A DNA stretch of 64,000 nt from a virus. Lineage: Duplodnaviria > Heunggongvirae > Uroviricota > Caudoviricetes. Where the stretch lies: positions 57,364-121,363 of the IMG/VR virus record IMGVR_UViG_3300043466_002831; one strand, given 5' to 3'. How positions within the stretch are numbered: position 1 is the stretch's first letter; each line of letters starts with the position of its first letter. The notes beneath the pieces were generated by a model that saw only the letters and a list, made by a program, of their open reading frames with translations, was not told the origin of the DNA and did not search any database. Shown one piece after another: positions 1 to 64,000 of the stretch. Both the position numbers and the translations under genes were made by a program.

Positions 1-227
1 TGTGTGTTCTCATCCATTTCTTTCCATCCATCTTCACCATCCATATAAGTGAAGGCTAATGTTACGATACAACTCCTTAAACCATCCAACTCTCTTTGGA
101 TATAGTCAGCATCAATAGTGATTTGTGAGTCACTACCTGAATCAGTAATTTTACTATTTAATTTTTCTGTGAGGGAGTTGTAGTTCCTTAACAACTGTCT
201 CCTCAATCCGTCCATACTTACTGTCAT
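1..227 (-). CDS. hypothetical protein, partial (continues beyond window start)
   Basis: Minus-strand open frame from ATG at 225-227 to the window edge (MTVSMDGLRRQLLRNYNSLTEKL...), abutting the stop of the next minus gene. Confidence 0.4.
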   Translation of the reverse strand, partial: MTVSMDGLRRQLLRNYNSLTEKLNSKITDSGSDSQITIDADYIQRELDGLRSCIVTLAFTYMDGEDGWKEMDENT

Positions 228-231
228 AATT

Positions 232-906
232 TTAATCTAAAGAGTTGGGGTAATATAATAAAGTTGGGTTCTTCTTTTGAATATCAGGAACATCTCCGCC
301 TAAAAAAGTTTTCTTGAATTCCATAACATCAAATCGTTCAGTGATTACATGGTAACCACTTTTGGTTGGAATAACCTCAATAACTTTTGGAACATAGTCA
401 TAAGTAATCTCAACAGTTCCATCCGACCGATGAAAGTGGTTTTCTGATTTTGTAACAAATGGACGACAAAACTTATTAATGATGGTAATTATTTTCATTA
501 ATACATCTTCATCTTTAATATCCACATCAACAATCCATCTTTTCTCTGAGGTTTTGATTTGACCAACAACTGAATCGAATAAACCTTTTTGGTTAGTTTG
601 ACCACTCTGTATTCTTTGAGCCAATTCAACCATCATATTCAAAGAAACATCTTTATGGTTTTGTTTCTGAACATGGATATATGCACGAGCCTTAAACATC
701 TCACAAAGTTGTTTAATCTCATCATACCTACGTTCAAGGTGGTCAATACTTTCAATACAATAAGTTTTAATGGTCCTTACCGATTGGTGGTTATCTCTTT
801 CACCTTCAGGTTGGTCTTTCTTTCTCTTAAACACATAGAGCATGTAGAAGTCACCTTCATCATCGAAGTTCAAAAGTGGTTTGATTATTTCTAAATTGTC
901 AATCAT
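232..906 (-). CDS. hypothetical protein
   Basis: 224-aa ORF with balanced composition; the overlapping plus ORF 589-894 looks spurious. Confidence 0.6.
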   Translation of the reverse strand: MIDNLEIIKPLLNFDDEGDFYMLYVFKRKKDQPEGERDNHQSVRTIKTYCIESIDHLERRYDEIKQLCEMFKARAYIHVQKQNHKDVSLNMMVELAQRIQSGQTNQKGLFDSVVGQIKTSEKRWIVDVDIKDEDVLMKIITIINKFCRPFVTKSENHFHRSDGTVEITYDYVPKVIEVIPTKSGYHVITERFDVMEFKKTFLGGDVPDIQKKNPTLLYYPNSLD

Positions 907-954
907 TTTACAAATATACTCAAAATCTTTACACTACCAAAGTATTTATAGGGA

Positions 955-2250
955 ATGAGAATAATAATCACAGAAGAGCAATTCAACCGATTTAATTTAC
1001 AGTTGTCTGAGCAAGGTATGGGCACAATGTTCACACCTCAATATCATGCAATGGAAATGTCTAAAATTGTTAAAATGCCAACTCATGAATTAAATGCTAT
1101 TTTAGGATTGGCAACCGCCTTTATACCTGTTATAGGACCTTTTATTAGTGCTGGAATTGGAGCGTTAGATGCTCTCCAATATTATCAAGAAGGTGATAAT
1201 AAAAGCGCAGCTATTGCCACAGGATTTTCATTACTCCCATTTATAGGTCCTGTAGTATCTAAAATACCAGGAGTTAAGCAATTAGGTGCGAAGGGTATGG
1301 CTGCGTTGGCATCAAAAGTTGGAAAAACCTCCAAATTTACACAAACTGAAGCACAAGTTTTAAAATCAATCAACGCCAATAAATCACTTGTGACGAATGA
1401 ATTAAAGGCGACTAGTAGTATATTAAATAGTTTAAAAGGTAGTGTTAGTCAATTTAAACCAAGCTATGTTCAAAGATTTGGTAAAAGTGCTTATGATGAT
1501 TTATTAAAGAAATTGGTATCAAAAAAAATAACTAAAGAACAGTTTATTGGTACTTTGAAAAAGGGTAAAGTTGCGTCCCCCAAGTTATCTAATTTTGCTA
1601 CAAAATTTGGAGTGAAATTTTCACAAGAAGAGTTACAGAGTATTAAAGCCATGACAAATGGAATTAAAACAGGTAAAACAACCCAAATTGTGTCAATTAA
1701 TACCAAGAATGGTGTAAAACAAGTTAAAATAAATGTTTTTGACCCAAATATGTATGCCAAAACTAGACCTGAATTAAAAAATATTGATGCGTTTGCTAAA
1801 GGTGATGGTATTTTTGTAAATAAAAACATTGTTGGGAAAGCCGATTTAGATGAATTAATAGGACATGAGTTGGCTCATATTAAAGACCCATCAATGGTTA
1901 GTAGTAAATTAAATAAAACATATAATACCAGTAGTGTTAAAAACTATAACTTACACCCATATGAGATAAATGCGGTTACATCGGCAGCACTTCAAACTTT
2001 AACTAACACAACTAAAAGTTGGATGAAGTATTTACCTAAAGAGCAATTAATGGGTTATTTAGATGATATTCTTAGATATACAAAAGGTGAAAAAGTTTTT
2101 GATGCGAATAGCTTAAAAATGATTGGTAAAGATGGATTAGACCAATTAATATTATATTATAAAAATGATAAAAAAACTTACCGTAATGTTTTAACCAAGA
2201 TAGCTAAACAAGCTAACTATCTAAAATCACAAGTTAACATTGCAATGTAA
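955..2250 (+). CDS. N-terminal-motif (NTM) family protein with HExxH motif (putative Zn-metallopeptidase) and a hydrophobic segment
   Basis: N-terminus MRIIITEEQFNRFN matches the recurring family motif. Contains LIGHELAHIKD (HExxH) and a hydrophobic stretch LGLATAFIPVIGPFISAGIGAL. Confidence 0.65.
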   Translation: MRIIITEEQFNRFNLQLSEQGMGTMFTPQYHAMEMSKIVKMPTHELNAILGLATAFIPVIGPFISAGIGALDALQYYQEGDNKSAAIATGFSLLPFIGPVVSKIPGVKQLGAKGMAALASKVGKTSKFTQTEAQVLKSINANKSLVTNELKATSSILNSLKGSVSQFKPSYVQRFGKSAYDDLLKKLVSKKITKEQFIGTLKKGKVASPKLSNFATKFGVKFSQEELQSIKAMTNGIKTGKTTQIVSINTKNGVKQVKINVFDPNMYAKTRPELKNIDAFAKGDGIFVNKNIVGKADLDELIGHELAHIKDPSMVSSKLNKTYNTSSVKNYNLHPYEINAVTSAALQTLTNTTKSWMKYLPKEQLMGYLDDILRYTKGEKVFDANSLKMIGKDGLDQLILYYKNDKKTYRNVLTKIAKQANYLKSQVNIAM

Positions 2251-2263
2251 TAAGTAATTAATA

Positions 2264-2836
2264 ATGAAGATAATAATCACAGAAGAACAATTCAATCGAT
2301 TCAATAGAAGTAGCGGTGCGTTACAGAATGGGATTATTAAATATTTGAATCTTTTATTCTCAGAGGGTGAAAGGACTTTTAGTACTAAAAACAACAATCT
2401 TGGTAGTCTTTCAGAAAATTGGTGTATAGATGGTAAAAATCATTTCATGATAAATTATTATTTTGAAGATGGTAAGTTTAATGTTGGTAAGTTAATTGTG
2501 TCTATGACGATTGTTGACCAAATTAGAAATATATTCAGTATCAAAAAATCATATGCTCTCCATGTTATTGAAGAGTGGTATGAAGACGTAATGGTTCCAA
2601 AATTTGAGGAGTTGGTTGATGAAAAAGGATTAAGTATCGATGAAATTATGATTAGTACAAATATAGATAGTCCTTGTAAACCTAAATTTGTCAGACCTGA
2701 TGATTTAACGGATGATGAAATGATTGATTATATTGTGGCACACACTTTATTTAAAAGACAGGATGTTATACGACAACTTGAAGGTGGTAGAGACCTTGAT
2801 GTGATGTACGCAGATATTCTTTATAGAGACAAATAG
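2264..2836 (+). CDS. NTM family protein
   Basis: N-terminus MKIIITEEQFNRFN is nearly identical to the preceding gene's N-terminus. Confidence 0.7.
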   Translation: MKIIITEEQFNRFNRSSGALQNGIIKYLNLLFSEGERTFSTKNNNLGSLSENWCIDGKNHFMINYYFEDGKFNVGKLIVSMTIVDQIRNIFSIKKSYALHVIEEWYEDVMVPKFEELVDEKGLSIDEIMISTNIDSPCKPKFVRPDDLTDDEMIDYIVAHTLFKRQDVIRQLEGGRDLDVMYADILYRDK

Positions 2837-2839
2837 TAT

Positions 2840-3151
2840 ATGAAATACATTATAACAGAAGAACAATTACGAAATACGATTAAAAAATTCAATAGAGAAC
2901 ATATTGAACGAGATAAATTAAGTGTCATTATGGAAGAACTTGTTTTACGTTTTTTTGAAAACAAAATTCCTATTTGTGATGTAGTTGCCACAAAAACATC
3001 TGACTATATTGTTTTAGTATTAACTCCCAAATATATTGGTAATAGTATCGAAACTAGAATCGCCAAATATATTGAAGATTATATTGGTATTAGACCAATG
3101 GTTTTAGTTAATACGTCTCAAGATTGTATGGAAGAAGATACTATAGAATAA
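2840..3151 (+). CDS. NTM family protein (small)
   Basis: N-terminus MKYIITEEQLRNTIKKFN. Confidence 0.7.
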   Translation: MKYIITEEQLRNTIKKFNREHIERDKLSVIMEELVLRFFENKIPICDVVATKTSDYIVLVLTPKYIGNSIETRIAKYIEDYIGIRPMVLVNTSQDCMEEDTIE

Positions 3152-3152
3152 A

Positions 3153-3341
3153 ATGGAAGACAATAATAGAATTGACGGAATATATGTCCCATTAAAGATT
3201 GGGGACACAATCTATACAGGTAGATTTAAAAACAAAAAAACAACCGTTAAGAGTATTGGTAAGGATGAATACGGAATGCCAACTGTTAATGGTAAGAGAG
3301 TTCTTGCTTTTAGAATCATTCCCAAAGGAAAAAAATCTTAA
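3153..3341 (+). CDS. hypothetical small protein
   Basis: 62-aa ORF tightly packed after the previous gene. Confidence 0.4.
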   Translation: MEDNNRIDGIYVPLKIGDTIYTGRFKNKKTTVKSIGKDEYGMPTVNGKRVLAFRIIPKGKKS

Positions 3342-3368
3342 TTTATTGTTTCTTGTTATTTAATTTTC

Positions 3369-3376
3369 TACATTTG
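3369..3376 (+). promoter_or_regulatory. -7 promoter box TACATTTG, 4 nt upstream of ATG 3381
   Basis: TAnnTTTG-N4-ATG. Confidence 0.5.
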
Positions 3377-3380
3377 TATT

Positions 3381-4529
3381 ATGGAGAAAATTGTCAACAC
3401 ATTAATCGACGAGGCAGTACAGAAAGTCGATACATATACTAATAATGGTTCAACTTGGCTCATTTTTACAGATGATAAAAGATGGGTTATTGAACTTACC
3501 AAAGATGGTACGTTATGGTATAACTACAATTTCTTTAATAGTTTATTTGCATATACCTCAATGGATGTAATTGAAAACCAACATTATATTACAAAGTGGG
3601 TTGAGAACAATGTCATCAATAAGAAAAAACCTGTCAAAAATGAGGTGAAAGACACTGAAGTGCGGAAGCGTCATTTGGTCCAACAGGTTGAAGACACCAT
3701 TCAAAATGGGGTGAAGCATACCTCTGGGGGTAGAAATTATGGTCCGTATAGAGTTGAAGACACCATACATAATGGGGTGAAGGAAACTATTGACCTTGAG
3801 ATGGATGACGAAGATGTTATTGAATACATGATTGAAACAGGTGTTAAAGAAACCATTGAATTGGTTAACTCTCAACTTGAGGAAGTTGAAGATACCATTC
3901 AAAATGGGGTGAAGAACACCCAACTTTGGTTAAATACCAGAGATACAGTAGTTGAAAGCGCTATTCAAAATGGGGTGAAAAATACCTACTCAGATAAAAT
4001 TCCTCATGAATATGATTGGACTGACCAATTTGATGTTAAAGAAGTTATTGAGACTGGTGTGAAACACACCGAAAAATCACTACAAATTGATGGTTCTTGT
4101 GTTATTGAAGATGTTATAAAGGAAGGAGTGAAACATACTGAGTATGGTGATTGGGAGGATGGTGATGAGAGATTGGATGATATCATTAAGAATGGGGTTA
4201 AACAAACCTGTGCTCAGATTCCCTCAATAGATGCTGTAGTAGAAAGAGTGGTTGAGGAAGGGATAAAAGAAACTAACATGGAAGAACATCATCGATTACG
4301 AGAAGTAGTTCAAACGGTTAAGAATGGTGTCAAAGAAACTCATGATGATGTTTATCCTCATACTGCCCGAATTGAAGGTGTGATTAAAAATGGAATTAAA
4401 GAAGTTCAACCATTACCAGCACAAGATGGCAACAGAGATTGGGGGATTTATTATTATAGAAAAGAAGATATAACCAAACCTCATACTCAATATGTGAATG
4501 ATGTAATTGAAAACGGAGAAAAATTTTAA
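3381..4529 (+). CDS. repeat protein with about 12 copies of an (I/V)xNGVKxT motif
   Basis: Peptide repeats such as EDTIQNGVKHT, IHNGVKET, IETGVKET, IQNGVKNT, IKEGVKHT, IKNGVKQT, VKNGVKET. The nucleotide repeat AATGGGGTGAA recurs. TACATTTG-N4-ATG promoter box directly upstream. Confidence 0.7.
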   Translation: MEKIVNTLIDEAVQKVDTYTNNGSTWLIFTDDKRWVIELTKDGTLWYNYNFFNSLFAYTSMDVIENQHYITKWVENNVINKKKPVKNEVKDTEVRKRHLVQQVEDTIQNGVKHTSGGRNYGPYRVEDTIHNGVKETIDLEMDDEDVIEYMIETGVKETIELVNSQLEEVEDTIQNGVKNTQLWLNTRDTVVESAIQNGVKNTYSDKIPHEYDWTDQFDVKEVIETGVKHTEKSLQIDGSCVIEDVIKEGVKHTEYGDWEDGDERLDDIIKNGVKQTCAQIPSIDAVVERVVEEGIKETNMEEHHRLREVVQTVKNGVKETHDDVYPHTARIEGVIKNGIKEVQPLPAQDGNRDWGIYYYRKEDITKPHTQYVNDVIENGEKF

Positions 4530-4531
4530 AT

Positions 4532-4927
4532 ATGAAAATAGGAATAACTGCAAGTGCATTTGATTTATTACATGCGGGACACGTTTTAATGTTAAAAGAG
4601 GCAAAATCGGTGTGTGACCACCTGATTGTCGCTTTACAAGTAAATCCAACATTAGATAGACCTGATAAGAATAAACCAATTCAATCTTTTTATGAGAGAT
4701 GGACTCAATTATCTGCGGTGAAATATGTGGATGAAATTATACCATATGAATCGGAAAAAGAACTTATGACAATCCTTCAAAATAATAATATTGATATTCG
4801 AATATTAGGTGATGAATATCGAAACAAAGTTTTCACGGGTTGCAACTTAGAAATGGAATACTACTTCAATAAAAGAACCCACAAATATAGTTCAACAGAA
4901 TTAAGAAAACGTCTCGGTGGTATTTAA
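4532..4927 (+). CDS. cytidylyltransferase (TagD/glycerol-3-phosphate cytidylyltransferase-like nucleotidyltransferase)
   Basis: HxGH motif FDLLHAGH near the N-terminus, and overall similarity in pattern to TagD-family enzymes (MKIGITASAFDLLHAGHVLMLKEAK...YVDEIIP). Confidence 0.65.
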   Translation: MKIGITASAFDLLHAGHVLMLKEAKSVCDHLIVALQVNPTLDRPDKNKPIQSFYERWTQLSAVKYVDEIIPYESEKELMTILQNNNIDIRILGDEYRNKVFTGCNLEMEYYFNKRTHKYSSTELRKRLGGI

Positions 4928-5108
4928 TTACATGAGAGATGCATTTATAATTAAAGGTAAAGAGATAAACTACATGGACACAAATTGGGTCATAACTGAA
5001 TTATATTACGTGCCAAACAATCCAAATTTATATGTTGAATTGTATGATGGTAAGTCAAGGATGAATGTGATATTGGACTCAATAAAGGATTTAATTATAA
5101 GAGAGTAA
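4917..5108 (+). CDS. hypothetical small protein
   Basis: 63-aa ORF between two enzyme genes. Confidence 0.35.
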   Translation: MVFNYMRDAFIIKGKEINYMDTNWVITELYYVPNNPNLYVELYDGKSRMNVILDSIKDLIIRE

Positions 5109-5109
5109 T

Positions 5110-5832
5110 ATGAAATTAAATGATTTATTAACTATTGTAATCCCTTGTAAAAACGAGAAGGATATTATATCTAAAACATTAGATTTATTAAATCATCAAA
5201 CAAATATTAAAGGGGTTAAAGTTATTGTTTGTGATTCATCTGATGATTTATATACCAAATTAGTTTTATTTAATAAATCAGAATATAACTCAAATGAGTA
5301 TGATTTTAAATTAGAAGTAATTGAAGGTGGTTTACCTGCTAAAGCAAGAAACAATGGATTTAACTTAGTTACTACACCATATGTTTTATTTATGGACGCT
5401 GATATATTCCTGTTGGACAGTAATCTTTTGGTTAATACTGTTTCAAAAATAAAAGACGAAGATTTAGATTTAGTCAGTGTTAGGTTTAGAACTGACAACG
5501 GAGACTACAATTACGTTTATAAAGTTTTTGATATTCTACAAAAACTATCAATGTTAATTTCACCATTCTGTTTGGGTGGATTCATGTTAACCAAATCATC
5601 GAAGTTTAAAGAGATTGGTGGATTTGATGAAGAAGTTAAAGTTGCTGAGGATTATGTTTATTCCAAACAAATAAAAAGTAATATGTTTAAAATACATAAT
5701 GCTTTTGTATATACACCGCCACGAAGATTCCACAATAAAGGTTTGTGGTATATGACCAAATTAATGATTGGGTCAGTCCTAAATAAAAACAATAAAGAAT
5801 ATTTTAAAGATAGTAAGAGTTATTGGTCATGA
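5110..5832 (+). CDS. family 2 glycosyltransferase
   Basis: LTIVIPCKNE...VIVCDSSDD...FMDADI pattern typical of GT-A/GT2 enzymes. Confidence 0.65.
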   Translation: MKLNDLLTIVIPCKNEKDIISKTLDLLNHQTNIKGVKVIVCDSSDDLYTKLVLFNKSEYNSNEYDFKLEVIEGGLPAKARNNGFNLVTTPYVLFMDADIFLLDSNLLVNTVSKIKDEDLDLVSVRFRTDNGDYNYVYKVFDILQKLSMLISPFCLGGFMLTKSSKFKEIGGFDEEVKVAEDYVYSKQIKSNMFKIHNAFVYTPPRRFHNKGLWYMTKLMIGSVLNKNNKEYFKDSKSYWS

Positions 5833-6545
5833 ACACATGGAGAACAATAATAATGAGTGATTTGCATCTTGGTGCACGACAATCACAAACAGATAAGATT
5901 ATCAAATTCTTGGAAGAAAATGAATCTGAGACATTAATTTTAAATGGTGACATCATTGACGGATGGGCACTTAAAAGTGGAGGAAAATGGAAAAAAGAAT
6001 GTTCCAAGATATTCCGAAGATTTATGAAAAGGAGTGAAATGGGTACAAAGGTGGTTTACCTCAGAGGTAATCACGATGACTTTTTAAAACCATTTGTTCC
6101 GTTCTTCATGAATAACATTCAAATTGTAAGAAAATATACACACATCGGAGCTGATGGTAGAAAGTACTACTGTTTCCATGGAGACGTTCTTGACTTTGTG
6201 ATTATGAAAGTAAGATGGTTAGCGGTACTTGGCGGTATATCTTATGACTTTGTAATCAAATTGAATACGATGTATAATTTCATCAGGAGGAAGTTTAATC
6301 TACCTTATCATTCTTTGGCGAATGATATTAAGCAAAGTGTTAAGGGTGCGATTAATTTTGTTTCTGACTTTGAAGAAAATGCTAAAGGATTAACAAAAAG
6401 TAAGGGCTGTGATGTTGCGGTTTGCGGTCACATACACCAACCAAAGTTAACTGAAGATTATATGAATTCAGGTGATTTCTGTGAGAACTCAACTTGTTTG
6501 GTTGAGGATTTTGAAGGTAAATGGTCGATAATTAATATGGGTTAA
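5829..6545 (+). CDS. LpxH-family calcineurin-like metallophosphoesterase
   Basis: SDLHLG...ILNGDIIDGW...LRGNHDDF...FHGDVLD...CGHIHQP matches metallophosphoesterase motifs in LpxH-like order. The track start 5823 is TTG; the ATG at 5829 overlaps the upstream stop (ATGA). Confidence 0.6.
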   Translation: MNTWRTIIMSDLHLGARQSQTDKIIKFLEENESETLILNGDIIDGWALKSGGKWKKECSKIFRRFMKRSEMGTKVVYLRGNHDDFLKPFVPFFMNNIQIVRKYTHIGADGRKYYCFHGDVLDFVIMKVRWLAVLGGISYDFVIKLNTMYNFIRRKFNLPYHSLANDIKQSVKGAINFVSDFEENAKGLTKSKGCDVAVCGHIHQPKLTEDYMNSGDFCENSTCLVEDFEGKWSIINMG

Positions 6546-6868
6546 TGATTGTACCCATATTCTGAGCTAAAAACAAATCCTTGACCATCACCACAATCAA
6601 AGAAAGAAGATACTTTAGGTTCTTTATTGTACATTTGTTTGTCAGGTGACAACATTTTAAACAAAGTTTTAACCTCGGAATCTATCTCCATTTGTTTTTT
6701 TGTTGATAAACATTCTGATGTGTAAAAATCAACAACATAACTATAACCTAAAAATAGTTCCATATTTTCATCGGCAAATAAATCTCGAACCTCAAATTCA
6801 GTTAATTCAGGGTATTGAGGTATGATTAATTTTTTAATTACAGTTTCTATTTGTGGAATAAGACTCAT
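6542..6868 (-). CDS. hypothetical protein
   Basis: 108-aa minus ORF. Confidence 0.5.
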   Translation of the reverse strand: MSLIPQIETVIKKLIIPQYPELTEFEVRDLFADENMELFLGYSYVVDFYTSECLSTKKQMEIDSEVKTLFKMLSPDKQMYNKEPKVSSFFDCGDGQGFVFSSEYGYNH

Positions 6869-6890
6869 ATCAGTTATAAATACTACTCAA

Positions 6891-7154
6891 TTATACAATT
6901 TCTTGGATTTTAAGGTTATACGCTTTACTGAACCACGCATTAATTACTGTAATCATAATTTTATCAATAAATTCTTTACCAAACTTTTTGTTAAGAGTTG
7001 ACTTAACCTCATCACTAACATACATGGTCGATGTTTTTATATCAAACAGGAAGAACTCATTCGCCCACGTCTGTTCTACTTTATCATAATAAAGATAAGG
7101 GAAACTAAACTTATCTTCAATGAACTTCACTATGTGTTTTTCAATTGTTGTCAT
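6891..7154 (-). CDS. hypothetical protein
   Basis: 87-aa minus ORF. Confidence 0.5.
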   Translation of the reverse strand: MTTIEKHIVKFIEDKFSFPYLYYDKVEQTWANEFFLFDIKTSTMYVSDEVKSTLNKKFGKEFIDKIMITVINAWFSKAYNLKIQEIV

Positions 7155-7209
7155 AACTTTAAAGATAATAAAGATTCATTATTAAACAAATATCTATATA
7201 TTTATTATC

Positions 7210-8421
7210 ATGAGATTAGATGAAAACATACTTAGAATAAAGGAAGTTATGGGATTGATTACCGAGGCGGAAGTAAATCCTCAAGGTGTTGAAATTAATC
7301 TTGGTAACTTATTTAAATCAGGTAAATATATTATAACACCTGAAATTGGTACTAAAATTAATTCTGCTATTAATCAAATCAAAGCATTTATTACTAAAAA
7401 TCCAGGTAAACCTGTTGTAGTTACAATAGAATCATCGGAATCAAAAGTACCTAATTATGACAGAGAAAAATTCCCATCAACTGGGAATAATGAGGTTGAT
7501 TTTACTAAAGAGAAAAAAATGGTGGTTGGAGCACTATCAAAAATTAGGGCAAATAATTTATCAACATATTTAAAACCTAAATTACCTAAAAGTGCTCAAA
7601 TAGTTATCAATGACAAGGGTGCTCAAGGACCTACTTGGGATGGCGTGAATGCGGATGCTGAAAAATATACTCAAAAACAATATGTTAAATTATTTGCAAA
7701 ACTTAACACTACCCAACCAACAACAAGTACGCCTAAAACAGACCCTAAATTTTGTACACAAGAAATAGAAAGTTCTGGTGGAAAGGGAAACCCAAGTAAT
7801 GGTTTTATCTCCGAGGTAAAAACTATTGAACTAGGTGAAGGTGAAAATACATTTAAATTCTTTATTGATTCTATAAGTGTACCTGATATTATGATTGTTG
7901 AATATAATGGGGTTACACAAACTACGGGATTTGTTGGTAGTGATACTGAATTATACCAAACTTTATTAGGGACTATAATTTATAACCGTTACGATAATTG
8001 GGGTAACCCAAGACCGTGGTGGTTCAAAAACCTTAAATTAGTTGGAGTACAACCATATCACGCTGACCAAGTTTTAAAAAAATATTCAGGTGATTGGACA
8101 CCTGATGATTTATCACACATCTATCCAAAGGCTCCTAAATTAAGTACTACTTTTTTTCAAACAATGACTAAAAATCCTGACGAATATGTTGGGAATTTTA
8201 AAGTATATAAATTAGGCTACGATTCAATTAGAACGATGGCGGCGGGAGTTGATGCTTGGAACGGTCCATCAAGTATAACTATTAATAAAGTTGCTGGTGT
8301 GAATACTGCCAAAGTTACTATCATTGGATTGATAGGTCAAACAAAATGGAAATTATATGTTAAGTGTGGTAACATTGCACCAATGTTAACAACTGCGGGT
8401 GGTTCAGGTGGGGATGCTTAA
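7210..8421 (+). CDS. hypothetical protein with variant NTM-like N-terminus
   Basis: MRLDENILRIKEVMGLITE resembles the MNLREDIERIQEVMGIE variant of the family motif. Confidence 0.55.
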   Translation: MRLDENILRIKEVMGLITEAEVNPQGVEINLGNLFKSGKYIITPEIGTKINSAINQIKAFITKNPGKPVVVTIESSESKVPNYDREKFPSTGNNEVDFTKEKKMVVGALSKIRANNLSTYLKPKLPKSAQIVINDKGAQGPTWDGVNADAEKYTQKQYVKLFAKLNTTQPTTSTPKTDPKFCTQEIESSGGKGNPSNGFISEVKTIELGEGENTFKFFIDSISVPDIMIVEYNGVTQTTGFVGSDTELYQTLLGTIIYNRYDNWGNPRPWWFKNLKLVGVQPYHADQVLKKYSGDWTPDDLSHIYPKAPKLSTTFFQTMTKNPDEYVGNFKVYKLGYDSIRTMAAGVDAWNGPSSITINKVAGVNTAKVTIIGLIGQTKWKLYVKCGNIAPMLTTAGGSGGDA

Positions 8422-8532
8422 CTTATTCGGTGAAAACTGTTGAATACTAAAAATATTATTAGTATTATTCATTGACCACACCAAAATGGTGTTTTTACGT
8501 CTATCGTGTAATTTACAAAACTACTTATCATT

Positions 8533-10752
8533 ATGAGATTATTAACTATTTTATTTTTGACCCTATTAACGTCAATAGGGTATACACAGTATTGCCCTGC
8601 ATTAGGTCCTGACCAATTACTTCCATGTGGTGTTGGTACAACAACATTAACCGCTGACCTATCCCAATGTGGTGGAGGTGGGGCAAACCCAAATCAAACA
8701 ACAAACTACGGTGTAACTAATATACCTTACGTTGCTCAAACAAACACAGGAACAAATTTGTTTATGACGGATGACTCCCAACAAGGGCCGTTCAGTATTG
8801 GATTTAACTTCTGTTTCTTTGGTACGACATACACTCAATTCTATGTTGGCTCTAACGGGTGGATTTCATTCGGAGCGGGACAACCAACAACCTTTACGTC
8901 TCAACCAATCCCAACAGGTAATGGTTTGGTACCTAAAAATTGTATCATGGGTCCTTGGCAAGATTGGCATCCTGGTCTTGGAGGTCAAATAAAATACCAA
9001 GTTCAAGGAGTTGCACCATGTAGAAAACTTGTAGTTAGTTGGATTAACATGCCGATGTTTTCATGTACAGGTAATCAAGGTACATTCCATATTGTAATAT
9101 ATGAATCGTCTAACTATATTGAGAATTATATTCAAAATAAACCTGCGTGTTTGCAGTGGCAAGGTGGGACTGCGACACAAGGAATTCATAATTCATTAGG
9201 TACTATTGGTATTGCGGTTGCTGGTAGAAACTCAACTGCGTGGACAGCAACAAACGATGCGTACAGATGGACACCAAGTGGTCCTGTAGTTACACCAACA
9301 TTAACTTGGTATCAGGTAGGTAATCCAACTCCAATAGGAACGGGACCAACAATTACGGTGACACCACCTGCGGCAGGAGCACAATATACTTGTAAATTTG
9401 TTTATCCTATTTGTAACGCGGGATGGTCAAATTGTAATTTAAGTACAGGTAACTTAGGACCCGATACGGTCTTTGTTGTGCCAGGTCCACCAAACTTACC
9501 ACCACCAATTGTTACGACATTCAACCCAAATTGTGAGGGTAGTTGTGATGGTGCAATCAATGTGGTTTCAAATGGAGGAACAGGTGTAAGTACCATTTCT
9601 TGGAATGGACAACCACCATTATTTACATTAACCAACTTATGTTCGGGAATTTATTCATTTACTATTGTGGATGCGGCAGGTTGTAATGTTTCAGGTACGG
9701 CAACTTTAGTTAATCCACCACCTGTAATCGCAAATCCAATCATTGCGTCAGATACGGTATGTTATCAGTCAAACAATATGGTATATACTACAACTGATTT
9801 AGGTGTGGGATATACATATCAATGGTCATCTGTTGGTAATATTGTGTCAGGTCAAGGGAATGATACGGTTGTTGTTGATTGGTCAGTATTACCTGCGGGG
9901 TTTATACCAAATGCTGTTGACATGATTGCCGTCAGTCCAAATGGATGTTTAAGTTTCCCCGTATCGTTTGACATCACAATATTCAATGTACTTCCTGTGA
10001 TAACACCTGTTGGACCATTCTGTTCTAACGATGAGTTCACTACGTTAAATGCAACACCAATAGGCGGAGTATTCAGTGGAACAGGGGTAATGGGTAATGA
10101 CTTTTATCCGTCTAATGCGGACACATTAAACAATATTATCACCTACACCTATACTCAAAGTGGATGTATCTTTGATACCACTACGGACATCATAGTATAT
10201 GAGCAACCAATCTTATCTCAAATCACTCCATACAACGAGTTCTTTGAAGTTTGTGACGGTGATTCAATACCAAGTATATATAGTGTAACTTCAACCGTTC
10301 TTGGTGGATATAATGAATGGACATTATTGGGTAACACAACTGAGTCGGATAACTTTAACATTGCTTGGGATGCATTTGGAACATTTGTATTATCAGTTGT
10401 AAGTTATGTTAATGGATGTGCATCACCACAACAACAAACAACAATCACAATTGCTCAATGTCCTCAAGAATTATTATACATTCCAAATTCATTTACACCT
10501 GATGGTAATGAGTTTAATAATACATGGAGACCCATAATTACTTCAGGGTTTGATAACACAGAATACCGAATGACGTTATATAATAGATGGGGTGAAATTA
10601 TATGGGAATCTCAAGACATCAACGAAGGATGGGATGGAACTTATAATAATAGTATAGTTCCTGTTGGTTCATATGTTTGGACGGTACAACTCAAGGCGTT
10701 AAAGACCGATTATAGACAGATATTGTCAGGTAGTTTGAATGTTTTAAAATAA
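8533..10752 (+). CDS. large secreted surface protein with T9SS type-B (gliding-motility-associated) C-terminal sorting domain
   Basis: Signal peptide MRLLTILFLTLLTSIGYTQ. C-terminus YIPNSFTPDGNEFNNTWRPI...YRMTLYNRWGEIIWESQDINEGWDG...GSYVWTV fits the T9SS type-B C-terminal domain pattern. Terminator follows. Confidence 0.7.
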   Translation: MRLLTILFLTLLTSIGYTQYCPALGPDQLLPCGVGTTTLTADLSQCGGGGANPNQTTNYGVTNIPYVAQTNTGTNLFMTDDSQQGPFSIGFNFCFFGTTYTQFYVGSNGWISFGAGQPTTFTSQPIPTGNGLVPKNCIMGPWQDWHPGLGGQIKYQVQGVAPCRKLVVSWINMPMFSCTGNQGTFHIVIYESSNYIENYIQNKPACLQWQGGTATQGIHNSLGTIGIAVAGRNSTAWTATNDAYRWTPSGPVVTPTLTWYQVGNPTPIGTGPTITVTPPAAGAQYTCKFVYPICNAGWSNCNLSTGNLGPDTVFVVPGPPNLPPPIVTTFNPNCEGSCDGAINVVSNGGTGVSTISWNGQPPLFTLTNLCSGIYSFTIVDAAGCNVSGTATLVNPPPVIANPIIASDTVCYQSNNMVYTTTDLGVGYTYQWSSVGNIVSGQGNDTVVVDWSVLPAGFIPNAVDMIAVSPNGCLSFPVSFDITIFNVLPVITPVGPFCSNDEFTTLNATPIGGVFSGTGVMGNDFYPSNADTLNNIITYTYTQSGCIFDTTTDIIVYEQPILSQITPYNEFFEVCDGDSIPSIYSVTSTVLGGYNEWTLLGNTTESDNFNIAWDAFGTFVLSVVSYVNGCASPQQQTTITIAQCPQELLYIPNSFTPDGNEFNNTWRPIITSGFDNTEYRMTLYNRWGEIIWESQDINEGWDGTYNNSIVPVGSYVWTVQLKALKTDYRQILSGSLNVLK

Positions 10753-10758
10753 TCTTAA

Positions 10759-10787
10759 CCCTCACAGAAATGTGGGGGTTTTTATTT
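10759..10787 (+). terminator. rho-independent terminator
   Basis: CCCTCACA-GAAA-TGTGGGGG followed by TTTTT. Confidence 0.75.
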
Positions 10788-10793
10788 AGTAAA

Positions 10794-10805
10794 GTATTTA
10801 TTAAT
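10794..10805 (+). promoter_or_regulatory. conserved upstream motif GTATTTATTAAT abutting ATG
   Basis: Identical 17-mer AAGTATTTATTAATATG also occurs at 18119-18135 and 34354-34370, each directly after a terminator. Confidence 0.5.
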
Positions 10806-11120
10806 ATGAACTTACGAGAAGACATAGAAAGAATTCAAGAGGTAATGGGTATTGAGGTATCAAATCTATTCAAACGAAAAATGCATATTGTTGACCGACT
10901 AATATATACTTTGATTGAAGATTCAATGTATCCATGTGATTATGATAATGAGGAAGAGTTTTATGAGGGAGTTATTTATGAACTCAGTTGGTTAGTTAAA
11001 AACAAGGACTTTGGTTTAGATGATGTTGAATGGTTAGATATCTATGATTACATAACAAATTTCAAAGAAGAAGAACTCAAAGGTTATTATAAAGAACGTT
11101 GTGGTGACAAAGATGTTTAA
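10806..11120 (+). CDS. NTM family protein (MNLxE variant)
   Basis: Real start is the ATG at 10806 (MNLREDIERIQEVMG). The track start 10770 lies inside the upstream terminator hairpin. Conserved GTATTTATTAAT motif immediately upstream. Confidence 0.65.
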   Translation: MNLREDIERIQEVMGIEVSNLFKRKMHIVDRLIYTLIEDSMYPCDYDNEEEFYEGVIYELSWLVKNKDFGLDDVEWLDIYDYITNFKEEELKGYYKERCGDKDV

Positions 11121-11176
11121 GAACGAAAATATCGACCTTAAAAAATGTTTGTTGTTTATCAAAATTATACTTAACT

Positions 11177-11431
11177 TTGTACACTATGGGAAAGATAATA
11201 TTAGAATTTGATTCATTTGAAGAAAAAGTTGAGGCAAACGATGCACTCAACGGTACTAAGTGGAGACTCGCAATGTGGGACTTAGACCAAGTATTACGTT
11301 CTGTGGTAAGGAACGATGTCAGTATGTTTGGTAATTACGAAGCATCTGAAGAGGAATACAAAATTGCCGAAAAAATCAGGGAAGAGATGAGAAAGATTTT
11401 GAATCAGGCTAATCTTGATTTAGAAGATTAA
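11177..11431 (+). CDS. hypothetical protein
   Basis: 84-aa ORF. Confidence 0.5.
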   Translation: MYTMGKIILEFDSFEEKVEANDALNGTKWRLAMWDLDQVLRSVVRNDVSMFGNYEASEEEYKIAEKIREEMRKILNQANLDLED

Positions 11432-11444
11432 AGTATTTAATACT

Positions 11445-13205
11445 ATGAAGATTATTGTCACCAAGGAACAGCATAATATTATTAAGGAGGCGTTAGGTGT
11501 TCCTGATTCAATTTTAGATGCTGCGGAAGAACTATATGATGTATTTGCGGATAACTTAAAGAGCATTACAGATAAAGAATCATCTTATGAATTTAGAGAT
11601 GATATTGATGTGGTATTGGGTGACAAGAAGAAGATTACAATTGATGGATATACTTTAGAGGTTGAAATTGAAGAAGTTGATGATTTCCACGAAAGAGTTA
11701 CTCCTGATAGAAACGTAACAATATCTTCAATGGGTATGTCACAACAATTTAGATTTAACCGTGACACCATGATGAAAGAAATACAACCATCAACAAGTGC
11801 TGGATTCAATATTGTTTATTATGCTTCACCTGAATGGGAACCTCAAGATTTGTATGATGAATTCATTAGAGAGAAAAGTAAAAGTATTGGTTCTTTAGCC
11901 CATGAATTAAAACACAAATACGATAAACAAGCCAAACGAATTGATTTAATTGGTAAAGACGCTGAATATAGTGCGGTAGATAAACTACCATCGTTTCACG
12001 TCCCTGAGGTTGATGACCAATTTGTTCGTTATTTGTATTTTACAGATGGAACTGAGGATTTAGTTAGAACAACAGAGGTTGCTTCCAACATGAGAAGTGA
12101 AGGTATTAGTAAATCTCAATTTAGAGAATTCTTACAAAACAATAAAACCTTTAAAACTTTGGTCGATATTAAAAACTTTACCTTTGAAAAATTAATCAAA
12201 GGGATTTACAATAATCTTGACACAGTTGATAAAATCTTTGATGCTATTGATGTGGATACTGATGGAATGTCTGATAAAGATAAGGTGGAAAAGTTCTTGA
12301 AAATAATTTATGTCAATCTTTCCAATATGAAATTGCGTACATTTGAAGATTATGTTGGTAGTAGTGAAAATATGTTCGCACAATTTCTTAGAGCGATGGG
12401 ACAACTAGGTATTGCCGATGATGAAGAAGAGATTAAACTTAACAAGATTAAAACAAAATTTCAAAATCACGTTTTAAAATATAGAGATAATCCAATACAA
12501 TTCTTTAAGAGTGAAATAGACCGATTCCATAGAGTTTCAGACCAAGCAATGAAAAGAATAAGTAAACTATATGCGATGGCAAAAGACGATACAGAAATGA
12601 CAGAATCGATTATTGATTGGGAACTTCACAGACAACTGATGGAGAAGAAACACGGGAAACGACCAATAGAAACTAATTTTAAATTTATTAGTGAAGATAG
12701 AGAATCCAAAATTGAAAACATCAGACAATTAATAAAAGACCCTAACCAATTTGAAACAATGGTTAAAGTAATGGGTATTGAAAATATAATTAAAATTGCT
12801 TATGATGGCGACATAATTAAGTTCAGTGAAGACACAACTACTCCACTTGCTTATATGTCTACAGACAGAATGAATTTATATATACATAAGGCGTTAGTTG
12901 ATGAACTTGGACTAAAAGACATAGGGTGGGCTGGTCGTAATGAAAAAGAATTAGGTAAATTCGCATATGGTTCCAAGAATGGTCTGAGATACGCATTCAA
13001 CGCTACATTAGCTCCAACAAGACTTCCAAGACTTCATAACCAAAACTATTATAGAGTTGTTGGAACAAGTGGTGATTCAGGATTTGGTTATAGTTTTATT
13101 AATAAAAAAAACATATTAGGTGTAAGATATAGGCAACAAATCTTCAAACAGATAATTGACAAATACGATTTATCAAAATACATGAATGTGAAAACTTTTT
13201 ATTAA
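11445..13205 (+). CDS. NTM family protein, large (586 aa)
   Basis: N-terminus MKIIVTKEQHNIIKEALG. Terminator follows. Confidence 0.65.
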   Translation: MKIIVTKEQHNIIKEALGVPDSILDAAEELYDVFADNLKSITDKESSYEFRDDIDVVLGDKKKITIDGYTLEVEIEEVDDFHERVTPDRNVTISSMGMSQQFRFNRDTMMKEIQPSTSAGFNIVYYASPEWEPQDLYDEFIREKSKSIGSLAHELKHKYDKQAKRIDLIGKDAEYSAVDKLPSFHVPEVDDQFVRYLYFTDGTEDLVRTTEVASNMRSEGISKSQFREFLQNNKTFKTLVDIKNFTFEKLIKGIYNNLDTVDKIFDAIDVDTDGMSDKDKVEKFLKIIYVNLSNMKLRTFEDYVGSSENMFAQFLRAMGQLGIADDEEEIKLNKIKTKFQNHVLKYRDNPIQFFKSEIDRFHRVSDQAMKRISKLYAMAKDDTEMTESIIDWELHRQLMEKKHGKRPIETNFKFISEDRESKIENIRQLIKDPNQFETMVKVMGIENIIKIAYDGDIIKFSEDTTTPLAYMSTDRMNLYIHKALVDELGLKDIGWAGRNEKELGKFAYGSKNGLRYAFNATLAPTRLPRLHNQNYYRVVGTSGDSGFGYSFINKKNILGVRYRQQIFKQIIDKYDLSKYMNVKTFY

Positions 13206-13210
13206 CCAAA

Positions 13211-13237
13211 CCCTCACATAAAGTGGGGGTTTTTTTG
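13211..13237 (+). terminator. rho-independent terminator
   Basis: CCCTCAC-ATAAA-GTGGGGG followed by TTTTTTT. Confidence 0.75.
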
Positions 13238-13245
13238 TATATTTG
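13238..13245 (+). promoter_or_regulatory. Bacteroidota-type -7 promoter box TATATTTG, 4 nt upstream of ATG
   Basis: Matches the TAnnTTTG consensus; its spacing to the ATG implies a leaderless transcript. Confidence 0.55.
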
Positions 13246-13249
13246 TAGT

Positions 13250-13528
13250 ATGAAGAAACTACTTAAACACATAATCATACTTGCAATCGTTAGAAATGAG
13301 AGAAAGGCTCAGATGATTATCGATATCCTATACGACCAAACAACAACAATAACCAAAGACAATAAGGTTGTTGTGATGAAAGGTGAGACTAAAAATGTTA
13401 TGACACCACCGAACAACAAAAGACAAGAAGTTTTGGACGCCATTCAGTTCCTCAAGAATAAAGAAACAAAGACCAAAGCTGACCGAGAAAAGATTCAAAT
13501 GTTGGAAGTGGTTCTTAAAACCGTATAA
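13250..13528 (+). CDS. hypothetical small protein
   Basis: ATG at 13250 is preceded by TATATTTG-N4. The track start lies within the upstream terminator T-run. Confidence 0.5.
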   Translation: MKKLLKHIIILAIVRNERKAQMIIDILYDQTTTITKDNKVVVMKGETKNVMTPPNNKRQEVLDAIQFLKNKETKTKADREKIQMLEVVLKTV

Positions 13529-13537
13529 TGGTTTTTA

Positions 13538-14038
13538 CTAAGATAACTCGTTGTGATATGGAAATGCATATTGAAAAGATTCTGTATAATCTTCATTATT
13601 TGCCATTCTCTGAACCATATCAAAATCAGACATAGCTCTGTTGTAGAAATCTTTACCTCGTGATACAATCTCAGACCTCAAGTCACCCCAACTATCATCA
13701 CCAACATTATAAATGTCATCACCCCATTTTTTCTCAAGAGCTTCTATTTTTGAATAGAAGCATGTTTTAAGTGCGAGAAGTACATCTGAATCTATACCAC
13801 AATAACGATTTAGATTCAAGAATATATTTCTTATCCTTTGATAATCATTATCTGATGGATAGTCCACAAAATCAATAACTTGCCAAAAGAATTTGTCCAT
13901 ATGAACTGCGTACCATTTTTCGTCTCTAATTTTAACATTATCATCAGGTAGTTTGAAATCCTTAAACAACGGAAGACAGGTAATAAAGTCTTCGGTCTCT
14001 TCTTTTAATACTTTTCTGATGGATTCTTTTAGGTTCAT
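13538..14038 (-). CDS. NTM family protein (MNLKESIR variant)
   Basis: N-terminus MNLKESIRKVLKEE on the minus strand. Confidence 0.65.
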   Translation of the reverse strand: MNLKESIRKVLKEETEDFITCLPLFKDFKLPDDNVKIRDEKWYAVHMDKFFWQVIDFVDYPSDNDYQRIRNIFLNLNRYCGIDSDVLLALKTCFYSKIEALEKKWGDDIYNVGDDSWGDLRSEIVSRGKDFYNRAMSDFDMVQRMANNEDYTESFQYAFPYHNELS

Positions 14039-14107
14039 ATATGATAAATACTATAATAAATAAAAAAGGGGGTTGGGGGATTTGATGCCAGCCACACAAC
14101 GACAGAT

Positions 14108-14638
14108 TTACTGTTCTTCCTCAACAGGTTCGGTATACTTAACACGAACAGGTGCGACAAATGACATATCGAAGTTCTCCAACTCCAATTTCATTTCTTC
14201 TATTTCTTCTTTAGAATAGAATGGTGCGAAGTACGGTCGTTGGTTAAACGGAACATTATCACGGTTATCCCAAACCCTCCAAGCTTCCTCATATTCGGGT
14301 ATTGTTCTTACCAAACGATTGTGAGACAACCATTTTTCATGGTCCTCAACGGTGGGAACATACATAACATCACCATAGTTATCAATGTCGCCCAAATTAG
14401 GATTGTTAGAAACCACATCGACAATCCCTTCATCACCATTGTATTGGTAACACAAATCCTGAAGAGTGTAGGTATTGTAGATATAATTCTCTTTCCAATT
14501 ACGACCATAAGAGCGAACATTACAGAGATAGAAATACCCATCCTTATAATTGTGAATGCGACAATCAATTTCGTCTCGCATTTTAACAAGTTCCTTTATT
14601 GTAAATTCCTCCTTCGTCATAATAAAGCAAAGATACAA
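14108..14638 (-). CDS. hypothetical protein
   Basis: 176-aa minus ORF with protein-like composition. Overlapping plus and minus ORFs 14240-14662 and 14308-14589 are low-complexity. Confidence 0.55.
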   Translation of the reverse strand: MYLCFIMTKEEFTIKELVKMRDEIDCRIHNYKDGYFYLCNVRSYGRNWKENYIYNTYTLQDLCYQYNGDEGIVDVVSNNPNLGDIDNYGDVMYVPTVEDHEKWLSHNRLVRTIPEYEEAWRVWDNRDNVPFNQRPYFAPFYSKEEIEEMKLELENFDMSFVAPVRVKYTEPVEEEQ

Positions 14639-14658
14639 AAATATCTTAATACTACAAT

Positions 14659-15036
14659 TTAATTTATGGGAATTGTTAAGTTGTCAAAAATGGTAACGGA
14701 ATCAATGTCGGGGTAGAATAAGAATTTAATTCTACTTTCATCAGCATCAGGAATAATAGATTTAATCATGGATGAGGTTTCCCTCAGCATATAACTATTC
14801 ATTTTAACATCAACTCTATTGTCCATGAGTTCACAGAAATGTGATGGGGAAACATATATGGAAATACGTAACTCAAGATTAAAATCCCTATCTTTAGAAT
14901 ACCTACGAACTCTAACAGGTTCAACCTCCGATACGTTAATAATAAATGGGAACATCTTCCTCATATATTTGTCCAACATTTTAGTTTCGGTTTCCATATG
15001 GATAATGATAATGATAAAATATATAACATCCAACAT
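14659..15036 (-). CDS. hypothetical protein
   Basis: Minus ORF; the true start may be the internal METETK. Confidence 0.45.
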   Translation of the reverse strand: MLDVIYFIIIIIHMETETKMLDKYMRKMFPFIINVSEVEPVRVRRYSKDRDFNLELRISIYVSPSHFCELMDNRVDVKMNSYMLRETSSMIKSIIPDADESRIKFLFYPDIDSVTIFDNLTIPIN

Positions 15037-15076
15037 CCTATTGATTTTACGGTAAATAAGTTTTAAGTTTGTAGGA

Positions 15077-15469
15077 ATGGAACATCAGTCATCAAATCAA
15101 TCACGGTCAAGAAACGGAAACGATTTCGAGAAGGTATTCACCGAAAGGACGGGGATTACCAAGATGAAGAAGAAGGACAAACCAAGTTTCATTAACTCTC
15201 ACGGAATACACCAATTAATTGATTTTGACTTCGCCACAGAGATTAACGGTACCAAAGTATATATAGATGTCACAACAACATATAGAAGTGACAGACAGAA
15301 ACAAAAAGCATACAACGCATTAATGATGAAGAATGAAGTGAATGTGAACTGTAAGTTCTACATGGTAATCAAATCATTAGTGGAGAACGGTAAACCAAAG
15401 ACCGTAAACTTATTAGAGGGAATGGATGGGGTGATGGAGATAAATGATTTTATTAGCTTAATTAAATAG
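15077..15469 (+). CDS. hypothetical protein
   Basis: 130-aa ORF. Confidence 0.5.
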   Translation: MEHQSSNQSRSRNGNDFEKVFTERTGITKMKKKDKPSFINSHGIHQLIDFDFATEINGTKVYIDVTTTYRSDRQKQKAYNALMMKNEVNVNCKFYMVIKSLVENGKPKTVNLLEGMDGVMEINDFISLIK

Positions 15470-15751
15470 ATGGAACCAATATATAGAGTTGTTAGACATA
15501 AATTATATGAAAAGTGTAATTTGAAATATGAGTATTTTACCATACAAAAACAGGTAAATGTTTTGTGGTTTAAATGGTGGAGAACTATTAGTGGAACAGA
15601 TTCTCATCATGAATATTCCAGTACATATAACATAACATTTGATAATGAATCGGATGCTATATCAGCAATAAAGAAATTACAAAACGGAAACATACCTGAA
15701 GGGTGGGTATCGGAAGTATCAACAATATTAGATTTTAACAAGAAAACATAA
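15470..15751 (+). CDS. hypothetical protein
   Basis: 93-aa ORF. Confidence 0.45.
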   Translation: MEPIYRVVRHKLYEKCNLKYEYFTIQKQVNVLWFKWWRTISGTDSHHEYSSTYNITFDNESDAISAIKKLQNGNIPEGWVSEVSTILDFNKKT

Positions 15752-16389
15752 TGGCATTTTTAAACGCAAACTTACCAATAATAAACTGTTTAATAAGGAA
15801 CGAATTTTTATTTAACCATAAAAAAGGAATTGGTGAGTTCACACCATGTGATGTTCATTCGGTGGCATCAATTCAAGGTAGGACACCTTTATTTGAGGCG
15901 TTCTTGGAAAACGGAGTTAATTGGACAAGAAGACCAATACATGCATTTGTATGGAAAGAAGATGCTGAAGTATTAGATTTAACTGAATACATCTATTGGG
16001 ATTGTTTTAGTCCTTACATTGACGTAAAAGTTAGGGAGAGACTATCGGGGTTAAGAGCAGATTTAATATCCATCACAGGGGTTAAAAGACAGGGGACATA
16101 TCTATTCACGCTTGATTGGTCTCACGAAAATAGAAACAATCTTGATTTGGGGTTTTCTGAAACACCTGAACACAAATGTGGGCACGTATTTAAAATGGAT
16201 AATGGGAATTATTTTATATATCCTAACAACAGGATAATTTGGTTTGATAGAGCTTGGACATTTAATAGGATAGATAAGAATCCTGGATACGAAATAGATT
16301 TGAATATTTATTCGGTGGAGAATAAAACATATCACTCAACTGATTATTCATATATGACAGAATTTACAAAAGAACAAGATAATGATTAG
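15751..16389 (+). CDS. hypothetical protein
   Basis: 212-aa ORF. Confidence 0.5.
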   Translation: MAFLNANLPIINCLIRNEFLFNHKKGIGEFTPCDVHSVASIQGRTPLFEAFLENGVNWTRRPIHAFVWKEDAEVLDLTEYIYWDCFSPYIDVKVRERLSGLRADLISITGVKRQGTYLFTLDWSHENRNNLDLGFSETPEHKCGHVFKMDNGNYFIYPNNRIIWFDRAWTFNRIDKNPGYEIDLNIYSVENKTYHSTDYSYMTEFTKEQDND

Positions 16390-16699
16390 TTTAGAAACAT
16401 ATAAGGAGTTAGAAGAGAACGGTGTGTATATTCATTACATTCCTGAACATTATAATGATGGTACCAATCTAAACTTTTCAATAGAGTTTCGTAAATACAA
16501 AACTCAAACAGGATGGTATAATGACAACCACGAGTTTGGGGATGTATTAGATACAATGACTTCATCCATATTATTAGCCAAGTGGTATTTGGAAAATCCG
16601 AGAAGAATAGAACTAATCAATGGTAGTATTACTGACCCTGAGCATTATCAGTACGGTGAAGACCTTATGGAGTTTTTAAATCCTATTTTTAAGGTTTGA
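16382..16699 (+). CDS. hypothetical protein
   Basis: 105-aa ORF. Confidence 0.45.
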   Translation: MISLETYKELEENGVYIHYIPEHYNDGTNLNFSIEFRKYKTQTGWYNDNHEFGDVLDTMTSSILLAKWYLENPRRIELINGSITDPEHYQYGEDLMEFLNPIFKV

Positions 16700-16731
16700 G
16701 AAAACTCGGTTAGGAAGGAGAGAAAGACCTT

Positions 16732-18087
16732 ATGGATAAACGTCATTACAATAGATGGTCTGATGAAGACTTAAAAAAAGAAGCGTTAAAGTATTCAACA
16801 TTATCGGATTTCAAAAATAACGCTAGTTCACAGTATAGGCAATCTTTAAAAAGGGGTAAAGAATTTTTTGATAACATAACATCTCACATAACAAGAAAAT
16901 GTGCGAATCTTTCTAAAAATGAATTAAAACAAATTGCTTTGAGATATGAATATAAAGGAGAATTTCAAAAATATGATAAAGCGGCATATCTTTCGGCGTT
17001 AAGAAGAGGACGTGAATTTTTTAACGACATTACTTCTCACATGAAAAATAAGTTAAATTATTGGACTGATGAGATTTTAAGAAATGAAGTACTTAAATAC
17101 CAAACGAAACTTGAATTCAAAAAAAACAATTTTAAAGCGTATCAGGCTGCAATGTCTAAAGGTAAAAATTTTTGGTATGATGTAACATCTCATATGGATA
17201 ATAGTCATTTTACAAGATGGACCAAAGAATTATTAACACAAGAAGCTTTGAAACATAATACTTTAACTGATTTTAAGCAAAAAAGTAAAGGTGCTCATAG
17301 TGCTGCAAAAAAAATAGGTATCGATTTCTTTAATTTAATAACTTCACATATGCCACAACCTAAAAGGTGGACCTACGAAGAATTAAAAAATGAAGCCTTG
17401 AAATATACCACAAAGTCAGACTTCCGAAAAAACAATAGGAATGCATATCAAGTTTCAAAAGAAAGAAAGATATTAAATGATATTTGTACACACATGGAAA
17501 AAATAGGTAGCAAATACTCAAGAATTATTTATACGTATGAATTTTCCGATAATAGTGTTTACGTAGGATTGACCTACAAACCATCTCAAAGACATAGTGA
17601 CCACATGAGCAAAAAAAATTCTGCGGTTTTCCTTTATATGGAAAAAACAGGGTTAGTACCTATAAAAAAAATAATGACCGATTTTTTAAATAAAGATGAT
17701 GCATCTGAGATGGAAACTGAAATACTGAACAAATACCGTAATGAAGGATGGAAAATTTTAAATCGTACTAAAACTGGAGGGTTGGGTGGATTTACAAGAC
17801 GTTGGACACCCGAAAACATAGAAAAAGAAGCACTTAAGTATGATACACTAACTGAATTTTATAAAAATTCACGCGCAGTAACTGTCGCCGCCAAAAAAAT
17901 AGGTGAAGACTTTTATAAAAAAATTATTTCTCATATGAAACGAACTACAGTTTGGACCGAAGAACTTTTAAGAGAAGAATCCCAAAATTATAAAACTAGA
18001 ACTCATTTTGCAAGGGGAAGTACGAGCGCATATTATACTTCTAAAAAGAGAGGATTATTAGATAAGTTTTTTCCGAGAAAGAAATGA
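16732..18087 (+). CDS. GIY-YIG homing-endonuclease-like protein embedded in seven ~48-aa tandem repeat modules
   Basis: GIY-YIG core IYTYEFSDNSVYVGLTYKPSQRHSDH...N. Seven repeats of the pattern W(T/S)xEEL(K/R)xEALKYxT(K/L)xxFxKNxxxAYxxxxK(R/K)GxxFFxxITSHM, five before and two after the nuclease core. Confidence 0.7.
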   Translation: MDKRHYNRWSDEDLKKEALKYSTLSDFKNNASSQYRQSLKRGKEFFDNITSHITRKCANLSKNELKQIALRYEYKGEFQKYDKAAYLSALRRGREFFNDITSHMKNKLNYWTDEILRNEVLKYQTKLEFKKNNFKAYQAAMSKGKNFWYDVTSHMDNSHFTRWTKELLTQEALKHNTLTDFKQKSKGAHSAAKKIGIDFFNLITSHMPQPKRWTYEELKNEALKYTTKSDFRKNNRNAYQVSKERKILNDICTHMEKIGSKYSRIIYTYEFSDNSVYVGLTYKPSQRHSDHMSKKNSAVFLYMEKTGLVPIKKIMTDFLNKDDASEMETEILNKYRNEGWKILNRTKTGGLGGFTRRWTPENIEKEALKYDTLTEFYKNSRAVTVAAKKIGEDFYKKIISHMKRTTVWTEELLREESQNYKTRTHFARGSTSAYYTSKKRGLLDKFFPRKK

Positions 18088-18116
18088 CCATCACTATAAT
18101 GGTGGGGGTTTTTCAT
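18088..18116 (+). terminator. terminator-like hairpin (degenerate copy)
   Basis: CCATCACTATAATGGTGGGGG followed by TTTTT. Confidence 0.5.
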
Positions 18117-18135
18117 TATTAAAGTATTTATTAAT

Positions 18136-18447
18136 ATGAATCTAAAAGAATCCATAAGAAGAATAATAAGAGAAGAATTTAAATCGAAATTCTTTATTAG
18201 AAGAGTTGATTTAGATTTAGCTAAAGACATGCTTCCAATTAATGCAGAACAAGTATACCATGAAACTGAAAGTTATGAGCAATTCAAATATGAATTAACT
18301 TTAAGGGTTGTGGAAGCAATTATGTGGAATAAGTATGAACTTGGTTGGGAAGATTTACCTGAACAAGAAGAAATAGAATACGTGACTAAACTTTCGGATG
18401 CATTCGAGAAAACAATTAAACGGTTATATCATATTTATCATAATTAA
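18136..18447 (+). CDS. NTM family protein (MNLKESIR variant)
   Basis: MNLKESIRRIIREEFKSK; the AAGTATTTATTAATATG cassette lies upstream. Confidence 0.65.
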   Translation: MNLKESIRRIIREEFKSKFFIRRVDLDLAKDMLPINAEQVYHETESYEQFKYELTLRVVEAIMWNKYELGWEDLPEQEEIEYVTKLSDAFEKTIKRLYHIYHN

Positions 18448-18451
18448 TAAT

Positions 18452-18530
18452 ACAATTCATTCACTCACTACAAAGGGAGACTCCATTCGGGTCTCCTTTT
18501 TCGTTCACTCATGTATTGTATTATTTATCG
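18452..18530 (+). repeat. ~75-bp direct repeat copy A (contains terminator-like hairpin GGAGAC...GTCTCC + TTTTT)
   Basis: CATTCACTCACTACAAAGGGAGACTCCATTCGGGTCTCCTTTTTCGTTCACTCATGTATTGTATTATTT is nearly identical to the copy at 20808-20880. Confidence 0.8.
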
Positions 18531-18639
18531 TAACGGCCATTACGGTAATCCACATTACGATAATAATGCGTCATAAAAGGAACAAAACATATATACTTTG
18601 TCCCTTATAAGACACATTAAGTTAAATGAGGGGTGGGGA

Positions 18640-19077
18640 TTAATAAGGGTATGAAACAGTACGAGCATTCGTATTGAATACTCCATTAATAATATTCAAT
18701 AAAGGTTTACTCCAAATATTGATATCACCGAATAAACTTTCAAGTCTTTCATACATTTCCTCAGATAATACGATGAGGTCAAACTCCTCGTCACTTACGT
18801 CAGGACTATTTTGGCAAGGTTCAGGTAACTCATCTTTAAGTTCCTGAGGATAATCACCATTATCATCGTAATACTGTCTATTAACCAATTTAAATAGGTA
18901 GTCATCGTATTCCCTATCAGGTAGAACAAACCCTATGGCATAAGGGTCACAACATACACCCATACCACAATTAAAATCAGCCCAATTATAATAACAATTA
19001 TCAAATCCCTCAAAAGAAATATCAATGTAGTTGTGAATAACTTTAGTAAGTTTAGATTCTGAGATAGTTACTTTCAT
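18640..19077 (-). CDS. NTM-like family protein
   Basis: MKVTISESKLTKVIHNYIDISF on the minus strand. Confidence 0.55.
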   Translation of the reverse strand: MKVTISESKLTKVIHNYIDISFEGFDNCYYNWADFNCGMGVCCDPYAIGFVLPDREYDDYLFKLVNRQYYDDNGDYPQELKDELPEPCQNSPDVSDEEFDLIVLSEEMYERLESLFGDINIWSKPLLNIINGVFNTNARTVSYPY

Positions 19078-19386
19078 ATAAAATAAATATAGGTCAACAA
19101 CCTTATATTCCCTTACGGTAATATTCTTTCAGATTACAGTTATACTTTCAGGTATAATACCGTTCGGTATAATACAATTACATCTCTATAAAGGATATGT
19201 GGTAATAATTAGGACATATCCTAAACAGTAATGTATAATTGTTTTACATGATACGGTTCTCATGTATAGAAAGTTTACATACGGTAAATTTAAATGATTT
19301 TACCGTTTACTCTAAATCTGACGGTAAAATATTTGAAGATATAAAAAATATTAATATATTTGTATCATTAACTAACAATAAGAACA

Positions 19387-19614
19387 ATGAGTATAGAGAT
19401 TACTTTACCACCATTTGATGAATCAAGTGCATTCCACAAAGCGGATACGATTGATGGTCAATGGTTATCATTGGTCAAAACTGAAAGGGAATGGCAAAAA
19501 CAAAAACTGATTGAGATATTCGGACATGAAAACGCAGGACCAAGATGGCAATACATGAACGGATTGATTGATATGGCATTACGATATATTGAATTAACTA
19601 AAGAGGAAGAATAA
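19387..19614 (+). CDS. hypothetical small protein
   Basis: 75-aa ORF. Confidence 0.45.
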   Translation: MSIEITLPPFDESSAFHKADTIDGQWLSLVKTEREWQKQKLIEIFGHENAGPRWQYMNGLIDMALRYIELTKEEE

Positions 19615-19653
19615 TATTAAAATAAGAATGTTTTGTCTTAACAATATTTATAC

Positions 19654-19661
19654 TATATTTG
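19654..19661 (+). promoter_or_regulatory. -7 promoter box TATATTTG, 4 nt upstream of ATG 19666
   Basis: TAnnTTTG-N4-ATG. Confidence 0.5.
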
Positions 19662-19665
19662 TACT

Positions 19666-19842
19666 ATGATGACTACAATACACTCCATGACAGAAGAACA
19701 GGCGATTAAGAACAAGGAACGTTTTAATTCCAAACGAGAACAGATTAAAGAATCCGACATAGCACTATGGAATTATTTGTGCGGGGATGGAGATACCCAA
19801 CACCTGTTTGACTATTACGAACTTTTAGAACAAGGTAAGTAA
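19666..19842 (+). CDS. hypothetical small protein (58 aa, below ORF-track cutoff)
   Basis: ATG preceded by TATATTTG-N4; a perfect terminator hairpin follows. Confidence 0.4.
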   Translation: MMTTIHSMTEEQAIKNKERFNSKREQIKESDIALWNYLCGDGDTQHLFDYYELLEQGK

Positions 19843-19856
19843 AAAAATATTTAAAA

Positions 19857-19882
19857 CCTCACTGTAATGGTGAGGTTTTTTT
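19857..19882 (+). terminator. rho-independent terminator
   Basis: CCTCAC-TGTAATG-GTGAGG perfect stem followed by TTTTTTT. Confidence 0.8.
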
Positions 19883-19883
19883 G

Positions 19884-19891
19884 TATATTTG
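19884..19891 (+). promoter_or_regulatory. -7 promoter box TATATTTG, 4 nt upstream of HNH ATG
   Basis: TAnnTTTG-N4-ATG. Confidence 0.55.
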
Positions 19892-19895
19892 TATT

Positions 19896-20804
19896 ATGTT
19901 AGTTCGCGAGTGTCCATCATGTAATAGTAATATCACATATTCTAATAAGGATAATTTTAATAGTGCCAATAAAAAAGGTAGTTTGTGTAAAAAGTGTGCC
20001 GAGGCAGAGAAACACGGTAGAAAAACTATTACGGACATAAATACATTTTTTAGACTCTATAGCGAAGAACGTAGAAGTGTGGAGGATATTGCAAAACACT
20101 TTGAAGTGTTACCTAGCACTGTTAAAAATTATGCCAACCATAATAAAATAAACAGACGAGATTACGATATTATTATGGAAAAAGAAGGTAAAAAAAGGTG
20201 TCATGGATGTAAATCTTTTTATGTCTTTGATGACTTTCATAAAAACAATAACACTAGAGATGGATTGGTAACCAAGTGTAAAAAATGTATGTGTGAGAAA
20301 TCAAATGATTATAAAGATAAAAATCTTGAACGAGTGTTAAAATCTACAAAGGAATATTCAAAACGAATGAAAGAAGAAAATCCTGAGACCTTTAAAAAGT
20401 GGAGAAAAACCGCTAAAAAAAATTACTTAAACAGTGAGATTGGTAAGTGGGATAGTAAATGTCGTTCTATATTAAAAAGAGCTTTATCTAAAATGGGTTT
20501 AACTAAAAATGATACCACTAACAAATTATTAGGGTATTCACCTAAACAACTTCTTGATTATTTAAAAACTTTTGATTTATATTATGAGGGTGGATATGAA
20601 GTTGACCACAAAGTACCTATTAGTTATTTTAAATTAGGAACTCACCCAAGTATCATTAATTCATTATGTAATTTACAATTAACCACCATTAAATATAATC
20701 AAAATAAAAGTAATAAGTTTGCCGACCCAATTACTATTGATTATTATGATAATATTAAACTACATATTAAAGAAGAATGTCTTAATAAACTTATTGTGAA
20801 ATAA
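19896..20804 (+). CDS. HNH homing endonuclease with two N-terminal Cys4 zinc-finger-like modules
   Basis: CPSCNS...CKKC and CHGCKS...CKKCMC; C-terminal HNH signature YEVDHKVPISYF...N. ATG at 19896 preceded by TATATTTG-N4. Flanked by a 75-bp direct repeat. Confidence 0.7.
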   Translation: MLVRECPSCNSNITYSNKDNFNSANKKGSLCKKCAEAEKHGRKTITDINTFFRLYSEERRSVEDIAKHFEVLPSTVKNYANHNKINRRDYDIIMEKEGKKRCHGCKSFYVFDDFHKNNNTRDGLVTKCKKCMCEKSNDYKDKNLERVLKSTKEYSKRMKEENPETFKKWRKTAKKNYLNSEIGKWDSKCRSILKRALSKMGLTKNDTTNKLLGYSPKQLLDYLKTFDLYYEGGYEVDHKVPISYFKLGTHPSIINSLCNLQLTTIKYNQNKSNKFADPITIDYYDNIKLHIKEECLNKLIVK

Positions 20805-20807
20805 TAC

Positions 20808-20880
20808 ATTCCATTCACTCACTACAAAGGGAGACTCCATTCGGGTCTCCTTTTTCGTTCACTCATGTATTGTATTATTT
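20808..20880 (+). repeat. ~75-bp direct repeat copy B
   Basis: Same sequence as 18452-18530, immediately downstream of the HNH endonuclease gene. Confidence 0.8.
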
Positions 20881-21490
20881 CCCCCGCCTAATAGTCGGGT
20901 CCCCACCTAAACGAATAGACAGGTGAGATGTGATGTAGTGGATTATATGAGATTACATATAAGATAAGACCTTCGGTAAGAATTATATGTAATAAGATAT
21001 AATCCATAGAGTGTGGGTCAGGGATGGACTCGTAAGATAAGACCTACGGTCTATAATTAGAGAGTCCATTATTCTCCCACTTTCCTCCACTACGAGTTGT
21101 CTCCACTACGAAGGGACATAGATTGTCCACCTAACGAGGGGGTTTAATAACAAGTCGGTTCCCTCGTTGAAGGGGGATAAAATCCCTCTGAAACACTCCC
21201 TACGGTCGTTTCCCCGCCCTCTACACTTAGTGTTCCTTTTTTATCTGGAAATCGTATATAGTAAAAAAATGGTCCTCCTGATAGTGTCAGGGGGAAAAAA
21301 GTGGTCTTAATACTATCGTAATAAAGGAAATGGTGGTAGAAAGTGGGGGGAATTAGTACATAGGTGGGGAACCAAAAACCCGTCAAGGGATTATCCCCAA
21401 TGCAACGAGTCCCCTGACATTTTGACATTTCCAAATTTTTACCCCTAAAGTTATCAACAATCGACATTTATTTTCCCCCCTGACATAGTG
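20881..21490 (+). ncRNA. GC-enriched structured non-coding element (candidate structured RNA, intron-like or ribozyme-like; or replication-origin structure)
   Basis: Nested perfect hairpins: 20941-21004 (GATTATAT / TTACATATAA arms with a UUCG loop) and 21024-21069 (ATGGACTC / GAGTCCAT enclosing AGACC-UACG-GGTCT). Further helices AACGAGGG / CCCTCGTT and GGGGAT / ATCCC. No convincing ORF. Confidence 0.4.
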
Positions 21491-21554
21491 TCATGTGGAT
21501 AACTTAATTGTTAATAACTTTATTTTTATATGTTCCCCAACTATAATTAACGTC

Positions 21555-21797
21555 ATGAAGTATGTACTGACAGAAATAGATGACAGGATTAGAGTGACCA
21601 TCTCTAATGACGATAAAGAAATAGGTCTCCTTTATTTCGAGAAGGCTAAACTCAACTTTACAAATAAACCATTAAGCATGGGGTCATGGGCATGTGTCGA
21701 TGCCAAGATAGAAGATGATAGTATATTCCATGAAGGGTTCACCCCCAAACAAATGGTGGGGGAATGTCAGGACCTGATTAAAGCGGCGGGGTATTAA
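21555..21797 (+). CDS. hypothetical small protein (uncertain)
   Basis: ORF downstream of the structured non-coding region; MKYVLTEIDD is the more likely start than the track start 21495. Confidence 0.3.
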   Translation: MKYVLTEIDDRIRVTISNDDKEIGLLYFEKAKLNFTNKPLSMGSWACVDAKIEDDSIFHEGFTPKQMVGECQDLIKAAGY

Positions 21798-22262
21798 TTG
21801 TCCTTCTTAAAGAACATATTATATATCCCCACGACTAACCATCCCATGAATAGGTAAAACAAAATCTTTCTCATTAGAGTCTCTCTTTAATAAGTTTCTT
21901 AATATCATCCAAAGTGGTGACCTCTTTGTCCCCCAACATATCCTTAATAGAATTGTAAGCCCAAAGAACTGCGTAACCGATAACAACTGCTTTAATGAAT
22001 TTTTTCATGGTATATATATTTTCAACAAATATATGGAATAGTTGACACTATTCCAAATAAATTCAAACAATATTTCAATCCACCAAAGGGGCGGGGAAAA
22101 AAGATTAACCTCCTATAAAAAAATATAGGACGAGCTGCCTCTGATTAAGCTCCAAGGTATGTTCCACCTAGCCCTTCCTACTCCATCTTTCAGACAATAC
22201 AAAGGTACGGATTATATTTGACAACCCCAAACCTAAACACGAATATTTATTAATATATTTAA

Positions 22263-22700
22263 ATGACCATGACAGAAGAAGAACTATATGACAACTATGA
22301 ATTTAAGGTGACCAAGAGAGCCCTGATGAGAGAGTTTCCATTCATTAAGAATGTGTATGTGAAAGACCCCGCCACTATTGACCAATACAAGTCCTTCATC
22401 TTCTTAGATGCCGATATTAATCCCTATGAGTTCTCACATATGTATGGACTTAAGGTGGACAGGATAACAGACAAATACCTAAGACGAGGTGAACCTTATT
22501 GGGGACCATACCTTTCCCTGTTCATTACAGGTGGGGTTGATGATACATGGCCCATTAAGAAAGCCATTGGTGATTTGATTGATGGTATTCATAAGTCACC
22601 TGCCATACCACAAGAACTAAAGTTGGATAGGGAACTTGAGATATCATCTTACCATGCCAATCCTGATACTCTACCACGTGACATCATGTCATACAAATAA
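22263..22700 (+). CDS. hypothetical protein
   Basis: 145-aa ORF within the non-coding-rich hub. Confidence 0.5.
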   Translation: MTMTEEELYDNYEFKVTKRALMREFPFIKNVYVKDPATIDQYKSFIFLDADINPYEFSHMYGLKVDRITDKYLRRGEPYWGPYLSLFITGGVDDTWPIKKAIGDLIDGIHKSPAIPQELKLDRELEISSYHANPDTLPRDIMSYK

Positions 22701-22856
22701 AAGTTATTAACAATGGGAGGGGAGGGATAAAAGTTATTAACATGTCCCCCCTTTGGCATGGGGGCATACCCCCCTATGGGTACCCCCTCCCCCCCGTATC
22801 CCCCCTTACATACTGTCATATTGTCAGTTTAGGGGGGATAATCCCCTGTATAACGG

Positions 22857-22901
22857 GAAATAAAATTTTGGGAAAAAAATGTTCCTTTTTTGACTATTTA
22901 T
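22857..22901 (+). repeat. 45-bp direct repeat copy 1 (promoter-region repeat)
   Basis: GAAATAAAATTTTGGGAAAAAAATGTTCCTTTTTTGACTATTTAT is 43/45 identical to the copy at 23079-23123. Confidence 0.75.
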
Positions 22902-23007
22902 CTTATAGTAAAACTTATATATATGAAAAAGAATATCTGTTTATTGATTAAAAAAATTACTTTCGGGAAAGTTTGTCTCGGATGGTGTAAAATTTAATTA
23001 ACTTTAA

Positions 23008-23032
23008 CCCCTCCCACAAAGAGGGGTTTTTT
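23008..23032 (+). terminator. rho-independent terminator
   Basis: CCCCTC-CCACAAA-GAGGGG followed by TTTTTT. Confidence 0.7.
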
Positions 23033-23078
23033 ATTTCCTATAAACACGACCCCCTGTTTCGATTTAGTCCTATATACT

Positions 23079-23123
23079 GAAATAAAATTTTGGGAAAAAA
23101 ATGTCCCTTTTTTGACTATTTAT
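23079..23123 (+). repeat. 45-bp direct repeat copy 2
   Basis: GAAATAAAATTTTGGGAAAAAAATGTCCCTTTTTTGACTATTTAT, immediately upstream of the gene starting at 23129. Confidence 0.75.
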
Positions 23124-23128
23124 ATATT

Positions 23129-23428
23129 ATGGAAAAAGCGTTTGAGAAACTTCTTAGGAAATTGTTGTTAGAAAAGTATCCGATTTATTTGGATGTCCAT
23201 GTTTCCGAATCGGGAAAGTATACCCCTAATAAAAGAATTTGTTATGAGGTATTTCTTATTATTTTTGATGAATATTATGGAACATCTTGGAGTACAAAAC
23301 AAATTGATGAGGTTAAAGAATATGTTAATACTCTTGCAAAATATATGGATATAAATATTTGTGGGATTTATCATGAAGTTGTTAATGAGCAAGAATGGGA
23401 AGAAATGAAATTACCTATTAAAAATTAA
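23129..23428 (+). CDS. hypothetical protein
   Basis: ATG at 23129 (MEKAFEKLL...). The track start lies in the upstream 45-bp repeat. Terminator follows. Confidence 0.5.
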   Translation: MEKAFEKLLRKLLLEKYPIYLDVHVSESGKYTPNKRICYEVFLIIFDEYYGTSWSTKQIDEVKEYVNTLAKYMDINICGIYHEVVNEQEWEEMKLPIKN

Positions 23429-23430
23429 AC

Positions 23431-23455
23431 CCCCTCCCAACAGAGGGGTTTTTTT
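23431..23455 (+). terminator. rho-independent terminator
   Basis: CCCCTC-CCAACA-GAGGGG followed by TTTTTTT. Confidence 0.75.
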
Positions 23456-23505
23456 ATAATCCTCCAAATGTATGTTATAAAGGTGGGATTTGGAGGATTA
23501 TAACT
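23453..23505 (+). other. 13-bp perfect inverted repeat hairpin
   Basis: TAATCCTCCAAAT ...22 nt... ATTTGGAGGATTA, directly after a terminator. Confidence 0.6.
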
Positions 23506-23795
23506 TTTGTATTATATTTGTGGGATGGAAATATAGGGGTACATTTGGGGTTTCCAAAACACGACCCCCCTTTTGAAAAAGGTCCTAATATGTCAAAAAA
23601 AATTTTTGGGATTTTTTCTGTAAAATGGAACTCTACTAATTTGTAAAGTAAAACCCTTATAATATGTAAAGTGTGGGATTTTCCCCAACGGTAATATCCT
23701 GATAAATTAGGGGTGTATTATATTAAAGATTACCGAACGGGAATATCATTAACGGAGGGGTTTTTTATTTCAATTAATTTTATTATCTTTGTCTT

Positions 23796-24014
23796 ATGGA
23801 ACCTGATGAAAATGGATTAACCCATGTTACCTTACCTGAATTTATAAATACCATTTATGATATGAATGGGGAATTCAAATTAGATTGTTTGGATTTGGAT
23901 GGTATAGGTTTAGATACGAATATAGTATTGGTAAAATTAAAGGAGGTTGCACAAAGAAGTAAGATGGGGGGTAATAAAGGAATACATTTAACTTATGAAA
24001 AAGAAGGGGTATAG
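23796..24014 (+). CDS. hypothetical small protein
   Basis: 72-aa ORF. Confidence 0.4.
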   Translation: MEPDENGLTHVTLPEFINTIYDMNGEFKLDCLDLDGIGLDTNIVLVKLKEVAQRSKMGGNKGIHLTYEKEGV

Positions 24015-24160
24015 TTATTTGGACTATTATGGTCTTAGTCAGTATCGTGATGTAATTGAGGATGCCAAGGAAAAACTCAGGGAACAAATTAGACTTCAAA
24101 AGATTGAGGAGAGTAGAAGATTACTCGGAGGTAAAGAAGGTATACACTTAAAAGATAAAG

Positions 24161-24508
24161 ATGGATAAAGAAAAATTATTGGTTGGGGTTTTGTTTGGAG
24201 TTATTGCACAGACAATGACATTCTTTCAACTTCAAGGTCAATTAAAATATGAGTGGTTTAAGAATCATTATTGGTTGGTTGTTTTAATGGGGATTCCAAT
24301 CTCCATGTTATTCATGTTCTCTGTAAAGAATATGATTCTTGCTTATGGTGGGGAAATGTGGCCTTCAAGGTTAATTGGGTTTTCGATTGGGGCAATTGTC
24401 TTCACATATTTTAGTTGGTCGTTGTTTGGTGAACCCCTAACTTTGAAAACCATTATATGTTTGATGTTGGCTGTTTCCATATTGATGGTACAATTAATTA
24501 TGAGGTGA
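24161..24508 (+). CDS. small multi-pass membrane protein (SMR/DMT-like)
   Basis: Four hydrophobic helices in 115 aa. Confidence 0.5.
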   Translation: MDKEKLLVGVLFGVIAQTMTFFQLQGQLKYEWFKNHYWLVVLMGIPISMLFMFSVKNMILAYGGEMWPSRLIGFSIGAIVFTYFSWSLFGEPLTLKTIICLMLAVSILMVQLIMR

Positions 24509-24627
24509 TGGAAGAGGAAGATGACCAATGGTGTTATTATAGTGGCATGCCATCACCGATGGCTTATGCGAAATGTGATAAGTGTGGGGAGTTGTTGGAT
24601 GAATGTGAATGTGAAGAAAAAATATAA
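24508..24627 (+). CDS. tiny Cys-rich peptide (39 aa)
   Basis: TGATG overlap with the upstream gene; CDKCGELLDECEC. Terminator follows. Confidence 0.3.
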   Translation: MEEEDDQWCYYSGMPSPMAYAKCDKCGELLDECECEEKI

Positions 24628-24639
24628 AAATTAAAATAC

Positions 24640-24666
24640 CCCCATCTTTTTTAGGTGGGGTTTTTT
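24640..24666 (+). terminator. rho-independent terminator
   Basis: CCCCATCT-TTTTT-AGGTGGGG followed by TTTTTT. Confidence 0.7.
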
Positions 24667-24669
24667 GTT

Positions 24670-24677
24670 TATCTTTG
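24670..24677 (+). promoter_or_regulatory. -7 promoter box TATCTTTG, 4 nt upstream of ATG 24682
   Basis: TAnnTTTG-N4-ATG, immediately after a terminator. Confidence 0.5.
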
Positions 24678-24681
24678 ATGT

Positions 24682-25014
24682 ATGATAGAAGATATAAAAG
24701 TAATTCACCTCAAAAGTAATGCTCAACAACTTGAAACATGGATTGCCATGTTGAATGGGGAAATTGTGGGACACATCTATATGGAACGTGAAGAAAAGGA
24801 AAAGATTAAGTTTTTGGATGCTTGGGTTCATGAGGAACATAGATTGAAAGGTGTATTTAGAAAGTTGTGGGACACAAGATGGGAGTATGTTAAAAACCGT
24901 TATGCTGGTTATACTGTATATGCTTGGTGTAAACCAGGTTCATTGCCATTACTTTTGGAAAAAGGGTTTAGTGAAGGTGAAACATGTACGTATGTTGAAA
25001 AAATTGTAGAGTAA
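24682..25014 (+). CDS. GNAT-family N-acetyltransferase-like protein
   Basis: HRLKGVFRKL resembles GNAT motif A. TATCTTTG-N4-ATG upstream. Confidence 0.45.
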   Translation: MIEDIKVIHLKSNAQQLETWIAMLNGEIVGHIYMEREEKEKIKFLDAWVHEEHRLKGVFRKLWDTRWEYVKNRYAGYTVYAWCKPGSLPLLLEKGFSEGETCTYVEKIVE

Positions 25015-25018
25015 GATT

Positions 25019-25282
25019 ATGGAAGAAATTAAATATCAGGTGGGTGTTGACCTAACCATTAGAGATGGAAGATACTATTTTAAAATCTTGGCACAAGAAG
25101 GTCTTGATGTTGAAAATATACGTTCCGTCTTGGCTGGTGGATTATCTCTAACAATCCTATCAGAAAAAACTCCTGAGAAACAGGGTCAGGCTCTTCGTGG
25201 TGTTATTAAGTATTTGGAGAGTGAGTTGGTTAATATTGATTCGTTCACTGATATTGGTGGACCAGTTGTACCAAACGAATAG
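25019..25282 (+). CDS. hypothetical protein
   Basis: 87-aa ORF. Confidence 0.45.
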   Translation: MEEIKYQVGVDLTIRDGRYYFKILAQEGLDVENIRSVLAGGLSLTILSEKTPEKQGQALRGVIKYLESELVNIDSFTDIGGPVVPNE

Positions 25283-25299
25283 TCAGTATATTTATTGAC

Positions 25300-25617
25300 A
25301 TGAAGTACCTCATCACCGAATCCAGGTTGGAAAACTTAATATACAAGTATCTTGAATCGAAAAGTCTTTATTTGTTAAGCACGGTTAATTCACGTCATTT
25401 TTTTCCTTCCCGTAAATCTATTGATGATGGTGAGTACCCGATTATATCCTACGATAATAAGAACAAAGATTGTTTTGTTAGTTCCACTTTTGTTGAGGAT
25501 GTATGTTCTTTGTTTTCCATTGACCCCGAATATTCTTTGAAGGTTATATCTGAATGGGTTGGAAATAAATTGGATGTTGAAATTGAATCATATAATTCCG
25601 ACTTTGGTGCCGACTAA
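25300..25617 (+). CDS. NTM family protein (array member 1)
   Basis: MKYLITESRLENLIYKYLES. Confidence 0.7.
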   Translation: MKYLITESRLENLIYKYLESKSLYLLSTVNSRHFFPSRKSIDDGEYPIISYDNKNKDCFVSSTFVEDVCSLFSIDPEYSLKVISEWVGNKLDVEIESYNSDFGAD

Positions 25618-25632
25618 CAAATATTTATTGAC

Positions 25633-25872
25633 ATGAAATATATTATTACCGAATCACAACATCAAAACATTATTCATGATTATTTGGAAAAGTATATTGA
25701 TTCGGATTGCGTTAGAATTAAAAAAACCCCTAACTATATTAGTGTTGATGTTGAAAGTCCAAGTTATTTTGAAGAACAGGGATTTGATAAATCTGATGTT
25801 GTCAGAATAAAAAACTTTCTGAAAAAGAACTCTTTTCAGTATGCGTTTGGAGAATACATTAAAAAAATATGA
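25633..25872 (+). CDS. NTM family protein (array member 2)
   Basis: MKYIITESQHQNIIHDYLEKY. Confidence 0.7.
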   Translation: MKYIITESQHQNIIHDYLEKYIDSDCVRIKKTPNYISVDVESPSYFEEQGFDKSDVVRIKNFLKKNSFQYAFGEYIKKI

Positions 25873-26534
25873 AGTATATCATCACCGAATCTCAGCGTCA
25901 AACATTATTGATGGAAACCGTATCTCCTCCGATTCGTAGAAGGTTGAGTTTTGAGAATATGAAAGATGAGATGGATTCCATTATTGAACATACTTTGAAT
26001 CCCTGTGATTTTGATAATGCTGGAACTTTTATTGAGGATGCCTGTGATATGTTTGTTTATATCTATCTTGAAGATTTGCAAGCATCATCTAAAGATAAGG
26101 ATTCTCTTTATTATTATGCCGTTGACGTATTTGGAAAATATCTTGTGGAAGTTTATAATGAGAGATGTGGTGGCAAAGATGGTTTAAACGAATCGGTAGG
26201 TGATTTAAGTAGGAAGGCCAAAATTTTAAAAAGATATACAGAAGATATGTTATCTGAGAAACCATGGTTTAATGGTTTGGATATTACCATATCTAACTAT
26301 CAAACATCACATAAAGACGAAAATGGTCGTCGTTATTTAACCACAATCCCCATCTTTACATTTAAGATTAATACAAGTGGTATTCCTAAAAGTATTTCAT
26401 ATAATGATGTTATTAAACTTGAAAATGAGGTTTCGGACATTGTTGTTCCGTTATTTACTTCTTTGTTCCCTTATGAAGATGAAGATGACAACTTGGATGC
26501 GGTTTGGGATACAAAATTTGATTTTCACTTATGA
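25869..26534 (+). CDS. NTM family protein (array member 3)
   Basis: MKYIITESQRQTLLMETVS; ATGA overlap with the upstream gene. Confidence 0.7.
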   Translation: MKYIITESQRQTLLMETVSPPIRRRLSFENMKDEMDSIIEHTLNPCDFDNAGTFIEDACDMFVYIYLEDLQASSKDKDSLYYYAVDVFGKYLVEVYNERCGGKDGLNESVGDLSRKAKILKRYTEDMLSEKPWFNGLDITISNYQTSHKDENGRRYLTTIPIFTFKINTSGIPKSISYNDVIKLENEVSDIVVPLFTSLFPYEDEDDNLDAVWDTKFDFHL

Positions 26535-26860
26535 AATATATAATTACAGAATCAAAATTGGACATGCTCATGACAAACTACATGGACAATTTTCTTGCCA
26601 GTAAAAAAGTATCCGATGGAGGTGATGTCCTTATTATCTATGATAATTTGGGTGAAGATTATGAATATGAGGAAGAAGTTTCTATTGATTATACGTATGA
26701 TGATTCTGAGATGTCCATTAGAATGGACTTAATTAACATGTTTACGTCTATGTTTTCTCGTGATATAGAACAAGCTAAAGAATTCATTAAGAATTGGTTT
26801 GAAAATAAATTTAACCTTGAGGTCGGGTATGTGGATACTTTCAAATCACCTAATTTTTAG
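26531..26860 (+). CDS. NTM family protein (array member 4)
   Basis: MKYIITESKLDMLMTNYMDNF; ATGA overlap. Confidence 0.7.
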   Translation: MKYIITESKLDMLMTNYMDNFLASKKVSDGGDVLIIYDNLGEDYEYEEEVSIDYTYDDSEMSIRMDLINMFTSMFSRDIEQAKEFIKNWFENKFNLEVGYVDTFKSPNF

Positions 26861-26868
26861 TAAAAACT

Positions 26869-27288
26869 ATGAAATATATTATAACAGAATCTAAATTGAA
26901 TTCCGCCATCTATGAATTTATAGACCAAGCGTTTGCATCAAAAGATGGGAATACGGAAATTAATACATTACCCGCATTAGATGAAAACGGTGAGGAGATT
27001 AATAATGCTTATGATTTTGTGAATGATGACTATTATAGTGACTCTGGTTCTGATTATCTTTTTGCTTGGACTGGAGAAAAGTATTACGAATCACTAACCC
27101 CTAGTTATATAACAGGAAGTGAATTCGAAAGACTTGCATCACAATCACCCCTTGTTGAAATTTATGACAAAGATATCTTGAATAAACTTAATGGTTATTT
27201 CGGAGATGCGTGGAAGCCAGTATTTAAACAATGGTTTAAAGATAAAACGGGAATGGATTATAAAACAATATATGAAGTACCTAATTAG
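26869..27288 (+). CDS. NTM family protein (array member 5)
   Basis: MKYIITESKLNSAIYEFIDQAF; C-terminal GYFGDAWKPVFKQWFKDKTG. Confidence 0.7.
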   Translation: MKYIITESKLNSAIYEFIDQAFASKDGNTEINTLPALDENGEEINNAYDFVNDDYYSDSGSDYLFAWTGEKYYESLTPSYITGSEFERLASQSPLVEIYDKDILNKLNGYFGDAWKPVFKQWFKDKTGMDYKTIYEVPN

Positions 27289-27577
27289 TGAATCAAAAAT
27301 AGAATCTGTTATCCGAAAATATTTGGATGATAATTATTATCCTGACTATGGTTGGTTAGAACCTGAACAGTATAAAGAAGAATATGAAAAATGGGATGAA
27401 GTTTATTTTGACATTGATGACCATATTCGATATAAGTATGTTTCAGGAAAATTAACTGTTGGTGAATCCCCTGACCTTGATGGGTATTTTGGTGATGTGT
27501 GGAGACCTGTATTTCTTTCATGGTTTGAAGACCATACGGGATTAAAAGTTTATGAATATAAAGTACTTGACGAATGA
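27272..27577 (+). CDS. NTM family protein (array member 6)
   Basis: MKYLISESKIESVIRKYLDD from the internal ATG at 27272; C-terminal GYFGDVWRPVFLSWFEDHTG is paralogous to member 5. Confidence 0.65.
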   Translation: MKYLISESKIESVIRKYLDDNYYPDYGWLEPEQYKEEYEKWDEVYFDIDDHIRYKYVSGKLTVGESPDLDGYFGDVWRPVFLSWFEDHTGLKVYEYKVLDE

Positions 27578-27867
27578 AATATCTAATTAAAGAATCACAA
27601 ATTAAAAGGTTTATATGGGATTATTTTAATTCAGAGGATTATGATATTTCCGAAGATGATAATGATATTTTTCTTCTTGATGATTATGGTAATTTTGATT
27701 GGAATTATACTTTTGATAATAGACGATTGTTGGTTGCAAATGACATAATTGTTTCAGTTGAAAGTATGTTTAGTATTTCATATGACGATGCATTGGAATA
27801 TGCTGGTCAGTGGTTTGAAGAAAAGTATGGTTATATTGTTGAGGAAATTCTTAATTGGGATTTGTAA
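27574..27867 (+). CDS. NTM family protein (array member 7)
   Basis: MKYLIKESQIKRFIWDYFNSEDY; ATGA overlap. Confidence 0.7.
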   Translation: MKYLIKESQIKRFIWDYFNSEDYDISEDDNDIFLLDDYGNFDWNYTFDNRRLLVANDIIVSVESMFSISYDDALEYAGQWFEEKYGYIVEEILNWDL

Positions 27868-28869
27868 TTAAAAAAACTCTATTGTATTTTTAACGTCCAC
27901 ACAATATTCTTCGAACAAAAATCCATTTTCATTATATACCTCCATTTTTTTTATGTTGTTTGGATAACCGTATAAATTCCATATTCCGTAACCATCAAAA
28001 CTTTGGAATAGTTCCGTTTTTGTTTCATCATTAAATGTTATTATGATTTGTCTTGTTGTTGGTTCAGATTTTGTATTATAACTATAGATGAAAATTTCGT
28101 CAGGATTTTTTTGATTTAAATAAAATTTGGTATAACACCCTTTATATTTTTGGTCGTAATAAACTCTGGTGTGTTTTGAATTCCATAATGTGTCTGAAAA
28201 TTCTTGTACAAAATTATGGTGAACAATTATTTCATTTTGGTTAACTTTTTTTAAGTTCTCACACATAAATTCTTCCATAAGAAGAAAATTCCGATTGTTA
28301 TAGTTTGTTTGAAGAAAGTCAATATAGTCCTGTTCGCATGTTATGTTCCAGAAGTTATCTAAAAAATAATCTATTTCACACAAAAAATAATGTACGTTCA
28401 TAAAGGTTGGTTCGTTCATAAAGAAAACCCCTTTCTTTCCGTTTGATATACAGTCCTGATTTAATTCCTTGATTTTATTTGTTGTGTGATTTCCGAGAAT
28501 TGCGTCATATTCCATTTTATAAAAATGTGTATAACCTAAATCTTTTGCAATTTTCACAGAACGAAATAAACTAATTAATACCGATAGACCGTGTGGTTGA
28601 GTATGTGGAAATATATTTGATACTCTAAAAAATTCGTAAAGGTTATAATATGAAACATCTTGGTAATTGTCATACTTTTCTTTAAATAATTGATTCCTTT
28701 TATCGTAGAAAAAATAGTTAACCTTATCTTGAATTGTTTTTGATATGTTGGTATTTGACATTAATAATATGTCATCGCCAATATTTCTTGATGAATCTAT
28801 AAAATTACTTAAACGTGTTTCATCTGCCTCATCATTTATAAATGCATCTAGGATTAGTATTGTTTTCAT
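27868..28869 (-). CDS. hypothetical protein (possible nucleotide-sugar transferase-like fold; not established)
   Basis: 333-aa minus ORF, the only minus gene in a long plus block. N-terminus MKTILILDAFIND... Confidence 0.5.
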   Translation of the reverse strand: MKTILILDAFINDEADETRLSNFIDSSRNIGDDILLMSNTNISKTIQDKVNYFFYDKRNQLFKEKYDNYQDVSYYNLYEFFRVSNIFPHTQPHGLSVLISLFRSVKIAKDLGYTHFYKMEYDAILGNHTTNKIKELNQDCISNGKKGVFFMNEPTFMNVHYFLCEIDYFLDNFWNITCEQDYIDFLQTNYNNRNFLLMEEFMCENLKKVNQNEIIVHHNFVQEFSDTLWNSKHTRVYYDQKYKGCYTKFYLNQKNPDEIFIYSYNTKSEPTTRQIIITFNDETKTELFQSFDGYGIWNLYGYPNNIKKMEVYNENGFLFEEYCVDVKNTIEFF

Positions 28870-28944
28870 GATTAAATAATAGACAACCTTTTATATTTTT
28901 AAATGTTGAAGTATGAATTTATTCATCTTTTTAACCAGAACGCG

Positions 28945-29022
28945 CCGACGAAAACCGACTTCGTCGGATATTTTCCCTCATTTTTTCTCGTTTTTGGACC
29001 GCCGTTTCCGACCTTCGGTCGG
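28945..29022 (+). other. pair of GC-rich hairpins in a divergent intergenic region
   Basis: CCGACGA-AAACCGACT-TCGTCGG and CCGACC-TTCG-GGTCGG (UUCG-type loop) between minus gene 27868-28869 and plus gene 29097. Confidence 0.5.
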
Positions 29023-29096
29023 TTCGAAATCCTTTGTTATATGGTCATCTCGTTGGTGTCATCTAAACAAATGGTCGGGTCATTATATTTATTATT

Positions 29097-30020
29097 ATGA
29101 AGTACATTATCACTGAATCACAGTATAAGAATTTAATTGAATCTGATGACCGCTTAACCAAAATGGTTAATAGGTATTTGGACATGACATTCGGAAACAT
29201 GGTTCGAGTTGATACAAAGTTTGGTTCAGGTTATAAGTTTGACGGAGATGACCAATATCAACTTAATGTTTTCAAAAATGATTCAGGTAAATTGCAATTG
29301 GCAATTTCATCATCATTTATTAAACACCTTACCTCAATGTTTGATGTTTATAAATCTGAGGCGAGTGAACTTATTGCAGAATATTGTGAAGATGTTTTGG
29401 GTATGGAATTTGATTTTATACGAATTTGGCCAATTAAAATAACTGAATCAGATTTAACTCGAATAATTGAGAGAATCATACAAGAACAAGTTGCAACTGA
29501 ACCAATTAATTTTGATAAAGTATATAAATCCACTTATCCTAGTATGTTTAGACAAGTTTGTATGAAATATGCAAACGGAGATTATGACTTGGCATCTGAA
29601 TATTGCCAACTTGGATATTTGAGAGTTAACGATAAACTCCACACATTTAAGGGTGAAGGTAGTTTGGAGGGTTGGATTCGTCGTGTGATTACAACAACAA
29701 TCATCAATGAGTTCAGAGCTAAGAAAAGAAAAATCGACACAACAAGTGATTTTGATTTTGAAAGAAACGATGTTTCAGATGAACCTGAAGAAAAATATGA
29801 AGATATTGAGTTTATGGGTAAGTATACCGTGGCAGATATTAAAAACGCCATTGATTCTCTCCCTAAAGGTTATCAATTTGTTTTCTACCAATATTTCTAT
29901 AAAGACAAATCTCATAAGGAAATTGCTGACGCTTTGGGAATTGACGAAGGTACATCAAGGTCCCAATTGTCAAAAGCTAAAAAGAAGATTAAGGATTACT
30001 TGGAAAGTTTAAAAAGATAA
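29097..30020 (+). CDS. ECF-type sigma-70 family factor fused to an NTM-family N-terminal region
   Basis: N-terminus MKYIITESQYKNLIESDD. The C-terminal half has a region-2-like segment (LEGWIRRVITTTIINEFRAKKRK) and a region-4 helix-turn-helix (LPKGYQFVFYQYFYKDKSHKEIADALGIDEGTSRSQLSKAKKKIKDYL). Confidence 0.7.
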   Translation: MKYIITESQYKNLIESDDRLTKMVNRYLDMTFGNMVRVDTKFGSGYKFDGDDQYQLNVFKNDSGKLQLAISSSFIKHLTSMFDVYKSEASELIAEYCEDVLGMEFDFIRIWPIKITESDLTRIIERIIQEQVATEPINFDKVYKSTYPSMFRQVCMKYANGDYDLASEYCQLGYLRVNDKLHTFKGEGSLEGWIRRVITTTIINEFRAKKRKIDTTSDFDFERNDVSDEPEEKYEDIEFMGKYTVADIKNAIDSLPKGYQFVFYQYFYKDKSHKEIADALGIDEGTSRSQLSKAKKKIKDYLESLKR

Positions 30021-30030
30021 AATAATTTAA

Positions 30031-30055
30031 CCTATCTCACAAGGATGGGTTTTTT
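30031..30055 (+). terminator. rho-independent terminator
   Basis: CCTATC-TCACAAG-GATGGG followed by TTTTTT. Confidence 0.7.
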
Positions 30056-30084
30056 ATTTGATTTTATTTTCTTATGATTATTGT

Positions 30085-30498
30085 ATGAGTGATTTTAAAA
30101 TTTCTGACATTCCCCCTACAATTACAACAAATAATAGTGCCAGGTACGAAGTATTTGATAATTCCATGTTGGTAATGCCAAAAGTTCTTGATGTGTTAAT
30201 TAAAAAAACACATCCTGAGATTATTAGTGTGAGTATTAAAGATGTGGATTCTTCCTTAACGTATAATCCAATGGATTTTAGTGCTATTGAGAGATTTCGA
30301 CTACATATTTCGGTGTCATTTAAACAAGGTATTCAACCTAAAGGAGTGATGGAATATTATTCAGAATCAATCCAAGACTTGTTTAAATATACTTACCCCG
30401 AACATGACTTCGTTAAATTTAATGTGATTGAAATGAATATCCCAAACCCACCATCAAATCGAGAACTTTTTGGTAGATTGTTCTTACCTGAACAATAA
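30085..30498 (+). CDS. hypothetical protein
   Basis: In-frame ATG at 30085; the track start is TTG inside the terminator T-run. Confidence 0.45.
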   Translation: MSDFKISDIPPTITTNNSARYEVFDNSMLVMPKVLDVLIKKTHPEIISVSIKDVDSSLTYNPMDFSAIERFRLHISVSFKQGIQPKGVMEYYSESIQDLFKYTYPEHDFVKFNVIEMNIPNPPSNRELFGRLFLPEQ

Positions 30499-30518
30499 TT
30501 TTATTATATTTGTAAAAT

Positions 30519-30719
30519 ATGGAACCTGAATATTGGAGTTATTCTGTTGTTGATAATCGTACATACGATTATGTGAGTTATAACTACGTGGACATATCTG
30601 ACAAAGATTTATTCTACTATGAATACAATAACAGTTATTCCGATGATATGACATGGAAATATAAAAATACGGTAAAACGTATGAAGTTAACCAATAAAGA
30701 CGCTCACCCAATCGATTAA
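30519..30719 (+). CDS. hypothetical small protein
   Basis: TATATTTG-N6-ATG; ends KDAHPID. Confidence 0.4.
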   Translation: MEPEYWSYSVVDNRTYDYVSYNYVDISDKDLFYYEYNNSYSDDMTWKYKNTVKRMKLTNKDAHPID

Positions 30720-30721
30720 TT

Positions 30722-30886
30722 ATGAATGATAATCCATTATACGAAATGTTTTCCATGTCAGGAGGTAGTTTACATACTGAAGAATGGAATTGGGAGGAAC
30801 TCAAAAAAGCTCAAAAAATAATGGAGGTTGATATATTCCGAGCAGTAAATAATTTACACCCTAAAGATGTACACCCAATAGATTAA
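30722..30886 (+). CDS. hypothetical small protein (54 aa)
   Basis: Ends KDVHPID, so it shares a C-terminal motif with the preceding small ORF. Confidence 0.35.
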   Translation: MNDNPLYEMFSMSGGSLHTEEWNWEELKKAQKIMEVDIFRAVNNLHPKDVHPID

Positions 30887-30888
30887 AA

Positions 30889-31281
30889 ATGACAATACAA
30901 GAAGTAAGAGTAGGAAATTTGGTTCATCATCCAATCTTTGGTGATTATACGGTTATTCGTGCAACCGCATTTAATGGGTTTTATATTGGAACTCCTCAAG
31001 GTAATCCGATTCATGTTGATGACTTTACACCCGTAAAAATTACCGATGTATTGTTGGAACAAATGGGATTCAAGTATATGGAAGACCATGCACCTGGTAT
31101 TGGTAATTATGGTTGGTGGGAGAACGATGAGATATCATTAACACATTTTCACGAGGGTTTATATGGTATTGAGGGGATGAGCATAATGAAACCTATAAAA
31201 TATGTTCATCAATTACAAAATGCGTATTTTGTTATTACAGGGATGGAATTATCTACAAAAGATGTTGAAAGGATTTGGTAG
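30889..31281 (+). CDS. hypothetical protein
   Basis: 130-aa ORF. Confidence 0.5.
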   Translation: MTIQEVRVGNLVHHPIFGDYTVIRATAFNGFYIGTPQGNPIHVDDFTPVKITDVLLEQMGFKYMEDHAPGIGNYGWWENDEISLTHFHEGLYGIEGMSIMKPIKYVHQLQNAYFVITGMELSTKDVERIW

Positions 31282-31321
31282 ATTCAAAAAAACCTATTAT
31301 CTTTGTATCAAATTAGAAGAT

Positions 31322-31546
31322 ATGTTAAAGAAATTTATTTTTAGTGGTTGGGGATTATTCTGTCTCACATTTATCTACTTACACGTGTTATCGATATACT
31401 TTGAGTATGTTGTGAATCGAGAAGTAGCAAAAGAATTACAGCTTGTATTGACGTTGGGAGTTTTGGTCAGTACAGCTTTTTTATTAAAACTCATAGTTAA
31501 TTTCATTCAAAACAATTTAAAACAAAACGAAAAACAAAATGATTAG
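31322..31546 (+). CDS. small membrane protein
   Basis: Two hydrophobic helices (GWGLFCLTFIYLHVLSIYF; LVLTLGVLVSTAFLLKLIV), from the internal ATG. Confidence 0.45.
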   Translation: MLKKFIFSGWGLFCLTFIYLHVLSIYFEYVVNREVAKELQLVLTLGVLVSTAFLLKLIVNFIQNNLKQNEKQND

Positions 31547-32483
31547 TACTTTAATTTTTTTAGGATTTTTAATCGCCGCAGCTCTTGTTGCAATTAAAAC
31601 AAAAGACAAAATGTTCGTTACCACTCAAACACGATATGGTGACGAAAATGATTTTCAACCTATGTGGTTAGTAAAACCTATCGGGTTATTTTTAGCAGGT
31701 ATTATCCTTGCATCAGTTCAACCATACTCAATTGAGAAAATCGATGCGGGTCACAAAGGTTTGAAAATCAATTTGATTGGTGACCAACGTGGTGTGTCAA
31801 GTTACCAATACAAAACAGGTTGGGTAGTTTATAATACATGGACAGAACAAGTATTGGAGTTTCCAACATACCAACAACACATCGAGTATGAGAATCAGGG
31901 TGTAATCCTTAAAGGTGGATTCTCTGCAAGTATCAAACCAACATTTAACTATTCTTTGAAAGAAGATGCGATTGGTGAGATGTTCGTTAACTTACGTAAA
32001 GACATTCGTGAGGTAGAACAAAACTGGTTGAAAAACGCAATCATCGGAGCGGTTAATGACGTGGCGAATACATGGGAGGTAGATAGTATCTTTAATCACC
32101 GTCAACAATTCGAATCTTCAATTGTTATTGAGTGTAATAAACGACTATCAAAATGGTTTAATGTGAGTCAGTTGAGAACTAACATCGTTCCACCTGAATC
32201 TCTACAAGAAGCAATTATCGCTAAAACCAAAGCAATTCAACAAGCGGAAGCTGCCGAACAACAAGCACTTACAGCATTTGCTGACGGTAAACGTAAGGTT
32301 GCTGTGGCACGAGCTGACTCCGCAGAAACAATCATCAAGGCGAACGCATCGGCAATGTCCATGAAGATTAAACAACGAGAACTTACTCCACTATACGTTG
32401 AGTTCTTAAAGGCTCAGGCTTGGGATGGAAAACTCCCGACAACTGTGGCGGGAAGTTCAGGAACATTTTTGAATATAAAATAA
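31539..32483 (+). CDS. SPFH/band-7 (prohibitin/stomatin-like) domain protein with N-terminal membrane anchor
   Basis: N-terminal TM segment ISTLIFLGFLIAAALVAI. C-terminal Ala/Gln-rich helix AIQQAEAAEQQALTAF...KVAVARADSAE typical of the SPFH family. Confidence 0.6.
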   Translation: MISTLIFLGFLIAAALVAIKTKDKMFVTTQTRYGDENDFQPMWLVKPIGLFLAGIILASVQPYSIEKIDAGHKGLKINLIGDQRGVSSYQYKTGWVVYNTWTEQVLEFPTYQQHIEYENQGVILKGGFSASIKPTFNYSLKEDAIGEMFVNLRKDIREVEQNWLKNAIIGAVNDVANTWEVDSIFNHRQQFESSIVIECNKRLSKWFNVSQLRTNIVPPESLQEAIIAKTKAIQQAEAAEQQALTAFADGKRKVAVARADSAETIIKANASAMSMKIKQRELTPLYVEFLKAQAWDGKLPTTVAGSSGTFLNIK

Positions 32484-32490
32484 CCTTAAA

Positions 32491-32516
32491 CCCCACTCAC
32501 AATGTGGGGTTTTTTA
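32491..32516 (+). terminator. rho-independent terminator
   Basis: CCCCAC-TCACAAT-GTGGGG followed by TTTTTT. Confidence 0.8.
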
Positions 32517-32549
32517 ATTTCAATATATTTATAATAAACGAAATTAAAA

Positions 32550-33296
32550 ATGAAAAAAATTATAAGATTAACTGAAGCCGATTTAACACGCATCGTTAAA
32601 CGAGTGATTAGTGAACAAAATACTGGCAAATTTGACCCTCAAGTATCGAAATTTACTAAAGATATTGCGGCTAAATTGATTGGTAAACAAATTTGTGCCG
32701 AAGATGGTGATGACTCATCAAATTACGAATGTTATTTTTTAGATACCCTTAAAGAAGAACCCATATATATGTCTTATGATACTAACGCTAAAAGTACGAA
32801 GGATATTAAATTTATTAATATGAGTTTCAGGGGAAGATTTTATCCAAGTAAAGCTGGAAGTAATATCATGAAAATGTCATTAGATATTGGTATTAATTTA
32901 GAAAATGGAGTTCCAGTATCGGTAAGTAGAACATTTGTTTTCCCTGAGAAAGGTGAGTTGATTAGATTAAATGATGAAGAAGTAACAAAAAAAACAATAC
33001 CGTTAATTAAAAATATTCGTGTTGCTGAACCACCAAAAGTAGCAAATCCTTGTTTTAAAGGATATAAATGGGGTAAAGTAAACTATATGAGAATCCCTAA
33101 ACATTTTGAGGGTCAGGTATTTACTAAAGAGAATAGTGACGGGTCTGAAACATACTTATTCAAGACAGGGAGTGATTGGTCAAGAGGTAGTGGTGTCATC
33201 GATAAGGGTGAAGTTAAAAATAGTATACAACAAATTAATTGGGTTTGTTCATCGGGTAAATTAACAATTACTAATAAAATTCCCACACGAGATTAA
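32550..33296 (+). CDS. NTM family protein (RLTE variant)
   Basis: MKKIIRLTEADLTRIVKRVISEQ. Confidence 0.65.
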   Translation: MKKIIRLTEADLTRIVKRVISEQNTGKFDPQVSKFTKDIAAKLIGKQICAEDGDDSSNYECYFLDTLKEEPIYMSYDTNAKSTKDIKFINMSFRGRFYPSKAGSNIMKMSLDIGINLENGVPVSVSRTFVFPEKGELIRLNDEEVTKKTIPLIKNIRVAEPPKVANPCFKGYKWGKVNYMRIPKHFEGQVFTKENSDGSETYLFKTGSDWSRGSGVIDKGEVKNSIQQINWVCSSGKLTITNKIPTRD

Positions 33297-33317
33297 TAAT
33301 AACTTATAAAATTTTAA

Positions 33318-33344
33318 ACCCCATCTTTAACAGGTGGGGTTTTT
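33318..33344 (+). terminator. rho-independent terminator
   Basis: CCCCATC-TTTAACA-GGTGGGG followed by TTTTTT. Confidence 0.75.
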
Positions 33345-33533
33345 TGTTTCATATTATATTTGTATATTTGTAAAAACTTTGTATTATGGAAATCGGAAAA
33401 ATGACAATTAGTGAAGCATATCCACACTTAAAACCAATCGCTCTTGCTTATGGATTGAAACTAAATCGAGCCAAAGATTTTAGATTTGCGAGAATTATTT
33501 TGGCGAACTTGTATAACCGAGAATTATCGTAAA

Positions 33534-33809
33534 ATGAAGGAGATGGATGAGTATTTCCAAGAGAGCGAAATACAAAGATTGGAAGGTGAGATTTTTGAAC
33601 TTCAGTTCAAACTTAAAGAATGTCATGACAAAGAATTGGCATACAAACAACTTTTGTCTGAAATTAGAAACTCCATTGACGAAATAATTGAACTTGAAAT
33701 GGAAAACGAAAGATTTAGATTGGATGCTGAAATCGATTATAAATCATGCATCACTAACCTTAAGAACTATTTACAGGAATATAAACGAGTTTATAAATTA
33801 CGATTTTAA
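33534..33809 (+). CDS. coiled-coil small protein
   Basis: MKEMDEYFQESEIQRLEGEIFELQFKLKE... Confidence 0.4.
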   Translation: MKEMDEYFQESEIQRLEGEIFELQFKLKECHDKELAYKQLLSEIRNSIDEIIELEMENERFRLDAEIDYKSCITNLKNYLQEYKRVYKLRF

Positions 33810-33810
33810 T

Positions 33811-34059
33811 ATGAAAACACCTGCAGAGATTATATACGAACAATTTAATTTGTTGTCTGACCGAGATTTTAAAACTTGGATGTTGAATAACTATGAGGAA
33901 TTAACCCCAAGTACTTATGTCTTGGTTAGAAAAGATTCTTTGGAAGAGTTGAAAGATTTTGATATTTGGAAAATGTGGAAACATGGTGAATATCAGTTGG
34001 ACGACAATTGGGATGAAGACCACGCTTTGGACCAAGCATTAAATAAAATGGTTGAATAA
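33811..34059 (+). CDS. hypothetical small protein
   Basis: MKTPAEIIYEQFNLLSDRDF...; terminator follows. Confidence 0.4.
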   Translation: MKTPAEIIYEQFNLLSDRDFKTWMLNNYEELTPSTYVLVRKDSLEELKDFDIWKMWKHGEYQLDDNWDEDHALDQALNKMVE

Positions 34060-34067
34060 GATAAAAA

Positions 34068-34092
34068 CCCATCTTTTTTTAGGTGGGTTTTT
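34068..34092 (+). terminator. rho-independent terminator
   Basis: CCCATC-TTTTTTTA-GGTGGG followed by TTTTTT. Confidence 0.65.
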
Positions 34093-34324
34093 TGTTTATT
34101 ATAAAATTATTCGTACATTTGTTTAAACAATTAAAAACTTATACAAATGACACAAGCGATTTATGAGAAGGTAGAGGAGTACGTAAGAAAGAAGTATTTC
34201 TTGATGTTTAAAAAAGAGGATAACTTGATTATCCACGAACACGAGAATTTTTTCACGGTCAAAAAACATGAGACCGCATCCCCATTAATCTTGGGGAAAG
34301 AGATTCTCTCCTAATATAAATAAA

Positions 34325-34349
34325 CCCCATCTAATCGGTGGGGTTTTTT
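34325..34349 (+). terminator. rho-independent terminator
   Basis: CCCCATC-TAATC-GGTGGGG followed by TTTTTT. Confidence 0.75.
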
Positions 34350-34370
34350 GTTTGTTAAGTATTTATTAAT

Positions 34371-35408
34371 ATGAAGTATATTATCACAGAATCACAATAT
34401 AAAATATTGATTGGGGAGGATGACCATGTGGAACCATCAAAAACTGCAATAAAAAATATCTGTGATAGTAAAAAGTTTTGTAGTGCTCAAGGTAAAATTA
34501 CTTTTGGACAACTAAAAGAATTGGTTAAAGCAGCTTCCAAAACTCGTTTGTATAAACATATGGGTGAAGGTGGATTTAAAGCAACAATTAGATTAATTCC
34601 ATTCTTTTTACCGCAATTGATGATTCCTGGTATTGTTGCAGGAGCTGCAAGAGCAATCAATAAGATATTAAAACCAGGTCTTACTGAGACCGAAAGTTAT
34701 AAAACATTTTGGGGTAAATCCATATTAAGAGCGTTTAAAATTGCTGAAGGCGATATTGACCTTGAAGACCCATTATCCAAAATATTTTTTATTTCAGATG
34801 GTTTGATGACCATGATGGATGATAAATATAAAGTTAAATTCGCTCGTTATGTTGCAGATTTGGCGGATGAGAAACCCGATGATGAGGAGGTTCCTGAATA
34901 TTTTGTTGAGAATGAATTAAGAAAATGGATTAATGATAAATTTTTATTGGACCCACCAATTCCATCAAAAACATTTAATAGAAAGTTATTACCAAAAGAT
35001 ATTGATAATACTGACGAAACACTAACTGAACAAAAGTTGAGTAAAAAAGAACTATTCCAAGACATGGTAAATGAAAAGTTGGAATATATTAAAAAACGTT
35101 GTGTCGATGCTGATGATGTAACTTTCCCAAATGACATTTCATTTAGTACTTGTGACACTGTTGATTTGGTTGATAGTATAACCGTTGCCGAACTTAATGT
35201 TATGTCAAGTGCAAGAACTGATATGTCAGGAGAATTATATAATGTAACACCTAGTATTTACATTAAACTAATTATTAATTTTTCATCTGCAAAAAAAATA
35301 TTTGATTTTGATGATTTGGTTTATGATATAAAACATATGTTAAGAAAATCAACAGGCGGATTAATGGTTGTATTTGATTATGATATTAACAACACATTTA
35401 ACGATTAA
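34371..35408 (+). CDS. NTM family protein
   Basis: MKYIITESQYKILIGEDD; the AAGTATTTATTAATATG cassette lies upstream. Confidence 0.7.
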   Translation: MKYIITESQYKILIGEDDHVEPSKTAIKNICDSKKFCSAQGKITFGQLKELVKAASKTRLYKHMGEGGFKATIRLIPFFLPQLMIPGIVAGAARAINKILKPGLTETESYKTFWGKSILRAFKIAEGDIDLEDPLSKIFFISDGLMTMMDDKYKVKFARYVADLADEKPDDEEVPEYFVENELRKWINDKFLLDPPIPSKTFNRKLLPKDIDNTDETLTEQKLSKKELFQDMVNEKLEYIKKRCVDADDVTFPNDISFSTCDTVDLVDSITVAELNVMSSARTDMSGELYNVTPSIYIKLIINFSSAKKIFDFDDLVYDIKHMLRKSTGGLMVVFDYDINNTFND

Positions 35409-35432
35409 CTTATATTTATATTAAAAGAAATT

Positions 35433-35786
35433 ATGAAACATATATTAAACGATTTATCAAACGAAGAAAAAAATAGTATTCGTGAACAACATACTGGAGG
35501 AATGAAGGTTATGACCGAAAGTTTCTCAAGATTGTTAAACGCCAAACTTGGTGATGCAAAACCATTAGTTAATGAAGCTGAGGAAGATGATGACTCAGGT
35601 GTGGTTGTTGATTCAACCAAAATTGAATCTGAAGACATGAAGTGTTTTGTTGACATTAGTGCTGAAGAAGCAAAAAAAGTTGGTTTGAATCATGGTGGAA
35701 AATACAAAGTAAAGAAAAAAGGTTGTCGTACCAAAGTTAAATACAAAGGTCCAAAACAAAAATATTACAATAACAATGGATTTTAA
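35433..35786 (+). CDS. hypothetical protein
   Basis: 117-aa ORF with a Lys-rich C-terminus. Confidence 0.45.
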   Translation: MKHILNDLSNEEKNSIREQHTGGMKVMTESFSRLLNAKLGDAKPLVNEAEEDDDSGVVVDSTKIESEDMKCFVDISAEEAKKVGLNHGGKYKVKKKGCRTKVKYKGPKQKYYNNNGF

Positions 35787-35803
35787 ATAAAACAAAATAA
35801 AAT

Positions 35804-36754
35804 ATGAAAAAATTAGTAAGATTAACTGAATCAGATTTAGTTAGAATCATTGAAAAAGTAATTTCCGAACAAGATACTGTTGGAGGTAATTTCCAACAAG
35901 GCGTACAATCGGGTCAACAAGCGGGTCAACAAGCAAGACAGGCGGTTAATAAAGTTGCTGGAGATGTTGCTCAAGGGGCTAAAAAAGTTGGGACTGCGGC
36001 GGTACAAGCTGGAGTTGCAACATTACAAGGAGCAAAACAAGTTGCAATCACTATTGGTAAAGTTACATTTTATGCGGTTATAACTGCAGGTGTTGTGGTG
36101 TTTTTGATTGGTAAAGGAATTTATAAAGTTGGTGCTGCCGTTGGTAATGCAATTATTAAATTTTTAGCTGCGACAGGTAAGGCAACCGTATCAGCAGCAA
36201 CCGCAGTTGGTCAAAAAGCCCTTGGAGGTTTACAGGCGGCAGGGATTGCAATTGGTAAAGGAGCTCAATTTGTGGCACAACAATTAGGTCAAATGAAAGA
36301 CTCTACAGTTTCTTTTGTTAAATGGATGATTAACCAATTTAAACAATTTGGTACTGCTGCTTGGGCAAAGATTTTGGTTGCTGCAAGTCAAGTTAAAGAA
36401 TGGGGTTCTGCTCTTGCAGGATTTCTAAAACAAAGTTGGAATACCATTGCAAGTAAAGTTGGTGTTGCTTGGGACCAAGCGGCCAATTGGGCATCAGGTA
36501 AATTAAATCAAATCAAACAGGGTGTACAAACCGCAGCATCAGCAGTTAAATCAGGTGTGAAAAATGCGGCATCCGCAGTTAAGTCAGGAGTTCAAAACGT
36601 CGCAAACAGTGCGGCAAATGCAGCTGGAAATGTTTGGGGTGGCGTTAAAGGATTCTTTACTGAAATGTTTGAAAGATACCTTTCATTTGAAGGAACAAAT
36701 ATATTAGAAATAATCTCTGAAGCGGCAGCTTATAACGGTAAATCAATTTTATAA
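35804..36754 (+). CDS. NTM family protein (RLTE variant) with Ala/Gly/Gln-rich helical repeats and one TM segment
   Basis: MKKLVRLTESDLVRIIEKVISEQ; repeated AAVKSGVKNAASAVKSGVQNV; hydrophobic VTFYAVITAGVVVFLIG. Confidence 0.65.
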   Translation: MKKLVRLTESDLVRIIEKVISEQDTVGGNFQQGVQSGQQAGQQARQAVNKVAGDVAQGAKKVGTAAVQAGVATLQGAKQVAITIGKVTFYAVITAGVVVFLIGKGIYKVGAAVGNAIIKFLAATGKATVSAATAVGQKALGGLQAAGIAIGKGAQFVAQQLGQMKDSTVSFVKWMINQFKQFGTAAWAKILVAASQVKEWGSALAGFLKQSWNTIASKVGVAWDQAANWASGKLNQIKQGVQTAASAVKSGVKNAASAVKSGVQNVANSAANAAGNVWGGVKGFFTEMFERYLSFEGTNILEIISEAAAYNGKSIL

Positions 36755-36755
36755 T

Positions 36756-37193
36756 ATGAAACGAGTGGTAAAATTAAATGAGAGTGATATCGCTCGAATT
36801 GTAAATAAAGTTATTAGCGAACAAGAAGATAGAACAGGTGATTTATACGCATCAATCAATAGTTTAATTGATGATGAGTATAATGATGTTAATTATGAAG
36901 ATGTTGCAAATGTTCTTGAAAATATTTTAAGAGGTATTAAGGCACAAGCTCACAGAAACAAAAAAGGTATGAAACCAATTTCAAAAGATGATATTTTGAA
37001 AAACTGGGGTTTAAATGAACAGGAAGAGGAATCAAGACCTTTCCTTAAAAGAATTATTGCGAAGTTAAAGGGCGTATCAGAAAAACAAATTAGATATAAT
37101 ATGGAACATGATTTACCTTGGGATTGGAATGGTTCAAAAGAAGGTTACTATGAAAAAATGGAACCAAGAAAAAGACACACAGGTTCAAACTAA
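36756..37193 (+). CDS. NTM family protein (RLTE variant)
   Basis: MKRVVKLNESDIARIVNKVISEQ. Confidence 0.65.
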   Translation: MKRVVKLNESDIARIVNKVISEQEDRTGDLYASINSLIDDEYNDVNYEDVANVLENILRGIKAQAHRNKKGMKPISKDDILKNWGLNEQEEESRPFLKRIIAKLKGVSEKQIRYNMEHDLPWDWNGSKEGYYEKMEPRKRHTGSN

Positions 37194-37200
37194 TATTATA

Positions 37201-37226
37201 ACCCATCTCACAAGGATGGGTTTTTT
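37201..37226 (+). terminator. rho-independent terminator
   Basis: CCCATC-TCACAAG-GATGGG followed by TTTTTTT. Confidence 0.75.
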
Positions 37227-37357
37227 TATTTCTTTTCTTGAGATTCTTTGATTCTGATTGCTTCTTCAATCATTCTACCTTCATCTCCACCGTATTTGCA
37301 AGAACAGGTACTTCTTCCATTCTCAGCCAAAATTTGTTTTGCTTCTTGTATTGTCAT
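37226..37357 (-). CDS. hypothetical small protein (about 43 aa)
   Basis: Minus-strand MTIQEAKQILAENGRSTCSCKYGGDEGRM... preceded, on the minus strand, by the conserved TATTTATTAATATG motif. Confidence 0.4.
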   Translation of the reverse strand: MTIQEAKQILAENGRSTCSCKYGGDEGRMIEEAIRIKESQEKK

Positions 37358-37430
37358 ATTAATAAATATTATTGGAAATTTTTTTATAAACATTTGGAAA
37401 AAATAAATCTTATAACTATTTTTAGGTAAT

Positions 37431-37652
37431 ATGAAAATAGAAATTACAAAAAACTGCACATGTGAACACTACCTTCACGAAATCATGAACTATCCAAGGC
37501 CAGGTTTGGGTAAACTTAAAAAAGATTTTAAGGTTGGAGAACAATATGAAGTGGACACTAAATGGAGTAATTTCTATGGGGAATATTATAGAGTAAAAGG
37601 AGACGGATTTTATCATGATGTCTCTGTAAGTAATTGTAAACTTTTAAATTAA
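37431..37652 (+). CDS. hypothetical small protein
   Basis: 73-aa ORF. Confidence 0.45.
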   Translation: MKIEITKNCTCEHYLHEIMNYPRPGLGKLKKDFKVGEQYEVDTKWSNFYGEYYRVKGDGFYHDVSVSNCKLLN

Positions 37653-37896
37653 ATAAAATGGATAACTACCCTAAATGGATTAATAACCTAATCTACTTTT
37701 TAGCAGGTATTGGTTTTTATGGAACCCTAATAACCTTTTTGTAATGAAAATATTATTAGGAATTTTATTAACCCCAGCTATACTATGGGGATGGATTGTC
37801 ACAGTAACTTACCTGTATCATCGATTTAAATCGAAAGGATAGACCCTGAACATAAAGTTTGGGGTTTTTTTATTTTTAAGGTATTTATTGATAACA

Positions 37897-38730
37897 ATGG
37901 TAAGGAATTATAATACTATATTAAACGAAGAATTGGATTTATCTGGATACTCTGACGAGGACTTCATTGAAGTTTTTGTTGAATACTTTAGACCATGGAT
38001 TAGAAAAACTCATGGTGATGAGATTGGTAAGTATCCTATGTCATTATTGGTTAAAAAATACCTTGAAGAGTTTAATCAAGATTATGGTGTCGATAGTTAC
38101 TTAGGATATGGTAATATGTTAGGTAAAATGGCTAAGGTTGGTTTTGCCTTGGCACAAAAAGGCGTTAAAGAACTTCCATCACTTAACAAAGGGTTTTTAT
38201 TCACTGAGAAATTTAAAAAAATTATTGACCATTTCTTTTCTCAGTATAATTTTCCTGATTTTGTGAAAATGCATTTTGAGGAAAATTCACCATTTAACGT
38301 GTATGGGTATTTGGTGGTTGAATTTGAACCAGCAATGAAATATGAAGGTAATTTGAATGAGATTAGTAAATTTGGAACAGAGTTTGTAAAATTTATTGAA
38401 AATTATTTAGGTTTTGAACGTGGAAGTACCGCTCATGGTAAATTAAATATTAACATGGGAACCCCAAGATTTGTTGGGCAAGAAGAATGGATTAATAAGT
38501 TTTTTAATAAAACATTTAAAAAAGAAATTAAAAAACTTCCATATACTCAATCATATTTACACTCAGTCAAATTAGAAATTCAAGCATATCATGGTGTATA
38601 TAGTAAAATACTTTTAACATTTAAAAGGAGTGCCAGTTGGACTGCCGAAAATAGAATTAGTGAGGAAATTAAAGGTTATCTACAAGGTTTAGGATATAAC
38701 ACCAATAACTTACGAGTTGAAAAAAAATAA
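37897..38730 (+). CDS. hypothetical protein
   Basis: ATG at 37897 (MVRNYNTIL...); the track start is TTG. Confidence 0.5.
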   Translation: MVRNYNTILNEELDLSGYSDEDFIEVFVEYFRPWIRKTHGDEIGKYPMSLLVKKYLEEFNQDYGVDSYLGYGNMLGKMAKVGFALAQKGVKELPSLNKGFLFTEKFKKIIDHFFSQYNFPDFVKMHFEENSPFNVYGYLVVEFEPAMKYEGNLNEISKFGTEFVKFIENYLGFERGSTAHGKLNINMGTPRFVGQEEWINKFFNKTFKKEIKKLPYTQSYLHSVKLEIQAYHGVYSKILLTFKRSASWTAENRISEEIKGYLQGLGYNTNNLRVEKK

Positions 38731-38735
38731 GACTT

Positions 38736-38873
38736 ATGGAAGAGTGGGATGTAAATGAATATCAAGGTCGAAGACGAGACCAAGTTGAAAAATCTTACAA
38801 AATAACCTTTGCGTCTTTGGGTTTGTTTCTATCAGGAGTAATTGCAATATTATTGTATTTATATATAAAATAA
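38736..38873 (+). CDS. tiny membrane peptide (45 aa)
   Basis: MEEWDVNEYQGRRRDQVEKSYKITFASLGLFLSGVIAILLYLYIK. Confidence 0.25.
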   Translation: MEEWDVNEYQGRRRDQVEKSYKITFASLGLFLSGVIAILLYLYIK

Positions 38874-38876
38874 ATC

Positions 38877-38996
38877 ATGGCAAAAGCACGAAAAGAAGGT
38901 AAAAAGAAAAGGAATCGAGGTAATTTGACTAAAAACCTTAAAAGAATCCAAAAAGTTAATGAATTATTGAATAAATTAAAGAAACCCCTTAAATAA
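38877..38996 (+). CDS. tiny basic peptide (39 aa)
   Basis: MAKARKEGKKKRNRGNLTKNLKRIQK...; the stop is embedded in the terminator hairpin. Confidence 0.25.
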   Translation: MAKARKEGKKKRNRGNLTKNLKRIQKVNELLNKLKKPLK

Positions 38997-39006
38997 GGGG
39001 TTTTTT
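38985..39006 (+). terminator. rho-independent terminator
   Basis: CCCCTT-AAAT-AAGGGG followed by TTTTTT. Confidence 0.75.
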
Positions 39007-39047
39007 ATTTGATAAAAAATCACTATATTTTAAAAAAGTACTAAAAT

Positions 39048-39494
39048 ATGAGTGAAAATATCGTTACATGGGATTTTATGGGTTGGCAAGAAACCACCGC
39101 ACCTGATGTTGGTGTTCAATTGAACTGGAATAAGACATTATTGGAGAAATTTACCCAAATTTCTGCTCAAATTAACCGAAATTCACGAAGAGGTGGTGTG
39201 GATACTATCACAATGTACCCAGCTCTTGAGGGATTACTCCATCCAGATTACTATGACAACCATAGAAAGGTGTTAATGGGCAGTATTAATGTCATTTTGG
39301 ACGAAAATGTTGACAAATACGCCATAAAACTCGAAAATTTAACAATTTTAGAGAATTTAAAGACAATTCCCGACACAAGTATACCTGGTGAAATTACTTT
39401 TAAACCATTAAATGAATGTTCAGAAGAACAAGTCGTTAACTACATTGAGGGATTAATTGGATTTGTGATTATTGAAAATTTAACCGTAAATTAA
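39048..39494 (+). CDS. hypothetical protein
   Basis: 148-aa ORF. Confidence 0.5.
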   Translation: MSENIVTWDFMGWQETTAPDVGVQLNWNKTLLEKFTQISAQINRNSRRGGVDTITMYPALEGLLHPDYYDNHRKVLMGSINVILDENVDKYAIKLENLTILENLKTIPDTSIPGEITFKPLNECSEEQVVNYIEGLIGFVIIENLTVN

Positions 39495-39500
39495 AGAATT

Positions 39501-39686
39501 ATGACAAAAACCATCACAATAGAGGGTGAGGACTATACTATTACTGACGAACAAACAATTCATTCGGGTGAATTGTTAGTTTTTGAGATTAGAAATTATC
39601 GAGACGAAAAATCTGAATTTGTTATTGGTAACTTTGACGACTTACTTGGTTCTCCAATCAAGAAAGTTTGGAAAATATTACAATAA
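39501..39686 (+). CDS. hypothetical small protein
   Basis: 61-aa ORF. Confidence 0.35.
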   Translation: MTKTITIEGEDYTITDEQTIHSGELLVFEIRNYRDEKSEFVIGNFDDLLGSPIKKVWKILQ

Positions 39687-39719
39687 GAATGATATTTATT
39701 ATAGAATTAAATTTCTATA

Positions 39720-39971
39720 ATGAAAAGAACAATTAAATTACGTGAATCCGAAATGGTGTCTCTTATTAAACAAGTGTTGAGTGAGGAGTATAACCCTGAA
39801 AAACTTTACAGTCGTAATTATGTTGTTTTTAAATTAAAACAAGGTCCAAGGGAACTAAAAAGATTCATTAAAGATTTACCACATATTGATTGTGTTGATG
39901 GTAGTGGTAATCCACATACTTGCACAAAAGTACCTGAAGTAGTTCACGTTTTTTTACAAGGGAGGTACTAA
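39720..39971 (+). CDS. NTM family protein (RLTE variant, small)
   Basis: MKRTIKLRESEMVSLIKQVLSEE. Confidence 0.6.
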   Translation: MKRTIKLRESEMVSLIKQVLSEEYNPEKLYSRNYVVFKLKQGPRELKRFIKDLPHIDCVDGSGNPHTCTKVPEVVHVFLQGRY

Positions 39972-39972
39972 A

Positions 39973-40290
39973 ATGAAAGAAAAATTAATTAAAGGATTTG
40001 AAAAATTAATTAATTCGGATGTTATTAAAAATATATATCCGATGATTGACCATATTGATATTGATAGTGTCGATGAACATCCTTTGTATGTAGGATATAT
40101 AATGTTCATTAAAATTTATTTAAATGACCCATCAATTAATGAGGACAATATGTATGAATTAAATTTTGACCCACATTATTTGGCGGAACACCATATCAAA
40201 CAATTTTCAAAATATCTTGGATTAGACTTACCTACTGTTAACTTTGCGGTATATGGTCCTGATAAGAATTTAATCACATATTGGGGTTAA
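39973..40290 (+). CDS. hypothetical protein
   Basis: 105-aa ORF. Confidence 0.45.
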   Translation: MKEKLIKGFEKLINSDVIKNIYPMIDHIDIDSVDEHPLYVGYIMFIKIYLNDPSINEDNMYELNFDPHYLAEHHIKQFSKYLGLDLPTVNFAVYGPDKNLITYWG

Positions 40291-40351
40291 TTTTTTTTTA
40301 CATTTCCAAGACACACTTTCCAACTTTTCTTGTCTATATTTGTATTCGTAA

Positions 40352-40747
40352 ATGAAAAAAATATTACTACTAACCTTATTACTCCCAATACAACTGTTAT
40401 CACAGTATGTAAAAACACCAACTCACTTTGATAGTGAGGGAACATCCAAAAACATTATCAAGGGACATGTTAAAATGTTTTTAAAAGACACTGTTGTATA
40501 TACTGTTGAGAAAAAAAATGAAAGGTTTGTAACCAGTTGGTTACCACCATCTCAAGTAGAAAATAAATTGAACAAAGTTTTCGATTTAGGTAAGTTAGAA
40601 TACGTTAGTCGAACTAACGGGGGTTACATTTTTTCTATTGCGGTCATTAACAAAACTGATGATACAAAGGTAATCAACTATTGTAAGTTCCATGTTGATA
40701 GGATAACACAAAAGATTGAAGAGATAGAGATTTTAATTGGTGAATAA
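40352..40747 (+). CDS. secreted protein or lipoprotein
   Basis: Signal peptide MKKILLLTLLLPIQLLSQ. Confidence 0.5.
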   Translation: MKKILLLTLLLPIQLLSQYVKTPTHFDSEGTSKNIIKGHVKMFLKDTVVYTVEKKNERFVTSWLPPSQVENKLNKVFDLGKLEYVSRTNGGYIFSIAVINKTDDTKVINYCKFHVDRITQKIEEIEILIGE

Positions 40748-40750
40748 TAC

Positions 40751-41866
40751 ATGAAAAAAATAATAATGCTGTTAATGCTTTTGGTCTCCTTAGCAACGGC
40801 GAATGCAAAATGTGATTGGAGCTCACTAAAACTCCAACAATGGAACAATCGTAATGTTTATAAATGGTACGTAAGTGGTCAAGCACTTGACGACACTTGT
40901 GTTGATTGGATGTTTATGGTTTACGATTTTCAAACCAAGAAAACAGATACTGTGTATGATAACAAAGGCATTTGTGAGGTTCAATTTAATGTTAAAGGTA
41001 AATACAAAATGTATTTGAAGGTATGGAACAAATGTGAAAAATGCGACACTACCCTTTACCGTGAAGTAAACATTATTCAATTTCCAGGTGCTAAAGTAAC
41101 TAGTACCCCATCAACTTTAAATTGTAAAAAATATAAGTTTGAGTTGAGTTACATTAAAGGTTTTTCAGTTAAAGACACTTGTATGGATTACTATTTAGTG
41201 TTTTATTCAGGACCTTGGATGGCTAAGATGACTCAAAGTGAGTGGGATAATTTAACTGATTACCAAATCGGAATGGAGTATGATTTTCCAGATGCTGACT
41301 TTATAGATTATACTGAAACACGAATTGTAGATTATACTTTTAAAAACTCAGGTCGTGTGTTGATGATTGCTCAGTGGTATAATAAATGTATTGGTCAGGA
41401 TACATTCATGTTTAGGAAGTTAGATGTTTGTGGAACAACTACAAAGCCTAAATGTGATTGGTCTAAAGTGAAATTAGCCTATAATAACAAATGTAATACT
41501 TATGTTTTTGAATTAGGTTCACTTGATACTTGTATTAGTTATACAACTTATATTTACAATTTCAAAACTCAAAAATGGACCGATACATTTAAAACAAGAA
41601 TTTTTACTAAAACATTTGCCGATACTGGTAAGTATAAATTATATGTTGTAGGCAGAAATAAATGTGGTGGATGTGATACTGCTTATTCTAATTTTGTAAC
41701 CGTAACTTGTCAACCAACATCAAGTGTTAATGAAGTTATTAAAGGTGAACCTAAATTGATTGGAATGTATGATATGATGGGTCGTCCTGTCCATAATGTT
41801 CGTAAAGAAGATATTATAATTTATCTTTACGATAACGGTACAACCAAAAAAGTATTGATACCCTAA
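40751..41866 (+). CDS. secreted protein with duplicated Cys-containing ~90-aa domain and T9SS type-A C-terminal sorting tail
   Basis: Signal peptide MKKIIMLLMLLVSLATANA. Internal duplication KCDWS...KWY...KGKYKMYLKVWNKCEKCDT versus KCDWS...GKYKLYVVGRNKCGGCDT. C-terminus KLIGMYDMMGRPVHNVRKEDIIIYLYDNGTTKKVLIP resembles a Por secretion tail. Confidence 0.6.
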   Translation: MKKIIMLLMLLVSLATANAKCDWSSLKLQQWNNRNVYKWYVSGQALDDTCVDWMFMVYDFQTKKTDTVYDNKGICEVQFNVKGKYKMYLKVWNKCEKCDTTLYREVNIIQFPGAKVTSTPSTLNCKKYKFELSYIKGFSVKDTCMDYYLVFYSGPWMAKMTQSEWDNLTDYQIGMEYDFPDADFIDYTETRIVDYTFKNSGRVLMIAQWYNKCIGQDTFMFRKLDVCGTTTKPKCDWSKVKLAYNNKCNTYVFELGSLDTCISYTTYIYNFKTQKWTDTFKTRIFTKTFADTGKYKLYVVGRNKCGGCDTAYSNFVTVTCQPTSSVNEVIKGEPKLIGMYDMMGRPVHNVRKEDIIIYLYDNGTTKKVLIP

Positions 41867-41900
41867 TCTTTTTTACCTATCATTATCAAAAATACGAGAT

Positions 41901-42332
41901 ATGAGTAAAGTAAAAATTTCTACAAGTAAAGGTGATATGATTGCCGAGTTGTATGACAACGAAACACCAATCACCACAGACAACTTTAAAAGTTTGATTA
42001 GTAAAAAATTCTATGACGGATTGAACTTCCACAGAGTTATTCCAAACTTCGTGGTTCAAGGTGGATGTCCAAATGGAATGGGTAATGGTGGACCAGGATA
42101 CAACATCCCATGTGAAGTAACCGCACCAAAACAATTTCACGAAAAAGGTGTGTTGTCAATGGCTCACGCTGGACGTAATACAGGTGGTTCTCAGTTCTTC
42201 ATCTGTCATAACAGACAAGGAACACAACACCTTGACGGAAACCACACATGTTTTGGTAAAGTTATGGAAGGTCTTGACATCATCGACCAAATCCAACAAG
42301 GAGATAAAATCAATTCAATCGAAATGATTTAA
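41901..42332 (+). CDS. ppiB: cyclophilin-type peptidyl-prolyl cis-trans isomerase
   Basis: FHRVIPNFVVQGG...GPGY...KGVLSMAHAGRNTGGSQFFI...HTCFGKV cyclophilin signature blocks. Confidence 0.8.
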   Translation: MSKVKISTSKGDMIAELYDNETPITTDNFKSLISKKFYDGLNFHRVIPNFVVQGGCPNGMGNGGPGYNIPCEVTAPKQFHEKGVLSMAHAGRNTGGSQFFICHNRQGTQHLDGNHTCFGKVMEGLDIIDQIQQGDKINSIEMI

Positions 42333-42339
42333 TAACTAA

Positions 42340-42364
42340 CCCCACTCAAAAGGTGGGGTTTTTT
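42340..42364 (+). terminator. rho-independent terminator
   Basis: CCCCAC-TCAAAAG-GTGGGG followed by TTTTTT. Confidence 0.8.
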
Positions 42365-42387
42365 GTTTATTAATGTATTTATAGAAT

Positions 42388-43065
42388 ATGGCAAGAGTAG
42401 TAAGACTTACGGAACAAGAATTAACTGGATTACTTCAGAACATTATAAATATGGCTTTTAATCCAAGTAAGTCGTCATCAACAAGTAGTACAAGCTCTAC
42501 GGATTCAGGTGACGATATTGAGGGTACTCCAAAAGACACTTCAATAGGTAAGGTATCTGCCAAAGGACAAGCGTTATTAAATAATCCAATTTTTAAGAAA
42601 AAATTAAAAGAAATATCAAACGCAATTCATATTGATGAAAACTCAATCATTAAATTAATGAAACATGAATCAGGTCTTAATCCTGAAATTAAAAATAGTA
42701 TTGGGTGTGTTGGGTTGATTCAGTTTTGTCCTGGTGGAGGAATGCCAAAAACAATTAATGGTAAGTCATACACTTTGGATGAATTAAGATACGACTTGGA
42801 AGCTCAGATGGATGCGATTAAAGAATTTTGGACTAAAGGATATAACAATGGTAAAATAAAACAACCTGCAGACTTGTATCTTTATAATTTCTTCCCTGTT
42901 GCTGCAGGAAAACCTGATGATTTTGTATTACAAGCTAAAGGGTTATCGGCATCAACTGTGGCTAAGGCTAATCCAGGATTTAATAAAAAATTGGGTAAAC
43001 CTGCTTCATCACCATTAACTGTTGGTGATATGAAACAATATTACCGACAAACAGGGATGGCATAA
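42388..43065 (+). CDS. lytic transglycosylase (SLT domain) with NTM-family N-terminus
   Basis: MARVVRLTEQELTGLLQNIINMA, then an STSSTSSTDS linker, then HESGLNPEIKNSIGCVGLIQF (SLT catalytic-region pattern ES...N...S..GA.GLMQ). Confidence 0.6.
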   Translation: MARVVRLTEQELTGLLQNIINMAFNPSKSSSTSSTSSTDSGDDIEGTPKDTSIGKVSAKGQALLNNPIFKKKLKEISNAIHIDENSIIKLMKHESGLNPEIKNSIGCVGLIQFCPGGGMPKTINGKSYTLDELRYDLEAQMDAIKEFWTKGYNNGKIKQPADLYLYNFFPVAAGKPDDFVLQAKGLSASTVAKANPGFNKKLGKPASSPLTVGDMKQYYRQTGMA

Positions 43066-43067
43066 TC

Positions 43068-43265
43068 ATGTCATTTTTTCAATATTCGATAAGATGGATT
43101 GGTTCTAATATGGCGATGCCATTTTGGATTGTTGGTCACATTCACCTAACAATGAATATCTATGAGGACATTTATGAAGTTATCGCATCGGTTGGGATGA
43201 ATATTATTGTTGGTCTTGCATTTTGGATGGAGTGGAATGACCACAGAAAAAATAAAATCTCTTGA
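43068..43265 (+). CDS. small membrane protein
   Basis: Hydrophobic 65-aa ORF directly after the transglycosylase. Confidence 0.4.
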   Translation: MSFFQYSIRWIGSNMAMPFWIVGHIHLTMNIYEDIYEVIASVGMNIIVGLAFWMEWNDHRKNKIS

Positions 43266-43305
43266 TATACTTTAAATAAGAATTATAATATAAAAAAAAC
43301 ATACA

Positions 43306-43503
43306 ATGGGAGCACAACATTTAACACAACAAGAAAAGGCAAGACTGTACGATGATATGATTATGAGGTATCAAAGACTTGAAGAACAAGTTAGACAAAT
43401 TAAGGCTAAAAACTTCGAAGTTTCTGATGAAGACCAAAGACAAATCAATATCATTGAATCATCAATGAAAAAACTTTTCAACGATAGTCAAAAATTGTTT
43501 TAA
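43306..43503 (+). CDS. small coiled-coil protein
   Basis: 65-aa charged helical ORF. Confidence 0.4.
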   Translation: MGAQHLTQQEKARLYDDMIMRYQRLEEQVRQIKAKNFEVSDEDQRQINIIESSMKKLFNDSQKLF

Positions 43504-43555
43504 TCTAATTTAGGTTTATTTGAATCTAATAAACAAAAACAACATATTTATTAAT

Positions 43556-44056
43556 ATGGGAAAAAGATTTCAACTTACAGAATCAGATAAAGACCAAATT
43601 AAAAAACTTTATCTTATAGAACAGTCCGAAACAAAAGAAGATGACCGTAAATTCTGCCATGGCGGAAACGTAAAGTCTCTTGAAGAAATTGTTGGGGGTG
43701 ACGAAGCCGAAGATTATATTGAAGGTGTTCAGATTAGACCAAATGGTGTTAACGGTTTGGTGGATAAACTTGAGTTATTAAAAACTCTTAGATTACACCC
43801 AAAAGTTTCTGATGGAGGTGAACACTTGGCAAGTGAGATTATGAATCACTTAAAAGGTTTTAAACCTTACAACTATTTTGATGAAACAAAAAAAGAGTGT
43901 GGTTCTGCAATGGATAAGATTATCGAACTTTACAAAGAAAACGAACACGGAGAAGAACTTGTTAAAGACATCGAAAAAGTATATTCAATGAATCACGTGT
44001 CAGCAAGAGCTAAAGAATTTTTAAAACACGGAATGGGAATGATTAAAGGTCATTAA
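43556..44056 (+). CDS. NTM-like family protein
   Basis: MGKRFQLTESDKDQIKKLYLIEQSE from the ATG at 43556, with ATATTTATTAAT upstream. A terminator that overlaps the next track start follows. Confidence 0.55.
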   Translation: MGKRFQLTESDKDQIKKLYLIEQSETKEDDRKFCHGGNVKSLEEIVGGDEAEDYIEGVQIRPNGVNGLVDKLELLKTLRLHPKVSDGGEHLASEIMNHLKGFKPYNYFDETKKECGSAMDKIIELYKENEHGEELVKDIEKVYSMNHVSARAKEFLKHGMGMIKGH

Positions 44057-44088
44057 TTTGATTTTTAAATAAAAAATATCTATATTAA

Positions 44089-44117
44089 TGTCTCACACTT
44101 GTGGGACATTTTTTTTT
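44089..44117 (+). terminator. rho-independent terminator
   Basis: TGTCTCAC-ACTT-GTGGGACA followed by TTTTTTTTT. Confidence 0.65.
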
Positions 44118-44498
44118 ATGGATACTAAGAAACCTGATAACGTTGCGGACAACCCTGGATTATTACCATACGGTACTAATGTCAGTGCACCGTCCATTAA
44201 ACCGACCGATTTAACGACGTTTAAGAAAAACGGTCTCGACAAAGTCACCAAAGTTTTTGACCGACGATACAAAGAAATTGTAGAACAAGCAGAAACCCTC
44301 CAAAAAACGTTTTTAATAACTCAGACGGTATATGAGTCCAAATATAAATTTGAACCGATTATAGGTGAAATATATCACTTATATGAGGATTCAGATGGTG
44401 GGTATTCATTATCAATAATTTCACCGTCAGAGTGGAACAAGAAACATGTTTATTCTGTGGTATTAAATTCAGATATGACATGGACGAAAATCGATTAA
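44118..44498 (+). CDS. hypothetical protein
   Basis: MDTKKPDNV...; the track start 44088 lies inside the terminator hairpin. Confidence 0.45.
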   Translation: MDTKKPDNVADNPGLLPYGTNVSAPSIKPTDLTTFKKNGLDKVTKVFDRRYKEIVEQAETLQKTFLITQTVYESKYKFEPIIGEIYHLYEDSDGGYSLSIISPSEWNKKHVYSVVLNSDMTWTKID

Positions 44499-44503
44499 GA
44501 AAA

Positions 44504-44731
44504 ATGTACCAAAGATTGTTGGACGATTCATATAACAATAGAATGGTCATAACTGAGTTCAGAACATTACCTACAAGTGTATATGATAATGAAAAAGGTG
44601 AATGGGTTCCTGACTCGTATTCTATTTGTGTGACATTAAGAGATAAAAATCCTGAATCGATGAGAGAGTTGGGTATTTGTAACTTATTAGAAAGTACATT
44701 TGGTTTTGAATGTATACTCGATTTTGCCTAG
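44504..44731 (+). CDS. hypothetical small protein
   Basis: MYQRLLDDSYNN... from the internal ATG; the track start is GTG overlapping the upstream gene. Confidence 0.35.
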   Translation: MYQRLLDDSYNNRMVITEFRTLPTSVYDNEKGEWVPDSYSICVTLRDKNPESMRELGICNLLESTFGFECILDFA

Positions 44732-44794
44732 AACTAGTACTAGACTAGTATTTTCATTTTTTATAATATTTTAAGATTTTTATATATTATATTA

Positions 44795-44817
44795 TTATTC
44801 TATAAGAATAATAATTA
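44795..44817. other. perfect 10-bp-arm palindrome TTATTATTCT-ATA-AGAATAATAA in an AT-rich spacer
   Basis: Read directly from the sequence. The nearby ACTAGTACTAGACTAGT is also a near-palindrome. Confidence 0.6.
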
Positions 44818-44898
44818 TTTCGTCACCGACCAAAAGACAAAAAACTTTTTTAACGACACTTTTTATTTGTTAGTCATATTTATTATAAAAACTAAAAT

Positions 44899-45210
44899 AT
44901 GGAGAGTCAATCATCACTTTGGGCAGTAATCGTTACACTTATTACAGTATTAGGAAGCACGGCAGCTTGGAGATTTTATGAAAAGAGAGCCATGCAGAGA
45001 GATAAAGACGAAGATTTCATTCGTCATGACTGCAGAGATAGAATATCGAAATTAGAAGCCCTATTGATTGCAAGTTCTCAGGAAAAAGATAATATGAGAC
45101 AAACAATTTTAGAATTAACAGAAAAAGTTGCCCAACTTACGGTTAAAGTTGAATATCTACAAAAAGAAAACGTTGAGTTGATGAACTCAATTATTAAGAA
45201 AAACTCTTAA
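44899..45210 (+). CDS. membrane-anchored coiled-coil protein
   Basis: N-terminal TM WAVIVTLITVLGSTAAW followed by a coiled coil. Confidence 0.45.
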   Translation: MESQSSLWAVIVTLITVLGSTAAWRFYEKRAMQRDKDEDFIRHDCRDRISKLEALLIASSQEKDNMRQTILELTEKVAQLTVKVEYLQKENVELMNSIIKKNS

Positions 45211-45491
45211 ACGTCCCATCTAATTAAAGTTTTGATTTTTTTCTCAGGAAAGAAATAAACAAGAGCTTCTTGAATTAGGATTTCCGCCAAAGACGAATCC
45301 AAAGTATCTTCATTTATAGTATCACCCAAAACAACGACAAGTTCAATCAATACACTATTATCGGAAACTCCGAAAGTTACGGTGTGAACTTTAATCCTCG
45401 ACCTATTACCATAGATAGATTCAACCATCTCACCCTTAAATTCATTTAGGTATACTTCGATTAGGCGATAGATTCTTCTCTTATTATCCAT
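45207..45491 (-). CDS. hypothetical protein
   Basis: 94-aa minus ORF. Confidence 0.45.
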   Translation of the reverse strand: MDNKRRIYRLIEVYLNEFKGEMVESIYGNRSRIKVHTVTFGVSDNSVLIELVVVLGDTINEDTLDSSLAEILIQEALVYFFPEKKIKTLIRWDV

Positions 45492-45534
45492 GATGATAAT
45501 AATATAATCAAAATCACAAAAAAATGTAGTTTAA

Positions 45535-45687
45535 TTAACCTTGTCCTCGACTAATCTTCTTGTAGTTCTTAGAGCTTTTTAACTTCGAAGTTTTACATTT
45601 AGAATGAATTCCAGGTCTTGAAACTTTTCTTTTATCTTTCTTTACCGAAGTTGTAGATGAACCTTTAGATTTTGTTGCTTTTGCCAT
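45535..45687 (-). CDS. small Lys/Ser-rich basic protein (50 aa)
   Basis: MAKATKSKGSSTTSVKKDKRKVSRPGIHSKCKTSKLKSSKNYKKISRGQG on the minus strand. Confidence 0.35.
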   Translation of the reverse strand: MAKATKSKGSSTTSVKKDKRKVSRPGIHSKCKTSKLKSSKNYKKISRGQG

Positions 45688-45731
45688 AACTTTAATTTTA
45701 TTTACTATTAAATATTCATATATTTATTATT

Positions 45732-46025
45732 ATGAGAATCACAGAAGCTGAGAAAAAAGAAATCATGTCCAAGTACGATGGGAATACTTCTGATGAATTA
45801 TTGACTCATTTAAAAAGACATTTTCCCGTTATTGAAATTAAATTAGATTGGATGGAAAAACCACTCAAACAAATTTCAATTGATTACAAGACATATATGT
45901 TGGAACACAACAAAAAATACTTGGTCGGAAAATTGTTTAATTATCTTGAAAGTGATTGGGTTCATTTAGGAGAACCAACATTAAGAAGAACAATTAAGAA
46001 ATATTTGGACGGGATTACATTATAA
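45732..46025 (+). CDS. hypothetical protein
   Basis: 97-aa ORF; terminator follows. Confidence 0.5.
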   Translation: MRITEAEKKEIMSKYDGNTSDELLTHLKRHFPVIEIKLDWMEKPLKQISIDYKTYMLEHNKKYLVGKLFNYLESDWVHLGEPTLRRTIKKYLDGITL

Positions 46026-46029
46026 AAAA

Positions 46030-46055
46030 AGAGGGGTAGCGAATCCCTCTTTTTC
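46030..46055 (+). terminator. rho-independent terminator
   Basis: AGAGGG-GTAGCGAAT-CCCTCT followed by TTTT. Confidence 0.65.
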
Positions 46056-46143
46056 GTGTTACCATAACAGTAACGGTCCTAAAAGTCCCAACTTAGTTGG
46101 GGGGCTTGTTTTAACATAAATATTTGATTACATTTGAAACATT

Positions 46144-46746
46144 ATGGCGAAGTATAAATTAAATTGTTATGGATGGTCGTTGGAAGCGATTGGTAAATCA
46201 CTTACAGATGAACAAGTTAAAAAAATTGAAGACTTAATGAAAAAGGCTGGTTATGAAGAACTTTGGGAAGTTCGTCATGACTTAGATGAATTGTTGGACA
46301 TCGAAATTTGGGATGGTGATTTATTCCATGTTTCAAAAGCTTTCGATAATGGAACCATGTATTTCACCGTTGAAGATGATATGGAAAAAGAAGTTTTGGC
46401 TTTTGACATTGACGAAACTGGTGAGTTGGATGAAAACTATTATGAAGAAAACAATTACGTTGGATATGATGCGTTTCCAAAAGAAGATGAACCAAGAAAC
46501 GTTTACTTAAGTGTTGATGAAAACAAAGGTGGTTTGTACTACATGGAATTTGAAACTGATGAAGTCCCAAGTCCCAATGACTTTACTTATACCACAGGGA
46601 GTATTGAAACACCTAATGGAGATTGGGATTTTATTGATAAAGTTTTCTACAAAGGAGAAGAACTTGAAATTGTTGATTGGTTAGACAACAGTGGTAAATC
46701 ATCCACTTTGGAGATTTTTACTCACGACGATAGAATACTTAAATAA
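46144..46746 (+). CDS. acidic hypothetical protein
   Basis: 200-aa Asp/Glu-rich ORF; terminator follows. Confidence 0.5.
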   Translation: MAKYKLNCYGWSLEAIGKSLTDEQVKKIEDLMKKAGYEELWEVRHDLDELLDIEIWDGDLFHVSKAFDNGTMYFTVEDDMEKEVLAFDIDETGELDENYYEENNYVGYDAFPKEDEPRNVYLSVDENKGGLYYMEFETDEVPSPNDFTYTTGSIETPNGDWDFIDKVFYKGEELEIVDWLDNSGKSSTLEIFTHDDRILK

Positions 46747-46748
46747 AA

Positions 46749-46776
46749 GGAGGGGGATTTAGTCCCCCTTTTTTTG
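46749..46776 (+). terminator. rho-independent terminator
   Basis: AGGAGGGGG-ATTTAGT-CCCCCTT followed by TTTTTT. Confidence 0.7.
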
Positions 46777-46810
46777 TTTCTATATATTTATAGATAATTA
46801 AGAAAATACC

Positions 46811-49516
46811 ATGTCCATTATTCAACAATTATTTGCATACAATACAGGTTCCACTATTTCAGGGACAATTCAAGTTGGCTTAGTTGCCATAATTGAAGAT
46901 ATAACAAATTATAGTCCTAATTTGGGTGATTTACGATGGTGGGCAGGTCCAGATGAATCTTTGGGATATGTTATTGTATATCCTGTTCCCGCTGGAGACC
47001 ATCCAACACCTGTTCCTGGTGAAACAGCATTTATTGGTTTTTTAGGTACCAAAAACATGGCAAACCCATTTAACGAATCAACATTTGTTGAATTGGTTAA
47101 TAATTCATTTAATCAAAATTTTACAAATGGTAATGATGCATCAACATGGTTAACAACTAATGGTTATTGGAATTCATGGGTATCCATAACCCCAACGCCA
47201 ACGGCAACTCTTGGAGTAACTCAAACTCCAACTGTGACTTCAACACAAACACCAACAGTAACACCTGAAACCACACTGACACCAACACCTACTGAAACAG
47301 AAACTCCAACACCAACGCCTGAATCAACAACAACTCCAACTCCTACTGAAACAGAAACTCCAACTCCTACTGAAACTCCAACTAATACACCAACACCAGA
47401 ACCTACAACTACACCAACTAATACCGAAACTCCGACCGAAACCCCTACAGAAACTCCAACACCAGAACCTACAACTACACCAACTAATACCGAAACTCCG
47501 ACCGAAACCCCTACAGAAACTCCAACACCAGAACCTACAACTACGACAACTAATACCGAAACTCCTACTGAAACACCAACTAATACTCCAACACCTTCTG
47601 TAACACCAATACCTGTTACAGGATATGGATTTAATTTAGTGGCAACACCTTACAATACACCAACAATATCAGGAACAAGTATTATAAATAATGTTGCACC
47701 AATAAATAGTGGTGACACTAATCCTAACGTATTCGCAAATGGAGTACCAAATCCTCAAGGATTCTACTTTAACCCAATTGACAATACAGGTGTTGATAGA
47801 ACTAATTATTTCTCAGGATTTACAGGACAAAGTATTACAATAACATTTAATCAAACAGGAAGTACATCTATCTATTCGGGTGATACTAACTCATTACAAA
47901 CTTGGTCGTCATCAGGAGTTACTGGATTTGTATTTGGTGAAGGTATTACCACTGGACCATCAGGATTAACAGGTAACGCAATTTTAATTCAATCAGCAAC
48001 AACTCAATGGACAATTGGCATTCCTGTGTATGTTAGTGTTGAAATTAATAACCCAATAACCCCAACTCCTACTAATACTAACACCCAAACACCGACTGAA
48101 ACACCAACAGAAACTCCTACACCAGAACCTACAACAACTCCAACAAATACCGAGACTCCGACTGAAACACCAACAGTTACACCAACATTAACACAAACAC
48201 CAACTTCAACTGATTTAAGTACGATTACCACTTACACCATCTCAGGATGTAGTAGTTCAAATGTTATTGTCGCTGATTTAGGACCAGGAGCATTTTTCCC
48301 TGGTGATACATTCTATTTGGACTTTACAGGAGCGACTGCAACTGAATGTTACACAATTATCAATAAAATCAACGCAACACCTACAGATGGTGGTAACCCA
48401 ATATCTTCCTATCCTAATTGTGCCGATTGTATTGACGGAACAACCACAACTTACACAATTTCAGGATGTACTACTTTGAATGTATTAGTCGCTGATTTAG
48501 GACCAGGAGCATTCGGTGCTGGTGATATATTCAACATGACATTTACAGGAGCAACTCCAAGTGGATGTTACAGAATTGTCAATAAGATTGTTGCTACCCC
48601 AACAGATACAGGAGCACCACTAACTTTCTATTTAAATTGTGATGATTGTGAGGCTTCATTGGTAACACCAACACCTACGGCAACACCAACAAATACTGAA
48701 ACACCAACTGAGACTCCTACACCTACGGTAACAGAAACTCCGACAGGAACTCCATCGGTGACAGAAACTCCAACTGAGACTCCTACACCGACAGTGACGG
48801 AAACACCAACTAATACTCCAACAGAGACGGAAACACCAACACCAACTCCGACAGGAACAATTGGAGCGACACCTACTGAAACGGAAACTCCTACTCCAAC
48901 ACCAACTGAGACTCCAACAGGAACTCCTGAGGTAACACAAACAAATACTCCAACAGAGACGGAAACACCAACACCTACTCCGACAGGAACACCAGCGGTA
49001 ACACCAACAAATACGGAAACACCAACTGAGACTCCTACACCTACAGTAACGGAGACACCAACAAACACTCCAACAAATACGGAAACACCAACTGAGACTC
49101 CAACACCAACACCAACATCAGGGGCAACACCAGTTGGTACTTGGTTCTTCTATTCACCTGATAATGAACCTGCACCAGCACCAGTAAACAACGGTAATGC
49201 GTTATTTACTTATGGAACCGCACCTGCAATAGGTACGTATAATCCAAACTATACGGGTGGAACATTTAACATATATTTTAACAATAATAGTAGTGAACCA
49301 ATAAGTTACTTATCACAATTCTCAGGATTGAATACGACAGGTGGAACAATAACCATAAGTCAAGGAGGTAGTACCGCAATATACTCAGGAACTTCTGAAA
49401 ATTATAATCCAGGTTCGAGTTGGATAAACCTTAATGTAACTGGGTCAACACAAATGATTCAATCGGCATCAACATCGTTTGTCTTTGGAATTCCAATCAA
49501 TGTTGTGGTAAGTTAA
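46811..49516 (+). CDS. large Thr/Pro-repeat protein with duplicated Cys-containing domain (putative virion surface/fibre or adhesin-like protein)
   Basis: Long [13 protein letters not shown]-type linkers. Duplicated domain [20 protein letters not shown]...FTGAT...CY.I.NKI.ATPTD. 66-nt tandem repeats at the DNA level. Confidence 0.65.
47389..47586 (+). repeat. 66-bp tandem repeat (about 2.8 copies) inside the Thr/Pro-repeat gene
   Basis: Unit CCAACACCAGAACCTACAACTACACCAACTAATACCGAAACTCCGACCGAAACCCCTACAGAAACT, encoding [22 protein letters not shown]. Confidence 0.75.
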
Positions 49517-49619
49517 CAACTTTAGTGATATTTATCAGTATAAACCCAACGTTTAATTGTGGAGGACTTGCAATATTGGCTGGTGATAAAATTGATATTA
49601 TTATTGACTAATTTATTAT

Positions 49620-49898
49620 ATGAAAAATAAATGGTTTTTTGGTTGGACAAACATTAAATGGTTAATTAAGGAATTAATTAATTTATATAGTAATACAAGC
49701 TCTTATTTCTCTAAAAAAAGAATTGAGTCGGGAATTGCATTTCTTGTTGGTCAATGGGGTATGATTTACTTTTTAGTTATCAATATTGATAAATTGACAA
49801 CATCTGACATAGCTCTTTGGGCTGGTGTTGAGTTTGCAATTGCAGGATATATTGTAAATCAAATTCAAAAAGAGAAAAAAACTGAAGATACTCTATAA
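49620..49898 (+). CDS. small membrane protein
   Basis: Two hydrophobic helices in 92 aa. Confidence 0.45.
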   Translation: MKNKWFFGWTNIKWLIKELINLYSNTSSYFSKKRIESGIAFLVGQWGMIYFLVINIDKLTTSDIALWAGVEFAIAGYIVNQIQKEKKTEDTL

Positions 49899-49916
49899 TT
49901 GGGGTATTTAATATAT

Positions 49917-51113
49917 ATGAGGGATTTAATCAGACGAATTCTTAAGGAACAAGAAGAAAATTACGACACACTTGAAATGATTAGAGATTATTCAGGTAGT
50001 AATGACTTTCTTAATGATTTAAGGAGGAAATTAAAAATTAAGGGTAGTTTAACGGATAAACAAATTCAAGCGGCAATTAAAACTTTCAAGAGAGAACATT
50101 GGTCAGGTACAATAGCCTCTAAAATTGGGTTATATGAGTACAAACATCTAAAAAGTTTAGTAATAAAATTAGGTATTGAAACTTACAATAGAATGATTAG
50201 AAGTGAAAAGAAATTTTTTTTCACGCAAACTATTGATAGTGAAGATAAAACTGTTGTAGGTAAACCAAGTTCAGAATGGATTGATAGAAATGAGAACGAT
50301 TTAGATTTTTTTAAAACTCATATTGTTGATTCAGGTAAAAGATTCAAATTTCCTGATAGAGAAAAGTCAGTTACTATAACTGATGAAATTTATTACTTAT
50401 TTTATTTATTGGAAATAAATGATTTTTCAGGGTTTATTGAAAAGGGTGAATGGTCAATATTAAATAGACTTGGAAGTAACTGGTCAAATTGGGCAAAAAT
50501 GATTGGAATTAGAGAAAGGGATGGATATTTGGGATATGGTGACGACACATCAAAAATTGAAAAGTATTTTGAACAACAACCGATTACTGATATAATTGAC
50601 ACGAATAATTTATCAAGTAGAACTATTAATAGATTCCCAACAATGAGTTTTGCCGAATTTGATTTGGCTGAAGCTTTTCACGAAGTTGATGAAAATTTAA
50701 AAAGTACTCAATTAGAAAAAATTAAAAACAGAATTAGGTCCACAACTGAAAGTGGTGAATCGGTTGAAAGAGAATTTATTTCTTGGTTAGAAGAAAACGG
50801 AGTCACTGAAATTAGAAATTTTTCATCATTTGGTAATGTTGTTGATATTACATTTTCTGTTGATTTGATGGCGAAATTAAATAATAAATGGGTGCCAATT
50901 CAAGTAAAAAGTACTGAAAGTTCTGCTGCAACTTCTCAAATACATAAATTTGATATTGGTGGTATTGCGGTATATCCCGCTCCGAAAAAAATGCAGTGTG
51001 GTAATTGGATTTATATTAAATCGAATAGAGGTTTAAAAAATCAAGGTTCATTTGACGAAGACTTTTTAAATTTTCAATGTGAAAGAAACGACTACGAAGA
51101 CATTGAAGATTAA
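49917..51113 (+). CDS. NTM-like (MRDLIRRILKEQ) protein; C-terminal region possibly nuclease-like (speculative)
   Basis: ATG at 49917 preceded by GGTATTTAATATAT. N-terminus resembles the MNLKESIRRIIREE variant. Confidence 0.5.
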   Translation: MRDLIRRILKEQEENYDTLEMIRDYSGSNDFLNDLRRKLKIKGSLTDKQIQAAIKTFKREHWSGTIASKIGLYEYKHLKSLVIKLGIETYNRMIRSEKKFFFTQTIDSEDKTVVGKPSSEWIDRNENDLDFFKTHIVDSGKRFKFPDREKSVTITDEIYYLFYLLEINDFSGFIEKGEWSILNRLGSNWSNWAKMIGIRERDGYLGYGDDTSKIEKYFEQQPITDIIDTNNLSSRTINRFPTMSFAEFDLAEAFHEVDENLKSTQLEKIKNRIRSTTESGESVEREFISWLEENGVTEIRNFSSFGNVVDITFSVDLMAKLNNKWVPIQVKSTESSAATSQIHKFDIGGIAVYPAPKKMQCGNWIYIKSNRGLKNQGSFDEDFLNFQCERNDYEDIED

Positions 51114-51124
51114 AAATATTTTAA

Positions 51125-51132
51125 TATCTTTG
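51125..51132 (+). promoter_or_regulatory. -7 promoter box TATCTTTG, 4 nt upstream of ATG 51137
   Basis: TAnnTTTG-N4-ATG. Confidence 0.5.
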
Positions 51133-51136
51133 TATT

Positions 51137-51361
51137 ATGTCACAAAAACCAGAAAAAGTAACTAAATTCGAAAGAGTATATGAGGACGAGTATTGTACCT
51201 CTATTTGGAAATATGATTATTCCAAAACTACGTCAGGTCCTGTGTCTGTAGAGCACAAATGGAAAAAGGGGTTTGATGCACCCAATACAAAAAAGAAAAC
51301 TTTGGGTGATTTGGTTAGTGAATCTAATCCAAAAAAGAAATCAAAGGGACCTAAGTCTTGA
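51137..51361 (+). CDS. hypothetical small basic protein
   Basis: TATCTTTG-N4-ATG upstream. Confidence 0.45.
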   Translation: MSQKPEKVTKFERVYEDEYCTSIWKYDYSKTTSGPVSVEHKWKKGFDAPNTKKKTLGDLVSESNPKKKSKGPKS

Positions 51362-51979
51362 ATCAATAATTGATTTTAATTTTAATAATGTTTGTCTGTC
51401 TAAAGACGAAACAACTTCACTTGTATTTTCAATAACCAATCTATCTAATAAAGATTCCTTAAGAGATGATTCACTAACAGGTTGAACATTGTCAAAATTA
51501 TAATCTGATTCTTCAAAATTATCGTATGTCGTGTCTCTTAAATTGTTTCCATTGTATAAATCCCAATTACCATCATTTCTTTGTTGTTCGGCAGAATCTT
51601 GAACCCAATCCATATCATAAGAATCAAATTTTTGGCTCATATAATCATCATAAGTACAATGTCCCCAAACACTATAAGTTAATTCATATGTTTGTGCAAC
51701 AGGAATTATAAGTTTGTCATATAAAGTTTTGTCTCCTGTCTCAAATATGTTAGCAAGAACGTCATCATTCATCTCAAGAAATTTTGAGAAGAACTCAACA
51801 TCTTCATGAACTACCGAAATACTAAAATATTTGCCAATATTTTCTAACTTATTATAAGAATTAGAAAAATCATAACTACCGTAAGGATTTCCTTGTGGAA
51901 AATCCTCATCAACTAATTTTTCTGCAATTAGTACTAATTGTTTTTTTGGTAATTTTGAAAATTGACTTTGTTCTGCCAT
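51341..51979 (-). CDS. acidic hypothetical protein
   Basis: 212-aa minus ORF. Confidence 0.55.
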   Translation of the reverse strand: MAEQSQFSKLPKKQLVLIAEKLVDEDFPQGNPYGSYDFSNSYNKLENIGKYFSISVVHEDVEFFSKFLEMNDDVLANIFETGDKTLYDKLIIPVAQTYELTYSVWGHCTYDDYMSQKFDSYDMDWVQDSAEQQRNDGNWDLYNGNNLRDTTYDNFEESDYNFDNVQPVSESSLKESLLDRLVIENTSEVVSSLDRQTLLKLKSIIDSRLRSL

Positions 51980-51989
51980 AACAATAAAT

Positions 51990-52020
51990 ATAAAAAAAGG
52001 TGATAATTTCTTATCACCTT
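51990..52020 (-). terminator. rho-independent terminator (minus strand)
   Basis: Perfect 11-bp inverted repeat AAAGGTGATAA / TTATCACCTTT. The minus-strand reading is followed by TTTTTTT, downstream of minus gene 52025-52345. Confidence 0.65.
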
Positions 52021-52024
52021 TAAT

Positions 52025-52345
52025 TTATTCTTCTTCAGAATCCCAACCGTCCTCTTCGTACCAATATTCGGCACAAGGATATTCTCTTCCTTGTTCATCA
52101 ATATGACACCAATGAGTTTTACTTTCATCCAACCATTTCCAATCTTTTCCCTCATCACCTTCAGGTAAATCGGGGTGTTCTAATGGTGGATGGTATGAAT
52201 TGACATCAACGTATCTGTAATTGCAATCGCATCCACGAGGAACACAATCATCACAAAAGTTTGGATTATCCCCGCCTGAAAACCCAGGACCATAACTCCA
52301 AATTGCAACTTTTCCGCAATCACACAAATCTTTAGACATACTCAA
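52025..52345 (-). CDS. Cys-rich small protein
   Basis: CDCGK...CDDC...CDCNY; hairpin terminator downstream on the minus strand. Confidence 0.5.
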   Translation of the reverse strand: MSMSKDLCDCGKVAIWSYGPGFSGGDNPNFCDDCVPRGCDCNYRYVDVNSYHPPLEHPDLPEGDEGKDWKWLDESKTHWCHIDEQGREYPCAEYWYEEDGWDSEEE

Positions 52346-53006
52346 TTTCTTTTGTTTCAGGATTATACTCCATCACAATTGGTTTGTTTTGGTACTGATA
52401 TCTTTCATTTAGAACACTGGCATTTAAGAACTCAACACCATGAAATGACTTCTGACCATACGCCCAATGGATATGACCACAAACATGGATTTTTGGTTGA
52501 ACTTCCATTATTCTATCGAACAAATCTTCACACCCAACATTTAGACCTTGAATTGTGTGGTCGACCATTTTATGTGCTGGACCATGAGTAACCAAGATAT
52601 CAAGACCCTCAGGGATTTTTGACCACTTCTCAGCGAGTTTTTCTCCTCTTGGTAGGTTGAATGCCCAATCGTAGAATTCAGGTTGCCACGGACTTCCGTA
52701 GATTTTAACTCCATCGACTTCAACCATACTATCAAAAAGGTAGTGAACACCCTTTTCTTTGTATTCAGGTGCAATGTCGTGGTTTTTCACAAATCCCCAA
52801 TCATGGTTACCTGCAATGAATACCTTATGAGTAAACGGTGTGTTAGAAAACCAATCCAAAAACTCTTTAACTTCGTGAGTTTTTCCTACGTTGGTACAAT
52901 CTCCCGCATGGACAAGGATATCTCCCTCACCCAAGATGTTGTTATATGCCTTGGTTGTTAAAACTTCATGTTTTCCGTGTGTGTCGCTGATGAATACTAT
53001 TTTCAT
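52332..53006 (-). CDS. calcineurin-like metallophosphoesterase
   Basis: MKIVFISDTHGKH...VHAGDCTNVG...FIAGNHD...VTHGP...CGHIH motif series. Confidence 0.7.
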   Translation of the reverse strand: MKIVFISDTHGKHEVLTTKAYNNILGEGDILVHAGDCTNVGKTHEVKEFLDWFSNTPFTHKVFIAGNHDWGFVKNHDIAPEYKEKGVHYLFDSMVEVDGVKIYGSPWQPEFYDWAFNLPRGEKLAEKWSKIPEGLDILVTHGPAHKMVDHTIQGLNVGCEDLFDRIMEVQPKIHVCGHIHWAYGQKSFHGVEFLNASVLNERYQYQNKPIVMEYNPETKEIEYV

Positions 53007-53043
53007 GACTTAAAATATTAGAATACAAATATACAACTTTTTA

Positions 53044-53667
53044 TCAATCCCACCAACCTTTTATTCCAGAACCATCAAACCAATTATCCCAAGCACTTCC
53101 TTTATCTTCAGATTTGTCAAGAAACATTTGATATTCGGTAGGACTTTGACCTTTCAAGATTTCAAATAATTCTTTCCATTCTTTTTCTTCAATCTCACGA
53201 GCTCGGTCAAATACTTTACGGTTGTGGATTTTTTCTTCCTCAGTATCTCTATCGATTATTCTTGAATATTCAGGTTTATCAGGAACAGGTTCAAATTCCC
53301 ATTCATGAAGAGCTAACGGACCCAATTCAGACTCCGCCATTTCGATGTATTTGTCCTCATTATAGTTTTTAATTAGTTCAATTGCTCTACGCATTTTGGC
53401 AACTTTCTTTAAACGCGGACCATCAACTTCGTTACCATATTTTTCAACGGTATCTGAAATATTGGTTAAACCTGTTTCAAGAAACATTAAAGTTCCGTGA
53501 TGGTCAAACCAATAATGGTTCCATAATGCCTTTCTAAATGTCCAAACATTTTTGAAAAATCGAGGTAGGTCGTGACGAAACAAGGAGTATGTTTGATACC
53601 ACCAAGTTTGATGACGTATTAGTGTTCTTAGACTATCTGTAAAAGTGTCTGCAAATTGTATCTTCAT
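53044..53667 (-). CDS. hypothetical protein
   Basis: 207-aa minus ORF. Confidence 0.5.
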   Translation of the reverse strand: MKIQFADTFTDSLRTLIRHQTWWYQTYSLFRHDLPRFFKNVWTFRKALWNHYWFDHHGTLMFLETGLTNISDTVEKYGNEVDGPRLKKVAKMRRAIELIKNYNEDKYIEMAESELGPLALHEWEFEPVPDKPEYSRIIDRDTEEEKIHNRKVFDRAREIEEKEWKELFEILKGQSPTEYQMFLDKSEDKGSAWDNWFDGSGIKGWWD

Positions 53668-53903
53668 GATAATTGATTTTTTAAAAGTTCGTCACGTTTG
53701 TCATCTAATTGTAATTTCAATGGTCGGATAACATCGTAAAAGTAATTTGGCCAATAATCAGCAGGATATTTACTAATTAATGTATCCTCGAAATTCCTTA
53801 ATAGTTTATCGGCAGTTCTTGTTTGTTGTCTTGTTTCGCAAGATTCAATAACTTTTTCAATCCAAGTTGAAATATCCCCGTAATGATTACTTTGTGCTCC
53901 CAT
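53664..53903 (-). CDS. hypothetical small protein
   Basis: 79-aa minus ORF. Confidence 0.4.
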   Translation of the reverse strand: MGAQSNHYGDISTWIEKVIESCETRQQTRTADKLLRNFEDTLISKYPADYWPNYFYDVIRPLKLQLDDKRDELLKNQLS

Positions 53904-53937
53904 AGTTTTTATATTTCTACAAATGTAATAAAAAAAT

Positions 53938-53970
53938 AAGACCCGTCAAAATAAATTCACGGGTCTTTTG
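53938..53970. terminator. bidirectional terminator-like hairpin
   Basis: GACCCGT...ACGGGTC stem flanked by an A-run on one side and a T-run on the other; downstream of minus gene 54056-54496. Confidence 0.55.
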
Positions 53971-54055
53971 GAAAAGGTATATATGAGAACACTCCCTATG
54001 GAGCGATGTAATAAATAAATATAGTCAATTTTTAAAAAAAACCTACTTATTGGTA

Positions 54056-54496
54056 TTAAGAAAAGTAATTTTTTACTCTTTCTAATAAATTTTCGTTAAA
54101 CTTGATACCGTGACGAGTTTTAAAATATTTTAATAATTGTTTGAGGGATTCGTTTTTATCTGATTGTTTTAATAAAATATATGCACCTAAATCGGCATCT
54201 ATCTCATCATCCTCATTTCTTGGACCATCATGACCCATGATAATATGAGATACTTCATGAGCTTCAATGAACTTTAAAACATCGAAATTTTCGACTTGTT
54301 CGCCATCAATAACAATAAGATTTTTACCAGGAACCATAAATCCATAACCATACTCATCAAAAAGTGGTTTTAAATCTTGGTATTGTTGATTGTCTTCAGA
54401 CACCACGGCAATTTGGACATTTGGTAAAAATTCACTCTCGTAAAATAATGGTTCAGATTCTTCCATATTATTGTTTATCATAAATACTATAAACAA
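54056..54496 (-). CDS. HExxH-motif protein (possible ImmA/IrrE-like metallopeptidase)
   Basis: FIEAHEVSHIIMGHD; terminator hairpin downstream on the minus strand. Confidence 0.4.
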   Translation of the reverse strand: MFIVFMINNNMEESEPLFYESEFLPNVQIAVVSEDNQQYQDLKPLFDEYGYGFMVPGKNLIVIDGEQVENFDVLKFIEAHEVSHIIMGHDGPRNEDDEIDADLGAYILLKQSDKNESLKQLLKYFKTRHGIKFNENLLERVKNYFS

Positions 54497-54532
54497 GTAT
54501 AATCGAAGTATTTATAATAAAATACCTATAAT

Positions 54533-55156
54533 ATGAATTTAAAAAAATTAATCAGAGAATCTTTAGAACGACACCTTGACCAAACTTTAATATTAAAAGA
54601 GAATGTTGAAATTTCAGAAGCTCTACAATATCACATTGATAATGATTTATCATTAACTGATAATGTATTCAGAGTTTATTCTGAAAGTTATTTTGATTTA
54701 GTTAATGAGGTTAGAGGATTATATAACGAAGGTGTGATTGACTTAAATGAAGAAGACAAACTCATGGTTGAGTCTGATTTAGGTAAAAGGGTTAAGATTG
54801 GTAATGAAATTGTATATCTTGATGCCCCTTATATCTATGAGACGGAAACTGAAGAAGATATTTTAGCCGAAGCCAAACACAGAGGAAAAAATGTGAATAT
54901 CGGAAAACCATTTAGAACACCAGGTGGACCCAAAAAATTTGCAGTATATGTTAAAAGTAAAAATGGTGGTGTTAAAAAAGTTACTTTTGGTGACCCAGGT
55001 TTACGAGTTAAAAATGCAAATAAAAAAGCTGCAAAATCTTTTAGAGCAAGACATAATTGTAAAGATAAAAAAGATAGAACAACCGCAGGATATTGGTCTT
55101 GTAATGTTGGTCGTTATGCAAAACAATTAGGTTTATCATCTTCAAATTCTTGGTAA
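54533..55156 (+). CDS. NTM-like (MNLKKLIRESLERHL) protein with basic C-terminus
   Basis: N-terminus resembles the MNLKESIR variant. Confidence 0.5.
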   Translation: MNLKKLIRESLERHLDQTLILKENVEISEALQYHIDNDLSLTDNVFRVYSESYFDLVNEVRGLYNEGVIDLNEEDKLMVESDLGKRVKIGNEIVYLDAPYIYETETEEDILAEAKHRGKNVNIGKPFRTPGGPKKFAVYVKSKNGGVKKVTFGDPGLRVKNANKKAAKSFRARHNCKDKKDRTTAGYWSCNVGRYAKQLGLSSSNSW

Positions 55157-55449
55157 TGGATATCGATAAGATTGAAAAATATTTACAGACTTATTTGGAT
55201 GAAGTAATCTCACCTGAAATTAATAGTGAGTTGGTTGGTGAAGACGATGAACCAATTAAACTTACGATATATAAAATAACTTTTGGTGATGCAAATCCTA
55301 ATAGGATGAATTTCTTTTTAGATATGGACCCTGATTATTCAAAAGGGAGTATCACCAATAGAATAAATCTTGAGTTATCAAGATTTGCTAATATGTTAGG
55401 TATAGAAAAAAATCTACACGTTTATTGGAATAAAAGACCTTTACATTAA
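55150..55449 (+). CDS. hypothetical protein
   Basis: 99-aa ORF. Confidence 0.45.
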   Translation: MVMDIDKIEKYLQTYLDEVISPEINSELVGEDDEPIKLTIYKITFGDANPNRMNFFLDMDPDYSKGSITNRINLELSRFANMLGIEKNLHVYWNKRPLH

Positions 55450-55450
55450 T

Positions 55451-55720
55451 ATGGATTTCCCATTTGAACAAATAGAAAAAGAAGGTAAGTTAGTTAGAAC
55501 ATTCAGTCCTGATGTGGATGAGGACGAACTTCAATGGCATCAAGATTTAAAAGACCGAGAAGTTACCGTAGTTGAAGGTAATGGATGGTTATTTCAAATG
55601 GAAAATGAATTGCCAATCAAATTAGAAGATGCCAAACAAATATTCATTCCGAAACTTGCTTGGCATCGTGTTCTAAAAGGTTCGGGTAACTTAATAGTCG
55701 AGATTAAAGAATTTGATTAA
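55451..55720 (+). CDS. hypothetical protein
   Basis: 89-aa ORF. Confidence 0.45.
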   Translation: MDFPFEQIEKEGKLVRTFSPDVDEDELQWHQDLKDREVTVVEGNGWLFQMENELPIKLEDAKQIFIPKLAWHRVLKGSGNLIVEIKEFD

Positions 55721-56832
55721 CCTGCTTGGTCGGGATAATCGTAACCAACAACTTCCTCATCTTGACTTTCCACATCAACCAATCTATGAAGTTCATTAAT
55801 AAATTCACGATTAAGTTCGTGGTTCATAATTTCAGTTAATTCCTCCTCAGCTGTAAGTCCTTGTTCGATATCACGAGCTCTCATAGGTATTAATCTTCTA
55901 ATATTTCGTAATCTAGGTCTCACTTCCACTTCGTCAGTTGGAATTGCTTCCTCAGAATATTTGTTTTTTCGACCCTCCAATTCTATAAGTTGTCGGTTTC
56001 TTTCTTCATCAGATAATAATTCAAAGTTAGCTTTAACTTGTTCTTTAAATTCTTTTCTAATTACATCCATTACAACAATAGGTAATCCACTGTCCATTGA
56101 ATCGATTCTTTGGTCTACAATATCCCAAAATGATGTCTCTTTTTCATGTTGGTCAAGGCTTTTAAATGCCCCAACTTTATCACCCGTAATTTTGTTAATA
56201 CAATAAATCAAAATACCTCTTCTCGAATATCTCAAGTAATAATCGGGATTTTCTTTTGAGGCGGTACACCATTTGGTGCTTGCACCATATTTTAAAGATG
56301 CTTGGTATGACATAGGTTTAATAACCAACCACTCATTATCTTCATATAACTTATGAGTTTGTTTAGATAATTCTTTATCCATATTCTTAAGTTCTGACAA
56401 AGAAATTTGTAATTCGATATCCCTAAAAGTTTTGTATTTGGTTACGTCATTTTGAGTAATTAAGTTTCGTTCATTTAAATCTATAAACTCTTTAAACATT
56501 CTGTAATTATTATACCCAATAAAATGACCCATGAATAATGTTAGTTTCATTAATTCTGCGGTATCCATATTTTTGAGTACCTCTTCATCATAACCAAATT
56601 CTCTCAACTCATATACATAATCGTTTCGACGATTATCATTATCGTGTTCTTTCATTCGGTCATTTTTAATTAAATTAACCAACATCTCTGTGTATTTACT
56701 TTTACCCACAAAATCGTTGATGATTTCAATACCATCGATGGTTAAGAACGGGTTTTGTTTTTTAAGTTCATTAATTCGTGACATATTTTCTTTTGTTTTT
56801 TTAATTATAGTAAAATAAAAATTTAAGTTCAA
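55717..56832 (-). CDS. hypothetical protein
   Basis: 371-aa minus ORF. Confidence 0.55.
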   Translation of the reverse strand: MNLNFYFTIIKKTKENMSRINELKKQNPFLTIDGIEIINDFVGKSKYTEMLVNLIKNDRMKEHDNDNRRNDYVYELREFGYDEEVLKNMDTAELMKLTLFMGHFIGYNNYRMFKEFIDLNERNLITQNDVTKYKTFRDIELQISLSELKNMDKELSKQTHKLYEDNEWLVIKPMSYQASLKYGASTKWCTASKENPDYYLRYSRRGILIYCINKITGDKVGAFKSLDQHEKETSFWDIVDQRIDSMDSGLPIVVMDVIRKEFKEQVKANFELLSDEERNRQLIELEGRKNKYSEEAIPTDEVEVRPRLRNIRRLIPMRARDIEQGLTAEEELTEIMNHELNREFINELHRLVDVESQDEEVVGYDYPDQAG

Positions 56833-56842
56833 ACTTTTTTTG

Positions 56843-56850
56843 TATCTTTG
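56843..56850 (+). promoter_or_regulatory. -7 promoter box TATCTTTG, 4 nt upstream of ATG 56855
   Basis: TAnnTTTG-N4-ATG; supports the revised start of the signal-peptide gene. Confidence 0.5.
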
Positions 56851-56854
56851 TTAT

Positions 56855-57292
56855 ATGAAAACGATACTCACAACAATATTACTTCTTTTATCATTGACTG
56901 TCAAGTCCCAACAGTGTGATGTTTTATATGTCCCAAGTCAAAAAAGTTTGGTTGCTTCATACAATTATAAACAAATTGGTTTATATGTTGGAGGGTATTA
57001 TGTGACGACTTTTCCACAACCATTTATCTACACAACACCTTTGTCTATTGTAAACCGTGTTGGATTAACGTTTGTAAATAAAAACAATACGTTTAGTGTT
57101 ATGGGTGGTGCATATCTTAAAACTTACTTTGACCGTGTAGAGATGACACCTGATATTTGGGTTAAAATTTACCCGATTAGAATGTTGACTGGAGATAAAT
57201 CCAATCTTGATTTTGCTGTAGGCGTAAATTATATGAACGGATTTAGACTAGGAATTGGATTATCTATTCCATATTGGAGTATTTATAAGTAA
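56855..57292 (+). CDS. small secreted, possibly outer-membrane beta-barrel-like protein
   Basis: Signal peptide MKTILTTILLLLSLTVKSQQ from the ATG at 56855 (TATCTTTG-N4 upstream); alternating-hydrophobic, aromatic-rich body. Confidence 0.45.
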   Translation: MKTILTTILLLLSLTVKSQQCDVLYVPSQKSLVASYNYKQIGLYVGGYYVTTFPQPFIYTTPLSIVNRVGLTFVNKNNTFSVMGGAYLKTYFDRVEMTPDIWVKIYPIRMLTGDKSNLDFAVGVNYMNGFRLGIGLSIPYWSIYK

Positions 57293-58296
57293 TGAACATA
57301 ATTGATTTCCCTATAGAACGTCTTAATGAATTTTTAAGTAACCATTCATTTGTGGTTACAAAGCCGTTGGGCGAAAACATAGAAATTGGAGGTAACGTAA
57401 CAGTCAAGGTTAAATTAACGGGAATTAAACCAATGATTTCAGTTGGTGATTGGAAAGATTTTATTGAATATACAATAATAATAGAGGATATTGATGATTC
57501 TTATCTTAAAGGAATTTTTGGTCATTTATTTGCCGCAGTTAAAACACAAGATTATGCTATTGCGAATACCGATACAACATTTTACCTGATTACATCACAA
57601 GTTAATGGATTATTACGTAATTTTCTAAGATATTTTAACATCGACAACTATGTGACTTGTACTAGAATTATTGACAAAGCAACAAACATTGACCCAAAAT
57701 ATATGACCGAAAGTATAATCACTGAAGATAAATATGATAATGCCATTAGACAAGTGGTTAGGGATATTATGTCAGTTTTTAAATATCAAAAAGAAGGTGA
57801 TTATCAATTACCTGAGGATATTTCAACTGATGAAAATGACATGGTTTATGATTTTCCTGAATTAGGTTCTAGTTTTACCGTTAATTTAATAATGAGTTTA
57901 AATGATGACATAGACACTATAGACGTTGATGCTGAATACTATGGAGACGATGATTCAATAGACGTTAGAATAGAGTCAAATCCAAATTTAGACCGAGAAA
58001 CTTTGCAAGAACTTTATTATGAATTAAATGAATTAGTTGCTCATGAATTACAACATTTAGTTCAAAATGATGAAGGATATAAGTTTCCAAAAAGAGAAAC
58101 AAAAAAATCTTTGAAGTATTATACTCAACCTCATGAAATAGAAGCTCAAATTACTGGTTTTAAACGAAGAGCAAAAAAAGAACAAAAACCTTATGAGGAT
58201 GTAGTTAGAAGTTGGTTTAAACGAAATCAGTTAAAACACAATTTAAATCCAAAACAAACTGAAATTGTGATAAATAAATTACTTGGGTCTGAATAA
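57292..58296 (+). CDS. HExxH-motif protein (putative metallopeptidase)
   Basis: VAHELQHLVQNDEGY. Confidence 0.45.
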   Translation: MNIIDFPIERLNEFLSNHSFVVTKPLGENIEIGGNVTVKVKLTGIKPMISVGDWKDFIEYTIIIEDIDDSYLKGIFGHLFAAVKTQDYAIANTDTTFYLITSQVNGLLRNFLRYFNIDNYVTCTRIIDKATNIDPKYMTESIITEDKYDNAIRQVVRDIMSVFKYQKEGDYQLPEDISTDENDMVYDFPELGSSFTVNLIMSLNDDIDTIDVDAEYYGDDDSIDVRIESNPNLDRETLQELYYELNELVAHELQHLVQNDEGYKFPKRETKKSLKYYTQPHEIEAQITGFKRRAKKEQKPYEDVVRSWFKRNQLKHNLNPKQTEIVINKLLGSE

Positions 58297-59036
58297 TGTT
58301 TGTTACTGCTAAAGTTGCCAAAAAATTTTTAATGCATGAACCATTCTTTGTTGAGGGTTTTGAATATCAATTTATATCGGTAGAACCCCATGAAGATTGG
58401 GCGATAGATATTGTGGTTAATGTTGTTTTACCAAAAAAAGGTCAATCATTTGTCACAGAAAAATTTAGTTATGATATCCACTACATTATTAAAAGGTTTG
58501 GAGATTACTTTGGTTCTGGAATATCGTATAATGAAAAAATATTAGTTGATGGTAAACCAGTACCTGAAAAAGGTGTTTATATTAATGAAGAAGACCAAGA
58601 TGAAATAATAAATTCATTGAATGGTAACATGTCAAATTTCTCAATTATGAATATGAACACCAATTATGACACTTATAGAGTTAGAGGTAGTTTAACTTGG
58701 GAAAAACCAAACAAAAGATTTTATCAAGTTAATGAAGAGATTGATTTCTATTTTTATTATAACGTATCCGATGTTGTTGTGAATAATGGTGAATTAAATG
58801 TTAACCCAACTAAAATTAATGAATTCGCATCGACACTTAATGATAGATTACAAGATAATGACCAATTTAGGGACAAAATAGTCGATAATATCTATATGGT
58901 TTTAGAACCTAGTACTAAGATAGAAAATCTTGAAGTTTATTTTAATGCGAATTATTTCCTTAAAAGAATTAATGGTGAAGAGTACAATCCTACATCTCCT
59001 GAAATGGGATTTAAATGGAATATGTTTATCGAGTAA
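58296..59036 (+). CDS. hypothetical protein
   Basis: 246-aa ORF with ATGA-type coupling to the upstream gene. Confidence 0.5.
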   Translation: MFVTAKVAKKFLMHEPFFVEGFEYQFISVEPHEDWAIDIVVNVVLPKKGQSFVTEKFSYDIHYIIKRFGDYFGSGISYNEKILVDGKPVPEKGVYINEEDQDEIINSLNGNMSNFSIMNMNTNYDTYRVRGSLTWEKPNKRFYQVNEEIDFYFYYNVSDVVVNNGELNVNPTKINEFASTLNDRLQDNDQFRDKIVDNIYMVLEPSTKIENLEVYFNANYFLKRINGEEYNPTSPEMGFKWNMFIE

Positions 59037-59649
59037 ATTTCTTGACTAATTTCTTGATTGTGTCAGTTAAAACTGCCTGACTAACAATTACAACACCTGA
59101 AGCGATTAATCTTTTTGCAATTGTTTTTGCAATTGTTGTGGCGTCACCACCATTCATTACACCATTTAAAATATCCGTAATAATTGGAATTAAAAATGAG
59201 TATGCAACCAAATCCAAACTTGAACTTATTGTTACGTTAGCTGAAGATAAGAATTTTGAAAATGAATTTTTTAAATTTTTAGATTTGATTAGAACTTCTT
59301 TAAACGTGTCTTCAAGACCCTGTTCTTTAATTTTTTTATAAATTAGTTTTAATGCTCTTGAATTATCATAAAAAACTGAACATGCAATTCCAACCAATAT
59401 TAATGTTTGTTCTGTCTCATTTAATTCAAATCTACCTGTCCTAATGAATTTGTCTAATGGTAATACAAAACCACCAACTGACGCACCCCAAGTCAAAAGT
59501 AATTTAAGGTTTAACCCATAAATTGACTTAGCTCTATCAACAAGATTAGAAGTATATGAATACATCTCTTTCATGTAATCACTCATCTTAGATTGGTCTT
59601 GTTCCTGAAGTATTAATCTCAATTGAGATTCGTTAATTAAAAAATCCAT
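59026..59649 (-). CDS. NTM-like membrane protein
   Basis: MDFLINESQLRLILQEQDQ on the minus strand; several hydrophobic segments. Confidence 0.5.
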   Translation of the reverse strand: MDFLINESQLRLILQEQDQSKMSDYMKEMYSYTSNLVDRAKSIYGLNLKLLLTWGASVGGFVLPLDKFIRTGRFELNETEQTLILVGIACSVFYDNSRALKLIYKKIKEQGLEDTFKEVLIKSKNLKNSFSKFLSSANVTISSSLDLVAYSFLIPIITDILNGVMNGGDATTIAKTIAKRLIASGVVIVSQAVLTDTIKKLVKKFTR

Positions 59650-59682
59650 ATACTTATAAATATATCAAAGATATTTAATGTT

Positions 59683-60294
59683 ATGAGTAAACCAAGAAGA
59701 GAATTAAATCCGAAAGTAACAAATGGTGATAGAGTTATGTGTTTACACATGGATGGTGAGATATCCATACCCCCAATGACATTAGGAACCGTTAGAAATG
59801 TTGTTAGAGACCCTTTTGAGGACGATGCAGAGATTATTAATGTTACGTGGGATAATGGTAGTTCTTTAAGTTTATTATCACTTACAGATAGTTGGGTTAA
59901 AGAGCCCAAAGAACAAATTGAAGAACAGACAGGTTCAAGAGAATATGATTTCTTTTCGAAAAACCCTGAAATATTTGAAAACTTTGATTATAAGTTTTTA
60001 GTGAAATATTTGTATAAACTTAGAAAGTCTGGGGTTATTAATATGTTTCAATCTGCGGCATTTTTATATTCAGGTAGAGAGTGGATTGACAGATATTATG
60101 GTGAAAATGAGGAAGACAATGAATCATTTCAAGAACTTTTAGACATGGCTGAAGAATGTAGAAATAAAATGATTCAAGGTCTCATGAAATATATGGAATC
60201 CAAAAATATGGAGTTAGACGATATGAGTAGAGTTAATTCACTATTGAAAAGACTTGCCGACAAAATCGTCCAACTATATATAGCATTCGCTTAA
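59683..60294 (+). CDS. hypothetical protein
   Basis: 203-aa ORF. Confidence 0.5.
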   Translation: MSKPRRELNPKVTNGDRVMCLHMDGEISIPPMTLGTVRNVVRDPFEDDAEIINVTWDNGSSLSLLSLTDSWVKEPKEQIEEQTGSREYDFFSKNPEIFENFDYKFLVKYLYKLRKSGVINMFQSAAFLYSGREWIDRYYGENEEDNESFQELLDMAEECRNKMIQGLMKYMESKNMELDDMSRVNSLLKRLADKIVQLYIAFA

Positions 60295-61388
60295 TTGGAT
60301 AAAGGAGCTTTAATTGACTGATGGGATTGATAATCCTTTAAAGTAAAATCACCAACAACGTACGATTCAAAACCTGGTCTTGTTCCTGAATAAGTTGGGA
60401 ATTGATTTAAAGTCGGTAACTCAAATGGTTCTCTTGTAATCTGTTCTTTTGCTTGTTCAATGTGGTTAAGGTAAAGGTGTGTATCTCCCAAGTTTCCAAT
60501 TAACTGGTCAGGAACCATATTAACTTCTTTCGCTAAAATTGTTAATAAAAGTCCGTATGATGCAATGTTGAATGGTAAACCTAAAAACGTATCTACTGAA
60601 CGTTGATTCCACATTAAAGAGATTGCTCGTTTAGGAACATTATTCTCATTCATTTCTTGTTCAATGTGGTCATGATGCATGTGAGAACCTATTTTGTTTC
60701 CATACCAATTAAATCTTTCACTTTCGCTCAACTCTCTTGTATAAACTTGAAAGCCATAATGACAAGGAGGAAGTACCATTTGGTCTAATTCACCTACATT
60801 CCAAGCATTAACCATTAATCGTCTTGAGTCTGGATTTGTCTTAAGGTCGTTGATTAGGTTTGTGATTTGGTCTATTTTTTTTGTAAAAGTAAGGTATCTT
60901 CGGTTTTCATCAATATACCACTTTTCCCAACTTCTCCATTGTTTACCATAAATTGACCCTAATTCACCCCATTTCTTAGCAAACTCATCATCGGTTTTGA
61001 TTTTGTCAATGAATTCTTCTATTGTAAATGGTTCAGTTAATGTTCTATTTTTCTTAGAATTCTCTAATAATTTGGTTTTACCAACATATTCACCTTTATT
61101 ATATCTTTTAATATAGGCTTGGTAGGCATCACCATCCCAAATATGACATCTATTATCAACCAAATACTTGATGTTTGTATCACCACGTAGGAACCACAGT
61201 AATTCAGTTACCATAGTTTTCCAAGCCATCTTCTTGGTTGTAAGTAATGGAAACCCCTCTGACATATTATGACGGATTGTATAACCAAAGATTGATTTGG
61301 TTCCTGTTCCTGTACGGTCTTGTTTTTCAACTCCATAATCTAAAATTGACTGAAGTAAATCTTGATATTGTTTGTCTAATTTATTCAT
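60291..61388 (-). CDS. thyA: thymidylate synthase (ThyA family) with an insertion of about 50 aa
   Basis: DRTGTGTKSIFG, LLWFLRGDTN, YGKQWRSW, DSRRLMVNAWNVGELDQMVLPPCH (catalytic Cys; AWN fits dUMP specificity), FLGLPFNIASYGLL. The insertion lies between the GDAYQ and YGKQWR blocks. Confidence 0.8.
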   Translation of the reverse strand: MNKLDKQYQDLLQSILDYGVEKQDRTGTGTKSIFGYTIRHNMSEGFPLLTTKKMAWKTMVTELLWFLRGDTNIKYLVDNRCHIWDGDAYQAYIKRYNKGEYVGKTKLLENSKKNRTLTEPFTIEEFIDKIKTDDEFAKKWGELGSIYGKQWRSWEKWYIDENRRYLTFTKKIDQITNLINDLKTNPDSRRLMVNAWNVGELDQMVLPPCHYGFQVYTRELSESERFNWYGNKIGSHMHHDHIEQEMNENNVPKRAISLMWNQRSVDTFLGLPFNIASYGLLLTILAKEVNMVPDQLIGNLGDTHLYLNHIEQAKEQITREPFELPTLNQFPTYSGTRPGFESYVVGDFTLKDYQSHQSIKAPLSN

Positions 61389-61391
61389 TTG

Positions 61392-61604
61392 TTAATCTTG
61401 TTTTGTTCCTAAAGCCCAAACCGAGTTTGGGAATAACTCTTTTCTTAATTTTAATATAGTATCTCTATGTTCTTGGAATTTATCTCCCATAACAGATTTG
61501 TGTCCATTTAAAACTGCTTTGGTTATTTCATAATCTAATTTTGATATTAGAGCTGATTTTTCAATGTCAGTCATATTATTCAAATATTTGTATTTTGGCA
61601 TCAA
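61392..61604 (-). CDS. hypothetical small protein
   Basis: 70-aa minus ORF. Confidence 0.4.
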   Translation of the reverse strand: MMPKYKYLNNMTDIEKSALISKLDYEITKAVLNGHKSVMGDKFQEHRDTILKLRKELFPNSVWALGTKQD

Positions 61605-62202
61605 CCTCTTTAAGTTCAGACCATGTACCCAAATAAGTTACTGCTCTAACTTTTCGGTTATCAATCCAAACATATTCTTGATTATCTTTTATTCTTGGTT
61701 TGTCCATAACAAGTCCATGGTATTTGAACCCATTATTTTTTAACCAAGTTTCAGTAACTTCTTTGTCCTTACTTTCACGTGCGGTGAAGAATGTGATAAC
61801 ATGACCCTCATCGTACCACTTGTTGATTATCTCTAACGCTGAAAGGTACAATTGAGCTGTTGAGTACAAATGACTATCTTCATTCTTAATGTCGTCACAG
61901 ATTGTCCCATCAATGTCAATCATGAATACTTTGGTGAATTGTTTATCGTCCACCAATATTCTTGCAACTGCAGAATGACTAACAATGTTTTTATCTGTTA
62001 CATAACAATCAGGTTCAATTTCAAATTCAACCTCATCACCATCTTTTAGGTTATATTTCCCACTATTAATTTTTTTGACAGATGATTCAGATACTCTATA
62101 TGAGTAATCCGAATGAATAAACCAACCTTCAACCGAGTTGATGAAGGTTGGGTCAGATTCAGAATATGTTAATTTACCCTTCATGGTTTGTTTTAAATTC
62201 AT
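61576..62202 (-). CDS. HAD-superfamily phosphatase (nucleotidase or polynucleotide 3'-phosphatase-like)
   Basis: HAD motif I FMIDIDGTI; downstream FFTARE and K...D motifs. There is no P-loop kinase domain. Confidence 0.6.
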   Translation of the reverse strand: MNLKQTMKGKLTYSESDPTFINSVEGWFIHSDYSYRVSESSVKKINSGKYNLKDGDEVEFEIEPDCYVTDKNIVSHSAVARILVDDKQFTKVFMIDIDGTICDDIKNEDSHLYSTAQLYLSALEIINKWYDEGHVITFFTARESKDKEVTETWLKNNGFKYHGLVMDKPRIKDNQEYVWIDNRKVRAVTYLGTWSELKEVDAKIQIFE

Positions 62203-62596
62203 TTATTAATCTTTCAATTCGAACTCTTCCCTTTTCACCAATCGGAATTGGGTTTCCTTCTTCATCAATTCTAACAAATCTTATGTTAGTTTTCAAGACC
62301 ACAACCTGATTTCCAGTATAAACATTGTGAGCTCTTGCTTCCATGTATAATGTAATTGAGGTATTACCTAATTTGCTTGGATGTCCATAAATTTTTAACA
62401 ATTGACCTTCTCTTGCTGGTTTCTCAAAATAACATTTATCTATAGATACGGTAACCATTCTTGGGTTATCGCATAATTGCATTGAGTATCCTGCAGCTGC
62501 AGCGTCAATCCATGCCAATAATTTTCCACCAAATAAGTTTCCGTGAAATCCTAAATCAGATTTCTTAATTGGGTGCGTGTTCAGTAATTCCATCAT
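62174..62596 (-). CDS. hotdog-fold acyl-CoA thioesterase (YciA-like)
   Basis: LGFHGNLFGGKLLAWIDAAAAGY...VTVSIDKCYF pattern typical of hotdog-fold thioesterases. Confidence 0.55.
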   Translation of the reverse strand: MMELLNTHPIKKSDLGFHGNLFGGKLLAWIDAAAAGYSMQLCDNPRMVTVSIDKCYFEKPAREGQLLKIYGHPSKLGNTSITLYMEARAHNVYTGNQVVVLKTNIRFVRIDEEGNPIPIGEKGRVRIERLINEFKTNHEG

Positions 62597-62771
62597 TCGT
62601 TTCTTTTAACCATTCTTGTTTATATTCTTCGCAAACCTCTTCATACACTTTGTAGTGGTCTGCCTTTGGGTTTATTTTAAAGATATCTTTCACTCTTTCC
62701 ATAACCTTATAGTAATATCCTCTTTCATGTGCGTGAATCAATCGTTCTTCGATTCTTTCTTCATTTGTCAT
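62565..62771 (-). CDS. hypothetical small protein
   Basis: 68-aa minus ORF. Confidence 0.4.
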   Translation of the reverse strand: MTNEERIEERLIHAHERGYYYKVMERVKDIFKINPKADHYKVYEEVCEEYKQEWLKETNDGITEHAPN

Positions 62772-62782
62772 AGTAAGTTGTT

Positions 62783-63838
62783 TTAAAGTTTTTTAAATTC
62801 AGGTTTAAGTATATTCCATATTAATTTATCGTATGGTTTTTCGTCCCACATTGCAAACATAACAGAACGATATGGTGGATGTGAATTTGTCATCACATGC
62901 TCCGCAAATTCTTTTTTAGTTGGTTCAGTTTCACGGTCACCGTATTTTCCATAACGGAAGTAATCGTGAGCTTTACCGCAGTGTTCAGAAACTTGGTAAA
63001 AACCATACTTTAATGTATCGGCATAGTCCTTAACTTTTTTGTAAAATTCGTCAGGAACATCTTTCAAAAATTCGTTAACATCACCACCATTAGATATGAA
63101 ATCCCATATACCAGTAGTTGATACGTTGGTCATTATCTTATGAAGTCGTAGGTATTCTTCACCTTTGATTTTCATTCGGTCTCCATTTGAAAACTTCACA
63201 ACAAATCCTTCGGCATTGCTCTCAACCATACCTTTCAAAGTGGTGTAATCTTTTATACCGTCATATCTTTTAACAACAGGGATACCTGACACGCTGTGCA
63301 TATTAACAACCGCCTCATAATCCAACTCTTTACCTGATACACGACTGGTCATACCTAACACAACCAATTTTTCCTCATCACCATAATCAACTACGATACG
63401 GTTCTCAGGATATATGATTTCAAATAAAGTGGCATAACCTTTTGGTATTGACTCCAAGTTGTATTTGGTATCCAACATCTCTCTTGCTTTAACGGCTTGA
63501 GTTGAAGTGAATGAACCTCTTGTAGCAACAACCCATTTACCCTCATAGAAAAACAAGATACCCAAAGAACCATCCATCTTTTCGTAAACCTCAAATTTTT
63601 CAGTTGGGGTGTGTCGGTTTTCCTCTATGTTGAAGAATTTCTTGAATGGGTATGCAACTATATTACCTTCGTTGTCAGTTACCAAACCACGACATTGTAA
63701 AGTTACTTCATCCCATTTTTGATTGTATTGAACGTCAGGAGAATAATTCCATATAGACAATGGCAAAGTTCGGTGGGTCTGTTTAAACAGGTGACCAGTT
63801 CTACTGTATTGCTCCAAAGTGTATAAGAATTCGTTCAT
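62783..63838 (-). CDS. rnlA: ATP-dependent RNA ligase (T4 RnlA-like)
   Basis: CRGLV...KFFNIEEN...EKMDGSLGI (nucleotidyltransferase motif I, KxDG); the pattern parallels T4 RNA ligase 1 (CRGIMF...KFFNLNEN...TKEDGSL). Confidence 0.7.
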   Translation of the reverse strand: MNEFLYTLEQYSRTGHLFKQTHRTLPLSIWNYSPDVQYNQKWDEVTLQCRGLVTDNEGNIVAYPFKKFFNIEENRHTPTEKFEVYEKMDGSLGILFFYEGKWVVATRGSFTSTQAVKAREMLDTKYNLESIPKGYATLFEIIYPENRIVVDYGDEEKLVVLGMTSRVSGKELDYEAVVNMHSVSGIPVVKRYDGIKDYTTLKGMVESNAEGFVVKFSNGDRMKIKGEEYLRLHKIMTNVSTTGIWDFISNGGDVNEFLKDVPDEFYKKVKDYADTLKYGFYQVSEHCGKAHDYFRYGKYGDRETEPTKKEFAEHVMTNSHPPYRSVMFAMWDEKPYDKLIWNILKPEFKKL

Positions 63839-63916
63839 GGGACAAAGATACGAATTTTTTGCATAAAAAAAATCCCCACCTGTAAAAAAGATGGGGAATT
63901 CAGTAATTAAATTTGA

Positions 63917-64000
63917 TTATTTTTCGATAATCATGTTTGTGGTTGGGATTCCAAGTCTCATCACAGGAATTGCCGAATTGGTATCCATGTCCTGTTTTTG
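63917..64000 (-). CDS. hypothetical protein, partial (C-terminal end only)
   Basis: Minus-strand open frame running to the window end, with a stop near 63917. Confidence 0.25.
   Translation of the reverse strand, partial: QKQDMDTNSAIPVMRLGIPTTNMIIEK

What the first reader, a model, noticed from the sequence alone, without database searches (positions are those of the whole stretch)
10759..10808. Recurrent 50-bp terminator-promoter-start cassettes (PeSL-like modules)
The exact string AAGTATTTATTAATATGAA follows a terminator hairpin at three unrelated genes (10791, 18119, 34354). A second cassette type, hairpin-TTTTTTTGTATATTTGTA[GT]TATG, occurs at 13225 and 19869. Terminator stems are themselves stereotyped (CCC[CT]CAC ... 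GTG[GA]GGG). These fixed hairpin-plus-promoter units delimiting small genes resemble the promoter-early stem-loop (PeSL) modules of T4-like phages, which mediate gene shuffling. They may be the recombination substrate that generated the NTM-family expansion.
Basis: partly seen in the sequence, partly recalled or inferred. Interest (0 to 1): 0.55.

Follow-up and report, generated by a model that had tools for sequence, protein, structure and literature searches.

The report
Terminator plus promoter-at-ATG gene cassettes
The repeated 50-bp strings are compact control units of an uncultured large Bacteroidota phage: a terminator hairpin, then an 8-base promoter box 4-5 bases before the ATG, which predicts leaderless mRNAs and sometimes marks where genes were swapped between related phages.

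Summary
AAGTATTTATTAATATGAA occurs exactly three times, each after a stable hairpin with a T-run. TTTTTTTGTATATTTGTAKTATG occurs twice. Chance expects about 0.

These are the best-matching copies of a window-wide grammar. About 30 of 108 genes carry an 8-nt box ending 4-5 nt before the ATG.
- Class A, TAHHTTTG, is the Bacteroidota sigma-A -7 box. Across the window and its relatives it has a -33 TTTG 19-20 nt upstream. Published geometry puts the transcription start on the A of the ATG, so the mRNAs would be leaderless.
- Class B, RTATTTAT(T), sits in the same place with no upstream element. It precedes genes with a shared N-terminal peptide (52/77 against 1/43 for class A).

The same grammar holds in 211 kb of related phage contigs, some from contigs over 300 kb. 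The exact 19-mer opens an ORF in 51 of 51 viral contigs that hold it.

The PeSL analogy is partly supported. Hairpin copies flank an extra gene in two relatives, exactly where the window has a single cassette. Overall, however, breakpoints lie no closer to cassettes than to any gene boundary. There is no Shine-Dalgarno sequence, and no T4 core gene was seen. The cassettes did not demonstrably generate the N-terminal-motif family.

The parts
10757..10808 (+). Type 1 cassette. Hairpin 10757-10780, T-rich linker, class B box GTATTTAT 10794-10801, 4-nt spacer, ATG 10806 (104-aa gene, MNLREDIERI).
   Evidence: In L052/L053 homology runs through the hairpin and T-run and then diverges at the box.
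18086..18138 (+). Type 1 cassette. Bulged hairpin 18086-18110, class B box 18124-18131, ATG 18136 (103-aa gene, MNLKESIRRI). It lies downstream of the GIY-YIG gene 16732-18087.
34322..34373 (+). Type 1 cassette. Hairpin 34322-34346, class B box 34359-34366, ATG 34371 (345-aa gene, MKYIITESQ).
   Evidence: Relatives of the gene body carry other N-termini but also a class B box.
37841..37899 (+). Type 1-like cassette. Hairpin 37841-37867, box GTATTTAT 37881-37888, 8-nt spacer, ATG 37897.
42338..42390 (+). Type 1 cassette. Hairpin 42338-42360, box 42375-42382, 5-nt spacer, ATG 42388 (MARVVRLTEQEL). Relative L071 has two hairpin copies flanking an extra 59-aa gene here.
13208..13252 (+). Type 2 cassette. 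Hairpin 13208-13232, class A box TATATTTG 13238-13245 (sigma-A -7 type), 4-nt spacer, ATG 13250. It is conserved with this gene in five relatives. L114 has two hairpin copies flanking an extra 244-aa gene. L054 has a 46-aa gene inserted just 5' of the hairpin.
19853..19898 (+). Type 2 cassette. Hairpin 19853-19879 (bidirectional), class A box TATATTTG 19884-19891, 4-nt spacer, ATG 19896.
   Evidence: A similar cassette precedes a 546-aa gene in L054.
24640..24684 (+). Type 2 cassette. Hairpin 24640-24660, class A box TATCTTTG 24670-24677, 4-nt spacer, ATG 24682.
23784..23798 (+). Class A box TATCTTTG + 4 nt + ATG 23796. A GGAGGGG-T6 hairpin end lies 23 nt upstream.
56835..56857 (+). T-run + class A box TATCTTTG 56843-56850 + 4 nt + ATG 56855. 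There is no hairpin. It is divergent from gene 55717-56784(-).
63836..63897 (-). Minus-strand Type 2-like cassette. Hairpin 63873-63897, class A box 63843-63850, 4-nt spacer, ATG 63838 (T4 RnlA-like RNA ligase).
904..957 (.). Back-to-back divergent module, with 48 nt between the two ATGs. It holds a class A promoter (TTTGGTAG -33, TATATTTG -7) for gene 232-906(-) and class B GTATTTAT + 5 nt for gene 955(+). The same module occurs in L053, L054, L064-L066 and L105.
955..2310 (+). A 431-aa gene flanked by a 45-nt direct repeat (ATGARRATAATAATCACAGAAGARCAATTCAAYCGATTYAAT, encoding M[RK]IIITEEQFNRFN). L054 has one fused copy and no 431-aa gene. L053 has a different 98-aa gene there.
7198..7212 (+). 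Class B box (ATATTTAT) + 4 nt + ATG 7210, divergent from 7154(-). L054 keeps the box and the 5' end as a scar (ATG changed to CTG) after loss of 7230-11134.
11433..11447 (+). Class B variant GTATTTAA + 4 nt + ATG 11445, with no hairpin. It starts 1 nt after the stop of the upstream gene.
25288..25635 (+). Two class B boxes (ATATTTATTGACATG at 25288 and 25621) heading the first two genes of a tandem MKY[IL]ITES array. Later members (25869, 26531, 26869, 27574) have no box.
29085..30020 (+). Class B box ATATTTATTATTATG followed by a 307-aa sigma-70-family gene (regions 2 and 4) that itself starts MKYIITESQ. It is a candidate reader of phage-specific promoters.

Best explanation
**What the strings are.** The repeated strings are the 3' parts of compact intergenic expression modules. 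Each module has three pieces:
1. an intrinsic-terminator hairpin (C-run arm, loop, G-run arm) with its T-run, which ends or attenuates upstream transcription;
2. an 8-nt promoter box;
3. exactly 4-5 nt later, the ATG.

**Type 2.** The box is the Bacteroidota primary-sigma -7 element TAHHTTTG. Published Flavobacterium data place that element at -12..-5, with 4-5 nt to the transcription start. RNA polymerase should therefore start on the A of the ATG, and the mRNA would be leaderless. This suits a host phylum that does not use Shine-Dalgarno pairing.

**Type 1.** The box is (R)TATTTAT(T), in the same position, with no upstream element. It heads the genes that carry the shared N-terminal peptide. 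I read it as a second, phage-specific promoter class. It may be read with a phage factor, and a sigma-70-family gene lies in the window. It may also double as a favourable A/U-rich initiation context.

**Evolution.** The modules are a conserved grammar of a clade of uncultured large phages, with related contigs up to 322 kb. They travel with the downstream gene. Because the hairpins are homologous repeats, they occasionally serve as crossover points for inserting or removing gene-plus-cassette units, as PeSLs do in T4-type phages.

**Shown versus inferred.** Shown: motif positions, enrichment, conservation, hairpin stability and junction anatomy. Inferred: promoter activity, a start site at the ATG, termination, the identity of the class B reader, and the recombination mechanism.
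For: - **Position at gene starts.** TANNTTTG-N4-ATG occurs 11 times against 2.1 expected, and 10 of 11 sit at the first ATG of an ORF. GTATTTAT-N4-ATG with up to 1 mismatch occurs 16 times against 4.6 expected, mostly at ORF starts.
- **Spacing.** Box-to-ATG spacing peaks sharply at 4-5 nt in the window. The same holds in 211 kb of relatives chosen by protein homology, not by motif: class A 25 at spacing 4, class B 35 at spacing 4 and 28 at spacing 5.
- **Class A upstream element.** The class A logo shows TT(T/G)G 19-20 nt upstream, which is the sigma-A -33 element. Class B has none.
- **Published geometry.** The -7 box lies at -12..-5, 4-5 nt from the start site (PMC6847099). Host leaderless mRNAs are only 3.7-5.5%.
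- **Host control.** In 87 kb of Bacteroidota chromosomal loci, 0 of 11 box-to-start distances are 4-5 nt, and the peak is at 21-30. The phage values are 7/15 (window) and 33/80 (relatives).
- **No Shine-Dalgarno.** Only 8 of 108 genes have an SD-like core. A sigma-70 -35/-10 scan finds no excess: 99 against 107 expected.
- **Host phylum.** A CHU_C type IX secretion sorting domain links the phage to Bacteroidota.
- **Transcription-unit starts.** Boxed genes are enriched after a hairpin or at a divergent junction: 16/30 against 20/77, P=0.012. Divergent gene pairs have only 33-55 nt between their ATGs, which leaves no room for leaders.
- **The 19-mer elsewhere.** It opens an ORF in 51 of 51 viral contigs, but mostly does not in its 30 bacterial-genome matches.
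- **Selection on the box.** Between 10806 and 18136 the 14 nt upstream of the ATG are identical, while the next 25 coding nt are about 64% identical.
- **Conservation with the gene.** The orthologous cassette keeps the hairpin, box and spacer length while the spacer sequence and upstream gene differ.
- **Hairpins.** They fold at -11 to -16 kcal/mol.
- **Duplicated hairpins around extra genes.** Seen in L071 and L114.
- **Class B and the N-terminal motif.** 52/77 against 1/43 for class A, P=2e-13.
Against: - There are no transcript 5' or 3' ends, so promoter activity, a start site at the ATG and termination are all inferred.
- The two Type 2 cassettes named in the finding (13238, 19884) lack a TTTG at the -33 position; the hairpin arm occupies it.
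- Class B fits the sigma-A consensus poorly. G-5 is nearly invariant in hosts, whereas class B has A or T there. It also carries A at -3, -6 and -13, the positions shown to raise translation in F. johnsoniae. A purely translational role is therefore not excluded.
- Ten of 20 class B genes are not at an obvious transcription-unit start.
- The window's sigma is an ECF-like two-domain protein. Such sigmas normally need a -35 element, and class B lacks one.
- The recombination role rests on a few junctions and is not statistically separable from 'indels fall at gene boundaries'.
Confidence: 0.6

Rival explanations
1. The class B string (AAGTATTTATTAAT-ATG) is a translation-initiation context, not a promoter. 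It would be an unstructured A/U-rich stretch with A at the Kozak-like positions, acting on leadered or read-through transcripts. The hairpins would then be attenuators or RNA-stability elements rather than full stops.
For: - A at -3, -6 and -12/-13 raises translation in F. johnsoniae (PMC6847099), and the 14-mer has A at -2, -3, -6, -10, -13 and -14.
- Class B has no -33/-35 partner.
- Half of the class B genes sit inside co-directional arrays with 13-17-nt gaps and no hairpin, for example 11445, 25300 and 25633.
Against: - The conserved core is TATTTAT, with T at -7 to -9 and R at -12. It is not the A positions.
- At 955 and its orthologues the box is conserved while the spacer changes from AGGGA to AAGTT, so -3 is G in all three.
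- The exact string is not used at gene starts in Bacteroidota chromosomes.
- Class B occupies the same register as the bona fide -7 box of class A.
- It occurs in 33-55-nt divergent regions and directly after hairpins, where no other promoter candidate is visible.
- N-terminal-motif genes inside arrays do without it.
Confidence: 0.22
2. This is the PeSL reading proper. The cassettes exist mainly as recombination substrates (mobile regulatory cassettes), and they drove both the gene shuffling and the expansion of the N-terminal-motif family.
For: - Duplicated homologous hairpins, with the same loop sequence, flank an extra gene in L071 and L114.
- The cassette is the homology boundary in A3.
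- Cassettes are among the few pieces that match between the window and the mosaic contig L109.
- Three different gene contents occur at the 955 locus and at the 13529-14056 locus.
Against: - Breakpoints are no closer to cassettes than to random gene boundaries (P=0.50-0.73).
- Several junctions have no cassette: 8423, 16620 (next to a GIY-YIG gene), 40298 and 41888.
- The 955/2264 event recombined in the coding repeat.
- Codons of the family motif vary at synonymous sites.
- Tandem family members lack cassettes.
- Strict positional conservation of the box relative to the ATG points to selection for expression.
Confidence: 0.15
3. The identical strings are passive relics of paralogue duplication (5' flank plus first codons copied together) and have no function of their own.
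For: - 10806, 18136 and 14038(-) share MNL[KR]E.
- 34371 shares MKYIITESQ with seven other genes.
- Three identical 14-mers among 10 spacing-4 class B sites is more than the clade-wide base frequencies predict.
Against: - Identity stops at the 14-mer. The hairpins, linkers and coding sequence have diverged.
- Whole proteins are not significantly similar.
- The same 14-mer heads unrelated genes in about 20 distinct phage contigs.
- The box is conserved at fixed spacing across distant relatives.
Confidence: 0.05

Closest known systems
PeSL (promoter-early stem-loop) cassettes of T4-type phages (Arbiol et al. 2010, PMC2839356; Comeau et al. 2014, PMC4122927)
   Same: - Repeated ~50-bp intergenic units that combine a G/C-run stem-loop terminator with a host-type promoter and the start of the downstream gene.
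- Concentrated among small genes of unknown function.
- Found next to insertions, deletions and replacements between relatives, including genes flanked by two cassette copies.
- A second cassette class with a different promoter type exists there too (PmSL).
   Different: - The promoter grammar is Bacteroidota (-7 TAHHTTTG, sometimes -33 TTTG) or a single-element box, not -35/-10.
- The box abuts the ATG, so there is no leader and no Shine-Dalgarno sequence.
- The stem-loop always lies upstream of the box.
- The phage is not shown to be T4-type.
- Association with breakpoints is anecdotal here, and mini-circles could not be tested.
Bacteroidota primary-sigma (sigma-ABfr) promoters, -33 TTTG / -7 TAnnTTTG (PMC6847099, PMC7366714, PMC9723704)
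   Same: Class A boxes match TAHHTTTG. Pooled over the window and relatives they show TTTG 19-20 nt upstream and T-rich spacer positions.
   Different: In host genomes the 5' UTR median is 24-32 nt and leaderless mRNAs are 3.7-5.5%. Here about 40-45% of box-to-start distances are 4-5 nt.
T4 late promoters (single 8-bp element TATAAATA near -10, no -35; from my own knowledge of T4 transcription)
   Same: Class B is also a stand-alone A/T-only 8-mer with no upstream partner, a few bases from the predicted start.
   Different: The sequence differs (TATTTAT, not TATAAATA). No gp55/gp33 homologue was looked for or seen. T4 late transcripts are leadered.
Halovirus HF2 intergenic repeats that carry promoters (PMC8707807)
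   Same: Conserved short intergenic repeats in a large tailed virus that act as promoters. Their sequence and positions are conserved across the virus genus.
   Different: The host and transcription machinery are archaeal. No terminator hairpin component is described in the abstract I read, and I did not read further.

Membership tests
PeSL cassettes (T4-type phages) | Repeated intergenic motif that combines a stem-loop with a promoter, immediately upstream of a gene | tested here: met
   There are five Type 1 and at least five Type 2 units in the window. The same units occur in relatives.
PeSL cassettes (T4-type phages) | The promoter matches the host primary-sigma consensus (early promoter) | tested here: inconclusive
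   Type 2 carries the Bacteroidota -7 consensus. Type 1, the string in the title of the finding, does not match it well and has no -33 element.
PeSL cassettes (T4-type phages) | The stem-loop, with poly-G/poly-C tracts, works as a terminator or attenuator | tested here: met
   In silico only. The stems are C-run/G-run, fold at -11 to -16 kcal/mol (z -2.4 to -4.7), and are followed by T-runs. Terminator-like sites exceed shuffles (18 vs 8, 30 vs 10, 18 vs 9). Termination itself cannot be tested here.
PeSL cassettes (T4-type phages) | A Shine-Dalgarno sequence and start codon at the 3' end of the unit | tested here: not met
   A start codon is present, but no SD. Only 8 of 108 genes have an SD-like core. 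The box ends 4-5 nt before the ATG.
PeSL cassettes (T4-type phages) | Resident in hyperplastic regions of a T4-type myovirus genome | tested here: inconclusive
   The region is rich in small genes of unknown function and is mosaic among relatives. No T4 core gene was seen: only an RnlA-like ligase, thymidylate synthase and a GIY-YIG gene in the window, and a ClpP-type protease beyond it. No cultured relative was found.
PeSL cassettes (T4-type phages) | Preferential association with indels or replacements between close relatives | tested here: inconclusive
   Against L053 and L054, 5 of 16 breakpoints each lie within 10 nt of a cassette zone. This gives P=0.003 against random positions but P=0.73 and 0.65 against random gene boundaries. 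For L071 the count is 2 of 11. Clear cassette-flanked insertions occur in L071 and L114.
PeSL cassettes (T4-type phages) | Formation of mini-circles by recombination between neighbouring cassettes | not testable with these tools
   This needs PCR or read-level data from lysates or metagenomes.
Bacteroidota sigma-A promoter | -7 element TAHHTTTG | tested here: met
   Met for class A / Type 2.
Bacteroidota sigma-A promoter | -33 TTTG about 19-20 nt upstream of the -7 element | tested here: met
   The pooled logo of 45 class A sites shows it, and it is explicit at 906(-). It is absent at the two cassettes named in the finding (13238, 19884). Hosts also often lack it.
Leaderless mRNA | Transcription starts at, or within 1-2 nt of, the A of an AUG start codon | not testable with these tools
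   This is predicted from the 4-5 nt box-to-start rule and the observed 4-5 nt box-to-ATG spacing. No transcript data are available.
Leaderless mRNA | AUG start codon and no upstream ribosome-binding motif | tested here: met
   Boxed starts are ATG by construction of the search pattern. Nearly all other window genes also start with ATG (105 of 106 at the first base of the start codon in the table; starts listed). An SD-like core is found in 8 of 108 genes.

The most novel reading that the evidence does not exclude
A widespread clade of uncultured large or jumbo phages of Bacteroidota expresses roughly a third of its genes as leaderless mRNAs. The promoter box is fused to the start codon, and there are two promoter classes.
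- One is the host sigma-A -7 box.
- The other is a phage-specific single-element box, (R)TATTTAT(T). It defines a regulon of proteins that all begin with the same short peptide (M-K-Y/I-I-I-T-E-S-Q and variants), including the phage's own sigma factor.

In the back-to-back divergent modules the two classes overlap, so they would be mutually exclusive. That would give a built-in temporal switch. The hairpin-plus-box units would double as portable insulated expression cassettes that let any acquired gene be expressed wherever it lands.
Probability: 0.3. Interest if true: 0.7.

Novelty: new variant of a known kind. Interest (0 to 1): 0.5.

Why it matters
**A testable expression rule.** If the prediction holds, this is a simple rule for a large, uncultured group of Bacteroidota phages: a box, then 4-5 nt, then the ATG. 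The rule fixes start codons and transcription units directly from sequence, which would improve annotation of these gene-dense genomes.

**Leaderless translation.** It would show a phage lineage relying heavily on leaderless translation in a phylum where host leaderless mRNAs are rare and Shine-Dalgarno pairing is not used.

**A linked gene family.** The tight link between the second box and a shared N-terminal peptide points to a co-regulated protein family of unknown role. A reporter assay could address it.

**Genome plasticity.** It extends the idea of terminator-promoter cassettes as portable, recombination-prone gene boundaries beyond T4-type phages of Proteobacteria and cyanobacteria.

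**Practical use.** The short class A and class B modules are candidate compact, insulated expression parts for Flavobacteriia and Bacteroidia engineering.

Tried and rejected
- **E. coli-type promoters.** The sigma-70 -35/-10 scan found 99, 94 and 100 sites against 107, 102 and 99 expected. These promoters are not the signal.
- **Known RNA families and tRNAs.** None were found.
- **Close cultured relatives.** Megablast of 12 kb against phage records gave one weak hit, to a 634-kb uncultured phage. tblastn with the RNA ligase and the sigma gave only distant hits.
- **Related loci for protein 35804-36754.** Nothing was found.
- **Paralogy of the three downstream genes.** BLASTP was not significant. 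Only the N-terminal peptide is shared.
- **Host-genome origin of the 19-mer.** There are 30 matches in 596 Gb, mostly not at ORF starts. Several lie inside a conserved Chitinophagaceae gene in another frame. I rejected it as a general host signal.
- **Breakpoint statistics.** They are not better than gene boundaries, so I do not claim a statistical association.
- **N-terminal peptide as a T4-like capsid-targeting or prohead-protease signal.** I considered this because of the [ILV]-x-E motif. It remains untested, and it is weakened by a ClpP-type rather than T4 gp21-type protease next to the window.
- **Class B as a shifted sigma-A box.** The majority form in relatives can be read as TAtaTTTA + 5 nt. 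This is not resolved, because the G-to-A change hits the most conserved host position.
- **The C-rich element CCCCCAACCCCC-T6 upstream of some class B boxes.** It occurs only once in the window and has no convincing hairpin. I did not pursue it.
Full report
**1. The observation**

The string AAGTATTTATTAATATGAA occurs exactly at 10792, 18122 and 34357 on the + strand. Relaxed to 3 mismatches there are 6 matches against 0.40 expected. TTTTTTTGTATATTTGTAKTATG occurs at 13230 and 19876, with a 3-mismatch copy at 56835, against 0.00 expected.

Each of the five exact copies lies just downstream of a hairpin with a T-run. These hairpins fold as RNA at -11 to -16 kcal/mol, z -2.4 to -4.7.

**2. What kind of genome this is**

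The window is 29-39% G+C by 2-kb window, about 32% overall, and is densely packed with about 108 mostly small genes. No tRNA or Rfam family was found. Only 8 of 108 genes have a Shine-Dalgarno-like core.

ORF 8533-10752 carries a CHU_C type IX secretion sorting domain, which links it to Bacteroidota. Other recognisable genes are:
- an RnlA-type RNA ligase and thymidylate synthase;
- a GIY-YIG nuclease;
- phosphoesterases;
- a 307-aa sigma-70-family protein.

No cultured relative exists in the phage collection. Relatives in IMG/VR come from contigs of up to 322 kb. I conclude this is an uncultured large phage of a Bacteroidota host. T4 core genes were not seen in the window, nor in the 10 kb beyond its right end, where a ClpP-type protease lies.

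**3. The strings are the best copies of a general start-site grammar**

TANNTTTG followed by exactly 4 nt and ATG occurs 11 times against 2.1 expected. Ten of the 11 ATGs are the first ATG of an ORF. GTATTTAT-N4-ATG with up to 1 mismatch occurs 16 times against 4.6 expected, again mostly at ORF starts and often with no hairpin nearby.

Over my 106 crude gene calls, the distance from box to ATG peaks at 4 nt (17 genes) and 5 nt (7 genes). I call TAHHTTTG class A and (R)TATTTAT(T) class B.

The same peaks appear in 211 kb of related contigs that were fetched by protein homology, not by motif:
- class A: 25 ORF starts at spacing 4, and at most 8 at any other spacing;
- class B: 35 at spacing 4 and 28 at spacing 5.

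**4. Class A is a complete Bacteroidota promoter placed on the start codon**

The pooled class A logo shows TT(T/G)G 19-20 nt upstream of the box and a T-rich spacer. That is the sigma-ABfr -33/-7 promoter.

In F. johnsoniae the -7 element occupies -12 to -5, and genuine promoters have 4-5 nt between the element and the transcription start (PMC6847099). A box that ends 4 nt before the ATG therefore predicts initiation at the A of the ATG, which means a leaderless mRNA.

In hosts such mRNAs are rare: 3.7% in B. thetaiotaomicron and 5.5% in F. psychrophilum. As a small control I used 87 kb of Bacteroidota chromosomal loci fetched for another reason.

| Source | Box-to-start distances of 4-5 nt |
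|---|---|
| Bacteroidota chromosomal loci | 0 of 11 (mode 21-30 nt) |
| Window | 7 of 15 |
| Related phage contigs | 33 of 80 |

Divergent gene pairs with only 33-55 nt between their ATGs (906/955, 7154/7210, 45687/45732, 59649/59683) leave no room for leaders. This step is geometric inference. No transcript ends are available.

**5. Class B**

Class B sits in the same register but has no upstream element. In relatives not chosen by motif, its majority form is tTATATTTATTaaT-ATG.

Class B is very strongly tied to genes whose products begin with a shared peptide: MKYIITESQ, MKIIITEEQ, MNLKESIRR, M..VRLTE.EL and variants. An [ILV]-x-E-x motif in the first nine or so residues occurs in 52 of 77 class B genes, against 1 of 43 class A genes (P=2e-13).

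Several results argue that the box is a specific signal and not merely A/U-rich context:
- At 955 and its orthologues the box is conserved while the 5-nt spacer changes, so -3 is G in all three.
- Between 10806 and 18136 the 14 upstream bases are identical, while the following 25 coding bases are only about 64% identical.
- The exact 19-mer opens an ORF of 37-552 aa in all 51 IMG/VR contigs that contain it. These represent about 20 distinct phages, and the site often follows a hairpin.
- In contrast, its 30 matches in 596 Gb of bacterial genomes are mostly not gene starts.

Boxed genes of both classes are enriched at transcription-unit starts: 16/30 against 20/77, P=0.012. This is a conservative figure, because my hairpin finder missed three.

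Against a pure promoter reading, the 14-mer has A at -3, -6 and -13, the positions that raise translation in F. johnsoniae. Also, half of the class B genes lie inside co-directional arrays. I therefore rank 'second, phage-specific promoter class' first and 'translation-initiation context' as the main rival.

The window's own sigma gene (29097-30020) is itself headed by a class B box and the shared peptide. A shorter orthologue in L109 keeps that peptide. Whether this sigma reads class B is unknown.

**6. The hairpins**

Nearly all are C-run arm, loop, G-run arm, T-run, and many have flanking A-runs that make them bidirectional. Several share loop sequence as well as stems, for example ...CTCACAAGG... 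at 30029, 37200, 32488 and 42338, and in L071. Terminator function does not require that, so it indicates common descent.

In Type 1 units the distance from stem end to box is 15-16 nt. In the three hairpin-adjacent Type 2 units (13208, 19853, 24640) it is 8-9 nt.

**7. Test of the PeSL idea**

PeSLs are repeated stem-loop plus sigma-70 early-promoter units that end in an SD and a start codon. They are concentrated in hyperplastic regions, sit next to indels between close relatives, and can form mini-circles (PMC2839356 and PMC4122927).

I compared the window with these relatives:

| Relative | Similarity to the window |
|---|---|
| L052 / L053 | about 82-92% nt |
| L054-L056 | about 80-87% nt |
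| L071 | 70-85% nt |
| L114 | 87-89% nt |
| L109 | mosaic |

Gene content is highly mosaic.

*Positive cases*

(a) L071 has a 59-aa gene between two near-identical hairpins, AAACCCCATCTCACAAGGTGGGGTTTTTT and AACCCCACTCACAAGGTGGGGTTTTTT. This is exactly where the window has the single cassette 42338-42390.

(b) L114 has a 244-aa gene between two copies of the 13208 hairpin. One copy is 28/28 identical to the window, including the loop.

(c) L054 has a 46-aa gene with its own class A promoter inserted between the stop codon and the 13208 hairpin.

(d) The Type 2 cassette of gene 13250 is conserved with that gene in five relatives although the upstream neighbour differs. Homology starts at the hairpin.

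(e) At 10808, homology with L052 runs through the hairpin and T-run and then diverges at the box.

(f) The 431-aa gene 955-2250 is flanked by a 45-nt direct repeat that encodes the shared N-terminal peptide. L054 has the fused single copy, and L053 has a different gene at that site.

*Negative or neutral results*
- Breakpoints are near cassettes more often than random positions for L053 and L054 (P=0.003 each), though not for L071 (P=0.12). They are no nearer than random gene boundaries (P=0.50-0.73).
- Several junctions have no cassette. One lies beside the GIY-YIG gene and looks like homing-endonuclease traffic.

The units therefore work like PeSLs in architecture, and in some events. Membership fails on the SD feature. 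It is undecided on the T4-type host genome and on the statistical association.

**8. The N-terminal-motif family**

Codons of the MKYIITES motif differ freely at synonymous sites among the eight window genes. The peptide is therefore conserved by selection on the protein, not by recent DNA exchange. Most members of the tandem array 25300-27867 have no box or hairpin between them.

The claim that the cassettes generated this family is not supported. What is supported is that class B boxes and this family go together.

**9. Verdict**

It is a clade-wide, compact terminator-promoter-start grammar adapted to Bacteroidota transcription and SD-free translation. It predicts leaderless mRNAs and has two box classes that separate by protein family. 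It has a plausible secondary role as recombination joints, demonstrated in only a few cases.

It is a new variant of a known kind of element. The decisive data would be transcript 5' and 3' ends, and reporter assays.

Noticed in passing
window 29097-30020 (+): This is a phage-encoded sigma-70-family protein (Pfam regions 2 and 4) of 307 aa that begins with the shared peptide MKYIITESQ and is headed by a class B box. The orthologue in L109 is only 187 aa but keeps the same N-terminal peptide, so about 120 aa are inserted between the peptide and the sigma core in the window copy.
   Followed up: partly
window gene starts 955, 2264, 2840, 7210, 10806, 11445, 14038(-), 18136, 19077(-), 25300-27574, 29097, 32550, 34371, 35804, 36756, 39720, 42388, 45732, 54533, 59649(-): About 25 genes of unrelated length and body share short N-terminal peptides: MKYIITESQ, M[RK]IIITEEQF, MNLKESIRR, MKK[IL][IV]RLTE[AS]DL.RI[IV]..VISEQ. 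All contain [ILV]-x-E. There is no Pfam hit. Synonymous sites vary, so selection acts on the peptide. It could be a targeting, packaging or processing tag. This is untested.
   Followed up: partly
window 10806-11120 vs L052 8457-9617: The 104-aa window gene is the C-terminal domain of a 386-aa gene in L052/L053, with a new 15-residue N-terminus (MNLREDIERIQEVMG) joined right after the cassette. The 386-aa protein carries a similar peptide (SLKESIRRVLKEE) internally, at the domain border.
   Followed up: partly
window 11445-13205 (+), residues 413-586: The C-terminal ~170 aa of the 586-aa protein is a separate module. It is the only part conserved in distant relatives (L057-L068), it occurs twice in tandem in L057, and it is missing in L114, where the gene stops at 417 aa.
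   Followed up: no
window 16732-18087 (+): This is a GIY-YIG nuclease gene (451 aa) that is absent from L053 and L054. The left breakpoint lies inside the 3' end of the neighbouring gene 16382-16699, as expected for homing-endonuclease-associated replacement.
   Followed up: partly
window 18446-18526 and 20796-20880; hairpins 18474-18498 and 20828-20852: An ~80-bp repeat containing a strong hairpin (GGGAGACTCC...GGGTCTCC-T5) occurs twice in the window and twice in L060. Several relatives' contigs end in this neighbourhood.
   Followed up: no
window 20805-23128: This stretch is gene-poor and has few convincing ORFs. A ~45-bp repeat (AAAATTTTGGGAAAAAAATGTYCCTTTTTTGACTATTTAT) occurs at about 22850 and 23072. 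There is no tRNA or Rfam match.
   Followed up: no
window 14064-14078 (-) and many relatives (L054, L057, L058, L060, L062, L064, L065, L067): A C-rich element, CCCC[ACT][AG]CCCC followed by a T-run, lies just upstream of class A or B boxes in many relatives. It has no obvious complementary G-arm, so it is not a standard hairpin terminator. At 13529-14056 three relatives carry three different gene contents next to it.
   Followed up: partly
window 46811-49516 (+): This 901-aa protein has extensive internal nucleotide repeats (about 47.2-49.1 kb). Many metagenomic contigs of relatives break inside it.
   Followed up: no
window 38877-38996 (+), 45535-45687 (-); L054 11839-11979: These are small, very basic proteins (MAKA[RKT]K..., 39-50 aa) scattered at different loci. 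One is an insertion in L054 relative to the window.
   Followed up: no
window 904-957; L105 4957/5005; L053, L054, L064-L066: This is a conserved back-to-back divergent module. The class B box of one gene directly abuts the -33 element (TTTGGTAG on the other strand) of the class A promoter of the opposite gene, with 47-48 nt between the ATGs. Occupancy of the two should be mutually exclusive.
   Followed up: partly

What the first reader, a model, noticed from the sequence alone, without database searches (positions are those of the whole stretch)
16732..18087. GIY-YIG nuclease core inserted into an array of seven ~48-aa helical repeats
The architecture is unusual. There are five repeats, then a GIY-YIG catalytic core (IYTYEF..VYVGLT..R..H), then two more repeats. 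The unit pattern is W.xEEL..EALKY.T...F.KN...AY....K.G..FF..ITSHM. Typical GIY-YIG homing enzymes are N-terminal catalytic domain plus C-terminal DNA-binding domain. A periodic repeat array suggests a modular nucleic-acid-recognition scaffold (one repeat per few bp) or a protein-interaction array. It may be a free-standing homing endonuclease.
Basis: seen in the sequence. Interest (0 to 1): 0.7.

Follow-up and report, generated by a model that had tools for sequence, protein, structure and literature searches.

The report
Mobile phage nuclease with repeat arms
This is a selfish, mobile DNA-cutting enzyme gene that has slotted itself between two genes of a large uncultured phage. It matters mainly because its cutting domain sits inside a string of seven small helical modules of a very common but uncharacterised type, which probably pick the DNA target.

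Summary

The gene is an ORF-sized insertion. Close relatives (L192, left flank 98.6% nt; L193) read straight across the site. The window has 1,360 extra bp (16730-18089), bounded by GACC microhomology, between the upstream gene's stop and its terminator hairpin. None of 62 metagenomic relatives of the upstream gene has the insertion. Vibrio phage Va3 versus ValKK3 shows the same kind of polymorphism.

The layout is not a one-off. 117 of 120 homologues have repeats on both sides of the core, and the repeat occurs in about 9,900 protein clusters. It also occurs with a helicase and, on weaker sub-threshold evidence, with other nuclease types.

Best reading: a free-standing homing-type GIY-YIG endonuclease whose repeat arms bind DNA. 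DNA binding is inferred, not shown. The repeat matches no solved fold, no Pfam model in the copy searched, and no paper found. It is a new variant of a known kind, of moderate interest.

The parts
16732..18087 (+). ORF encoding the 451-aa repeat / GIY-YIG / repeat protein (stop TGA at 18085-18087)
16756..16890 (+). Repeat 1 (aa 9-53), four-helix unit
16909..17043 (+). Repeat 2 (aa 60-104); the leading Trp is replaced by Leu
17062..17196 (+). Repeat 3 (aa 111-155)
17218..17352 (+). Repeat 4 (aa 163-207); modelled alone with pLDDT 89
17368..17496 (+). Repeat 5 (aa 213-255), running directly into the core through the conserved 'HME..G' connector
17497..17802 (+). GIY-YIG catalytic core (aa 256-357). 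Y267 (GIY), Y277-V278-G279 (YIG), R287, H291, E328, N344. A conserved G.LGG linker follows it.
17803..17937 (+). Repeat 6 (aa 358-402)
17953..18084 (+). Repeat 7 (aa 408-451), a C-terminal variant ending LLDKFFPRKK that homologues share
16730..18089 (+). The 1,360-bp insertion relative to the empty alleles L192 and L193. GACC microhomology sits at 16726-16729 and 18086-18089, within an imperfect GAGAAAGA..GACC repeat.
16712..16722 (+). Purine-rich Shine-Dalgarno-like AGGAAGGAGAG. It is already present in the empty allele and lies 10-20 nt upstream of the ATG in the filled allele.
18088..18113 (+). Terminator-like hairpin plus T-run just after the stop codon. In the empty alleles the same element follows the upstream gene directly and is stronger (-21.5 against -11.3 kcal/mol).
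16382..16699 (+). Upstream neighbour gUP1 (105 aa, unknown function). It forms the conserved left flank, and the nuclease gene is probably co-transcribed with it.
18136..18447 (+). Downstream neighbour gDN1 (103 aa, unknown function). It forms the conserved right flank and lies directly next to gUP1 in L193.

Best explanation
The gene is a free-standing, homing-type GIY-YIG endonuclease gene that has inserted as a promoter-less, ORF-sized cassette. It sits between the stop codon of a conserved phage gene and that gene's terminator, so it is read as part of the upstream transcript and uses a purine-rich ribosome-binding stretch that was already there. The protein is a string of independently folded modules. 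Five four-helix units are followed by an I-TevI-like one-metal GIY-YIG nuclease domain spliced into an inter-repeat linker, then two more four-helix units. The most likely mechanism is that the basic repeat arms bind an extended, asymmetric DNA site on both sides of the catalytic domain. The nuclease then cuts genomes that lack the gene, and recombinational repair from the gene-carrying genome during co-infection copies the gene and its flanks into the cut genome. Shown here: the anatomy, the intact catalytic residues, the fold of the core, the precise presence/absence polymorphism, and the family-wide layout. Inferred: nuclease activity, DNA binding by the repeats, the location of the target site, and homing itself.

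For: Mobility: L192 matches window 16385-16729 at 98.6% nt and resumes at 18077. L193 has gUP1 directly followed by gDN1. The junction is base-precise, with GACC microhomology. None of 62 metagenomic and none of 6 viral gUP1 loci carries the gene. L106 is colinear with the window but lacks this block and a second block that carries an HNH gene. Va3 has two tandem family genes that its close relative ValKK3 lacks, each followed by its own copy of a terminator. Several viral contigs carry two copies of the family gene. The family is mainly viral: 358 IMG/VR stretches against 21 loci in 185,579 species genomes.

Expression: no separate promoter-like site lies between gUP1 and the ORF, and a terminator-like site follows the stop codon directly. 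T4 seg and mob genes are often cassettes of this kind (PMC2988022).

Repeats as the DNA-targeting part: pI is 9.8 for both arms, and the Lys/Arg-rich hypervariable positions lie on helices 1 and 3. The same repeat array occurs with an SF2 ResIII/DEAD helicase, and, on weak sub-threshold hits, with T5orf172/MUG113-like and PD-(D/E)XK (MTES_1575/DUF559-like) nuclease domains. It also occurs with an extra DUF723/CapR-type module of the kind assigned to DNA binding in phage HEGs (PMC10448857).
Confidence: 0.7

Rival explanations
1. It is a domesticated nuclease rather than a selfish homing element. The phage would keep it to cut competitor phages, satellites or host DNA, or for some other phage-beneficial role, with the repeat arms giving the specificity.
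For: Phage HEG-like nucleases have been co-opted in this way (ICP1 Odn, PMC8263062 listed; T4 SegB and anti-defence amplification, PMC13096335 listed). The repeat array is also fused to a helicase (P0162), and repeat-only proteins exist, so the module is not restricted to homing. A Shewanella chromosomal copy lies next to a DUF4062 gene.
Against: There is no hit to any PADLOC defence model. The gene is sporadic (0 of 62 relatives) rather than conserved, as a beneficial gene would tend to be. It is inserted as a minimal ORF cassette in an intergenic site, like the seg and mob genes.
Confidence: 0.15
2. The repeats do not recognise DNA. They mediate protein-protein contacts or RNA binding, and the nuclease is non-specific or structure-specific, like UvrC, Slx1 or EndoII.
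Against: The core is closest to I-TevI, not to Slx1 or UvrC. The arms are strongly basic. The repeats co-occur with several unrelated DNA enzymes and with DUF723/CapR-type modules. Gene mobility to a precise site implies site selectivity.
Confidence: 0.1
3. It is a decaying relic: an inactive former endonuclease gene on its way to being lost.
For: Homing endonuclease genes commonly degenerate once fixed. Repeat 2 has lost the leading Trp.
Against: The ORF is full length with no frameshift. All catalytic residues are intact. The model is confident throughout (pLDDT 93). The identical protein is recorded on four contigs from different samples. The C-terminal variant is shared by homologues.
Confidence: 0.05

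Closest known systems
T4 Seg proteins (SegA-G): free-standing GIY-YIG homing endonucleases (review PMC2988022)
   Same: The catalytic domain is GIY-YIG. The gene lies in an intergenic site between genes conserved in related phages, appears to be a promoter-less cassette read from the upstream transcript, and is present or absent among close relatives.
   Different: Seg and I-TevI enzymes have the catalytic domain at the N-terminus and a C-terminal DNA-binding region built from NUMOD, Zn-finger or HTH elements. Here the catalytic domain is internal, flanked by 5 + 2 copies of a four-helix unit, and nothing outside the core gave a significant Pfam hit.
I-TevI (intron-encoded GIY-YIG homing endonuclease; PDB 1LN0/1MK0)
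   Different: This gene is not intron-encoded. It has no linker, Zn-finger or HTH DNA-binding domain, and it has repeat arms on both sides of the core.
T5orf172-family phage HEGs with repeated CapR/DUF723/DUF4397 modules (Barth et al. 2023, PMC10448857)
   Same: A GIY-YIG-superfamily nuclease is joined to a variable number of small, independently folded repeated modules ('beads on a string'). The genes sit at boundaries of exchange between phages. Some members of the present family carry one N-terminal DUF723/CapR-like Cys module as well.
   Different: The modules described there are Zn-fingers (CxxC...CxC). The unit here is a Cys-free four-helix bundle (2 Cys in 451 aa) and gives no DUF723 or CapR hit. 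The catalytic domain scores as PF01541, not T5orf172, and it lies mid-array.
phrog_20046 and NCBI's 'GIY-YIG nuclease family protein'
   Same: The window protein belongs to this sequence family (E 6e-70; homologue P0053).
   Different: These are database bins with no assigned function. Neither the repeat nor the mid-array layout is annotated.

Membership tests
GIY-YIG nuclease superfamily (Pfam PF01541) | Profile match above the curated gathering score | tested here: met
   28.8 bits against a cut-off of 22.6, aa 265-337
GIY-YIG nuclease superfamily (Pfam PF01541) | GIY and YIG motifs with the two Tyr, the catalytic Arg and Glu, and the C-terminal Asn (I-TevI Y6, Y17, R27, E75, N90; residue numbers recalled from the literature) | tested here: met
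   IYTY (Y267), VYVG (Y277), R287, H291, E328 and N344 are invariant or at least 90% conserved in 20-, 27- and 120-sequence alignments. The register agrees with the HMMER alignment to I-TevI and UvrC.
GIY-YIG nuclease superfamily (Pfam PF01541) | The GIY-YIG alpha/beta fold | tested here: met
GIY-YIG nuclease superfamily (Pfam PF01541) | Metal-dependent DNA cleavage | not testable with these tools
   Needs an in-vitro assay.
Free-standing homing endonuclease gene (seg/mob type) | Located in an intergenic region between genes conserved in related phages, not in an intron or intein | tested here: met
   The gene lies between gUP1 and gDN1, which are adjacent in L193.
Free-standing homing endonuclease gene (seg/mob type) | Sporadic presence among close relatives, with precise boundaries | tested here: met
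   0 of 62 metagenomic and 0 of 6 viral gUP1 loci carry it. The indel is 1,360 bp with base-level junctions. The same kind of polymorphism is seen in Va3 against ValKK3.
Free-standing homing endonuclease gene (seg/mob type) | Cleaves the endonuclease-lacking allele and is over-inherited in mixed infection | not testable with these tools
   Needs cleavage mapping and co-infection crosses.
Orthodox GIY-YIG homing endonuclease architecture (I-TevI/Seg) | N-terminal catalytic domain plus a C-terminal NUMOD/Zn-finger/HTH DNA-binding domain | tested here: not met
   The core is internal (aa 256-357). Apart from a chance-level match at E 0.11, Pfam reports only PF01541, and single repeats give no hit even at E 10 or below.
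T5orf172 HEGs with CapR/DUF723/DUF4397 repeats (PMC10448857) | T5orf172-type catalytic domain | tested here: not met
   No T5orf172 or MUG113 hit at E 1 or below for the window protein.
T5orf172 HEGs with CapR/DUF723/DUF4397 repeats (PMC10448857) | Cys-containing Zn-finger repeat modules | tested here: not met
   The protein has only 2 Cys and no DUF723, CapR or DUF4379 hit in it. The DUF723 hits in homologues map to a separate N-terminal Cys module.
Solenoid nucleic-acid-code repeats (TALE, PUF, PPR) | A continuous superhelical array structurally similar to known code repeats | tested here: inconclusive

The most novel reading that the evidence does not exclude
The ~47-aa four-helix unit is a previously uncharacterised, widely used modular DNA-recognition repeat. 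Each unit would read a short stretch of DNA through its hypervariable helix-1 and helix-3 surface positions. Arrays of 2-18 units would then programme the target of whatever enzyme is spliced into them: this GIY-YIG core, possibly T5orf172-like or PD-(D/E)XK nucleases, or an SF2 helicase. If the unit-to-sequence relationship can be decoded, it would be a new natural scaffold for designing DNA-binding proteins, with a monomeric nuclease already built into the middle.
Probability: 0.15. Interest if true: 0.85.

Novelty: new variant of a known kind. Interest (0 to 1): 0.55.

Why it matters
Free-standing homing endonucleases shape phage genome mosaicism and have supplied tools for genome engineering (I-TevI fusions). 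This locus gives a clean, testable case. The filled and empty alleles are known to the base, so a cleavage substrate can be synthesised at once.

The wider point is the repeat. It occurs in roughly 9,900 protein clusters, and the catalytic domain usually sits mid-array. It matches no Pfam model in the copy searched, no solved structure and no paper I could find. If it is a modular DNA reader, it is a large untapped class of DNA-targeting modules, and it would explain how these nucleases diversify their targets by gaining, losing and shuffling units.

Tried and rejected
- A megablast of 14000-22000 against GenBank phages found nothing.
- The whole protein gave no PDB sequence hit, and the NCBIfam scan returned only a chance-level match (E 0.025, HipB antitoxin).
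- Single repeats against Pfam at E 10 or below gave nothing. The DUF723 lead from homologues turned out to be a separate N-terminal Cys module, not the helical repeat.
- I considered a Myb/SANT-like or classical HTH reading, from the 'WT.EE' start and the spacing of aromatic residues. I dropped it, because neither the sequence searches nor the fold searches recovered any such domain.
- I read the C-terminal segments of the coreless relatives as T5orf172. hhalign to this core was not significant, and Pfam gave only sub-threshold T5orf172/MUG113 hits, so I use this as weak evidence only.
- A single-sequence search for close relatives of the gene in IMG/VR found none. A 31-nt anchor search found only L106's contig. 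The AFDB fold library was not available.
- There is no tandem repeat at the DNA level inside the gene, so the units are old duplications.
- PADLOC gave no defence-system match.
- Literature searches for PF26058, phrog_20046, DUF7648 and DUF7650 returned nothing, and no paper combined GIY-YIG with 'helical repeats'.
- Substitutions between the protein and its 76%-identical homologue concentrate at the variable repeat positions (33% against 16%). This is expected and does not discriminate between the explanations.

Full report
**Observation**

The ORF at 16732-18087(+) exists as described and encodes 451 aa. Anchoring on the recurring '[ST]H[MI]' motif gives six full units and a seventh variant unit. 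They lie at aa 9-53, 60-104, 111-155, 163-207, 213-255, 358-402 and 408-451, with 21-53% pairwise identity. An HMM built from them finds seven hits in this ORF (E 1e-18 to 1e-25) and nothing else in the six-frame translation of the window. The spacing is about 51 aa. TRF finds no repeat at the DNA level inside the gene, so the units are old duplications. Between units 5 and 6 lies a GIY-YIG domain (Pfam PF01541, 28.8 bits against a cut-off of 22.6).

**The catalytic core**

In alignments of 20, 27 and 120 family members, Y267, Y277, G279, R287, E328 and N344 are invariant or nearly so, and H291 is at least 90% conserved. By register these correspond to the catalytic residues of I-TevI and UvrC. 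A profile of the core alone finds EF2693, UvrC and I-TevI in the PDB sequence set at E of about 1e-3.

**The repeat unit**

Each unit is predicted as four short helices. Across 1,498 units from 252 proteins, W3, A12, K14-Y15, F21, A28-Y29, A32, G36 and H44-M45 are near-invariant and read as the structural core. Positions 5, 7, 9 and 10 (helix 1) and 30, 31, 33 and 35 (helix 3) are the most variable, and several of them are Lys/Arg-rich. Both arms and the core have pI of about 9.8. Positions 8 and 42 covary: Cys/Cys in 576 units, aliphatic/Thr in about 400. This fits the predicted helix 1-helix 4 packing. The window's units are of the Cys-free type.

**The family**

The word-indexed search returned at least 994 homologues, almost all from metagenomes and named 'hypothetical' or 'predicted GIY-YIG superfamily endonuclease'. 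PHROGs files the protein under phrog_20046, function unknown.

In 117 of 120 homologues the core lies inside the array, with 1-9 units before it and 1-8 after it. It is always spliced at an inter-repeat linker through conserved 'HME..G..KR.IY' and 'ILN..KTG.LGG...KW' connectors. An exhaustive profile search with the unit alone finds 9,888 cluster representatives (7,620 at E 1e-10 or below), with up to 18 units per protein. Of the 132 new top hits, 108 have the core mid-array, 3 have it at an end, and 21 lack it.

Some of the proteins without this core are repeat-only. Others carry different enzymes:
- an N-terminal ResIII/DEAD helicase (P0162, 48 bits);
- two PD-(D/E)XK MTES_1575-like modules (P0146);
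- a DUF559-like module (P0150);
- C-terminal T5orf172/MUG113-like segments (P0213 and relatives).

The last three are sub-threshold hits and are weak evidence only. A subset of homologues adds one N-terminal Cys-containing DUF723/CapR-type module in front of the helical units. That module type is assigned to DNA binding in phage T5orf172 homing endonucleases (PMC10448857).

The family is mainly viral. There are 358 stretches in IMG/VR, several contigs with two copies, and many contigs of 100-675 kb. Only 21 loci turn up among 185,579 species-representative genomes, mostly MAG contigs. One copy sits alone in a Shewanella putrefaciens chromosome.

**Genomic setting and mobility**

The window looks like part of a large phage: sigma-70 factor, thymidylate synthase, T4-type RNA ligase, glycosyltransferase, no tRNA, GC about 31%.

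The IMG/VR contig L106 is colinear with window 10198-21856 at 79-92% nt, except for discrete window-specific blocks. One block contains this gene plus the next small gene. Another contains an HNH endonuclease gene.

A metagenome scan with the upstream neighbour gUP1 returned 62 loci, and none carries the gene. Two are decisive:
- L192 matches window 16385-16729 at 98.6% nt and picks up again at 18077.
- L193 has gUP1 followed directly by gDN1.

At base level the empty alleles read ...GGAGAGAAAGACC|CTCACTATAATGGTGGGGGTTTTT.... In the window, 1,360 bp (16730-18089: the ORF plus two bases on each side) sit at that point. The insertion is bounded by GACC on both sides, inside an imperfect GAGAAAGA..GACC repeat.

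The site lies in the 5' arm of a strong terminator-like hairpin that follows gUP1 in the empty allele (-21.5 kcal/mol, z -5.9). The filled allele keeps a weaker version just after the nuclease gene's stop codon (-11.3 kcal/mol). No promoter-like site lies between gUP1 and the ORF. The purine-rich stretch upstream of the ATG is already present in the empty allele. The gene therefore looks like a promoter-less cassette read from the upstream transcript, as described for several T4 seg and mob genes (PMC2988022).

There is an independent replicate in cultured phages. Vibrio phage Va3 has two tandem family genes, each followed by its own copy of a terminator. Its relative ValKK3 is colinear on both sides (85-97% nt) but has neither gene and only one terminator.

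**Interpretation**

The best-supported reading is a free-standing, homing-type GIY-YIG endonuclease. The repeat arms most likely bind DNA on both sides of the centrally placed catalytic domain. Three lines support this: the basic charge, the variable helix surfaces, and the recurrent pairing of the same array with unrelated DNA enzymes and with a CapR/DUF723-type module. This step is inference. No fold or sequence relationship to a known DNA-binding domain was found, and no experiment exists.

Three alternatives remain:
- It could be a domesticated nuclease used in phage-phage or phage-host conflict. This is not excluded, although there is no PADLOC match.
- The repeats could mediate protein or RNA interactions.
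- It could be a decaying relic. This is unlikely given the intact residues and the recovery of the identical protein on four contigs from different samples.

**Comparison with what is known**

In how it works, it resembles the T4 Seg enzymes and I-TevI, and it passes every GIY-YIG membership test that could be run here. It fails the 'orthodox' architecture test of an N-terminal nuclease with a C-terminal NUMOD/Zn-finger/HTH domain.

The closest published concept is the 'beads on a string' repeated CapR/DUF723/DUF4397 Zn-finger modules of T5orf172 HEGs (PMC10448857). The present unit is a different, Cys-free helical module, the catalytic domain is not T5orf172, and it sits mid-array. The 2006 GIY-YIG superfamily survey does not mention such repeats, and text searches found no description. 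One caveat: a precomputed Pfam label, PF26058, on four homologues could not be resolved with the local Pfam copy. It may be a recent entry for this repeat.

**Verdict**

The gene is a new member of a large, already catalogued but unstudied family. The family is a new variant of a known kind: a free-standing GIY-YIG homing endonuclease with a distinct repeat-arm architecture. Interest is moderate (0.55). The gene itself is ordinary phage selfish DNA. The abundance and modularity of the repeat, and the availability of exact filled and empty alleles, make it directly testable.

Noticed in passing
window 19881-20804 (+), within block 19347-20879: An HNH/endonuclease-VII-like ORF of 307 aa (phrog_1035, E 1e-16) lies in a second window-specific block that is absent from the colinear contig L106. 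It is probably a second free-standing homing endonuclease, 1.8 kb downstream of the GIY-YIG gene.
   Followed up: partly
window 15751-16389 (+), block 15066-16395: This 212-aa ORF matches phrog_3704, labelled 'ferredoxin' (AMG/moron class). It has 331 relatives at 78-95% aa identity in IMG/VR, but they sit at different positions relative to the neighbouring genes (L205, L251), and the block is absent from L106. It behaves like a mobile cassette itself.
   Followed up: partly
window 18525-18565 and 19169-19280: A 41-bp intergenic block is 100% identical in the window and L106 (40 bp of it in L205). It contains two ATTACGnTAAT repeats and may be an operator or promoter. The 19169-19280 segment lies on the opposite side of the 18640-19077(-) gene in L106 and L205, so there has been a local rearrangement.
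   Followed up: partly
window 60291-61388 (-): The thymidylate synthase ORF is 365 aa, but it aligns end to end with a 266-position Pfam profile in a single stretch. About 95 extra residues must therefore be inserted somewhere. I did not examine this.
   Followed up: no
window 8533-10752 (+): A 739-aa phage ORF ends in a CHU_C / type IX secretion sorting domain (E 4.5e-13), which hints at a Bacteroidota host.
   Followed up: no
window 18136-18447 (+); L088, L093; L192 2544-3167: The downstream 103-aa gene belongs to a small-protein family that is multicopy in 70-220-kb viral contigs (three copies each in L088 and L093). It shares its N-terminus, MNL[KQ]E[SN]I[RQ]RI, with an unrelated 207-aa ORF that occupies the same slot in L192.
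   Followed up: partly
L004 (Vibrio phage Va3) 4168-6640 against L254 (ValKK3) 2214-2262: Each of the two tandem family genes in Va3 is followed by its own copy of the terminator AAAGGGGTTGCGCTATGCAGCCCTTTTTTG, which ValKK3 has only once. Insertion next to a terminator recurs in two unrelated phage lineages.
   Followed up: yes
homologues P0076, P0146, P0162 and the repeat-only proteins P0210, P0226, P0237, P0241: P0076 has two GIY-YIG cores in one array. P0146 has two PD-(D/E)XK-like modules inside an array. P0162 fuses an SF2 helicase to 11 units. Several proteins of about 365 aa consist of seven units and nothing else.
   Followed up: partly
repeat unit positions 8, 42 and 44 (for example window aa 16, 50, 52 in repeat 1): His44 is 97% invariant. 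Positions 8 and 42 covary: Cys/Cys in 576 of 1,498 units, aliphatic/Thr in about 400. A partial metal site in the Cys-type units is possible but cannot be universal. The role of the invariant His-Met is unexplained.
   Followed up: partly
window 49899-51113 (+): A 404-aa ORF has a weak C-terminal match to the archaeal Holliday-junction resolvase Hjc (21.8 bits, just above the cut-off of 21.1).
   Followed up: no

What the first reader, a model, noticed from the sequence alone, without database searches (positions are those of the whole stretch)
18452..20880. HNH endonuclease cassette bracketed by a 75-bp direct repeat
Nearly identical ~75-bp elements, each with an internal terminator-like hairpin, lie at 18452-18530 and 20808-20880. 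They bracket a 2.3-kb segment containing a minus-strand NTM gene, two small ORFs and an HNH endonuclease with two zinc-finger modules (19896-20804). Direct repeats flanking a homing-type nuclease are consistent with a mobile cassette, a recombination-mediated insertion, or reuse of a terminator module by repeat-directed shuffling.
Basis: seen in the sequence. Interest (0 to 1): 0.65.

Follow-up and report, generated by a model that had tools for sequence, protein, structure and literature searches.

The report
Shared palindromic terminator module bracketing phage genes
The two 81-base repeats are real copies of a palindromic, terminator-like module that related uncultured phages reuse at the ends of many different accessory genes, so they look like swap points for gene cassettes rather than the ends of one mobile HNH element.

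Summary
An 81-nt direct repeat lies at 18446-18526 and 20800-20880, with 79/81 bases identical and 68 exact. These are the only two copies in the 64-kb window. Each copy is a long imperfect palindrome: 11+3 bp AT-rich outer arms, two YTCACTCA boxes, and a 12-bp stem followed by T5. Each starts on the TAA stop of the gene upstream.

The element is a family. A pattern scan found 106 good instances across about 100 contigs of related uncultured phages, and none in 185,579 bacterial and archaeal genomes. I counted 37 different left flanks and 26 right flanks. Both stems covary. The element is better conserved (84-100%) than the sequence next to it (60-91%). Left and right arm variants follow their own flanks, which is what crossovers inside the element would produce.

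The 2.35-kb interval is not the mobile unit:
- The minus-strand gene 18640-19077 is a backbone gene, present in relatives that lack the HNH.
- The insertion/deletion actually seen against a close relative is 1,472 bp (19332-20803). It carries a promoter, two small ORFs and the HNH, and only its right end abuts repeat 2.

Best reading: a moron/PeSL-like terminator and recombination module in a hyperplastic region rich in homing endonucleases, just upstream of a conserved roughly 0.6-kb non-coding locus. It is a new variant of a known kind and moderately interesting.

The parts
18446..18526 (+). Element copy R1. It is an 81-nt palindromic stop-plus-terminator module. The TAA stop of ORF 18136-18447 overlaps its first two bases.
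   Evidence: 110 bits
20800..20880 (+). Element copy R2. The HNH stop codon (20802-20804) is the TAA inside its left arm AATAAT. It is 100% identical over 81 nt to the copy in distant contig L001 and to the copy in L105.
   Evidence: 107 bits
18527..18567 (.). Flank module with an inverted repeat (TATCGTAACGGCCATTACGGTAATCCACATTACGATAA). It follows the element in 24 instances that have 6 different upstream genes.
   Evidence: (I13)
18640..19077 (-). 145-aa ORF with no family match. It is a backbone gene, conserved at 45-97% aa identity in relatives with or without the HNH.
19169..19280 (.). Conserved intergenic module holding a 28-nt inverted repeat (19179-19206 / 19208-19235). In other contigs it lies directly 3' of the element.
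   Evidence: (I1)
19332..20803 (+). 1,472-bp segment present here and absent from the close relative L105. It starts with a Bacteroidetes-type promoter (TTTG-N19-TATATTTG, 19332-19362) and ends inside the HNH stop codon. AAATA is found at both junctions.
19387..19614 (+). 75-aa ORF with no family match. It is seen only in near-identical contigs.
19666..19842 (+). 58-aa ORF. In four lineages its homologue sits just upstream of whichever endonuclease gene occupies this slot (L033, L034, L085, window).
19853..19879 (+). Ordinary intrinsic-terminator hairpin, followed directly by the -7 box TATATTTG of the HNH gene.
19896..20804 (+). 302-aa HNH-type endonuclease gene. Domain order: Zn finger, HTH, Zn finger, helical linker, then a C-terminal D-H...N...N motif.
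   Evidence: phrog_1035, 2.4e-14; HNH_4, E=0.022
20881..21520 (+). Conserved non-coding locus immediately 3' of R2. It is a candidate structured plus-strand RNA, and its 3' part carries conserved DNA motifs.
18136..18447 (+). 103-aa ORF ending on R1. It belongs to a multi-copy paralogue family in related large phage contigs.
16732..18087 (+). 451-aa GIY-YIG protein, a second endonuclease gene in the same variable region. It is replaced by a different ORF in the closest relative, L113.

Best explanation
The two repeats are copies of a conserved 81-nt module. It joins a stop codon to an intrinsic terminator, wrapped in a longer palindrome. A lineage of uncultured, probably Bacteroidota-infecting, large phages places it at the 3' end of accessory genes in a hyperplastic region. 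At the RNA level the inner 12-bp stem plus U5 should end transcription of the gene upstream. That would insulate whatever follows: for R2 a conserved non-coding locus, for R1 the convergent gene 18640-19077. At the DNA level the near-invariant 54-nt core acts as a portable patch of homology. Recombination between copies, in one genome or between co-infecting relatives, would join any left flank to any right flank, so self-contained promoter-gene-terminator units are gained, lost and swapped. The HNH gene is one such cargo. It is a free-standing homing-type endonuclease that entered, or was lost from, the slot just upstream of R2 together with two small ORFs and their promoters. Shown here: the anatomy, the family, covariation of both stems, the mosaic flanks, and the 1,472-bp indel. 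Inferred: that the element terminates transcription, that exchange happens by homologous recombination within it, and that the HNH cuts DNA.
For: (1) Family size: a pattern anchored on the two boxes found 11 viral contigs and 90 metagenome stretches, and none in 185,579 bacterial and archaeal genomes. That gives 106 good instances.
(2) Position: in 31 of 38 distinct left contexts the upstream ORF's TAA lies at offset -2, -1 or +2 of the left arm. This holds for 26 of the 27 contexts with an ORF of at least 85 codons. Orientation always matches the upstream gene.
(3) Structure: 94.2% of cells pair, 9 pairs change on both sides, and 0 of 500 shuffles reach these values. Sliding the 3' partners drops pairing to 40-48%. 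Inner-stem variants GGGAGAC/GTCTCC, GGTGGAC/GTCCAC and GGGGAAC/GTTCCC occur with freely varying loops.
(4) Mosaic flanks: 37 left-flank by 26 right-flank clusters give 52 combinations. Twelve left clusters join more than one right cluster, and 11 right clusters join more than one left. Arm variants follow their own flank, which leaves mismatched chimeras such as L119 against L101, and L002 against L043/L063.
(5) Conservation: the element is 84-100% identical to R1/R2 while the adjacent non-coding locus is 60-91% identical, and the two values do not track each other.
(6) Cassettes bracketed by two copies elsewhere: a GIY-YIG-like endonuclease (L068, 752 nt), UmuD+UmuC (L057/L095), a small ORF plus a 518-aa homing endonuclease (L085), and four ORFs (L100).
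(7) Cargo abutting the left edge includes five endonuclease genes, two DNA methyltransferases, NAMPT, a nitroreductase and YceI.
(8) L105 lacks window 19332-20803 exactly. That segment begins with a promoter and ends in the HNH stop.
(9) L034 and L085 are 99.7% identical up to the slot, then carry unrelated endonuclease genes.
Against: - No transcript data exist, so termination is inferred from shape and position.
- Both boxes and the outer arms are conserved, and the 3' box and 3' arm lie beyond the U-tract. A plain terminator does not need them, so the element probably has a further function that this model does not explain.
- Two indels against close relatives (L105, L113) have only one end at the element, with AT-rich microhomology at the other. 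That points to illegitimate recombination, not exchange between two copies.
- No contig fetched shows the product of R1 x R2 recombination.
- Copy number is low: 2 in 64 kb.
- Metagenome assemblers can join strains wrongly at an 81-nt shared repeat, so some mosaics seen in a single contig could be artefacts. The main junction types do recur in several independent samples.
Confidence: 0.6

Rival explanations
1. The element is a functional RNA or DNA signal kept by selection, for example a regulated terminator or antitermination site, or a processing site read through its two YTCACTCA boxes. It appears twice simply because two places need it. On this view it plays no special part in gene shuffling.
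For: The boxes survive in divergent members whose hairpin and arms have changed (L012, L015, L001 type B, L105 type D). Both stems covary, which indicates selection for structure. The element is tied more closely to what follows it (about 6 recurrent right flanks) than to what precedes it (37 left flanks).
Against: Selection alone does not explain 100% identity over 81 nt between genomes whose neighbouring DNA is about 75% identical. It also does not explain why element identity is uncorrelated with flank identity, or why mismatched chimeric arms exist. This reading is compatible with the recombination model rather than exclusive of it.
Confidence: 0.15
2. Homing endonucleases drive the pattern. 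The conserved element, or its junction with the left flank, is a homing target. Cuts at its left edge let endonuclease genes insert there and stimulate repeated gene turnover. Duplicated elements would be by-products of repair.
For: Five endonuclease-type genes from different families end exactly on the element: HNH302, the 518-aa phrog_559/9084 protein, a 514-aa GIY-YIG, a 239-aa T5orf172 protein, and a 227-aa phrog_314 protein. L068 is element-endonuclease-element. The HNH segment is present or absent at the left edge of R2. Unrelated endonuclease genes replace each other in one slot in L034 and L085. A near-invariant sequence makes a good homing site.
Against: Most genes that abut the element are not nucleases (methyltransferases, NAMPT, UmuDC, YceI, nitroreductase). 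Genomes that carry the endonuclease keep an intact element. No cleavage site is known. The adjacent conserved non-coding locus is an equally good candidate target.
Confidence: 0.12
3. The element is a miniature non-autonomous transposon (MITE-like) that inserts at TAA stop codons.
For: It has terminal inverted arms of 11-14 nt and sharp ends. It occupies many unrelated left contexts and is nearly identical across divergent genomes.
Against: There is no consistent target-site duplication. Copy number is low: 2 in 64 kb, and 0-2 per contig of up to 177 kb. It is never inside a gene and never inverted relative to the upstream ORF. Arm variants track the flanks, which is not expected of a unit that moves as a whole. 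No transposase was found among the neighbouring ORFs scanned.
Confidence: 0.07

Closest known systems
PeSL (promoter-early stem-loop) regulatory cassettes of T4-type phages (Arbiol et al. 2010, PMC2839356; Comeau et al. 2014, PMC4122927)
   Same: Both are conserved intergenic motifs of about 80-100 bp that start at the stop codon of the upstream gene in AT-rich sequence and contain a terminator stem-loop. Both concentrate in hyperplastic regions, flank ORFan and accessory genes that differ between close relatives, and are proposed to serve as homology for recombination that deletes, inserts or swaps the flanked genes.
   Different: No promoter lies inside this element; the promoters sit in separate downstream modules. 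This element is one long palindrome with covarying outer arms and two conserved direct boxes. There are only 2 copies in 64 kb, against about 50 per PeSL genome. The core is nearly invariant across genomes that are only about 75% identical nearby. The lineage is uncultured and appears to use Bacteroidetes-type promoters. Mini-circles have not been tested.
Morons of lambdoid and other tailed phages: autonomous promoter-gene-terminator insertions (concept of Hendrix and colleagues, from my own knowledge)
   Same: The segment 19332-20803 plus R2 is a self-contained unit with its own promoters and a terminator. It is present in one genome and absent from a close relative, and the cargo genes are accessory.
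   Different: Morons are not defined by a shared terminator sequence. Here one nearly identical terminator module serves dozens of unrelated cargo genes.
Free-standing homing endonuclease genes of T-even phages (seg and mob genes; from my own knowledge)
   Same: The gene lies between genes, encodes a modular DNA-binding region plus an HNH or GIY-YIG nuclease, has a patchy distribution among relatives, and is one of several unrelated nuclease genes competing for the same slot next to a conserved sequence.
   Different: Cleavage and homing have not been shown. The nuclease gene is only one of many kinds of cargo found at this element.
Integron attC sites and bacterial REP/BIME palindromes (from my own knowledge)
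   Same: Both are imperfect palindromes that directly follow ORFs and mark cassette or gene boundaries.
   Different: By inspection there are no attC core sites (RYYYAAC / GTTRRRY) and no REP GTAG motif. No integrase or RAYT was seen nearby. The element is found only in viral-type contigs and in none of 185,579 bacterial and archaeal genomes.

Membership tests
PeSL-type mobile regulatory cassette | Conserved intergenic motif that begins at the stop codon of the upstream gene | tested here: met
   The stop codon lies at offset -2, -1 or +2 of the left arm in 31 of 38 distinct contexts. In the window the stops are at 18445-18447 and 20802-20804.
PeSL-type mobile regulatory cassette | Contains a stable stem-loop that acts as a terminator or attenuator | tested here: inconclusive
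   The structure is supported: a 12-bp stem plus T5, with covariation and 0 of 500 shuffles reaching the observed values. Termination activity itself was not measured.
PeSL-type mobile regulatory cassette | Contains a strong early promoter within the motif | tested here: not met
   The sigma-70-type scan places no site inside 18446-18526 or 20800-20880. No TAnnTTTG box lies in the element by direct reading. The nearest Bacteroidetes-type promoter is at 19332-19362.
PeSL-type mobile regulatory cassette | Lies at indel and replacement boundaries between related genomes in hyperplastic regions | tested here: met
   Comparisons with L105, L113, L034/L085, L003/L008 and L002. There are 52 left/right flank combinations.
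PeSL-type mobile regulatory cassette | Dozens of copies per genome | tested here: not met
   The covariance model finds only 2 copies in 64 kb, and about a dozen distinct hits in 383 kb of related loci.
PeSL-type mobile regulatory cassette | Recombination between flanking copies yields mini-circles | not testable with these tools
   This needs reads or PCR across the predicted circle junction (20803 joined through the element to 18527).
MITE / non-autonomous transposon | Terminal inverted repeats | tested here: met
   The arms AATAATACAAT and ATTGTATTATT pair 11/11, and three further pairs follow.
MITE / non-autonomous transposon | Target-site duplication flanking each copy | tested here: not met
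   The bases flanking the 106 instances show no consistent duplication. After the right arm come T, C or A runs with no relation to the left flank.
MITE / non-autonomous transposon | Many dispersed copies in either orientation, including within genes | tested here: not met
   There are two copies in the window. Every instance is co-oriented with, and abuts, an upstream ORF end or an intergenic sequence.
HNH endonuclease (ORF 19896-20804) | Catalytic beta-beta-alpha-metal motif residues (D-H ... N ... N) | tested here: met
   D237, H238, P241, N259, L260, N268 and K271 are invariant in the 6 homologues. The ORF matches PHROG 1035 'endonuclease VII' at 2.4e-14.
HNH endonuclease (ORF 19896-20804) | Scores above the curated threshold of a Pfam HNH family | tested here: not met
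   PF13395 HNH_4 scores 15.1 bits, E = 0.022, against a cut-off of 22. There is no NCBIfam hit.
HNH endonuclease (ORF 19896-20804) | HNH fold recovered by structure comparison | tested here: inconclusive
Homing endonuclease gene (behaviour) | Patchy presence in otherwise collinear relatives | tested here: met
   It is absent from L105 with a precise junction. Only 5 homologues were found among 5.8 billion proteins. Different nuclease genes occupy the same slot in L034, L085 and L033.
Homing endonuclease gene (behaviour) | Cuts the nuclease-free allele and is copied into it | not testable with these tools
   This needs a cleavage assay on L105-type DNA or co-infection crosses.
Rho-independent terminator | G+C-rich stem followed by a U-run, just downstream of a gene | tested here: met
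   GGGAGACTC/GGGTCTCC plus TTTTT at 18475-18503 and 20829-20857. The position relative to stop codons is given.
Integron attC site | R''/R' core sites and an associated integron integrase | tested here: not met
   No RYYYAAC / GTTRRRY pair lies at the element ends by direct reading of the alignment. No recombinase was found among the neighbouring ORFs scanned. The rest of the genome was not examined.

The most novel reading that the evidence does not exclude
The element could be more than a passive terminator. It might be the recognition site of a dedicated system, read through its two conserved YTCACTCA boxes and covarying outer stem. Candidates are a cassette-exchange mechanism, a homing target, or a regulated antiterminator. 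On this view it creates a fixed landing pad for accessory and endonuclease genes directly upstream of a previously undescribed structured RNA of about 0.5 kb in a clade of uncultured large phages.
Probability: 0.15. Interest if true: 0.75.

Novelty: new variant of a known kind. Interest (0 to 1): 0.5.

Why it matters
Phage genomes are mosaics, but the sequences at which modules are exchanged are known for only a few groups, chiefly PeSLs in T4-type phages. Here one 81-nt module marks the 3' end of dozens of unrelated accessory genes in an uncultured phage lineage: endonucleases, DNA methyltransferases, NAMPT, UmuDC and others. Its arm variants are consistent with crossovers inside it. That gives a concrete, searchable marker for cassette boundaries in metagenomic phage contigs. 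It also gives a testable case of how terminators, homing endonucleases and hypervariable regions go together. The conserved boxes and the neighbouring non-coding locus are leads to functions not yet described.

Tried and rejected
- GenBank phage records: megablast of 16000-23500 and blastn of the element plus the non-coding locus found no match. No annotated relative is available.
- Rfam at gathering threshold on the whole window, and at E <= 1 on 18000-22400: only two weak hits that look like chance.
- Close relatives of the HNH in viral contigs: none. The large protein search gave only 5 homologues.
- More copies of the element in the window, by motif searches and by covariance model with filters off: none.
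- Target-site duplications: none seen.
- attC or REP signatures: none by inspection.
- The long-range helix 20897-20909 / 21361-21373 in the non-coding locus could not be scored, because that part of the alignment is out of register.
- I first suspected a group I intron, a HEARO-like RNA or a replication origin in 20881-21520. Rfam gives no support for the first two. There is only one perfect DnaA box (21494), and 1-mismatch DnaA-box matches across the whole window are not clearly enriched (39 against 31 expected).
- The minus-strand ORF 21144-21467 was rejected as a gene, because its homologues are broken into fragments of 31-91 codons.
Full report

Yes. The repeat finder reports one 81-nt direct repeat at 18446-18526 and 20800-20880, with 79/81 bases identical. 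The 68-nt stretch 18458-18525 recurs exactly at 20812-20879 and nowhere else in the window; none of 100 shuffles gave any match.

The two mismatches both lie in the left arm: ACAATTC in copy 1 and ACATTCC in copy 2.

Each copy folds as one long hairpin:
- an 11-bp AT-rich outer stem (AATAATACAAT / ATTGTATTATT), plus 3 more pairs;
- internal loops carrying two direct boxes (CATTCACTCAC and CGTTCACTCAT);
- an inner 12-bp stem, AAAGGGAGACTC-CATTC-GGGTCTCCTTT(T), followed by Ts.

The fold energy is -25.6 kcal/mol, z = -7.6 against shuffles.

Copy 1 begins on the TAA stop of ORF 18136-18447. The HNH stop (20802-20804) is the TAA inside the left arm of copy 2.

The arrangement with both copies recurs in independent contigs from other samples (L009, L010), so it is not an assembly artefact of this window.

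**2. What kind of genome is this?**

- The window is 29-39% G+C and has no tRNA genes.
- It has no nucleotide match in 50,697 GenBank phage records.
- Most large ORFs have no Pfam or PHROG family.
- One ORF (8533-10752) has a CHU_C type IX secretion domain. It is 55% identical to a translated stretch of a 635-kb uncultured phage record.
- Relatives are IMG/VR viral contigs of up to 304 kb.
- The Bacteroidetes-type -7 box TATATTTG is enriched: 21 found against 9.1 +/- 2.8 expected. The full TTTG-N19-TAnnTTTG pattern is also enriched: 5 against 1.0.
- Ordinary terminators in the window are a hairpin plus T-run followed directly by that -7 box.

From these points I infer a large phage of a Bacteroidota host. 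This is an inference and has not been shown.

**3. The element is a family.**

The 28-nt hairpin core occurs in 8 viral contigs, with the whole 80 nt conserved but the flanks different.

A pattern anchored on the two boxes, with a free hairpin between them, found:
- 11 viral contigs;
- 90 metagenome stretches;
- none in one genome from each of 185,579 bacterial and archaeal species.

After removing simple repeats, 106 instances remain.

Hairpin variants keep pairing: GGGAGAC/GTCTCC, GGTGGAC/GTCCAC, GGGGAAC/GTTCCC and GGGGAC/GTCCCC. Loops vary freely.

On a 29-sequence alignment the proposed structure pairs in 94.2% of cells, and 9 pairs change on both sides. None of 500 shuffles reaches the observed values. 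Sliding the 3' partners drops pairing to 40-48%.

A covariance model built from this alignment gave three results:
- It finds only the two copies in the window.
- In related loci that were not selected for the element, it finds diverged members.
- In those diverged members the hairpin and arms differ, but a YTCACTCA box persists on both sides.

In the pattern-derived set, box conservation cannot be judged, because the pattern required the boxes.

**4. Where the element sits.**

In 31 of 38 distinct left contexts, the stop of the upstream ORF falls at offset -2, -1 or +2 of the left arm. This holds for 26 of the 27 contexts with an ORF of at least 85 codons.

The right side is much less varied:

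| Right flank | Instances | Distinct upstream genes |
|---|---|---|
| Conserved non-coding locus that follows copy 2 here | 34 | 23 |
| Inverted-repeat module that follows copy 1 here | 24 | 6 |
| Three other recurrent modules | the remainder, apart from 12 unclassified or truncated instances | - |

One of those three other modules is the inverted-repeat block found at 19169-19280 in the window.

Genes that abut the left edge:
- five endonuclease-type genes: this HNH; a 518-aa protein matching PHROG homing-endonuclease families; a 514-aa GIY-YIG protein; a T5orf172 protein; and a 227-aa protein matching phrog_314;
- two DNA methyltransferases;
- NAMPT, a nitroreductase, YceI and UmuC.

These are typical accessory cargo.

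**5. Evidence for exchange at the element.**

Clustering the flanks gives 37 left and 26 right clusters in 52 combinations. Twelve left clusters join more than one right cluster, and 11 right clusters join more than one left.

Arm variants follow their own flank:
- One left flank and left arm (ATAAT) is found with the matching right arm (ATTAT) plus one right flank in L101. In L119 it is found with a non-matching right arm (ATTGT) plus a different right flank.
- The o365-type left flank keeps ACAATTC, while its right arm switches with the right flank (L002 against L043/L063).

This pattern is what crossovers within the invariant core would produce. It also explains the many unpaired cells in the outer stem.

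The element is 84-100% identical to R1/R2, while the adjacent non-coding locus is 60-91% identical. The two values do not track each other: L002 gives 98.8% against 70%, and L090 gives 92.6% against 91%. Copy 2 is 100% identical over 81 nt to the copy in L001, whose homologous genes are only about 75% identical at the DNA level.

Two-copy contigs show bracketed cassettes:
- L068: element, GIY-YIG-like endonuclease, element (752 nt).
- L057/L095: element, UmuD and UmuC, element.
- L085: element, small ORF, 518-aa endonuclease, element, non-coding locus.
- L100: element, four ORFs, element, non-coding locus.

In L033 a 56%-identical HNH homologue is bracketed by two copies of a different family member.

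**6. Is the 2.35-kb interval a mobile cassette?**

Not as a unit.

- The minus-strand gene 18640-19077 has homologues in relatives that lack the HNH: L001, L005, L002, L105, L113 and others.
- The close relative L105 has the order: minus-strand gene, intergenic region, element, non-coding locus. It lacks exactly window 19332-20803, a stretch of 1,472 bp, with AAATA at both junctions.
- The 56 nt to the left of that junction are 100% identical between L105 and the window.
- The missing segment starts with a full Bacteroidetes-type promoter (19332-19362) and ends in the HNH stop. It therefore behaves as a self-contained expression unit that borrows copy 2 as its terminator.
- The closest relative, L113, has an extra 146-aa gene between the 103-aa ORF and copy 1.
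- L034 and L085 are 99.7% identical through the element and the small ORF. They then carry unrelated endonuclease genes, and homology resumes at 86% in the non-coding locus.
- L003/L008 go straight from a homologue of window ORF 15470-15751, through one element, to the non-coding locus.
- No contig fetched shows the 103-aa ORF, one element, then the non-coding locus, which would be the R1 x R2 deletion product.

The two repeats therefore mark two junctions in a hyperplastic region, not the ends of one insertion.

**7. The HNH gene.**

- It matches PHROG 1035 (endonuclease VII) at 2.4e-14.
- It matches Pfam HNH_4 only weakly: E = 0.022, below the curated cut-off.
- Only five homologues exist among 5.8 billion proteins.
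- In those homologues D237, H238, P241, N259, L260, N268 and K271 are invariant, as are cysteines of the second zinc module.
- The AlphaFold model is confident, with mean pLDDT 87.8. Whole-protein fold searches recover only an HTH domain.

Domain order and patchy distribution fit a free-standing homing endonuclease. Activity is untested.

**8. Mechanism, and how sure I am.**

I put 0.6 on the combined reading: a terminator that also serves as a portable homology patch, in the manner of PeSLs and morons.

Against a pure version of this reading:
- The conserved boxes and the outer stem lie partly beyond the U-tract, so a further function is likely.
- Two of the indels have only one end at the element.
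- Metagenome assemblers can create false joins at shared repeats, although the main junction types recur across independent samples (for example the L105-type junction in L083, L090, L105 and L123).

Rivals, with my confidence in each:
- a selected regulatory signal with no role in shuffling (0.15);
- endonuclease-driven turnover at a homing target (0.12);
- a MITE (0.07; no duplications, low copy number, fixed orientation).

**9. Novelty and score.**

The kind is known: conserved terminator-containing intergenic cassettes that mediate modular shuffling. This member differs in architecture (no internal promoter, a long palindrome, two boxes), in copy number, in cross-genome invariance and in lineage.

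I class it as a new variant of a known kind, with interest 0.5. The neighbouring non-coding locus (see the items noticed in passing) may prove the more novel object.

Noticed in passing
window 20881-21520 (+): This is a conserved non-coding locus directly after repeat 2, richer in G+C than its surroundings. More than 60 homologous stretches were found in the fetched loci, at 60-91% identity. Invariant blocks alternate with hairpins whose sequences are replaced wholesale. On 23 non-redundant sequences, 40 predicted pairs are 95.4% paired, against 50-66% when the partners are slid. There are 34 double-changed cells against 15 +/- 2.7 in shuffles. Several invariant U-G pairs work only on the plus strand. 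There is no Rfam match. It is a candidate structured RNA of about 0.5 kb, and possibly the real target of the endonuclease genes that gather just upstream.
   Followed up: partly
window 21410-21525: The 3' part of that locus carries near-invariant DNA motifs: CCCCTGACATTTTGACA, CTGACATAGTGTCATG and AAAGTTATC(A/C)ACA. It also holds the only perfect DnaA-box sequence in the window (TGTGGATAA at 21494). This may be an operator or promoter region, or an origin. One-mismatch DnaA-box matches across the whole window are not clearly enriched (39 against 31 expected).
   Followed up: partly
window 21144-21467 (-): This 107-codon minus-strand ORF inside the non-coding locus looks conserved by BLAST (63% aa). 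Its homologues are broken into fragments of 31-91 codons, so it is most likely not a gene.
   Followed up: partly
window 16732-18087 (+): This 451-aa GIY-YIG protein (Pfam 1.5e-6; phrog_20046, 6e-70, in 4 stretches) has internally repeated modules of about 60 aa. The closest relative, L113, has a different 207-aa ORF in its place. A 514-aa homologue ends directly on the element in L047. It is a second endonuclease gene in the same variable region.
   Followed up: partly
window 18136-18447 and 18125-18177; loci L012-L027: The 103-aa ORF belongs to a family with several paralogues per contig in related large phage contigs, where gene context is not conserved. The first 50 nt or so of the gene, plus its leader, are conserved at the DNA level (81-91%) in front of other ORFs in L001 and L004-L008.
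   Followed up: no
window 18541, 19114, 19280, 15048: The octamer TACGGTAA is enriched: 9 found against 1.65 expected, with 0 of 100 shuffles reaching 9. It clusters in the intergenic regions of the bracketed segment and in the flank modules that follow the element in other contigs. It may be an operator motif.
   Followed up: no
window 19169-19280: This intergenic block with a 28-nt inverted repeat is 82-94% conserved in other contigs. There it lies on the other side of the 145-aa gene (L105), or directly after the element (L039, L069, L101 and others). It is another movable non-coding module.
   Followed up: partly
window 19355, 19654, 19884 and window-wide: TATATTTG (-7 box of the Bacteroidetes type) is enriched at 21 found against 9.1 expected. 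Copies sit a few bases upstream of each of the three genes in the 1,472-bp indel segment, which points to a Bacteroidota host.
   Followed up: partly
L057 3276-4984, L095 7239-8947; L064 4148-5749: Related contigs carry accessory genes as element-bounded cargo. L057 and L095 have a UmuD-like S24 peptidase plus a Y-family polymerase between two elements. L064 has a 533-aa NAMPT ending on the element.
   Followed up: partly
L105 4373-4468; L001 6500-6581; L030/L033 after the HNH homologue: Diverged versions of the element (different arms and hairpins, same boxes) occupy the positions equivalent to R1 or R2 in other lineages. In L033 the HNH cassette is bracketed by two copies of such a variant.
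   Followed up: partly
window 8533-10752 (+): This 739-aa ORF has a C-terminal CHU_C type IX secretion sorting domain (4.5e-13). The relative L034 lacks this gene and its neighbours (7210-11120).
   Followed up: no
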